Part shown: piece after piece, positions 1 to 43,423 of the stretch
How the letters are laid out: the number at the start of each line of letters is the position of its first letter
Position numbering within the stretch: the stretch's first letter is position 1
Source: Tubiluchus corallicola
Lineage: Eukaryota; Animalia; Priapulida
Assembly (NCBI GenBank): GCA_030141605.1
Contig: JAQGDQ010001384.1
Location: 1 to 43,423 of the forward strand
Reading direction: 5' to 3'
Length of the DNA stretch: 43,423 bases
The notes under the pieces: model-generated
The model's input: only the letters and a program-made list of their open reading frames with translations
The model's database searches: none
What the model was told of the DNA's origin: nothing
Position numbers and translations under genes: made by a program

Positions 1-98
1 CATTACAATAAAATCTGTTTACTTTATTAACATACTAACCATAAGTTTAGATATTTACAAAATTTTAGTCATAAACGTTAGAATTAGTCAGAATTAGT

Positions 99-703
99 GC
101 TGCATCAGAGAAAATTTGTAAAATAATCTAATGTAAATTTAGATCAGTTTGCAAAATCCAAATTGAAATGCAAAAAAACTAGTTCTTATTGGCTGTTCAC
201 ATTCAGTAAAGTGGACAGGTTTACAACTTTATACAACAGTTTTCTACAGGAATAGTTCTAAATGCAAAATGAGTCAGACAGCCTGAATGCACCATGACTA
301 TTTTGTGATGCCAGTGGTGCAGACCGCTAAGAGCTCATCTAATTAGGTAAATTATTTAAGAAATTATTAAAAATCTAAATTCTGTTCTAGGCCAAGTTGT
401 ATGAGACCGACTCATTATTAGCCTAACACAAAGACGCTCGTTATAAAAGCTTAATAGTTAAAACTGAAAGTTATCTCACAAGATGGCGTCTTATTGTAGA
501 AGGTATTATGATGTATCTGATGCTGATGTTTAGAGTTTACAAAACTTCTTCATAATCACTGGGAACATGAAAAAGATGATCTAGAAGCATTCATGGATGT
601 AAATTCGAGGGTTTTGATCCCTCAGAGGTGAAGTGAAAAGTTATATATCTGGGTAGGCAAGAAAATCAAGAAAACCCAGAAATCAGAGAAAACAAATTGC
701 ATT
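99..703 (+). repeat. ~605-bp direct duplication, copy 1 (partner 5636-6241)
   Basis: GCTGCATCAGAGAAAATTTGTA...CAAATTGCATT recurs nearly identically at 5636-6241, with only scattered substitutions and about one indel. Confidence 0.95.
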
Positions 704-820
704 CATGATCAGTCTGTTTCGTATGGGAGGATCACAGATCATGAAATTGACAGATGCAGGTGCATGTGGAATGGGGACTCAGGAAGAGCTGGGTCGGCCA
801 TTATTATGGCCCTGAAATCA
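426..820 (+). pseudogene. Endogenous viral element: decayed phenuivirus-like (Bunyavirales) nucleocapsid gene with segment 5' terminus
   Basis: ACACAAAGAC at 426-435 and ATG at 483. Stitched frames read MASYCRRYYDVSDADV*SLQNFF..DDLEAFMDV/FEGFDPSEVK*KVIYLG..IAFMISLFRMGGSQIMKL..GR/AIIMALKS. This resembles the Phlebovirus/Tenuivirus N pattern F-x-Y/F-Q/E-GFD..MI-x-L-xx-RG-xxxx-K..G-xx-I/V-xx-L. Several stops and frameshifts. Confidence 0.6.
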
Positions 821-1108
821 CTCTGGGCTCTATTCTAGGCCCTTTCTTTTTCTTGTCTATATAAACGACATTATTCATAATATACAATGACAGTCATGGT
901 CCTGATATCACTCTGGGCTCTATCCTAGGCCCTTTCTTTTTCTTGTCTATATAAACGACATTATTCATAATATACAATCACAGTCATGGTCCTGATATCA
1001 GTCTGGGCTCTATCCTAGGCCCTTTCTTTTTCTTTGTCTATATAAACGACATTATTCATAATATACAGTGACCGCCATGGTCCTGATATCACTCTGGGCT
1101 CTATCCTG
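806..1108 (+). repeat. ~90-bp tandem repeat (about 3.3 copies) containing a LINE reverse-transcriptase motif
   Basis: Units start at 806, 896, 986 and 1077. Each unit encodes GSILGPFLFLVYINDII, the QGSxLGP..YxND segment of CR1/L2-type RT. Confidence 0.9.
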
Positions 1109-1160
1109 CCTATTGATGACAAAATTTTGTGAAAAAACGGAGACGTTTTCTGCATTTCAG

Positions 1161-1359
1161 CACAACCATTTTCCCGGATCAGGAAAAGAAACTTGCCAGA
1201 AGGACGGTTTCTGAAGAAACATCAAATTTCTAAGAGGCAAATACGGAACAGAAGATTTTAGCTTCGTACCTCTTACGTTTATCTTACCAGCCCAGAAGGG
1301 TGGCGTTCAAAAGATATTTGGAAGAGAATCCCAAAGAAAGACAATGGATTTATAAACCG
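1161..1359 (+). pseudogene. Orphan pseudo-exon of a tubulin-tyrosine-ligase-like (TTLL) gene
   Basis: Acceptor tttcag at 1155-1160 and donor gtattt at 1360. Reads HNHFPGSGKETCQKDGF*RNIKFLRGKYGTEDFSFVPLTFILPAQK/VAFKRYLEENPKERQWIYKP, matching TTLL motifs NHFPG, KD, F-x-P-x-TF-x-LP and WIxKP. One stop and a 1-nt insertion. Confidence 0.85.
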
Positions 1360-1548
1360 GTATTTACAACACTTACAATCTTGATATTTCTAAATAAATA
1401 TCAATTTGAAATTCACAGAAACAGTAGTGCTCTCATTCACTTAATGTAAAAATGTTGAAAAATTTCGTTCTGTTGTGCAAATAAACTGTAACAGGACAGA
1501 CAAGCTGATGAATATGTGAAATGGACCTCTTCCCAATAACATCTTTGG

Positions 1549-1700
1549 CTTAAACGAGAACTGGACCCTATCTTAAGGTATGGCACAAAACTATCTAATC
1601 TTCAAATTATTGAAAGGGAACATACTGTTCCTTCAAGAATGACTTACGTGCAAGAATTATTACACCAGAAACGTAATTTCATATTCACGTAAATTACTTC
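1549..1700. repeat. Old dispersed repeat with a diverged inverted copy at ~14905-15049
   Basis: The core ATTGAAAGGGAACATA..AATGACTTACGTG.AAGAATTATTA matches the reverse complement of ~14935-14995. Confidence 0.6.
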
Positions 1701-2165
1701 TAACCTTCTGCATGCATTTCGATAATTCGTTAGTGAGGTGGGCAAAAGCGTCTCCATCTCGACTAGTGCCTCCAACTCTAAATATGGTTCAATTGTGATG
1801 TGACATACACGTTCGAGAGCTCGTGTGTGAGCATAGCGGTAGACTTAAAATTTGAATTCTAAACTTAAACAAAATTTGCGGACTTTTTGTATATCACGAA
1901 AAATGTTGTACAGTTACTGTAGCAATGTGCACTTTTATTTCTGCTTTCGCAAGCACATGCAACACGCTCATGGAATGTTTGTGCTGTTGAAAAATACGTT
2001 CAGTTGTGATGTCATCACTACTTGTGCTCGATTAATCCCAAATTTTTAACCGCATGAACAGCCAATGATGTTTTAGCTCTTGTGTTAATGAAAATGTGTT
2101 AGACGCTTTTTAATTGTCAAATACAGATATACAAATAACTGGAACTGTACCAGTTTGTAAATTTA

Positions 2166-2204
2166 CCAGTGATGATGACAGCAGCAGCCTGTCGAAACGT
2201 TTGG
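2166..2204 (+). ncRNA. Minimal hammerhead ribozyme relic of Penelope-like element type
   Basis: CCA-(G)TGATGA-T-GACAG-cagcagc-CTGTC-GAAACGTT-TGG: CUGANGA-like core with the first C substituted, perfect 5-bp stem II, GAAA, palindromic ACGT stem III and CCA/TGG stem I. Confidence 0.65.
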
Positions 2205-3746
2205 CATGATTTTAACTTTATAATGTAAAAGTTTTAATAAAGTTGCGTAACTTTTAACTATAAATGTTTTTAATTCTCTGTAATAAAAATACAGAATCAT
2301 TTTAATCGAGCATAAGATCTGAAATCAGAAAAAAATCCGATCCGTGATCCATATATCGATCAAGAGCTCTTAAAAGTGAGACTGCGTCTGGCAACAGCGC
2401 ATTATTTCCGTTTTTCAAATGAAGAAGAAGTATTTCTACTTTTAAAAATGACTTGAAAATTTCTGATGTTAGCATTTTTACAAGAGTGCTATACTCCTCA
2501 GAACAGGAAAAATAACCCTTACAATCAAATCTCTGTTTATTTTACTAATATAGTAACTATAAGCTTTAAACATTTACAAAATTTTATTCATAAACTGTCA
2601 TTATTGTCTTATTAGATGTCTCATTGAGAGAGTGGCTAACCTCGATAACTTATAGTTCTTTCACCACCCTTTAACCACTAATCAATAATCGCTTTTGCAC
2701 TTTGTAATATTATTGTATGTTGTACAGGTTTATAAATCTCTTAGTTGTGTATTTTGCCATTTCAAAAATGGTGATAAACTAATAAACTTATTTACTTGCT
2801 TACTTAAACATCATCACACTGCCCACTGGGCAACCCCTATAAGCTGCAGCTTCCCTGGTCTCCCTAAAACATACATAATCTAATGTTGTTGTTTATGTTA
2901 ACAAATTGACAAGCGGACACATTTCTACAATTTACCGTCTGTTAAACTGCACGTGGGGTACATTTTGCTGAGTCCAGCATTAAGTACCCATGTAAAATAT
3001 TGCATAGAGGGTGCCCAAAAAGAATCTTTTCGTATCACATTAGAATTTCTATTGCAATGGGAAGAGATACAAGAACCACAAGAACAAATAGAAATAAATG
3101 TTCAATATAAACAACTTAAACAAACATTGACTAAGAGAATAGGTAATTTTATAACAAATTCTATTGCAAGATTGGTGACCCGGGAAACACATGCAGTTCA
3201 AGCTTTAGGCTTAGAAATAGGTTTTTCACATTTAGATATTGCTGGTTGTGAGTGGGGAAATTGTGTTATTTAAGTATTTATTTTTGGTGAGTATGCTTGT
3301 ATGAATGTTTGAGTTGGTGTGTGCGCGAGCGTGCGTGTGTGTGTGTGTTTGTTTGTGTGTATGTTATGATTATTTGTGTTTTGTGCTTGACTAATTTGTT
3401 GTTCATAGGTTGTATGTAAGTGTGAGTGCTAGTGATATATTTAGCAGCTTTTATATAAAAATTTGCTGAGTTGTTTAGTTTTGTAGTGTGTGCTTGTGTT
3501 AGTGAGATTGTTTGTATCATAGGGTTTGTATGGGTGACTGGACTTGAGGCTGCTACAAAGCTTTAACTTAATAGTGTTAATAAGTTGGGAATGAGCTGTT
3601 GTGGTTGTTGGTGGGTAACAGTTGTTTTGGTGGTCCCTGCTCTAGTGAGTTCCTGTTGTGGCCAAGTTTTTTATGCGCCATTGCATATTCTTGTAGTTAA
3701 AAGGTACTACGTCGAACAAATTATATATGTTAAAAGACATACACGA

Positions 3747-4340
3747 ATGGCAAGGAAAAGTTGCACGCTTTGCAAAAGTGCAAAAAATCCAGTAAATAAA
3801 AATCAGCTACTCGTATGAAAGGTGCTTCAAAAACATAGGCAAACGACGAATATGGGAAATGATGGACACGAGGCGGCAGAAATTGTGTTTCCCGACTTCG
3901 TACTTGTTGGTGATCCAGATGCCGAACGATATAAACAAATGCTAATTGCCTTGCAAATAAAAGCCAAAAATGACGAAAAAGAGAGTAAAGACAGTGGAAC
4001 TCTCTGAACTACTCTCTGAAAAGAAAGCGAAATGTAAGCAACCAAACAAGTGATAGTTCCTCCAAAGTTCACAGTCACTCAGATGAACCAAGTCAAACTT
4101 TGCTTGGGAACGGAGACACCTCCTCATCGAAACACGGGAATAACGACCTTCCATCGCAGGGCGAAACCTTGCAGGAAAAGGAAACTTGCAATGCCACAAT
4201 AACTGTGAATCAAAGAAGGAAAAATCATAAGACCATACATGCAACCAATCAAACGCTAGTCCTGGGAGACTCAAGGACCGTATACTTAAATCCAAAGGAC
4301 ATCGGGCAAAACGTCCAGCTGATGACGGGGAATTGGGCGC
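3747..4340 (+). mobile_element. Decayed ORF fragment ending in an SGNH/GDSL esterase-like block, probably a LINE ORF1 remnant
   Basis: MARKSCTLC.. start, several stops and frameshifts, then QTLVLGDSRTVYLNPKDIG, resembling the GDS block I of esterase domains found in ORF1 of some CR1/L2-group LINEs. Truncated afterwards. Confidence 0.45.
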
Positions 4341-5635
4341 CACCCTCATTGGAGGAGAGATTTTGAGGTGGGGTTGGGGTCTTTCTCATTTACATGAAAA
4401 TTAAAACTTTCTCCCCATTCGTTCGTATAAAAACTAAAATTTTACCGCAATTGTAATCAGCCGCATTTCCCGGTAAAGAAATCTTCACGAATTTTTTCCT
4501 ATAAAAAGGCTGCACACTGATAATGCAATCGCTTACATGGTTACTTTGGAACGAGATACTTCTGAAAAGGGAGAATGAAATGTTTACATTTCTGTAAAGC
4601 GTTTGAAGCAGAATATTATGATGTTTTAAATAGTATGTAAAAGTATGTGGTGCATGGAACACGAATGGTTATTTTCTGCACATAAGAAAAGCAAAAAAAA
4701 AAAACATTGTAACCACTGAGTCTTAAAGAAAATGTGGTGTCTTTGCTGATCAGTTACATGGGCTATGACACTTACACTGAACATTTACTCGTTTTACTAT
4801 ACAATTTGCCAAAGATTGAAAACTGTCTGAAAAGCAACGTGAAAAGTTTACCAGTCAAATCTCTTTTGAAGAAATTGCAGTGTCACTGGATAAGAGTGAG
4901 TTTATGTATAACATTACGGTGGCTTCAATAGTAAAAGCATACATTCTAACACATTTGTTACATGCCACTTCTGATATCAGCATTACTATTTCCTCTTTCC
5001 AATCTGGCCTTCCCTGTTGGAGTCACTTGTCATGTTACAATCTTAAGCTGATGAGCCTACCTCTGTAAAACTGTTTTAAAAAAGAGATTACTTTTACTAA
5101 ACCATCGCAGATGATGTGACTTTGAATAAATGTAAAGAAAAGTTTTAAACATAAAGAAACACACACGTATATGGTCGTTAGCATTGCTTATATTTTTTAT
5201 ATTCGCATCAGTTTTTGCCAATTGCTCAGTGCAGCATGAAAATTGTTTAAAAATATAGGAGAATTTAAAACATTGATGAAGCTTTGTATGGTGAAAATAT
5301 GTTGTAGTTATCAAAACACTTTCTCATTGCTAATAAGATCTTTCAGATCAATGAGTCGTAATATTTACAGTCAGCTAACTATTGGCTATTCTGCAAATGT
5401 TTCTTTTTGCATTTTTGTTCAAATTGATTTTTTTTAAATATTGATTTACAGAAGTAGGCAAACTTGAAAAGCCAAGGCTCTTTGGTCTCCCTTAAGCCAT
5501 TCATCATATAGTAAGTCTGTGTGTTCCACAGATTCTTGCTACATTTGGCAGCATCTATCTAGAATTTAAAGGACTTCATGTGAGCAGACATCTTAAATGA
5601 TGTGTAAGACGATGCAATTAAAGTTTTGATTTAGA

Positions 5636-6241
5636 GCTGCATCAGAGAAAATTTGTAAAATAATCTAATGTAAATTTAGATCAGTTTGCAAAATCCAAAT
5701 TGAAATGCAAAAAAACTAGTTTTCATTGGCTGTTCACATTCAGTAAAGTAGACAGGTTTACAATTTTATACAATGGTTTTCTACAGGAATAGTTCTAAAT
5801 GCAAAATGAGTCAGACAGCCTGAATGCACCATGACTATTTTGTGATGCCAGTGGTGCAGACCGCTAAGAGCTCATCTAATTAGGTAAATTATTTAAGAAA
5901 TTATTAAAAATCTGAATTCTGTTCTAGGCCAAGTTGTATGAGACCGACTCATTATTAGACTGACACAAAGACGGTCATTATAAAAGCATAAATAGTTAAA
6001 ACTGAAAGTTATCTCACAAGATGGCGTCTTATTGTAGAAGGTATTATGATGTATCTGATGCTGATGTTTAGAGTTTACAAAACTTCTTCATAATCACTGG
6101 GAACATGGAAAAGATGATCTAGAAGCATTCATGGATGTAAATTCGAGGGTTTTGATCCCTCAGAGGTGAAGTGAAAAGTTATATATCTGGGTAGGCAAGA
6201 AAATCAAGAAGACCCAGAAATCAGAGAAGACAAATTGCATT
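5636..6241 (+). repeat. ~605-bp direct duplication, copy 2
   Basis: Near-identical to 99-703. It ends abruptly where the putative 5' end of the LINE begins (~6242). Confidence 0.95.
5963..6241 (+). pseudogene. Second, 3'-truncated copy of the phenuivirus-like nucleocapsid EVE
   Basis: ACACAAAGACGG at 5963, ATG at 6021, the same FEGFDP motif, and the same stop codons as copy 1. Confidence 0.55.
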
Positions 6242-6480
6242 ACGCATGCGTGTGCTGTAGTAAGTTGCTCAGAATTTTTCGTAGGAAAAAAATTTAGAAA
6301 AATGATTGATTCTTCGTTGATCAGTTAAATTTTTTTAAACTGGATATTTTTGTGACACATAATGATGCCTGCCGCTATGACGTCTGAGACGAAAATAAGC
6401 AAAACAAGACGTCGAAATCAGACGCAAATAGTTGTGAAGTGAGAGTCAACACCCGCAGTACATCCAAACAAGCATCAAAC

Positions 6481-7330
6481 ATGGCGGCTCCCGTAAGCTC
6501 AAACGTACAGTCAGAAGATAGAACTGGCGTCCAAGATAGAGGCGGATCTAACGAAGATTTTGAGGTAAAGTCCATGTTAATGGATATATCTGGAAAAATT
6601 GATGCCAAGTATGAGCAGATACTGAATTGTATTTTTGATTTAAAGACAGAAGTCAATGAGATTACGTCAAGCCAACGGTATATCTCAGATCGCTTTGACA
6701 GTTTTGAGAAATCCATGACAGATGTCTCTGCAAAATGTGAAAAACTTTGCTCCGAAAATGCTGCTCTAAAAAGTACAGTATGTTCTCTTCAAGAGGAAAT
6801 TAGAAAACTTCAGGAAAAGCAGGATGACCTTGAACAATATGAAAGGCGAGATTGTCAAATTTTTACTGGTGAACCTGTTACCATGGACGCTAATTTTTAC
6901 TGGTGAACCTGTTACCAGGGATGAAGATACATCCAATATTGTAGAGCGACTTGCTTATCATATGGGACTAAATGTGACATGCAAGGATATAAGTATTTCA
7001 CATCGTCTCAAAGCAAGGAATGATGGAAAGCCACCATCCATTATTGCAAAATTCATACGCAGATAAACAAGAGATGAACTGTATGCGAGGTGCAAGAATA
7101 AAATTACTGCAGACCAGTTAGGATTCTGACTGGTCTGCACCCACCTAATCTACATTAATGAAAGTCTTACGCCACAACGACGTGATCTGTATAGGAGTTG
7201 TTTGGACTTCAAGAAGGCGCACAACTATAAGTTCCTCTGGACTCGAAATGGCAGTATCTATCTACGTAAGGCGGAGTCTACTGGGGTCATCAATATCCGT
7301 TCGAAAAATGACTTGGATAAAGTAACGTAA
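6481..7330 (+). pseudogene. LINE ORF1 (coiled coil plus RRM-like/CTD), disrupted
   Basis: Heptad region, then LEQYERRDC, DISISHRL, IIAKFIRR, IYINESLTP and FLWTRNGSIYLRK. Frameshifted by a 34-bp tandem duplication at 6858-6916 and carries in-frame stops. Confidence 0.85.
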
Positions 7331-7388
7331 ATGCTGGTATGCTTTAATTTAAAGTATTATACCTGATATTGATGGCTACGAAAATTAA

Positions 7389-9875
7389 ATGGCTACTAGG
7401 CAGTATTATTGTACTTTTTGTGATAAACAAATTAAAAGTAATCAAGCTGCAATATTCTGTGACATCTGTCTAGTGTGGTGCCATCATAAGTGCACCACTC
7501 TAACACTTAATGACTTCTACACTTTAGGTCAAACAAATGAACCATTTTACTGTGTTACTTGCTTAAAAGCAGTCTTCCCATTTCAATATTTGGAAGACAC
7601 AGAGATTCACGAACCTTGTCAGCTTGATTTTGTACTTAATTCAATTTATAATTTACCTAATTTAACTGAACTTTCTACTTTAAGTTCTTTTTCAAACGAT
7701 GAGCTTGACCTCTATAATATCCTACCAACATATGACAGTCCGTACTTTAAGCTTGATACGCTTTGTAGCAGTACAGAACTGACTTCAACAAATGCTGATT
7801 TCAGTTTTGTGCATTTTAATACTAACAGCCTCCATAGGTACTTTACCAATATGTATGATGTTATTACACATTTCCAACAAAAACCACAAATCATAGCAAT
7901 CTCTGAAACAAGGATTACTCCGAATACCACATTTTTATGTAATAAACCTGGTTATACTTTTATACATCACACTCAAACACACATGCTGGGGGGGGGGGGG
8001 TGCCTATATATAAGCAATCTGTTGAAATAAAATTCCAACAAAAATATGCAAGTCGAAAATCTTTGGATTAACGTTGAATACAATCTAAAACAAAAAACAT
8101 TATTTTTGCTGTTATATATAGGCACCCCAACAATGATGTATTACCCTTTCACAAAGAGATGGAGCGTAAACTGGCATACATTAACAGATCAGCCGTGAAA
8201 TGTTACATATGTGGAGATATAAATATTAACTTGCTACAACACGAAGAAAAACAATACATTGCTGACTAGATTTCCATGCTATTTTCTAACTATTTTGTAC
8301 CAGTAATTACGCGTCCCACTAGACTCACTCAGTTCACAAAAACTCTTATCGATCATGTTTACACCAATGATATGAGTCAATATATTGTGCCTGGTATTAT
8401 TCTGTATGAAATTGCCAATCATTTGCCAATTTTTTGTATTGTCAAATCTTCACTGTTACACAAAAAGAAACTCACCTACTAAATACGTGACCAATGTAAA
8501 TTTAATAAAGATAAATTTATTGAAGACCTAAAAAATAAATTTATGAAAACTGATATAACTCAGCTCCCAACTCATGACTCTTTCTCTGTCTTTATGCACA
8601 CTTACAGTCATGTTCTTAATACTCATGCATCAATCAAAACTCTGTCACGTAGAGAAAAGTTAACATGGTCCAAACCTTGGATAACTCCTGCTATTTTAAT
8701 ATCTATTAAAACCAAAAGTAAATTATACAAAACACATAAATTATCCAATAGTTTATTTAAAAGAAATTATTATAAAATATATTCAAATAATTTGAATAGA
8801 ATTAAAGAGGCTTCTAAAAAAAGTACTATTCTCAAATAATTCAAAACAATAAAAATAATATGAAAAAAATGTGGTCTACTTTCAATGATATATGTAACAA
8901 GACTAAAAGCAACAGGAATAAAATAAATAAAGTTACAGTTAATGGCCTTGAAATAACTGACCAAGGTAGTATAGCAGAGACTTTTAATGAATATTTTGCT
9001 TCTATAGGTTCAAATATGAAAAATAAAATCCCACAAGTTTCAAATTCCTTCCAATCATATCTGGGGCTAGAAAATCCACACTCTCTTTTTCTTGACCCTG
9101 TTACAGCACCTGAAATTGAATTGTTAATTAATAGACTAAATGAACAGAAATCACCTGGATCTGAAAAAATACCAGTATATTACTACAAAATTGCGAAGGA
9201 ATTATTATGTCCTCTGTTAACTACATTATTCAATAAATCTATTTCCACCGGTATATTTCCAGATATTCTAAAAATAGCTAAGATTGTTCCAGTACACAAA
9301 AATGGCCCTGTTGTTAATATTTCAAATTACAGACCAATCTCCTTACTTTCTCCTGTTGCAAAGATATACGAAAAAATTTTATACATTCGCCTAGAGAATT
9401 TTTTAAACAAACATAATATATTAAACATCTACCAATGTTGCTTCAGAAAAAGCTATTCCACTTGTCCTTCTGTATCTGAATTGTGTGACAGAATTAATGA
9501 GGACTTAGATAAAAAAAAGCACATTTGTGATATTTTTCTGGATTTATTTAAGGCATTTGATACTGTCCAGCACAATATATTGACTCATAAGCTTGCTCAT
9601 TATGGTATTCGGGGTAATGCGCTGTCACTCTTCACGTCGTATTTAGAAAATCGGAAACACTTTACTGCAATTGATGATAATGAATCACAGAGAATAAATA
9701 TTACTTGTGGATTACCACAGGGATCAACGCTTGGTCCATTATATTATATGTTAACGATCTACATTTGACATCCAATTTTCATACCAGATCGTTTGCAGAT
9801 GACACAAACCTGTTTATGGCTAATCAAAATCTTAAAAATCTCGAACATAATGTTAATGCTGAAATTAAAAAAATG
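7389..9875 (+). pseudogene. LINE ORF2: PHD finger, AP endonuclease and reverse transcriptase, disrupted
   Basis: PHD C4HC3 (CTFC..CDIC..HHKC..CVTC). APE motifs HFNTNSL, ISET, GGG, YRHP, GDIN and IDH. RT motifs KSPG, NYRPISLL, FLDLFKAFDTV, PQGSTLGP, YVND and FADD. Multiple frameshifts. Confidence 0.92.
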
Positions 9876-9938
9876 ATGTTTGAATGAAGGCAAATCAGTT
9901 AAGTGTCAACTATATATAAATGTATATATATATATATA

Positions 9939-11211
<1,273 letters not shown>

Positions 11212-12288
11212 TTTCATAAATAGATAAGAATTTCTTTGGTCCAGCTAAAACAGCAACTTTTATTCTTTCTTTTTCTCTTATTTTTTCTTTTCAGTTTCTT
11301 TTTTGCCTTTTCTTTTGTTTCATTAATTTTTATTGTCATTGATTCAAAAATATATATCATGAATGCCTTCAGCAATGCGCTTTAGTAATAGTCGCCAGTT
11401 TAAGAGGAAAGATTAAAAACTTGTTAAATGTATCAAAGTGATGAATCGTGACTGGATTTTAAAATGTTTTAAAGGATTTATTTCCCACAAAACGCTTGTT
11501 CAGAACTAAAGTTTATGACATTTGCCTGGAGGACATGTCTGAGATTTCTGAAAGATTTGTGTTTCATTGTAGACTAATGTTACATGAGAGTGGCTGGAGT
11601 GGAAATTAGAATAAAATTCCAATGTTCCCGACTTCCCACAGCTCAATAAATGAAATGTCAGGGTTCTGCTGGAGGCTAATCTATACACGCGTAACTCTTA
11701 TCCTACACAACTGTGTCTAGAGTGAAGATTAATACCTGCGTGCAGGTTGAAATCAATGTCAGAAGTTATTATCTTAAAATTTGTGCCAACAGCTAGTAAA
11801 ATGAAATTTCAGACAAAAGTGTTAAAAAAGAAAAATGATAAACACAATTATTCACTTTAATCCTTCAAACTTGATAAAAGAAATGTTTGCAACATAAACA
11901 ACTGAGTTCTCAATTGTCACAAGATGGTAATTAGCTGAGAGAAGACAAGAGGCAGAAAAAAGAGGGAACGACATTTCAGGGAGGAATGGAAAAAGACTTT
12001 GTAATAATACTAAACGCTTTGATTCTTTTACTTTTCAAATTATCATTATAGTTTTACTTCAAGGCTGTTCATTGGCTTTTCTCTGTTGAAAAAGTTCATA
12101 AATATTTTACCGCAAAGTCTTCAAGCAGAAACGTCAGATAATGGATGATGCACGTGTTCAGAATAATAATTTAAATGTAAGAGATTCTTGAGCAAAATAA
12201 CAGCTCAAGGTCAATCAAGAATCAAGGTGAATAAAATTTTTTAAGATTTTGCAATATATACCCTAAAATCTTCTTTAAACTCAAACAC

Positions 12289-12363
<75 letters not shown>
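12289..12363. repeat. (TTA)n microsatellite
   Basis: Pure TTA run abutting the Helitron end. Confidence 0.97.
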
Positions 12364-12364
<1 letters not shown>

Positions 12365-13124
12365 TAGCAAAGGCCTCGCAAAAATTTTGCTTATAAATAC
12401 ACTCATAATCAAAAATGCGGTAACATTCTACCTAGTGTTTGTCTTTTTATCTAACGCAAAGCCAGCAGCTTTTACTGAATTAAAGTTATAAGGTTATAGA
12501 CAGAGTATAATGGATGACGTCAGAACAATGGCTTTACGTCAGCAGTTTTCCAGGCGAAAATTGCCAAAAATAGAACATCTAATTAACTCGTCGTCACTCC
12601 TCTTGTTGCACGTGTCCTAAAACATATCCTATATCATCTTGTAGACCTGTTCGTCCTCTTTCTAAAGAGCTATATATCTCCTTCCGAGAGTCCCACCAGG
12701 CGCCGCTAGAGCGTTTTTTCTGCAGGCTGTTTGACAAAAATTTCGAAAAAATCGCGGGTTTTGTCCGGGAAAACGCCAGTTACGGGATGCCGCGGCCCTC
12801 TCGCAAATTCTAAATATGCCTACTACACCCACCGCTGAACGGGCTATCTATCCTTAGCCAGCACCACCCTCGGCCCGTTCCCGTTCTTCAGATCTCAGAC
12901 GTATAACTTTTGAAAAAAACGGCCGAAAAATGGCCATTTTTGGAGGTTTTTCGCTCCCCCCGTTCCTCCCGGTGGGCCCGATTCGAAAAATAATTCCCCA
13001 ATGGCACGACGCTAGATCGAGACCTTTCGTTTGCTGTGTAGATCGCCGCAAATGGTGCCGTCGTTAGAGCTGTAGCCTCGAATTTTATATACATATATAT
13101 ATACCAGTAGAATTAATATATAGA
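12364..13124 (-). mobile_element. Non-autonomous Helitron (family A), near full length
   Basis: On the minus strand it ends in CTAG followed by T, with a GCAAAA/TTTTGC hairpin about 10 nt inside. The other end reads TCTATATATT on the minus strand. No TSD. Four copies in the window. Confidence 0.7.
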
Positions 13125-13380
13125 CTATCAAATACGTAAAAAAATTTCGTATAAATACACTTATAATCAATAATAAGCGAACATTCCACCCAGTGTTCAT
13201 TTATTTACCTAACGCAAAGCCAGCAGCAGCAGATTTTTCTGAAAAATTAAAGTTATAGGAAATAATGGATGACGTCACAACAATGGCTTTGCGTCAGCAG
13301 TTTTCTTAGAGAAAATTGCCAAAAATAGAACATGTAATTAACTCGTCGGTACTCCTCTGAGTGGACGTGTACTAAAACTT
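13125..13380 (-). mobile_element. Diverged partial Helitron family A copy in tandem with the previous one
   Basis: Shares TATAAATACAC.TATAATC, CTAACGCAAAGCCAGCAGC and ATAATGGATGACGTCA.AACAATGGCTTT with 12364-12620. Confidence 0.65.
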
Positions 13381-13970
13381 TTTGTATGTATGTAGTATGT
13401 AGTAAAACTACGTAATAAAAATGTAGTAAAATTAAATACTTACTGATATTATCCAAAAGTACAGTTCATTTGTTTCTATACAATTTGAAATTTTGCATTG
13501 AACGTCCATCATTACCGAAAACACAAAAAGAATGTAAACTCAAAGCACAAGCGTTTCTTTATTTACTCAAACTCAGGCTTGGAGAAACAAACATATTTAT
13601 TTACACTTTAGCACAATTTTACAACAGGTATTTCCTTCACACGTATTTATAGTGAAGAGGCATCCTGTCGACTGACTCGTGTAGCGATAAGACTGCCTGA
13701 GGAATTTACTGAATTTTAAATTAAACTTGAACTACACTGTTGGACTACGAATTGGAAATTACACATAGCTAGAGGTTGAGCTGTCACTGTTTTCATAAAT
13801 TATCTGGTTTTCTTCTTTAGGTATACTTTTCTTAGTTTCAAGAAAATACGGTTCTTATTTTATGCAAACATTGCAAAACCACAAATATTTTTCTGGTAAA
13901 TTGCAGTTTTTTAATTAAGGCATAGCAGATTTGAAGACAAAAGACATCCCGGGTAGTTTAATAGATACAC

Positions 13971-14007
13971 TTCTCTCTCTCTTCCTCTCTCTCGCTCTCT
14001 AACTCTT

Positions 14008-14055
<48 letters not shown>

Positions 14056-14078
14056 GCCTATCTATCTATATATGTATG

Positions 14079-14132
<54 letters not shown>

Positions 14133-14322
14133 CCTATCTACCTACCTACTACCTACCTACCTACCTACCTACCTACCTACCTACCTACCTACCTACCTAC
14201 CTACCTACCTACTACCTACCAACCTACCTACATACCTACTACCTACCTACCTACCTACCTACCTACCTACCTACCTACCTACCTACCTACCTACCTACCT
14301 ACCTACCTACCTACCTACCTAC

Positions 14323-14393
<71 letters not shown>

Positions 14394-14394
14394 C

Positions 14395-14435
<41 letters not shown>

Positions 14436-14482
14436 CATCCATCCATCCATCCATCCACCAATCCATCCATCCATCCATTCAT
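13971..14482. repeat. Compound microsatellite (CT)n-(CTAT)n-(CTAC)n-(CTAT)n-(CCAT)n
   Basis: Directly visible. ORFs 14072-14509 and 14076-14498 are artefacts of it. Confidence 0.98.
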
Positions 14483-15053
14483 TTTCTTGCAACAATGAAC
14501 AAATATTAAAGCATTTCCCAATGACAACAAATGATTTGTGATTATCTTTGTTTTAGTAGTAAATTAATCATATAATTATAAGTAGTAATTTTGAATGAGA
14601 ATAAAATCTACAAAAAAACAAGCGGCGATATTTAGACGAGCGCCATCTAGGCGTTACAAAACGAAGTTTTCGTGTTTTAAACTTCACCAGAAGCTCCATC
14701 ATTAGTCCAGCTGTAACAAAAACGATCTTTTTTATGTTTGTGAAAACATGTACAATGCATCCAAGAGAAATTGTGCAAGCCAGTATAAACCCCTACAGCC
14801 TGTCTAACTAGGTACAGCAGCTGTTTTTTGTGCAATCCGTTTCCGAAATGCAGTTGCTAGTGCCCGTGTAACTAGAGAATGGCGATATGCATATAACAAC
14901 GAAGAATTAGTGACGCGAACGTGAAATTGTATTTGTGTGATAATAATTCTTTCACGTAAGTCATTTTTGAATATATGTTCCCTTTCAATATTTTAAAGAG
15001 TAGATTGTTTTGAGCTACAGTTTAAGATTGTGTCAGGTTTTGGTTTAACTTAA

Positions 15054-15481
15054 AGGAAAACTGGACGATTGTTTAGACTCAATCTCACTTTAATTTACTG
15101 TTCAAAATATACATTTTCTTGCCTATAAAAGTTTACAATTGTTTTTTTATATTTGAATAATTAGTTTAGAAAGTTAATTAATGGCAACCGAACACAGCTA
15201 TTGCCTACGTCAGAAACTAACCACAGTTTGTGCAATGGCAGGCATCTTCCCTTGCGCATCAAGCACGTTTGTCGGCCACGTGAACGTGACAAAAAGGCAC
15301 CGCTGCCAATCTTAGTAGATTCACTAAGCCGCGCATAACTTTGAAAGTTTAATAAAATTTGACTATCCGAGGTAATTATTATTTAATCCAAGCTTTGATT
15401 TTGAATAAACTATTGTAGTTTTCACTATTTTAGAGCATTCTTTATTCTGAACTAAAGTTTACACAATCATCCGGTTTTCCT
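15054..15481. mobile_element. Kolobok-like MITE (428 bp) with TTAA target-site duplication
   Basis: TTAA at 15050-15053 and 15482-15485. Imperfect ~26-bp TIRs AGGAAAACTGGACGATTGTTTAGACT and (reverse complement) AGGAAAACCGGATGATTGTGTAAACT. AGG termini with a TTAA TSD fit Kolobok rather than piggyBac (CC termini). Confidence 0.75.
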
Positions 15482-16299
15482 TTAAACATCCGAAAATTCT
15501 TGGCAATTTAATATAATTACCACTGGGGAAGTATAAGCAATATACATCGGTATGTCCTCACAGTAAGCGATATGAGTGCAGCTCAATCTGCTAAGCACAG
15601 CTGATGCCACGTTATCCTAAGACACCACAAGCACTAAGCAAAACAGCATGTATATATTAGGAGAAGGCAAAGCTCCACATTATTTCTTCTTAGCTTTTTG
15701 GACGCCGCTTTGTTTACTTGAGCAAGCGGCTTGGAAAATAGAATAAAAGCTTATTTTTTTATTTAATATTTATTTAGTAAGACTACAGTTTTACTTAATA
15801 TTTCAATTGTTGTACCTAACTTTAGGTTAAGGAATTTGATTGGAGGTAATGGACTACGTTCAAGTGTGTTGTATAAAATCATCCAATGAATCACACGTCC
15901 AGGGACATGATTCTGCTCACCTCCCCATGCCAGGACTCCCTGATTGCCGCAACGCCCCAAGTGCATTTATTTTTAAGGATCAGTGCTGAAGTGTTTAAAT
16001 ATTCCTGTGCAAAATCTAAGTATGTTAACATTTGTCCTCCTGCAGGTTTTTTAGCTGGTTCTATGTCTTGTTGAAGAGCTATCTTCACTGTTCTTAAACA
16101 GCTTGTTGCAGTGGGTGAACGTATTTTTTCAGTTCCGCAATTTAAGTGAAATTTAAACGTGTAAAAGTTCGTGAGCTTGACGAAACAAATAGCAGCGTGT
16201 TCGGTAATGTGTGCTGCATGCAGCGGTAGTGATGAGACTTTATGATGATAACTATAAAAAAACGTATGATAACTATATAGTTTCTTTGTAATAGATTTC

Positions 16300-19200
16300 T
16301 ATCTGCTAACTGGAAAACTTGTAAGACAACGTCCAACATTAGAGTAATTTTTAATCGCTCTAATGTGCAAAACTTGAAGCTTTTGTAGCAGTGCAGGTTA
16401 GTAGGCCGGCTGTGTGATTGCTTGCATTGTGACTTAACAAGTGAGGTAGGAAATCTTGTCAATCATGCAAGAAAAGTCAAAATCCTGTCAGCCTGCGGGA
16501 AAATGGTGATATACTATGCGACCGTTGTGCAAGCCAGATAGAAAACTTCAGTATTACCTCTGCAATGTGGAGGAATCTAAATAAATGTCTTGACTCATTA
16601 AGTAAAGAAATAAAATCGATGAGGGCTGAACTAAAGGAACTAAAAGGTAATAATACTGATCTGTCAACTAATATTACGAAATTAAAAACTGAGGTTATAC
16701 AATTTAACGCTCAAACACTAAGCATGCAACCAGTCAAAGTCATAGATAAACTGAATGATACAATAAATGCTCTGGACAAGAAAATGAACAATCCCAAGCC
16801 AACATACAGTGCAATGGTAGGCCTAAGTACTGGTTCAGCAAACAACACAATGGTAAAGAACAATCATGTAGTCAGCACGAAAATGCCATGCGATCCTAAC
16901 CGCACTGTAATAATCGATAACGTTAAAGATCCACACATAGCTACTAACAGTGCCATTATAAAGAAAACTGTGTATGAACACTTCCCTCGCACTAAGTTTG
17001 ATTCAGCCTTTAGAACTGCGAAAGGCAAGATTCAAAAACAGCTTTGCGATACCGAGACAGCAGATACAATAATAAGTAACTGGAAACCTTACTATCTCGG
17101 GACAAACACTAACGCGAGATACCCAGTTAAACAACACCTGGGATTGTTAAGAGACTGTGACACTTCGCTAAGTGATGATGAATTACTGACCGATGTTAAA
17201 GACAGGAACTGAAATTGAAAGGTTTAAAAGGAAAAGTGGTAAAGTACTTCCTGTAGTAAAGGTTAAGTTTACATCGGGTTGAACGGCTTAAACCAAAATA
17301 ACTCACGATGAAATGTGAAAAATGTGACAGGTGTAAAAATCCAATCCAGTTGCTCCCTCTGCTTCAATAACTACCATTAAAATTGCACACGTATCTATAT
17401 CTCAGATTATAATACAGTAAAAAATACTTGTCATGTGTGTGTAATGACGAATTACTTGCTTAAAATCATTTAGATAATGATAAAGATTGTTTAATCGCGA
17501 TTAATAGAGACTCGTACTTTATTAATATTGAAAAACTCAATGAATTAGTATTTTCGCCTTTTGAAATGGAAGAATCTTTAAAACATAAACTAAGTGAGGT
17601 AGATGGTGACAGTAACTGTTAGAACAGTGCGTCATTAAACTGTCCTTACTATAATGACAATGCTCTTTCGGGTCTCAAAGTAAATAGTCCCTGCCACCTA
17701 TCACTGTTGCATTTAAATATAAGAAGTACTCAAGCCAATATAAACGAATTCTTATGTTACATGAAAAGCATTAATCGTGAATTTGGCTTTTCTGAGACTT
17801 GGTTAACAAATAAAGCTTCTATGCTTTACGAAATTCCAGGCTATAATCACGTTAGTCAAACTAGAAATACTGGGCAGCGTGGTGGTGGGGTATCTATTTA
17901 CATAAAGGACCACCTAGATTTTGATATTAGAAATGATTTAAATTGCAACGAGCCAATATGTCAGATAATGTTTGTCGAAATTAAATGTCCGATTATGGGT
18001 CGTAAAAATGTGCTAGTGGGCATTATACAACATTATATACAGGCTTCCTGGTTATGGTGTAAATATAGAAAATTTTAATGAAAAGCTAAACTGTATTTTA
18101 GAAGTAATAAGACGTGAGAATAAAAAGTGTTTCATTCTAGGAGACTTCAACTTAGATTTATTAAAATTTAATGAACATACTCCAACACGTGAATTTTTGG
18201 AACTTCCCTTTCATAAACAAACCAACTCGAACTACTAGCTCCACTGCAACTCTAATTGATAATATTATCACGAATGACTTTAGCTGTCTTAGTATAGTGC
18301 AAAGTAATAATGGGATCATATGTACGACTATCTCTGATCATTCTATATTGCAGATGTAGGCGGCAAACAAACAAAAGAAACTTACAGACGCGTTTTTAAT
18401 AAAGTAAAATAAAGATAAATTTAAAAAAATTGTTACAAAGTATTGCGCGGAACGATAGTTTAGACTCTAATAATTCCCAGACTGATTACACGTCATTTCA
18501 AGATAATTTGCTAAAATGTTATGAAGCGTGTTTTCCTCTAAAACCTTGTAAAACTCGTTATCTAGGCAAACCCTGGATTACTCCTGGTGTGTTAAGTAGC
18601 GTTAAAAGAAAAAATATTATGTAGAAAGAATACCTAAAATGTCCTTCTCAAAATTTATTGAAGGAATACAAGCAATATAAAAAGAAATTTACAAATTTAA
18701 TAAGCTTATCCGAACGAAAGTTTACCAAGCCAAAATTCAAGAAAACAAGGGCAACAAATCTAAATCATGGCAAGTGTTAAGACAGATCATTAATAAAAAT
18801 GAGCCTACAGGCAATAGCCAAATTTACTTCCTACATAATGGCTTTGAAATAAGTGACCCAAATGAGGTAGTGAATAAATTCAATAGTTTTTTTTTTTTTG
18901 TAAATGTTGGGCGCAATATTGCAAACTCTATTCCATATATCAATTTGAAAAAAGGTACTGTGATTTTTTAACAACCTCGCATGATCATTGAATCTATATT
19001 CATTGAGCCTGCTACTACCCATGAAGTGGTAAAGCTAATTATATCATTAAAATTTAATTTTAGTTCTAGCTATGACGGCGTAACTGCTGATGTTATAAAA
19101 TCCGTATGTAAGGAAATCACGGAACCACTTACCAACCTTTTTAATTTATCTTTTTTGACAGGTGTCGTACCTAAAGAACTAAAAATAGCTAAAGTAACAC

Positions 19201-19326
19201 CAGTTTATAAAAACTAAGAATGTGACCTATTTGTTAACTACCGACCACTTTCAGTTTTGCTAATACTGTCTAAGATCATTGAGAAGCTAATGTACAGACG
19301 CTTGATAAACTTCATAAATAAATCTG
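16300..19326 (+). mobile_element. Second, more decayed CR1/L2-group LINE (ORF1, APE, start of RT), 3'-truncated
   Basis: ORF1-like coiled coil with TYSAMV and RTVII (16565-17212). APE motifs LHLNIRS, FSETWL, RGGGVSIYI, GDFN and TLIDNII. Then KPWIT, KIAKVTPVYK, NYRPLS and LSKIIEK. The 5' boundary is approximate. Confidence 0.88.
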
Positions 19327-19910
19327 ATCCATACGCGACTGACTCAGCATTTAATACACCAGCATCCAGGCTTTTGTTGTTTTTCAATGACTTTGCCTCA
19401 TGCTTTACTTCTTCTTAAGGAAATGGAACTTTCATTGGATAGTGAGTCCTTTTAACCCCAACTGCATTATCATCATTAAAATTTCGTTGAAAAAATTCTG
19501 CAATGGCTTCAGTTTGCTGTTCAGCATCAGTAATTAGACCATCATTTCTTTCTACAATCATTTTTTTCTTTGGTTGAAAGGTCTGCACGTATTACTTCAA
19601 AATGCATAGAAGGATCATTTTTTGTTTGCTCAATTTCTTCTGCAATGCCAGTCACCTTTTTTCTTCTATTCGTTTTAGCTTTTCACGAATTTGCTTTGGA
19701 ATTTCTTTGCATTTCTTCTTAAGATCATCAATTTCTGCCAAATTTTTACATTGGTGAATTTTATCTTTCAAAACTTTCTGATTCGCAAACAAAGCTTTTA
19801 TCTCATCATCTTTTACCTTTTTATCGTCAAATCTCACATGTCCAAATATTTCTGCTGCCTAATTTTTTATATAATAGAATTGTTGTATAAAAGAGCAGAA
19901 TAATTGCTGA
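19325..19910 (-). mobile_element. Fragment of another non-LTR element (RTE-like tower/pre-RT region) joined to the broken end of the LINE
   Basis: The minus strand reads ..IAEEIEQTKND..GLITDAEQQTEAIAEFFQ..PFP*EEVKHEAKSLKNNKSLDAGVLNAESVAYG, matching the pre-RT EEV..A...LKNNKSxGxD...AE motif. Confidence 0.7.
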
Positions 19911-20089
19911 TGCTATCTACTACATGACAACAACAGCATGTGTACCTGCGGATACGGTTGCCGGGGCAACTGATGCATCTACTACACGTATGCCATCTAG
20001 GCCCAGGATTCTGTAACAATGTTTTTTACCTTCACTGGCAGTGCAATTTTCAGGCGCCTCAACTTAAATTGGCTGGCTGGCTGCCTATT

Positions 20090-20335
20090 TGACTGACTGA
20101 CTTACTTACTGACTGACTGATTGTTTCACCAAGTAAGTGATTGAATTTTTTGACATACTGACTAATTAACTGACTGCCTGACTAGCTGTGTGGTGAATAT
20201 TCGATAACAGATGAATGCACGAATGACAGACTGACATACCGACTGACTGACTGACTCACTGATTGACCGACTGACCGACTGACTGACTAATTACTTCTGA
20301 GTGACTTAACAGCTGACTGACTGACTGACTGGTTG
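20090..20335. repeat. Degenerate (GACT)n repeat
   Basis: Interrupted GACT tracts. Confidence 0.85.
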
Positions 20336-22952
20336 ACAAAATTCTAGGGTGTACACCAAACATACAATGTTTACATGATATCTTTACAAATTTGTCCTTT
20401 TAAAAGCACAAAAGAGACTCATAAGTTAGTAAATGTTTACCAATGAAAGAACCCTTTTGTACCAACGTACAGTACAACTTACATAAAACAAAAAAGGCGC
20501 CATTGCTAAGTAGTGTGTAACTAGTTGTTATAAGAGAAACATCCATAGTACCACTTTCACTCTTTTGCTACATTGACGCTGATTCAGAAATAGCACTGCT
20601 TATGCGAGAGCAAGAGTAAAATTTCTAGGTCAAAACAATTTTGTTGCTCGCAGCATGTTTAAAGTCGGCAGCTATAGTTTACCTTCGTTCGTCTGTACAG
20701 CGTGTTTAGGGTTGTAGAAGTAATTCAGGTCGCCGCCGCTAGATGGCGCAATAGCTTTTTGCCCGGTCTATGAAATGTTCTTCTGGTTTGCAAATTATAC
20801 CGCGTGGCTTATAGTCTTCTCTGGGGGAGGGGGGCGGTGAGTGGGGTAAAAAAACAAATAATGGTACGGATTGACCTGTTACATGAAAGTACTACCCATG
20901 TATTAGTGAATTAGTCATACCATCAAATTTTAATGTGGAAATGTCGTGGGTTTTGCCAGTCCGTAATCTTGGGAGTAGACCTAGATAGGTTTGAGCAGTG
21001 AGTTGAAGAAGTCATGATCCCTCAACAAATTTTGCAAATGTCTCACAAGCTTATCCATCTGAATACTGATCAATGTAATGTTTCTAAGTGGCCATTTTGT
21101 CCTTCAAGCAGGTTTTTTTACAACATAATAGATTCGCTGTTCAACAATCTTTTGATGCAATAATTTTTTGTACCATGAGATAGTTTTGTGTCTATGTTAA
21201 GATACGTGTGTATATTACCTCTATGCTATGTTTATTTTAGATAAGATTCTACTTGTAAAAGTGTGCTTTAGTTTTTTTAGATAAGCGTATTTTGTTGTAG
21301 CTAATATCGTTTTTTACTTTATTAGTTGTGTTTTCATTCACTCCTACTGCACCGTAAATGACTATAAAAAAGCTTTAGCACGAAGTGAGTCAACGTCAAG
21401 CTCTGAACAGAATAAGACCTCCGAGAATGACAAATCAGGTGCCAATAACCATATTATTTGTCTTGTGCAATTGAAAAAAAAATTGACGATTTATGCTAAT
21501 ATGATGGATAAAAGCTATGTCATAATTTTTTTTTCATACACCCGTCTGAGTAGTGAGTTCGCACTTAAAACTAAGTTTTTAAAAAAATGTTGTTGGATAT
21601 TTAGCAAACTGGTGCAAATTTAATGCAAAAAAATGAAATTTTGATATAAGGATTAAACATATCGTACTACATGCATGCTGTTACTTAATGAACAACATTT
21701 TATTAGTACTGTATAACTCATGTGAAACGTCTCAATAAGTTGAACTGAATGATTTTAGTTTACAATAGATTGTTAATCATAGACACTTCGATCATGTTTG
21801 ACCAGTGACTTAAATAAGCTACTACATTAGGAAGGGTAAAAGTTAGTTAATCAGTCGATGCAAATTCAACGAAATCAAATTAATGACCCTCGTGGAAAAT
21901 GAGAACATTCTCTTACCTAATCTTGCCTTATATATTTTTACTATCGTATAATTGTGAATATGTATCTTATCCTGTAATGCATGCTCCTCGTATAGTACTA
22001 ATCTATTTTGTAGCTTGTTACATATGTTTTAATACTACATATAATTGTAAATTTGTCTTTTATCCTCTATGTATATTCTTGTATATATTACATTTCGTAC
22101 GTAACTAAATATATAAATAAAAACACTAAGTAATATAATACAACATCATCTATTTTATTTTAAATACTGAATAGACGACAAATTTTAGCAATCAGTTCAT
22201 AACTAAAGATGAAAGAAAGTTCAAATATTATGTAAAAATTCATAATACTTTTAATTATGAAGTTAACTTTACAAATTACTTTTACTTTTAAAGATGGATA
22301 AAAATATGACTAGATAACAACAAAGTGGATTTGTGGGATACATCCACATTGCAAGGCTGCTCAGAAAATTAAAAAAAATTAATTGTAATTGTAAGAAATT
22401 TCTGCAATATTTAACTGACAAACTTATAATTATGAAAGAATGCATTTAATAGCACATGAAAACAAATAACCTCCAAGATATAATATAAAAATACAGAATT
22501 CAGTTCTTATGAAATGGCTACATGAAAATTTGTTTAGAGATTGTCACAATTGTAAACGTTGGTTATAGTTAAATGAAAAATCAAATAATGACATTTAAAT
22601 GCCTAATATTTATTATTTTACTTTATTAAACTTTCATGGAAACTTCATAATATGCCTTTACTTACCAAGGAAGATCTAACAATTGATTTTCTTCTGTTTG
22701 GGTAAAAATTTATCTCAATGACCTTCAAGGCGACTTTCAAAATTACACAAAATATTCACAAAAATAAGTTCACAGGTGTCCAATTTCAAAAAAATGAAAA
22801 AATCAAAATATATTTACACAAGCAACCAGAAGAAAATACAGCATTTAGCATGAAAAAACGCAGTTTGAATTTATCCCATTTCTCATTTTGGTTGACATGG
22901 TGACCAACTTTCCAGTAAAATGTTGCTGTACGCCTAGTTGACTATACTGACT

Positions 22953-23885
22953 GCTGGCACCATCTAGTGGCTGCTTTTGTAATAACACAAGTTTGCTGAT
23001 TTGATTATTGGCATCATCTAATAACTGATTTTGTGTCGAGATGCGGTCAGTTTACATAATAGTTTTTTGAATACTGAAGACTAGCACCATCTAGTGGCTG
23101 ATCTTGCAGTAATATGTAGTAGAGTCTATCAAATTTTCTTGAATGGTGTTTGCTGGCACCATCTAGTATCTGATTATGTAGTAAAAGTAGAAATATGCAC
23201 AGGGGTATCACTGGTTTCCTTGAGTAGCTGATTGCTGGCACCATCTGGTGGTTGACTATGAGGCGAGATGCGGTCAGTTATTTGTATTTTAAAAACTGAA
23301 GACAAGCACCATCTAGTGGGTGATCTTGCAGTTATACCTAGTACAGTATATCAAACTTTCTTGAATGCTGGCTGGCATCAGCTAGTGTCTGATTTTGTAG
23401 TGATATGCAGTGGGGCATCTCAGGTTTCCTTGAATTACTGATTGCTAGCACCATCTAGTGGGTGATTTTATAATAACATGATTTCCTTGTACACTGGTGG
23501 CAGGTGCCTTTTAGTATTGGATTTTGTAGTAACAAGTAGGAGAGTATCTCAAGTTTCCTTGAATGGTGATGGCTGGCACCATCTAGTGGCTGATCCTACA
23601 GTAATATGTACTAGAGTTACTCAAGTTTGCTTGAAATGCTGTGTGTTGTGGCACCATCTAGTGGCTGATTTTGTAGTAAACACACAGTGGTGTATCACAA
23701 GTCATCATCATCATCATCAGAGCTGATTAATGACATCTAGTGATCAATTGAAGAACTACGACTTTGACTTCCGAGTTTTTCTCTGATGACAGTCGTTGAT
23801 GGACAGAGGTCAAACTATGACTTTGTCGTTGTGAAGGTAGTCAGATGTCTCAGCTTACCCCACTGGTGGCACCGTCTAGCGGCAG
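22953..23885 (-). repeat. Degenerate tandem array with about 12 same-orientation CTCF-like motifs (CCACTAGATGGTGC on the minus strand)
   Basis: GCACCATCTAGTGG or a close variant at ~22957, 23010, 23084, 23156, 23238, 23306, 23375, 23448, 23576, 23650, 23732 and 23868. Higher-order period of about 227 bp (CGAGATGCGGTCAGTT at 23037 and 23264). Confidence 0.75.
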
Positions 23886-23899
23886 AGGGTGGCCCTGAA

Positions 23900-24045
23900 T
23901 CTTTATGAGAATCTGTTTTTTGGTTGAAACATCGTCAGCTGCCACCCCATGTCCTGTTCGTCCAACTCAGAATGAATTTCATTTTTTGCACGACGAGCTT
24001 CAACAAGTCGAGCTGTTTGTTCATCATCAATTCTAAATCTCTCAG
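23900..24045 (-). pseudogene. TRPA1: Orphan pseudo-exon of the TRPA1 C-terminal coiled coil
   Basis: After a pyrimidine tract and AG, it reads LRDLELMMNKQLDLLKLVVQKM/(E)IHSELDEQD with a 1-nt deletion. This matches TRPA1 LKDLTFLLEKQHELIKLIIQKMEIISETEDDD. Confidence 0.75.
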
Positions 24046-27000
24046 CTTGAAAAACAAGAAAACCGTCATTATGTTATTCATATTCTCTTTTTTACAACTT
24101 TTGCACAACATTGCACATAGAAAACCGCTTTCCAGCACTCAACAGTAGGAGCACCTGAATGTAGAATTCAGGGGGTGAGCATTGAACATTCGACTTCGAT
24201 TCGAGCGAGTTTTTAGTTGGAATTCAAATCAAATGTAAAGTTCGAATAATTCAGCACTTCAACTAAATATGTTCTCTATCAATTAAACATTCGATTAAAA
24301 CATCAATGCAATCAGCAGAATTTAACGTGGTAGGGAGAATTTGTAGGGGTGGCCCTGGTGGAGTTACCAACAATCACGTTTAAATTAGTTCAGATAATTT
24401 TAGGGTTTCAAACGTCTAAGTTCTAAACATTAGAGTTTTGAAGCAATCAGCTGCTCTGTGATGCTACAAGAACTTATTACCAACCAACTTTTCTGTTTGT
24501 ACATTTCATTTAGCATCATCTCTTGATGAGGTTCAGGCAGGTGCCTCCCTCTGGTGGCAGAATTATAATCTTGCTGAGTCGAGGTTATTCTACGTATCAT
24601 GTGCAGCAAAAGTAAAAAACTGTTTTATTTATATGAAGGAAATGGCAGATATGTGAAAACAAGTTTTCTGAAGATTAAAATATTGAAATGAACGAGACTC
24701 TCAGCATCAGAGGTTTGTTATAACACAAACTACGCAGATTTCTTCCTACGCTGAGCTAGAGATTCTGTCTTCTTCGAAGATCGCCTCGCAGTTCTCTCGG
24801 CAACACCGCACTCTTCTGCAATGCAAGCTCCAACAACCCACAATCGAGCTTGTACAGACGCTTAAGAAGCGAAAGTCACTTTGACATTTCGTCAATGACA
24901 CAATGGCACACTGCAGAGACATGCTGACCACCTGCAGATGGCATCCTTGATTCTCCCGGCACTTCGTGTTACCGAAGACAGCAATTCTATTGCTTTGGAC
25001 CTTGAAATATCGCCTGGGAGACTGGGTTAATTATCAGTAGATGAAATCCCCCGACTCTGAACAATGAGCCATTCCAACTGACCATCTGCCAATTGATTTC
25101 TCTTGCCAGCGTGCAGCACATTTTATGTATGTTAATGACATTGGAATTCATTTAACTATTCTGCGTTTGTTTAATCTTCCAACATTTCCTATTTACCAAC
25201 CTCTGATACTTTAACTCATTAAATTCAAGGTACAAGCTATGTGAGTCACTTATAATCAAATTGTACAGTCTTTGTTATCCAACCAAAGAGGAGTATACTA
25301 GTTCCGAACTCTTATCATTTAATTATTCCGATTAATTTTCTAATTAATTCCTTATTCTAAACTTGATTCACAACATTATGATAACCTGCTACAAACTTGA
25401 ATCTTGTGGCATTCATAGTTACTAAGGTACAGGAGGAAATATACATTATAATACATACACTACAATATGTATTAATATACTCGTATACAGTAACATATAC
25501 ATATATGCATTACATGTGTAATGGGTCGTAAGAGGTGGTTAGAAATTTTTTTGTTTTATGTGGTGCGCAGGTTTTGTTATTGCGCCACTAGGTTATACTA
25601 TCGTAAAGTTCTTGTGTAGTTCATTTTGTTCAGTCTAATTTTAGTTTATTTTAAGTGTTAATCAAAAACATGTTTGTGCGCTTGTCATGTTATATGTAAA
25701 ACAAAGTATAGTCTAATATGTGTCAGCTAAATATTAACAATGTTTAATTAATTTATAGTTCATAAAAAATCTATCATGTTAGTCGGGGAAAACTGATTTC
25801 AGCTGGTAAGCAAGAACTGGCCTAGATTATAGATCCAAATAAGGGTGAACTTGTTTGATGGAGTCCTGGGGTGCGTCTATAGAGTCAACAATATCAGCCG
25901 CACTTCTGAGCTGAGGAGAAGAGAGGGTTAGAGACTGATGGTTTGACACTAGGCTGTATTTGTAATGTCTATTCTGACTGTATTTATAGTTAATAAACAT
26001 CAATACAAAGTAACTCTAAAGCTAGAAAGACAGAAACAGTCCCTTCTAACAACATTTGATATTGATGGTGAGTTTCCCTCTTCCACATTCGAAATCCTAC
26101 CGAGTTATAACTTCGCCCTCACTCACGTGTTCTAGCCGTCATCACAGCAAATAGGAACTTTGTACCGATTAGTATAAATGGTAGATGCTACAAATGTCGC
26201 AGTTTTTTTTTAAGTTTAGTTCTAGTTTTATTCATGCATAGTGGAGACGTTGGCGAACTGTGTTGTTATGTTTTAGTAAATATATTATAATTTCGTAAAA
26301 TTCTCATCTTGCAGGTTATTGAACATTGTATTTTAGATTAGCATCACGTCTCAAACCTTGCTGACATGGCAGCAGCTAATTACAGGTGGGATGAAACTTT
26401 CGCAAGGAGAGAAACAGTAAGAAACAGAATTATTTAAATCACTCAATTTATTTAAGTATTCTAAATAATTAAAGTAACAAAACAGAAAATATTTTAAACA
26501 ATTTTTAAATGGCAACAAATGCGTTGTACATGTTGTCAAATCTATTTATATATGAGGCAATACATGGATGTAAAAAAATCACATTCAATATCTTAAGGTC
26601 TGGGTTTCTGATTAGGTTTATTTACTTTTTTTCTGTGAGTTTTTCCCCTGTGACTTTTTTACCTGCCATTGCAAATGAACAGGGCGACAAATACCCGGAC
26701 CAGTCGGATAATGTCGTCTGGTACTGAAACTCCTCTACATAAGTATGCTGTACGAAATATTGCAGTACGTGTATTAATATTCGTTAAAAAGAGTTTTAGT
26801 ATCTGCACTTTTAGCGCCCCTATTGTAAGTTTATCTTAGACTTAGATGCAGTGAACTTATTGCAGTGATTTTGAAATAGACATTAACATCCTCAGTATAG
26901 ATGATTATTCATTATAGTTGTTACTAGAAATATTGAAACACAAAGAAATATTGTAGTAAATCGACTCTTCTCAAAATTAGATGCCAGTGCAGATGACAGA

Positions 27001-27829
27001 CAATTAGAGAATGACACACTATTAAAATTGTATAAAAGAAAGAATCAGCAGGTGCATGCGCACTTACGCTGATCCTGTGACATAAAAAGATGCACAAGAA
27101 TTAAATTTCTAGAAACAAGACCCTAAATTTGAATATCTCTCATCAAAAAGCTGCAACAAAATGTACCTAAATATGAACTCTACAGCTTGTGCAGTGATGT
27201 TTTCATTATAAAATAGAGTTATTAATTTATAGAACAGGAAAAGGGTGCCTAAAGTAGGTTTCAAAAAATGGCCCTAAAAATATATTAGTTTGAATCAAAT
27301 TTAATGAGTACATCGTACTTGCGTTAAAAGGATTTTTGTTTTCATTTTAAATCTCCTGCAATACTGTTCCCACTGCGCCATTACATGACGTCACCTACTC
27401 AAACGTAAATCAGGGGAAGAAAAGGCAATGTTGAATTATGTCCCAAAAAACTTTCCTTGCAAATCTGTATTACTTACCATTTCGCTTACCTGCTGGAAAG
27501 AGTTATGAAACTAAATATCAATAAGCATACAAAATATCAATCTACAACTAATGGTTAGTGAATGTATTATTTCAAATCAAACAATGCCTCGTCTCATAAT
27601 TTTTGGTTACCAATTGAGCTAAAATTTTCCATAAATAATAAAAAAATAATAAAGTCATGCAATCAACGTGAGCACACAGAATAATGAATAAAATACGTTC
27701 TTAAATCTTGAAACACACTGAGAATGCAATGTCATTGTTGTTAGGCCTAACAACAATAGATTTTTACCAGCCCAACCCTGCAATAAATGTTGGCGTGGAC
27801 AAATCACGTCATACCACCCATTCACACTA

Positions 27830-28000
27830 CCCCATCCTCAGCAAAACACACCACATCACACCATTCCACTGACACGATCCACAACACACAATCCGCATCA
27901 CACCACCCATAGCCTGCCACACCACACAAACCATGCCATGCTACACCCACCACTCCACCCACACTTGCCTCACCACTCACAAAAAACAACCCACTCCACA
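27830..28000. repeat. CA-rich low-complexity degenerate repeat
   Basis: CACAC/CACCAC-like pentamers. Confidence 0.7.
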
Positions 28001-29005
28001 TCATGTACACTATACATGAAACAAAAAAGATGTAAAAGGTAGAAGGGGTTTGCTTCATCATTGCTCTGTACTTTCATGCTATTATTTTAATAATCCAAAG
28101 GTTACTGGTTCGAATACAGGCTAATACCCGACTTTTTTACTTTACAATTTTCTTTCAAGTTTAATTGAAGTTTAACTGAATGAAGTGTCACAATTAATGA
28201 GTGAAAAAGGTCATAAATAATTTACCGTCATGGTGTCCGAGGGTATAGATACTTTTTCCATTGATCTTACCATGCCTTGTTATTTTGTTACTGTGTTTTG
28301 ATTTCAATAAAATCGAAAGTTGACATTATTTGACCAGAGGGCTGTTGGTCTCAGCTGTAAAAACTGGCTCCATTATATCTGCTATGCATGAATACGAAGC
28401 ATTCATTTCAGGTTTCAGGCCCTAGAGAAAATGCACATGACCTATATTCATCCACTCACTAGGTGTCGACCCCACATAGCAATTTACGCAGAAACTGTGA
28501 CCCGAGTTCAACGTATTGAGCCAGTAGGATGAAGCCAATGGAACTCAGGGACGCCTGCCCGTCTGTGACCTTTGACATCTTTCATAGCTTGGGCCTGGGG
28601 CAATCTGGTCACATTCATAGCTAACCAAGCACCACGAGAGACAAAAATAAAAAAAGTATAAAAGGTCAAGATGCACATAATAAAAATTTGGGTAAATCAA
28701 GAAGATACTGCTTTGTAGCAATTTCTCAAAAAAAAAACAATTTGTAGAAAGTTTGTACATTATTTGTCATCGGCATTGGCAAATCTTCACCAGACTGTGC
28801 AGATTGAGACGGTGTAAATTTCAGTATCTTATTAATGGTCTTCACTCCAGCTAGTCGAAAAACAAAGTGGAAGAAAGCTTTAATTTTTCAGACTTTTAAC
28901 CTATTTGATTTAAACTCAAGTCACAATGACTGATCACTAAAAATTTAACGATTTGCAAAAATTGTAGGTCAAAACTTAGTTTCTCTGATTTTAAACTGGT
29001 TTCAG

Positions 29006-30490
29006 ATCGACAAGATAGACCAAGATGGTAACACAAAACTCCACAGAGCAGTAAAATCTAATGATTCCGAGGGAGTAAAACAGCTAATACAAGATCATGA
29101 TGATGACAATGTTAAAGATAGGAAGCTTGGATACACAGTGTTGATGTATGCAGTCAAGAAAGATAATGAACTCAATGTTAGTTTGCTACTAGAAGCAGGT
29201 GCAAATCCCAACTTGAGTGACGATGATGGTTGGACATCATTGGTGTATGCAGTCAGGATGGATAATGAACTCAATGTTAGTTTGCTACTAGAAGCAGGTA
29301 CAGATCCTAACTTGAGTGACAATCGTGGTTGGACAGCACTGCATTCTGCTGCTGTGATAAAACTAACTTTGGTATCAGAAGTGGTGACTTCATTTGTGGA
29401 ACATGGCATTGACATTAACAAACGAAACTTAAGTGGCAAGACTGCAGTGCACTTGTACATTAATAGTGCAACAAATAAAACCCTAAACAAAGAACTACGA
29501 GAGACTATTGGTTATCTGCTAATATCTCTGTATGTAAGAGCCAATAAAAAGACTGAGAACAATAGCCAGTTTACATTCAAAACGAAATGCAGGAATTTGT
29601 TGCTAAAGAAAGACTTGGATCGTAAATCTGTGAAAGAAGTACTGTGAAAGAAGCATAGGACGTCTTCCACCGACTAAAGAAAATGATGTTATCAGAACAA
29701 AAATTGAAGCCTTAGCTGCCAGAGTATGTACTAAATTGGGAGAAATAGATGAAAGGTTTGATTCTGTCTGCAAGCTCGTTGGCAGCAGTGTATGTGGAAT
29801 CAAAGCTGGGTTACCAGATGAGTTTGATTTTTTCATCATCTTGAAAAATTTATGCAAGTATCTTATTGTCGAAAAAACTGGCAAACCAGGATTTGCAAAA
29901 ATTGCATTGGGTGAGAAAGCGACAGAAATGTTTACAGAGTTTATTGAAAATGGCAGGTTTTCTTTTGACAACTTAAAGAGCCATTTTGTGATTCTTTTAT
30001 GCAGGGCTATGAGCGCAATTTTCAAGGAAGGCTCAGAAATAACGGAATCTTTTGATTTTGTTCGTGTGGTGTGGAATAAGGTTTGTACTTGCTTCCACCT
30101 GATGTACTATGGCGACTATTATGACCCACCACTACCTGTCTCATTAGACATGACAGCTGCTATAGAAGTACCAGGTGAACTGGCAGGGATGTTGACATCA
30201 CATGACACTTGCTATAGAAGTACCAGGTGAACCGGCAGGGATGTTGACATCACATGACACTGGCTCAGCTACTTCTTATCACCTTGTATTTAAGCCATGT
30301 CCTGATGCAGGGCAGAATTACTGTGCCGTATCTATGGCTGTGTATGAAAGTCAACTTGTTGGAAACATGAGTCAGCATAAGAAAGAAGGATAACTGTAGT
30401 TAAACAACTGAATAAATTTAAAATGACACAATTTTTCTGCGATCAGAAAGCTTTTATCCCTCTTCTCTATTGGGAATAAAGAAGTTCTTT
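29006..30490 (+). pseudogene. Ankyrin-repeat plus Mab-21/cGAS-like nucleotidyltransferase (ANK-cGLR), frameshifted and C-terminally truncated
   Basis: Acceptor tttcag ends at 29005. Five ANK repeats (GNTKLHRAV, GYTVLMYAV, GWTSLVYAV, GWTALHSAA, GKTAVHLYI). Then DERF..LVGSSVCGIKAGLPDEFDFFIIL, VSLDMTAAI and SMAVYESQL..KEG(Y). Frameshifts at ~29640, 30159-30262 (52-bp duplication) and ~30392. Confidence 0.88.
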
Positions 30491-30889
30491 CTTTTTTGAC
30501 GAACGACATTTCAGTGTTTGTCTGATTTGTAATTCATTTGATCTATTTGAACATTGAGGAGAAGGATTGTGCAGAGGGCGACACTTGTGACACCGTGGCA
30601 GTGACAAGGTAATATAAGCGTGGCAGGGTATCTAATATATATTGAATTCAATCAATGCTTAAAGTGTATTTATTTAGGTAACGGGTCTCACGGCGAACAG
30701 AACTAGAAACAGCTTGGAGGTTTGGGGAAATGTTATAAGCTGCCGCAGTAGGGTCCGGGCCTTATATTTTACTTGATTTTAGGCTTTTAAGACATTTAAT
30801 GGGCGAAAAAGGGGCAGTTTAGTAAGCAATTTTTCAACAACCGTTTTTAGCCATTAAGGATACAAAATTTAGGTGTTAATTCAGAAACC

Positions 30890-31240
30890 GGCAAAAACCG
30901 AAAAATGGGGGTTGGGAACAGAAATCGATCAAGTGCATTAGAATAGTACCGTGTAGCATGACAAATGAAAGGTATCGATGACGCGAGTCGCTTGGCATAG
31001 GTTACAATGAGAATGGTTGTCCCGCGATCCTGCTAGGAGGCAAAAACGGAAAAATGGGGGTTGGGATCTAAAGTGGACCGAGTGTCTACGAATAGTACCC
31101 GTGAAAGCTTTTTGATGAGGCGAATGGTACCGGTCACAGTACGAATCGTTAACCATTGACACGATTGTTAAGGGGCAAAATAGGGGTCGAGGAGACAAAT
31201 GCCTTCCAGGGTTTACCAAAATGAAAGGTCTCAATGAGAC
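30890..31240. repeat. Diverged ~140-150-bp internal repeats of an unclassified non-autonomous DNA element
   Basis: GGCAAAAAC.GAAAAATGGGGGTTGGGA at 30890 and 31040, with a weaker copy at 31174. Recurrent TGAAAGGT.TC.ATGA motif. Confidence 0.55.
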
Positions 31241-31381
31241 AAACTGTTGTTGTTGACCTTTGAGCCGTGGATGATGGTGGGCTGAACAGTTAAATGTTGA
31301 GGTTTTATTGTGAAATGCACTTGATGATGTTACCACAGGAGTACAAAACTAGGTGTGAAAAATCTGTTTACTTCCACTTGA

Positions 31382-31982
31382 TCAGCTTCCCTCTATCTGA
31401 ATCTGTTTTGCTTCTTCCTTGAAAACGTCTAACCCTTGTGTATGGAATGTGACAAGGTGAAAGTCGGAAACTCCTTCCTGGGGTTCGATTCCAAGTTCAT
31501 TCTTGATTCTTTCCTCGATTATTTGTCTTCCCGTTGAACCAACAGAAAAACTTTCGTCCATTATTAATGCAAAGTGTACGCTCTCATCAGATTTCTTCTC
31601 AACCACCATACTTCACCTGTGCCACACAATGATCAACAACCTTATTTGGATCTCGTCCATAGACACCTAAAAGCATGAAATGCTTATTCGGCTCTCGCAG
31701 TCTATTCAATGAACTACAGCTCATTGATAAATAACGGCCGTTTTGAATTTCCACCATTAAATGTGGATTTTCGTTTTCCATTATCATGTCATAGTTTTCA
31801 GCCATGACTTTGTACGGCATCGTGCCAATGATTATTCTGTCTCCACCATAGAGTTCTTTAGCTAAGAGCGGTGATGAAAGAATTTCAAGTTTTTGTTTCT
31901 CGTCTTCAACGTTTTGAATGGAGGATGGTGCAAATTGTTCAAGTATTTTATCTCTTTTTACACATTCTCTTATAAACACAGT
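31382..31982 (-). CDS. NAT16: NAT16/histidine N-acetyltransferase-like GNAT gene, last exon (1-nt frameshift at ~31605)
   Basis: Acceptor tttttcag (AG at 31984-31983), phase 0. RIIIGTMPYKVMAENYDMI and LLGVYGRDPNKVVDHC resemble the NAT16 C-terminal domain. The reading continues in the adjacent frame to TGA at 31382. Confidence 0.65.
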
Positions 31983-32768
31983 CTGAAAAATAACAGCAAG
32001 TTAATGGCAAAATCGTAATCCAAAGATCCTTGGTTCAGATCTGGACTCGATCACAACTTTTTTCACATTTCCGTTCAGACAAGTTTAGTTGCAATTTCGA
32101 TCATGATTGTTGATTCAATCAACCATTAACAAACTTCTTGAAATTAGAATTATCAAGAGTTAGTCAGACAATCATATCAAAACGATATGAACAAGTCACT
32201 TAGCATGTTTAGTTTATTTTATTGCTATCACTTAAGCTTAAAGAAATTATATAAAGAAACTTAAAGAAAAATATAACAAAGAAATTTACAAAAACAGTCT
32301 ATAAAGTATAAAGTTAATTTATATTAGCACTGCATAGAAAATTTCAGACGCGGTGGTGGCCCGCTATTTACTAGAAAATTATGACGTAAAGGTTGGCATC
32401 GTGGCTTTCCGTAAGCGCACTACTTAAACTAATTCAAATTTCTGCCGCTTTCTAACGCTCATCACAAGATTAGCTATCTATTTTTTGGAAAAACTTGTCA
32501 TACTTTTGAACGAAATTGACAGTGCGCTGCTTTTCTTCAACTGATAAACGATATTGGTGGAAGAATTGACATTCAAAATGGCAGCAGCCAAAATTGAAAT
32601 GATCGCGACTTTAAAGTGATTTTACTAATTACCCGAGGCGCTTCTCACACTTTTATTGCCAAATCCTTTCTAACATTTTTAAAAAATATTGAAATAAGCC
32701 TAACTTCCCAGAAAGCGTGTCCTTTCCTTTAACACGTACCCAATAACAGTATGTAGTATATACTTAAC

Positions 32769-32996
32769 CTTTTTAGCTATACAAGTAGCGTTTCTTCTAT
32801 AGTCTGGTTCAGGGCCCATACTTCCATTCATATACACGTGATCAGTTACACCCAAGCGCCATGAATCAAGCTGTTGTATTGTGTAAAGCTGAAGATTGGC
32901 ACTGATTCGCTTTTTCTGTAGTTCCGGTTTCACTCGACGGAAACGAGAGATGATTGTCTTTCCGGCATCCATTACGGTAACCATTTCAAAGCCAAC
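32769..32996 (-). CDS. NAT16: NAT16-like GNAT gene, middle exon (228 nt)
   Basis: AG and GT boundaries in phase 0. VGFEMVTVMDAGKTIISRFRRVKPELQKKRIS aligns with NAT16-type VIALESVxVIDxGETxLVEGLRVAPxERGKGVA. Confidence 0.75.
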
Positions 32997-33105
32997 CTGT
33001 AATTAATTACAAAGTGATGGCCAGGTATACGTTGACGTACGTATAACTTAAAAAGAAATCTCTGGATTTAATTAACATCACTAACATAAGTGCTTAGTTT
33101 CTACA

Positions 33106-34887
33106 TTACAAAGTTAAAAAGTTGAATTCATGCCTTACTTCGCAAAGTTAAAAAGTTGAATTCATGCCTTACTTCACAAAGTTAAAAAGTTGAATTCATG
33201 CCTTACTTTACAAAGTAAAAAAGTTAAATTCATGCCTTACTTTACAAAGTTAAAAAGTTGAATTCATGCCTTTCTTTACAAAGTTAAAAAGTTGAATTCA
33301 TGCCTTACTTTACAAAGTTAAAAAGTTGAATTCATGCCTTACTTCACAAAGTTAAAAAGTTGAATTCATGCCTTTCTTTACAAAGTTAAAAAGTTGAATT
33401 CATGCCTTTCTTTACAAAGTTAAAAAGTTGAATTCATGCCTTTCTTTACAAAGTTAAAAAGTTGAATTCATGCCTTACTTCACAAAGTTAAAAAGTTGAA
33501 TTCATGCCTTACTTCACAAAGTTAAAAAGTTGAATTCATGCCTTACTTTACAAAGTAAAAAAGTTAAATTCATGCCTTACTTTACAAAGTTAAAAAGTTG
33601 AATTCATGCCTTTCTTTACAAAGTAAAAAAGTTGAATTCATGCCTTACTTCACAAAGTTAAAAAGTTGAATTCATGCCTTACTTTACAAAGTAAAAAAGT
33701 TAAATTCATGCCTTACTTTACAAAGTTAAAAAGTTGAATTCATGCCTTTCTTTACAAAGTTAAAAAGTTGAATTCATGCCTTACTTTACAAAGTTAGAAA
33801 GTTGAATTCATGCCTTACTTTACAAAGTTGAATTCATGCCTTACTTTACAAAGTTAGAAAGTTGAATTCATGCCTTTCTTTACAAAGTTAGAAAGTTGAA
33901 TTCATGCCTTACTTTACAAAGTTAAAAAGTTGAATTCATGCCTTACTTTACAAAGTTAGAAAGTTGAATTCATGCCTTACTTTACAAAGTTGAATTCATG
34001 CCTTACTTTACAAAGTTAGAAAGTTGAATTCATGCCTTACTTTACAAAGTTAGAAAGTTGAATTCATGCCTTTCTTTACAAAGTTAAAAAGTTGAATTCA
34101 TGCCTTTCTTTACAAAGTTAAAAAGTTGAATTCATGCCTTACTTTACAAAGTTAAAAAGTTGAATTCATGCCTTACTTTACAAAGTTAAAAAGTTGAATT
34201 CATGCCTTACTTTACAAAGTTAAAAAGTTGAATTCATGCCTTACTTTACAAAGTTAAAAAGTTGAATTCATGCCTTACTTTACAAAGTTAAAAAGTTGAA
34301 TTCATGCCTTACTTTACAAAGTTAAAAAGTTGAATTCATGCCTTACTTTACAAAGTTAAAAAGTTGAATTCATGCCTTACTTTACAAAGTTAGAAAGTTG
34401 AATTCATGCCTTACTTTACAAAGTTAAAAAGTTGAATTCATGCCTTACTTTACAAAGTTAAAAAGTTGAATTCATGCCTTACTTTACAAAGTTAAAAAGT
34501 TGAATTCATGCCTTACTTTACAAAGTTAAAAAGTTGAATTCATGCCTTACTTTACAAAGTTAAAAAGTTGAATTCATGCCTTACTTTACAAAGTTAAAAA
34601 GTTGAATTCATGCCTTACTTTACAAAGTTAGAAAGTTGAATTCATGCCTTACTTTACAAAGTTAGAAAGTTGAATTCATGCCTTACTTTACAAAGTTAAA
34701 AAGTTGAATTCATGCCTTACTTTACAAAGTTAAAAAGTTGAATTCATGCCTTACTTTACAAAGTTAGAAAGTTGAATTCATGCCTTACTTTACAAAGTTA
34801 AAAAGTTGAATTCATGCCTTTCTTTACAAAGTTAAAAAGCTGAATTCATGCCTTACTTTACAAAGTTAAAAAGTTAAAATCATGCCT
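33106..34887. repeat. 34-bp tandem satellite, about 52 copies, inside the intron of the GNAT gene
   Basis: Unit CAAAGTTAAAAAGTTGAATTCATGCCTTACTTTA; period verified 33109 to 33143. Confidence 0.98.
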
Positions 34888-35448
34888 GTTTTAAGTGACT
34901 GTAATAAAAATGTAATAAAATATTAATTTTTTCGTTCCAGCTTGGTACACGGCGAAAGAAATCCAGTACTCAATGGTAGGATCTATTTGATGTAGATGTC
35001 TGAGATGAGGCCTAATTTGGTGTCATTGGCAAAAATATTTTTAAGATCGAAACACTAAACCACCAGAGGTGCATCAGCTATGCTTGGATATATATATGTG
35101 TCCTCAGTCAACAATGCAAACAATGAAATTGCGATGAGTCAGATATCAAAACAATCAACCATCTAGTTACTCTCCAGGCTCTACATTTCAGTTGATAAGT
35201 GCATCAAGTGACCATATTCCTCTTATTCTTGTCCCATGTGTAAATCTCAACTTGATTTCATTAAATTTGTCGAGATTTTATTTTATTTTATCATTTAGTT
35301 AAGGATACCTTTCTTTTAGTGTCATTAGGAAATAACTACTTCCAGATTAAGGCTATTGACCACAGTTTGCACAATTAGTTGAATCATTTCATACTTATGT
35401 ATAGTAACATAGCAACATGGTAATCATGTTGAATTTGAATTTACGCAC

Positions 35449-35661
35449 CGTTTCCCCTTTCAGTTCTGCTATGGCTCCTAAATTGTAGGAACGTGACAAG
35501 AAAAATTCGAACGTTTTGCGACAAGATATCGGGTCGCGTTGGCTGTAAAGTTCCGTATTGATTTGGTGAACATTTTCGTAATCGTCCGGTGTTGCCTTCC
35601 TGCATGTAACACAAGGCGTATGAAACAATGTAACTGAGCAATCGAACCTTAAAAACCACAT
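35449..35661 (-). CDS. NAT16: NAT16-like GNAT gene, first coding exon (start codon uncertain)
   Basis: VTCRKATPDDYENVHQINTELYSQRD..AIAELKGET followed by donor GTGCGT. Typical GNAT beta1-alpha1 start (R-x-AT-xx-D-Y), and it joins the next exon in frame. Confidence 0.7.
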
Positions 35662-36231
35662 TGTTCTCCATTGCTTATAAGAACGAGCATCCGTGGTTCC
35701 ACTAATTTTATCATCTTAATGACATTATTATTAATGATGATACAAACCAACAATTAATAATATTTTGAAATCAAAACTGAAAGGCAGGAAACGTGAAAAA
35801 CTTGTAATACAGCCTAGATTTTAACAAGGAACCTACTTACAAGAAGTATGTCTTAGATCATTAGGCCAGAGTGATCAAAGCAGTCCCATCCCTGATAACT
35901 GGGTAGCTAATTTCAGCATTTCCAATGTTAGATGACTGGCACTAGTGCACTTCTAACTAATTAGATTATTTTTTGTTTCTATTCCAGCCATTTTAGCGAC
36001 TTATTAATAAAAGAAAGTTTATCCACGTACCATGACAAGCCTTCTATTACTATACAAAGTACAAAACAGTTCAATTCCTTTAACTTTATTTTCAAACACT
36101 TATCTGTTTGTTACTGCATGACTTTTTTTCTTCAGGTCTGCTGAATCTTTACCTATTTGGCTCCTGTTAACTACTTAATTAGTGCATAATAGACTCTGCC
36201 TATATAAACTGGTTGTATGTTTGTAAATTTC

Positions 36232-36270
36232 CCATTGATGATGACAGCAGCAGCTAGTGGAAACGTTTGG
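36232..36270 (+). ncRNA. Second, more decayed Penelope-type hammerhead relic
   Basis: CCA-(T)TGATGA-TGACAGCAGCAGCTAGTG-GAAACGTT-TGG. The flanks (36200-36300) are homologous to 2130-2240, and stem II is disrupted. Confidence 0.5.
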
Positions 36271-37102
36271 CATTATTTTAACTTTTAATTTTTAATAAAA
36301 AGTTTTTCATTTTTTATTTATCTTGAGCTTAAAATTTTCGTGGGCTGCATTGATCGCTGGAGAATATAGTGGCCTTGTAGCTTAAGGCGTCTGTCTTGTA
36401 AGTAGAAGGCCCCCAATGTGTTTCAGTTTTTTGCATTTGTTGTCTTTCACGTTTGGCATCAAAATTTAATGATGGTACAGAGATTGTGCATTCATTGGTG
36501 TTTCGATATCAACAATCTGTTTATTTTAGACTGCAACTGTGTGAAAAAAGCCACCACTTGTTTGTCGTTTACCAGGCAGAAAAGTAGTTGAAAGAACGGC
36601 AAGTACTTACCGAAAAGAAATCATTGCTCAAAAAATCATGGCCGCCACACAGTTCACAAATATGTACGAACAAAAACTACATTGGTCTATTCTTGCGCGT
36701 CTATACGTATTTATCTACCGAGGTATCTGAATAAAGTAAACAAAGCACACAATAAATTTAAAAAATTCTTGTCAGAAAGACGTACAAGTACAGTGGCCAA
36801 AGGTAAAAGTAATCCGAAGTAAATAAACAGTAACGCCCCCTGAAAGGTGACTATGGCATTTACACATAATAGCTTGGCACAGGACTAATTCTGGTAAAAC
36901 GTACTGGAAATGTATCACCATTAAGTCAAATTAACTATATAAAAATGTGCTGGTCTCGAAAACATCCGTCACATTCAGATAACCAAGCACCACTTTGACC
37001 AAAACAATAATTTGCACTGAGGCGACGAGTTATTTTGTGAATAGAAAGGGTGTTTTTAATAGTAGAGCTTGCATATACATGCCAGGATAGCTGAAAAATC
37101 AG

Positions 37103-38514
37103 CAGCAGCTTCTATAGATGCACGACAACTTGACAATCCTTGCATCATTCGTAAGCTACCATAACTCAGCAGCTTCCTCAGATGCACGAAGACTTGACAA
37201 TCCTTGCATCATTCGTAAGCTACCATAACTCAGCAGCTTCCATAGATGCACGACGACTTGACAATCCTTGCATCATTCGTAAGCTACCATGACTCAGCAG
37301 CTTCCATAGATGCACGACGACTTGACAATCCTTGCATCATTCGTCAGCTACCATAACTCAGCAGCTTCCTCAGATGCACGACGACTTGACAATCCTTGCA
37401 TCATTCGTAAGCTACCATGACTCAGCAGCTTCCTCAGATGCACGACGACTTGACAATCCTTGCATCATTCGTAAGCTACCATAACTCAGCAGCTTCCTCA
37501 GATGCACGACGACTTGACAATCCTTGCATCATTCGTAAGCTACCATGACTCAGCAGCTTCCTCAGATGCGCGACGACTTGACAATCCTTGCATCATTCGT
37601 AAGCTACCATAACTCAGCAGCTTCCATAGATGCACGACGACTTGACAATCCTTGCATCATTCGTAAGCTACCATGACTCAGCAGCTTCCTCAGATGCGCG
37701 ACGACTTGACAATCCTTGCATCATTCGTAAGCTACCATAACTCAGCAGCTTCCTCAGATGCACGACGACTTGACAATCCTTGCATCATTCGTAAGCTACC
37801 ATGACTCAGCAGCTTCCTCAGATGCGCGACGACTTGACAATCCTTGCATCATTCGTAAGCTACCATAACTCAGCAGCTTCCATAGATGCACGACGACTTG
37901 ACAATCCTTGCATCATTCGTAAGCTACCATGACTCAGCAGCTTCCTCAGATGCGCGACGACTTGACAATGCTTACATCATTCCTAAGCTACCATGACTCA
38001 GCAGCTTCCTCAGATGCACGACAACTTGACAATCCTTGCATCATTCGTAAGCTACCATGACTCAGCAGCTTCCATAGATGCACGACGACTTGACAATGCT
38101 TACATCATTCCTAAGCTACCATGACTCAGCAGCTTCCATAGATGCACGACGACTTGACAATCCTTGCATCATTCGTAAGCTACCATAACTCAGCAGCTTC
38201 CATAGATGCACGACGACTTGACAATCCTTGCATCATTCGTAAGCTACCATAACTCAGCAGCTTCCAAGATGCACGACGACTTGACAATCTTACATCATTC
38301 CTAAGCTACCATGACTCAGCAGCTTCCACAGATGCACGACGACTTGACAATCCTTGCATCATTCGTAAGCTACCATGACTCAGCAGCTGCCTCAGATGCA
38401 CGACGACTTGACAATCCTTGCATCATTCGTAAGCTACCATAACTCAGCAGCTTCCTCAGATGCACGACGACTTGACAATCCTTGCATCATTCGTAAGGTA
38501 CCATGACTCAGCAG
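37103..38514. repeat. 64-bp tandem satellite, about 22 copies
   Basis: Unit CAGCAGCTTCCTCAGATGCACGACGACTTGACAATCCTTGCATCATTCGTAAGCTACCATRACT; period verified 37141, 37205, 37269. Confidence 0.98.
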
Positions 38515-39300
38515 TTTTAATCTTGTACAAAAATCAAACAGTTTAAGCTGTTTTAATAATAATGCTACTTTTCTAGAGCCATGCACTTGGCAATTGCAAA
38601 TTTACAATTCAGTGAAGAACTAAGCAAACTTTACGTAAGTAGTTGATGGGTTCCTGACAGGGTACGTGACATCTGGGCACGAGACGTTTGGGGACGAGAC
38701 ATTTGGGCACCAATATTAAAGTTGCAGGCCTATTTTTTACTATCTATGTAATTCCTAACCCTCACAATATTTTTAAGAACCATCGCTTCGATCACTAAAT
38801 TAGACGTATGCAGTAAAATATCGTATAGCAATTAAAAGCAGATAATTGAATTTCTGTTTTTCCACCTTAATTCGGTATTTTATGTACAACTTTTAAAATA
38901 AACGAAGTAGAAAAAGTCGTCGGACGGTTTACATTAACATTTTACTAAGAGATTTTTATTTCAAAAATATGTTACGCGTCACAAAAACAGTAAATAACAG
39001 AACTGAGTCACAAAATCTAAACAAATACCAAAATTTATCATCAGTGAAACTAGTGCAGCAATTTAATTAGTATTATAATTATCACAGTATTCATTGAAGG
39101 CTCGGTAAGCTTTAGAAGAAACCGACCTAGAATGTTTAGTTCATTACGTGCTTATAGCTAGCTGCGAACTCGAAACGATTAACTAAATTAATTAGTAAGT
39201 CAATTAAATGATGTGTGTTTATCAAAATTAAAATCAGTAATAATGACAAGCATTTTTATTGCATCACTTGCAAAAAACAGCGGATAATAATATTATATAA

Positions 39301-39789
39301 CTAGCAAAGGCCCCGCAAAAAAATTTTGCGTATAAGTACACTCATAATCAACAATGCGCAAACATTCTACCTAGTGTTCGTTTACTTACCTAATGCAAAG
39401 CAACAGCAGCTTTTACTGAATTAAAGTTATAAGATTATAGACAGAGTGTAATGGATGACGTCAGAACAACTAGTTTTCGAAAATTGAGAACGAAAAACGA
39501 ACATCTAATTAACTCGTCGGCACTCCTCTTGGTGGACGTGTCCTAAAATATAGCCCACATCATCGTGCTAGCCCTCTTCTCTCCTCTTCCGAGAGTCCCA
39601 CCAGGCGCCGCTAGAACGTTTTTTCTACAGGCTGTTAGGTCAAAATTTCGGAAAAATCGCGAGTTTCGTCCGGGAAAACGCCCGTTGCGGGACGCCGTTT
39701 CCCTCTCGCAAATTCTAAATATGCGAATGACACCCACCGCTGAACGGGCTATCCATCCATGGCCGGCACCACACCCGGCCCGTTCCCGC
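39301..39789 (-). mobile_element. Helitron family A copy (3' half)
   Basis: A|CTAGCAAAGGCCCCGCAAAAAAATTTTGCG with a CGCAAAA/TTTTGCG hairpin; collinear with 12364-12882. Confidence 0.7.
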
Positions 39790-39790
39790 A

Positions 39791-40844
39791 AAGTAGAAAA
39801 AGCCCTAAGCGTTTTCAAGATTTTAGCACTTTAATAGCTACTAGTTTTATGTGAAGGTCGTTCATGGCAATAATAAAATCATAAATCTTGTCAATTGAAA
39901 TTACGGAAAGGTGGATTCTATATTATTATGATGTGTCTAGTACCTGTTGAGAAAAGGTTACTGGCCAAATTATCATCTCAAGGTAAATCTCCTTCTGTTA
40001 TGCTTGCGTTGATATATTACTGTTTTTTGAAAAACTGAAACGGCGACGACAAAGACGATGACGACGACGACGATGATGATGATGTTACAAATTATTCTAG
40101 ATTTATAATTAATGCCGGTGGAATTTATTTTTTGATTGATTTTAAAATATTTTAATCCTTTTTATTCAAATTCTAAAAAAATGTGGTCCCACGTGATTAA
40201 TTTTACATGACAAGGTTTGATGGTGGTAGAAACTCCATTAACTCACTTTCAATTTAGCTAACTGTTACCTCAAAATAATTAGTCAGTCAGTCAACCAGAA
40301 TGTCAGTCAAAGAGTCTGCCTTCTGCACAGCGAGTTAATCAATCACACACTCACTTAAGCTGTTAAGCGGTCAGTCACTTGCCAGTTAGTCAGTCAGCCA
40401 GTTAGTCAGTTTATGGGTTATACCGTTAGTCAGAGAGGGAGAGAGAGGGAGAGAGAGGAGAGAGAGAGAGAGAGAGAGAGACAGGAGAGAGAGAGAGAGG
40501 TAGGTGTAAGGCAAACCTTGAGCTGTCGGTTCGGACAAGAACCTCTTAGACTCAAATTATGATTCTGAGCACGTGCATTATCCATTATCTGAATTTTCTG
40601 CTTGAAGAGATTGTAGCAAAATATTTATGACCTTTTCAATAGAGAAGCCTTGAAGTAAAATAGAAATGGAACTTTTACTACTTTACTTTATTACTAAGAA
40701 TTCCCTGAAATTTTGTTCCCACTTTTTTCTATGTTTTGTCTCCTGTCATTTATAAACGAAATTGTGACAAATGAGAGCTCAACTCCTTGGGTGGTGAATA
40801 ATTTGTTTATCAATTTTGAATAATCCAACAAAACCATTTTATCA
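39791..40844 (-). repeat. Repeat family B, inverted copy of 9939-11211
   Basis: Reverse-complement match including the (GA)n and (GAC/GAT)n tracts. Confidence 0.9.
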
Positions 40845-40866
40845 TTTTTCTATATATTTATATACA

Positions 40867-41500
40867 CTAGCAAAGGCCCCGCAAAAAGTTTGCATATAAA
40901 TACACGTATAATCGAAAAACATCCTACATAGTCCTCATTTATAACGCAAAGCCAGCAGCAGCAACTTTAGTGAATTAAACCTATAAGGTTATAGACAGAG
41001 TATAATGGATGACGTCACAACAATGGCATTGCGTCAGCAGTTTTCCAAGCGAAAATCGTGCAAAATGGAACCGCCAATCAACTCGTCACAACTCCTCAGA
41101 AAGGAAGCGTCCAAAAATGCAGCTCGCATCATCGTGTAGCCCTGTTCTTTCTCTTTCTAAAGAGCTCAACATCTCCTTCCAAGAGTCCCACCAGGCGCCG
41201 CTAGAACGTTTTTTCTACAAGCAATCTGGCCAAAATTTCGAAAAAATTGGGAGTTGGGTCCGGGAATATGCCTGTAGCGAGCACTGATGGCCCTCTCGTG
41301 AAATGTAAGTATGACTATTACACCCATCATTAAATGAGCTATTCAATCATTACCAGCACAACCTGCGGCCTGTTCTGGATCTCTAGAAATAAGACGTTTT
41401 GCAAAAAATAGGCAAAATGGCCATTTTTGGAGGTTTTTCGGCCTGCGTTCCTCCCGGTGGGCCCGGAAGTTATAGTTATATTTCATTATATATTATATAC
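40867..41500 (-). mobile_element. Helitron family A copy
   Basis: A|CTAGCAAAGGCCCCGCAAAAAG; collinear with 12364-12980, e.g. GAGTCCCACCAGGCGCCGCTAGA and ATGGCCATTTTTGGAGGTTTTTCG. Confidence 0.7.
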
Positions 41501-41992
41501 ATCACACTAACATCACATTTACATCACACATACATTACAGGTATTATTTGTATTCGTTCATGCAATTTTGACACCCCATCCTTCTCAGACAGCTCACACA
41601 AACTCTTTCACTAATAAAACTAATTCCAAAATTATTATGTTTTTTATAAAGTAAATTTGCAGGCTAGTTGCCGGAGGCTGAACAATTGTCTGTTTTCGTT
41701 TTCTCCCTATAGGCCTAAACCCAACTCCATTCTGACTTTATTATGAATGATATAAAAAGACAGACCACAAAGTTTAAAACCGTTTCAAAACTACTAAAAA
41801 CGTTTGATTGCAAATTTTACGTAAAACAGAGTACATAAATTTGGTTTCTCTCGCGACCCATTTCTGACAAAAATCAAGAATTATTTTTTTAACCACATTG
41901 TTGGCTAACTTCTTGTATCCTTGACCTCATTCGTTTTAAGTCCAAAGTCTAAATGTAACTCTAAATTACGATTAAATTCTAAATGGAATTTA

Positions 41993-42640
41993 GGTGTAAA
42001 TGTGATGTATGCGTGATGTATGTGTATGATGTATGTGTGATGTTAGTGTGATGTATGTGTGATGTAAATATGATGTATATGTGATGTGTGTGTGTTGTTA
42101 GTGTGATGTATGTGTGACGTAAGTATATGTAAGTATGATGTACGTGTGATGTCAGTGTGGTGTACGTGTGATGTATGTGTGATGTAAGTATGATGTATAT
42201 GTGTGTGTGTGTGATGTATGTGTGATGTAAGTATGATGTACGTGTGATGTTAGTGTGATGTATGTGTGATGTATGTGTAATGTAAGTATGATGTATGTGT
42301 GATATAAGTATGCTGTAAGTATGATGTATGTGTGTGATGTATGTGTATGATGTATGTGTGATGTTAGTGTGATGTATGTGTGATGTAAGTATGATGTACG
42401 TGTGATGTTAGTGTGATGTATGTGTGATGTATGTGTGGCGTAAGTGTGACTTAAGTGTGATGTATGTGTGATGTAAGTGTGATGTCAGTGTGGTGTATGT
42501 GTGATGTAAGTATGATGTATATGTGATGTGTGTGTGATGTTAGTGTGATGTATGTGTGACGTAAGTATGTTGTAAGTATGATGTACGTGTGATGTATGTG
42601 TGATGTAAGTATCATGTATCTGTGTTGCGTGTGTGATGTA
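41993..42640. repeat. Degenerate ~11-bp GTGATGTATGT-type tandem repeat
   Basis: Directly visible. A short inverted tract of the same motif lies at ~41499-41538. Confidence 0.92.
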
Positions 42641-43423
42641 ATAATTATTTTGAACAAAAATCAAAACAATTAATAGTAATAATAAGTACAATTAAATATT
42701 TCAATGACCACATAAATTAATGGCAGACACAAGCACGACTATAGGCAAAGCCCCTAGTGGTCCTGGGATTGGACAGGCTTGTTCACTCGAGATGTAAGTC
42801 TAAAATCATGATGCTACTGCCATTATTTTTTTCAATTCTCATAAGTTGAACGCTTTTTCGTAATTGTAAAAAAATAAGGATTTTAGTTAATAATAAAGGG
42901 ACATCCTACTATTTCATGAAAAGTCTTGCCCAATGCACAGAGATATCGCTGTCTGACTGGATTGCAAGTCTTAAAAATTTGTCATTTTCATGCTTCATAT
43001 TAATTAAAAAAAGTTTTGAAAAAATCTTTGATGGCATCACCATCAAAATCAATCTGTATATCATAAATTTATAATTATTAATGATAAGTTTGTATTAAGG
43101 GTATGAGCAGGCCAGCCTAATCAGCACAAGCCAGAATGCTGAATTTTGGAAATTGAAAGTATACCTGTAGTTTTGATAGTAGGCGTATTACAAGCACCAG
43201 CATGAATGGTTATTTAGCAGTATAAATACTCTTAGAAACATATTTTATGTACTCCATTAGCGCATAATAAAGAACTGACATTCTGCGATGATTAATGATC
43301 ACTCTTACCACTTACTTTTTTGGCCGGAAAGTAAATATTGCTCTTGCCGTTGCGCAGTGTTCCTATCATCAAGTCAGATCAGCGTTTTATAATACCGTAG
43401 TGGTTGCCGTCACTAGCCGTAGC

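What the first reader, a model, noticed from the sequence alone, without database searches (positions are those of the whole stretch)
426..820. Phenuivirus-like endogenous viral element that preserves the exact segment terminus
Seen: ACACAAAGAC (ACACAAAGACGG in copy 2) lies 57 nt before an ATG that opens a decayed frame containing FEGFDP, IAFMISLFRMGGSQIMKL and GR/AIIMALKS. Known: 5'-ACACAAAG is the conserved segment terminus of Phenuiviridae (Phlebovirus, Tenuivirus), and their N proteins carry F-x-Y-Q/E-GFD followed by MIxLxxxRG. Inferred: a fossil cDNA of the 5' end of an N-encoding RNA from an unknown bunya-like virus. Two independent signals (terminus and protein motif) agree, and the element is invisible in the ORF track.
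Basis: partly seen in the sequence, partly recalled or inferred. Interest (0 to 1): 0.85.

Follow-up and report, generated by a model that had tools for sequence, protein, structure and literature searches.

The report
Fossil bunya-like virus segment end
An animal chromosome carries two copies of a short broken stretch that starts with the exact ten-letter end of a group of RNA viruses and then weakly resembles their RNA-coating protein gene, so it is likely a dead fossil of an unknown bunya-like virus, a known kind of relic that probably lies here in a new host group.

Summary
Mostly confirmed, with corrections. ACACAAAGAC (426) is the published wenrivirus/uukuvirus terminal decamer; an ATG follows at 57 nt and FEGFDP at 604. 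The motifs lie in three frames, and 'MALKS' is the start of a host 90-bp tandem repeat. The two copies are one duplication with 335 nt of host flank, not two integrations. Standard searches find nothing (Pfam, PDB, 1.84 billion proteins), and an unanchored frameshift-aware profile score is chance level (28 of 60 shuffled windows reach it). Anchored tests do support it: decamer plus motif is expected about 1e-6 times per window, and the sequence after the motif matches nucleocapsid (N) proteins better than shuffles (3 of 1000; 0 of 150). A related contig in public runs shares the flank and leaves it exactly where the decamer starts, like an empty site; another carries the decamer followed by different sequence, which is unexplained. 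Verdict: likely (about 0.8) a dead fossil of the 5' end of an N-coding strand of a phenuivirid-like virus; family membership not shown. Such fossils are known in ticks and crustaceans. The scan noted another negative-strand-virus fossil in this genome, not this one.

The parts
426..435 (+). Terminal decamer ACACAAAGAC, copy 1
   Evidence: Sequence; same decamer as wenrivirus and uukuvirus segment ends (PMC8652140, passages); present in 8 of 31 S segments held
436..482 (+). Likely viral 5' untranslated region
   Evidence: Terminus to ATG 57 nt; 27-72 nt in 31 S segments. Inferred from position only
483..603 (+). Possible N-terminal arm of N, broken (stop 531-533, at least one frame break)
   Evidence: Position only; no similarity signal, 205 of 1000 shuffles reach the score
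604..621 (+). FEGFDP, the most conserved N motif
   Evidence: The motif class occurs only here and in copy 2 in six frames of the window; hhalign P 3.5e-4 to profile columns 26-50
622..764 (+). N-like block after the motif (stop 634-636, a frame break before 696, IAFMISL block 696-749)
   Evidence: Anchored tests 3 of 1000 and 0 of 150 shuffles; hhalign P 0.022 to columns 53-85
765..805 (+). Unassigned tail up to the repeat; latest possible end of the viral piece
   Evidence: Best anchored alignments stop by about 764
806..1107 (+). Host tandem repeat, 3.3 units of 90 bp, bounding the element; source of 'MALKS'
   Evidence: contigs with many different flanks in public runs
91..425 (+). Host upstream flank, duplicated with the element, with splice-like sites at 249/250, 346/347 and 390/391
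   Evidence: further paralogous contigs; no Pfam, Rfam or PDB match
1161..1358 (+). Decayed exon of a tubulin-tyrosine-ligase-like (TTLL) gene just downstream
   Evidence: PDB TTLL6 E 8e-5; Pfam TTL E 0.015; acceptor- and donor-like ends
5628..6241 (+). Copy 2: flank 5628-5962, decamer 5963-5972, FEGFDP 6142, ends at 6241
   Evidence: 596 of 614 identical to 91-703; the 6241 junction is also in contigs of runs X1 and X4
6388..9768 (+). Decayed LINE-like retrotransposon directly after copy 2
   Evidence: Coiled-coil ORF, Baculo_FP_2nd E 6e-13, PHD E 7e-4, RVT_1 E 3e-20

Best explanation
The stretch 426 to about 805 is likely a dead DNA fossil of the first 340-380 bases of the nucleocapsid-coding strand of an unknown phenuivirid-like RNA virus, likely copied by a host retroelement reverse transcriptase up to the very first base of the viral RNA and joined there to host DNA. 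Shown: decamer, ATG, motif order and spacing, breaks, duplication with flank, presence in two independent studies. Inferred: a germline infection; a leaderless antigenome rather than a cap-snatched mRNA as template, because no foreign 10-20-nt leader sits between host flank and decamer; insertion one or two bases into what reads as a splice donor upstream of a TTLL-like exon; later loss of the 3' part at the 90-bp repeat; segmental duplication; truncation of copy 2 at a LINE. It most likely does nothing today.
For: Decamer equals the published wenri/uukuvirus terminus. Decamer plus [YF][QE]G[FLY]D[PA] within about 100 nt is expected 9.6e-7 times per window (order-2 Markov). Of 75 IMG/VR loci scored with octamer plus motif, 38 were true N genes and 37 chance; only 1 of the 37 had both decamer and full motif, with no downstream signal. 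After the motif, copy 1 beats 997 of 1000 shuffles and 35 of 37 chance loci; mean over 22 N proteins beats 150 of 150 shuffles, best single protein 148 of 150. The two hhalign hits are adjacent and in order. Terminus-to-ATG 57 nt (27-72) and motif-to-conserved-G 41.7 codons (34-41) fit. One X3 contig shares flank 357-416, then six letters that match copy 2's last six flank letters at five, then departs with no decamer, reading like a splice donor. No well-supported indel inside 483-840 in X1, X3, X4, so the breaks are not assembly errors.
Against: No Tenui_N hit in any frame; 0 hits among 1.84 billion representatives, PDB and the word search. Unanchored frameshift-aware profile score 20.8 bits, reached by 28 of 60 shuffled windows; a LINE fragment at 18646-18747 scores higher, 27.1. 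Held-out intact N fragments score 46-77 bits, 10 of 10. N-terminal arm shows nothing. The family's invariant R before G is not kept. The motif class and anchors were chosen after seeing the sequence. One X1 contig has the same flank and decamer followed by other sequence, which a host origin of the decamer would also explain. No poly(A), no clear target-site duplication, no 3' terminus in the window.
Confidence: 0.7

Rival explanations
1. The N-like piece is viral, but the decamer is host sequence that happened to match the viral end and served as microhomology for the join, so the X1 contig would be the true empty site.
For: X1 record 2 shares the flank and the decamer, then differs. Microhomology joins are established for DNA repair.
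Against: X3 record 22 shares the flank but lacks the decamer and departs at its first base. Only 30 letters of each loose end were shown.
Confidence: 0.13
2. Nothing viral: AT-rich intronic DNA with a chance decamer and chance peptide motifs picked from three frames.
For: All unanchored searches are negative or chance level; score far below intact members; 2 of 37 chance loci beat the downstream score; the scan reads some 250,000 windows.
Confidence: 0.13
3. The fossil is viral and is kept as a template for antiviral small RNAs.
For: Duplicated and present in two studies; such a role is discussed for insect fossils (PMC6620529, abstract start and two passages only).
Against: Element and flank differ between copies at similar rates, 7 of 279 and 11 of 335, as for neutral DNA; it rides in a larger duplication.
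Confidence: 0.04

Closest known systems
Phlebovirus nucleoprotein fossils in Ixodes scapularis (PMC2987831, passages read)
   Same: DNA copies of phenuivirid N in an animal genome; 9 phlebovirus-like elements listed, tree built on NP.
   Different: Those were found by protein similarity and read as mRNA-derived; this one is below search thresholds and keeps the exact terminus with no leader. The passages I saw did not discuss termini.
Crustacean bunyavirus-like fossils in Daphnia, Armadillidium and copepods (PMC4573495, PMC4231630, passages read)
   Same: Broken bunyaviral pieces, some N; no target-site duplication; some copies made by duplication after insertion, as here.
   Different: Arthropod hosts; those papers report no microhomology or transposition signature; no terminus-exact junction in the passages seen.
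Wenrivirus S segment (Wenzhou shrimp virus 1, Mourilyan virus; L094, P0030, P0031; PMC8652140)
   Same: Marine invertebrate virus; first 11 bases match; N among the five best pairwise matches.
   Different: Not clearly the nearest: a metagenome N (L086), a phlebovirus N (P0024) and L134 score alike, so no genus can be named.
Leishbuviridae (PMC10496375, passages read)
   Same: Same terminal octamer ACACAAAG.
   Different: Trypanosomatid viruses; I held no named leishbuvirus N and could not test it.

Membership tests
Phenuiviridae S segment | Terminal ACACAAAG(AC) | tested here: met
   shared with Leishbuviridae, so not diagnostic alone
Phenuiviridae S segment | N start a short way after the terminus, same sense | tested here: inconclusive
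   ATG at 57 nt within the 27-72 range, but the arm shows no similarity
Phenuiviridae S segment | N matches Pfam Tenui_N (PF05733) at threshold | tested here: not met
   No hit in six frames; own profile 20.8 bits against 46-77 for intact fragments
Phenuiviridae S segment | GFD motif followed by the MI..L..RG block at family spacing | tested here: met
   across a frame break, and the invariant R is not kept
Phenuiviridae S segment | Complementary 3' terminus | tested here: not met
   No minus-strand match of the octamer in the window; the element is a fragment
Phenuiviridae | Polymerase groups within the family | not testable with these tools
   No viral Pfam family other than a LINE ORF1 domain among 104 window ORFs of 62 aa or more outside simple repeats; no genome held
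Non-retroviral endogenous viral element | Embedded in host DNA and inherited | tested here: met
   Host flanks, LINEs, TTLL-like exon; contigs bridge the 425/426 junction in runs of two studies
LINE retrocopy (target-primed reverse transcription) | Poly(A) tail and target-site duplication | tested here: inconclusive
   None seen by eye, but the 3' end is replaced by the tandem repeat

The most novel reading that the evidence does not exclude
One host site captured bunyavirus RNA ends more than once: two paralogous loci carry the viral terminal decamer joined at the same base beside a splice donor but followed by different sequence, which would mean a site-directed or terminus-guided capture of different segments, in a host phylum (possibly Priapulida) with no bunyavirus on record in my searches.
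Probability: 0.12. Interest if true: 0.8.

Novelty: new member of a known kind. Interest (0 to 1): 0.42.

Why it matters
If right, it records a phenuivirid-like virus in the germline of what appears to be a non-arthropod invertebrate, and shows that non-coding segment ends can reveal fossils that protein searches miss. A junction at base 1 with no snatched leader would point to the antigenome as template, against the usual mRNA reading (PMC2987831). The piece is short, dead and cannot be placed in a genus, which limits its weight.

Tried and rejected
No whole genome is held, so further copies, L/M fossils and a 3' end could not be sought outside the window. Pfam on single frames: only MPK1_gelsolin_C E 0.002-0.003, below cut-off, rejected. 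PDB: nothing but ASF1B at E 1.3. Representative search 0 hits; word search 0 candidates. The ESM Atlas was not searched, so look-alikes by language-model features are open. A phlebovirus-heavy profile put copy 2 first (24.4 bits) but only just above unrelated peaks at 22.6 and 22.5. The 27.1-bit peak at 18646-18747 was checked as a possible C-terminal N piece and rejected: it lies in a decayed LINE-like frame. Flank as an RNA gene: no Rfam match of note. Flank as TTLL exons: no support from PDB; the idea rests on recall and splice-like sites. An 8-base match between 413-420 and 799-806 as target-site duplication: not adopted, it does not abut the junction. Sequencing runs: no RNA holder listed; run X5, same species label, did not cover the element, which proves nothing. 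Contig depths hint at several copies but are not copy numbers. Low-depth single-base indels in X1 and X2 contigs at 570, 619 and 642 were not interpreted. Literature: 8 searches; 'Priapulus' with 'bunya' gave 0 papers; none of the listings showed a terminus-exact bunyaviral fossil, but the library lacks most subscription papers and I read passages only, no supplements.

Full report
Setting. The window is AT-rich animal DNA with simple repeats, satellites and decayed LINE-like elements. No genome is held. An earlier unchecked note calls the host probably a priapulid worm; I did not test this.

Observation. ACACAAAGAC lies at 426 and 5963, with an ATG 57 nt after the first. FEGFDP (604), the IAFMISL block (696-749) and AIIMALKS lie in three different frames, with stops at 531-533 and 634-636. 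MALKS is the first 15 nt of a 90-bp tandem repeat at 806-1107. Copy 2 belongs to a 614-nt duplication that includes 335 nt of flank, 596 of 614 identical, and ends at 6241 just before a LINE-like element; the rest of the element does not reappear in the window. The octamer alone is chance level (3 seen, 3.28 expected); the decamer is expected 0.22 times.

Standard searches fail. No Tenui_N hit in six frames, nothing in PDB, 0 hits among 1.84 billion representatives, no candidate in the word search.

Reference set. A motif scan of IMG/VR gave 38 loci, all encoding N; alignments of them brought in more distant N proteins, Wenzhou shrimp virus 1 and unnamed metagenome proteins among them. From 152 sequences I kept 22 for a balanced profile.

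Unanchored test, negative. A frameshift-aware local alignment gives copy 1 20.8 bits; 28 of 60 block-shuffled windows reach that, and a LINE fragment scores 27.1. Pairwise local P values reach 4e-5 to 9e-4 for 6 of 24 proteins on a 500-nt region chosen beforehand, which does not survive correction to the whole window. Intact 55-codon fragments of 10 of 10 held-out N proteins score 46-77 bits, so the piece is either heavily decayed, from a more distant lineage, or not N.

Anchored tests, positive. In 31 S segments that begin with the octamer the ATG lies 27-72 nt in, and the conserved G lies 34-41 residues after the motif; the window gives 57 nt and 41.7 codons. The motif itself sits later than in those 31 (about residue 41 against 29-34), though other N proteins held have it at 42-45. 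Decamer plus motif class within about 100 nt is expected 9.6e-7 times per window, and the class occurs only in the two copies. Three scans for octamer plus motif returned 78 loci; 75 were scored (two dropped for short flanks, one for an N): 38 true N genes at 147-198 bits and 37 chance loci at 7.6 or less, only 1 of which had decamer and full motif. Leaving the motif out, the DNA after it scores 6.2 bits, reached by 3 of 1000 shuffles and 2 of 37 chance loci; the DNA before it shows nothing (205 of 1000). Against single proteins the mean over 22 is reached by 0 of 150 shuffles and the best by 2 of 150. hhalign places the two frames on adjacent profile stretches in order, P 3.5e-4 and 0.022, though with low probabilities of 37% and 2%. 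The motif class was chosen after seeing the sequence, so these numbers overstate somewhat; I judge that they still favour a viral origin.

Junction. Four runs from two studies hold the stretch. Their contigs bridge 425/426 and show no well-supported indel within 483-840, so the breaks are real. Two lower-depth contigs from sample S1 share flank 357-416 at 7 and 8 differences in 60 and then leave it. The X3 contig continues for six letters like the end of copy 2's flank and then departs with no decamer, reading like a splice donor: its boundary falls on the decamer's first base, as an empty site would. The X1 contig carries the decamer at the same place and then different sequence. One old insertion followed by duplication and a rearrangement behind the decamer explains both; so would two captures, or a host decamer used as microhomology. 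The flank has splice-like sites, and a decayed TTLL-like exon follows at 1161-1358, so the element probably sits at the start of an intron of a dead TTLL-like copy; the link of the upstream exons to TTLL is untested (negative).

Mechanism. Shown: anatomy, breaks, duplication, inheritance. Inferred: reverse transcription by a host retroelement enzyme (established route for such fossils; LINEs abound here) running to base 1 of the N-coding strand. Phenuivirid mRNAs carry a snatched host leader (own knowledge); none is seen between flank and decamer, so the antigenome is the likelier template. The 3' part is lost. Element and flank have drifted alike between copies (7 of 279, 11 of 335), as neutral DNA would. 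If there was one insertion, it predates the roughly 12% flank divergence of the X1 paralog; 60 bases make that rough.

Known relatives. The decamer is that of wenriviruses and uukuviruses (PMC8652140, passages); the octamer is shared with Leishbuviridae (PMC10496375, passages). Phlebovirus NP fossils are known in Ixodes (PMC2987831, passages) and bunyaviral fossils, some duplicated after insertion, in crustaceans (PMC4573495, PMC4231630, passages). A flavivirid fossil is known in Priapulus (PMC9752770, passages); 'Priapulus' with 'bunya' found no paper. PMC6620529 was seen as two passages only. No supplements were read; sequence tables there could hold terminus-bearing fossils.

Verdict. It works like a non-retroviral endogenous viral element and is likely of phenuivirid-like origin (best reading 0.7 plus the microhomology and immunity variants, about 0.87 in all; chance 0.13). 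I do not file it in Phenuiviridae, since the Pfam test was not met and no polymerase is at hand. New member of a known kind; interest 0.42, carried by the terminus-exact junction, the unexplained second paralog and a probably new host group.

Noticed in passing
window 28949-30230 (+): Intronless-looking ankyrin-repeat ORF (Ank_2 E 5e-42) overlapping a Mab-21 nucleotidyltransferase-like ORF (E 4e-4) in another frame; could be one broken or frameshifted cGAS-like receptor gene.
   Followed up: no
window 31599-32000 (-): Histidine N-acetyltransferase C-terminal domain (Hisat_C E 1e-5); neighbouring minus-strand ORFs at 32700-33002 and 35395-35715 may be further exons.
   Followed up: no
window 1161-1358 (+): Decayed TTLL-like exon with a stop and a frame break; paralogous contigs about 86% identical in runs X1, X3, X5.
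   Followed up: partly
window 806-1107: 90-bp tandem repeat, 3.3 units, whose unit occurs with many different flanks in public runs; a dispersed repeat family.
   Followed up: partly
window 9920-11192 and 39807-40863: About 1.2 kb inverted repeat pair 29 kb apart, 86-96% complementary in pieces, containing a CT microsatellite.
   Followed up: no
window 32936-35100, 36975-38616, 41986-42900: Satellite arrays with 34-, 64- and 11-bp periods.
   Followed up: no
window 16445-19330 (+): Second decayed LINE-like element; gave the spurious top profile peak at 18646-18747.
   Followed up: partly
window 294-357: Contigs in X1 and X3 skip 62 nt of the flank; the X1 one is the paralog that also carries the decamer.
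   Followed up: partly
L090:74-1315 and P0052: Unnamed metagenome N-like proteins of 414 and 390 aa, much longer than typical phenuivirid N of about 245 aa.
   Followed up: no
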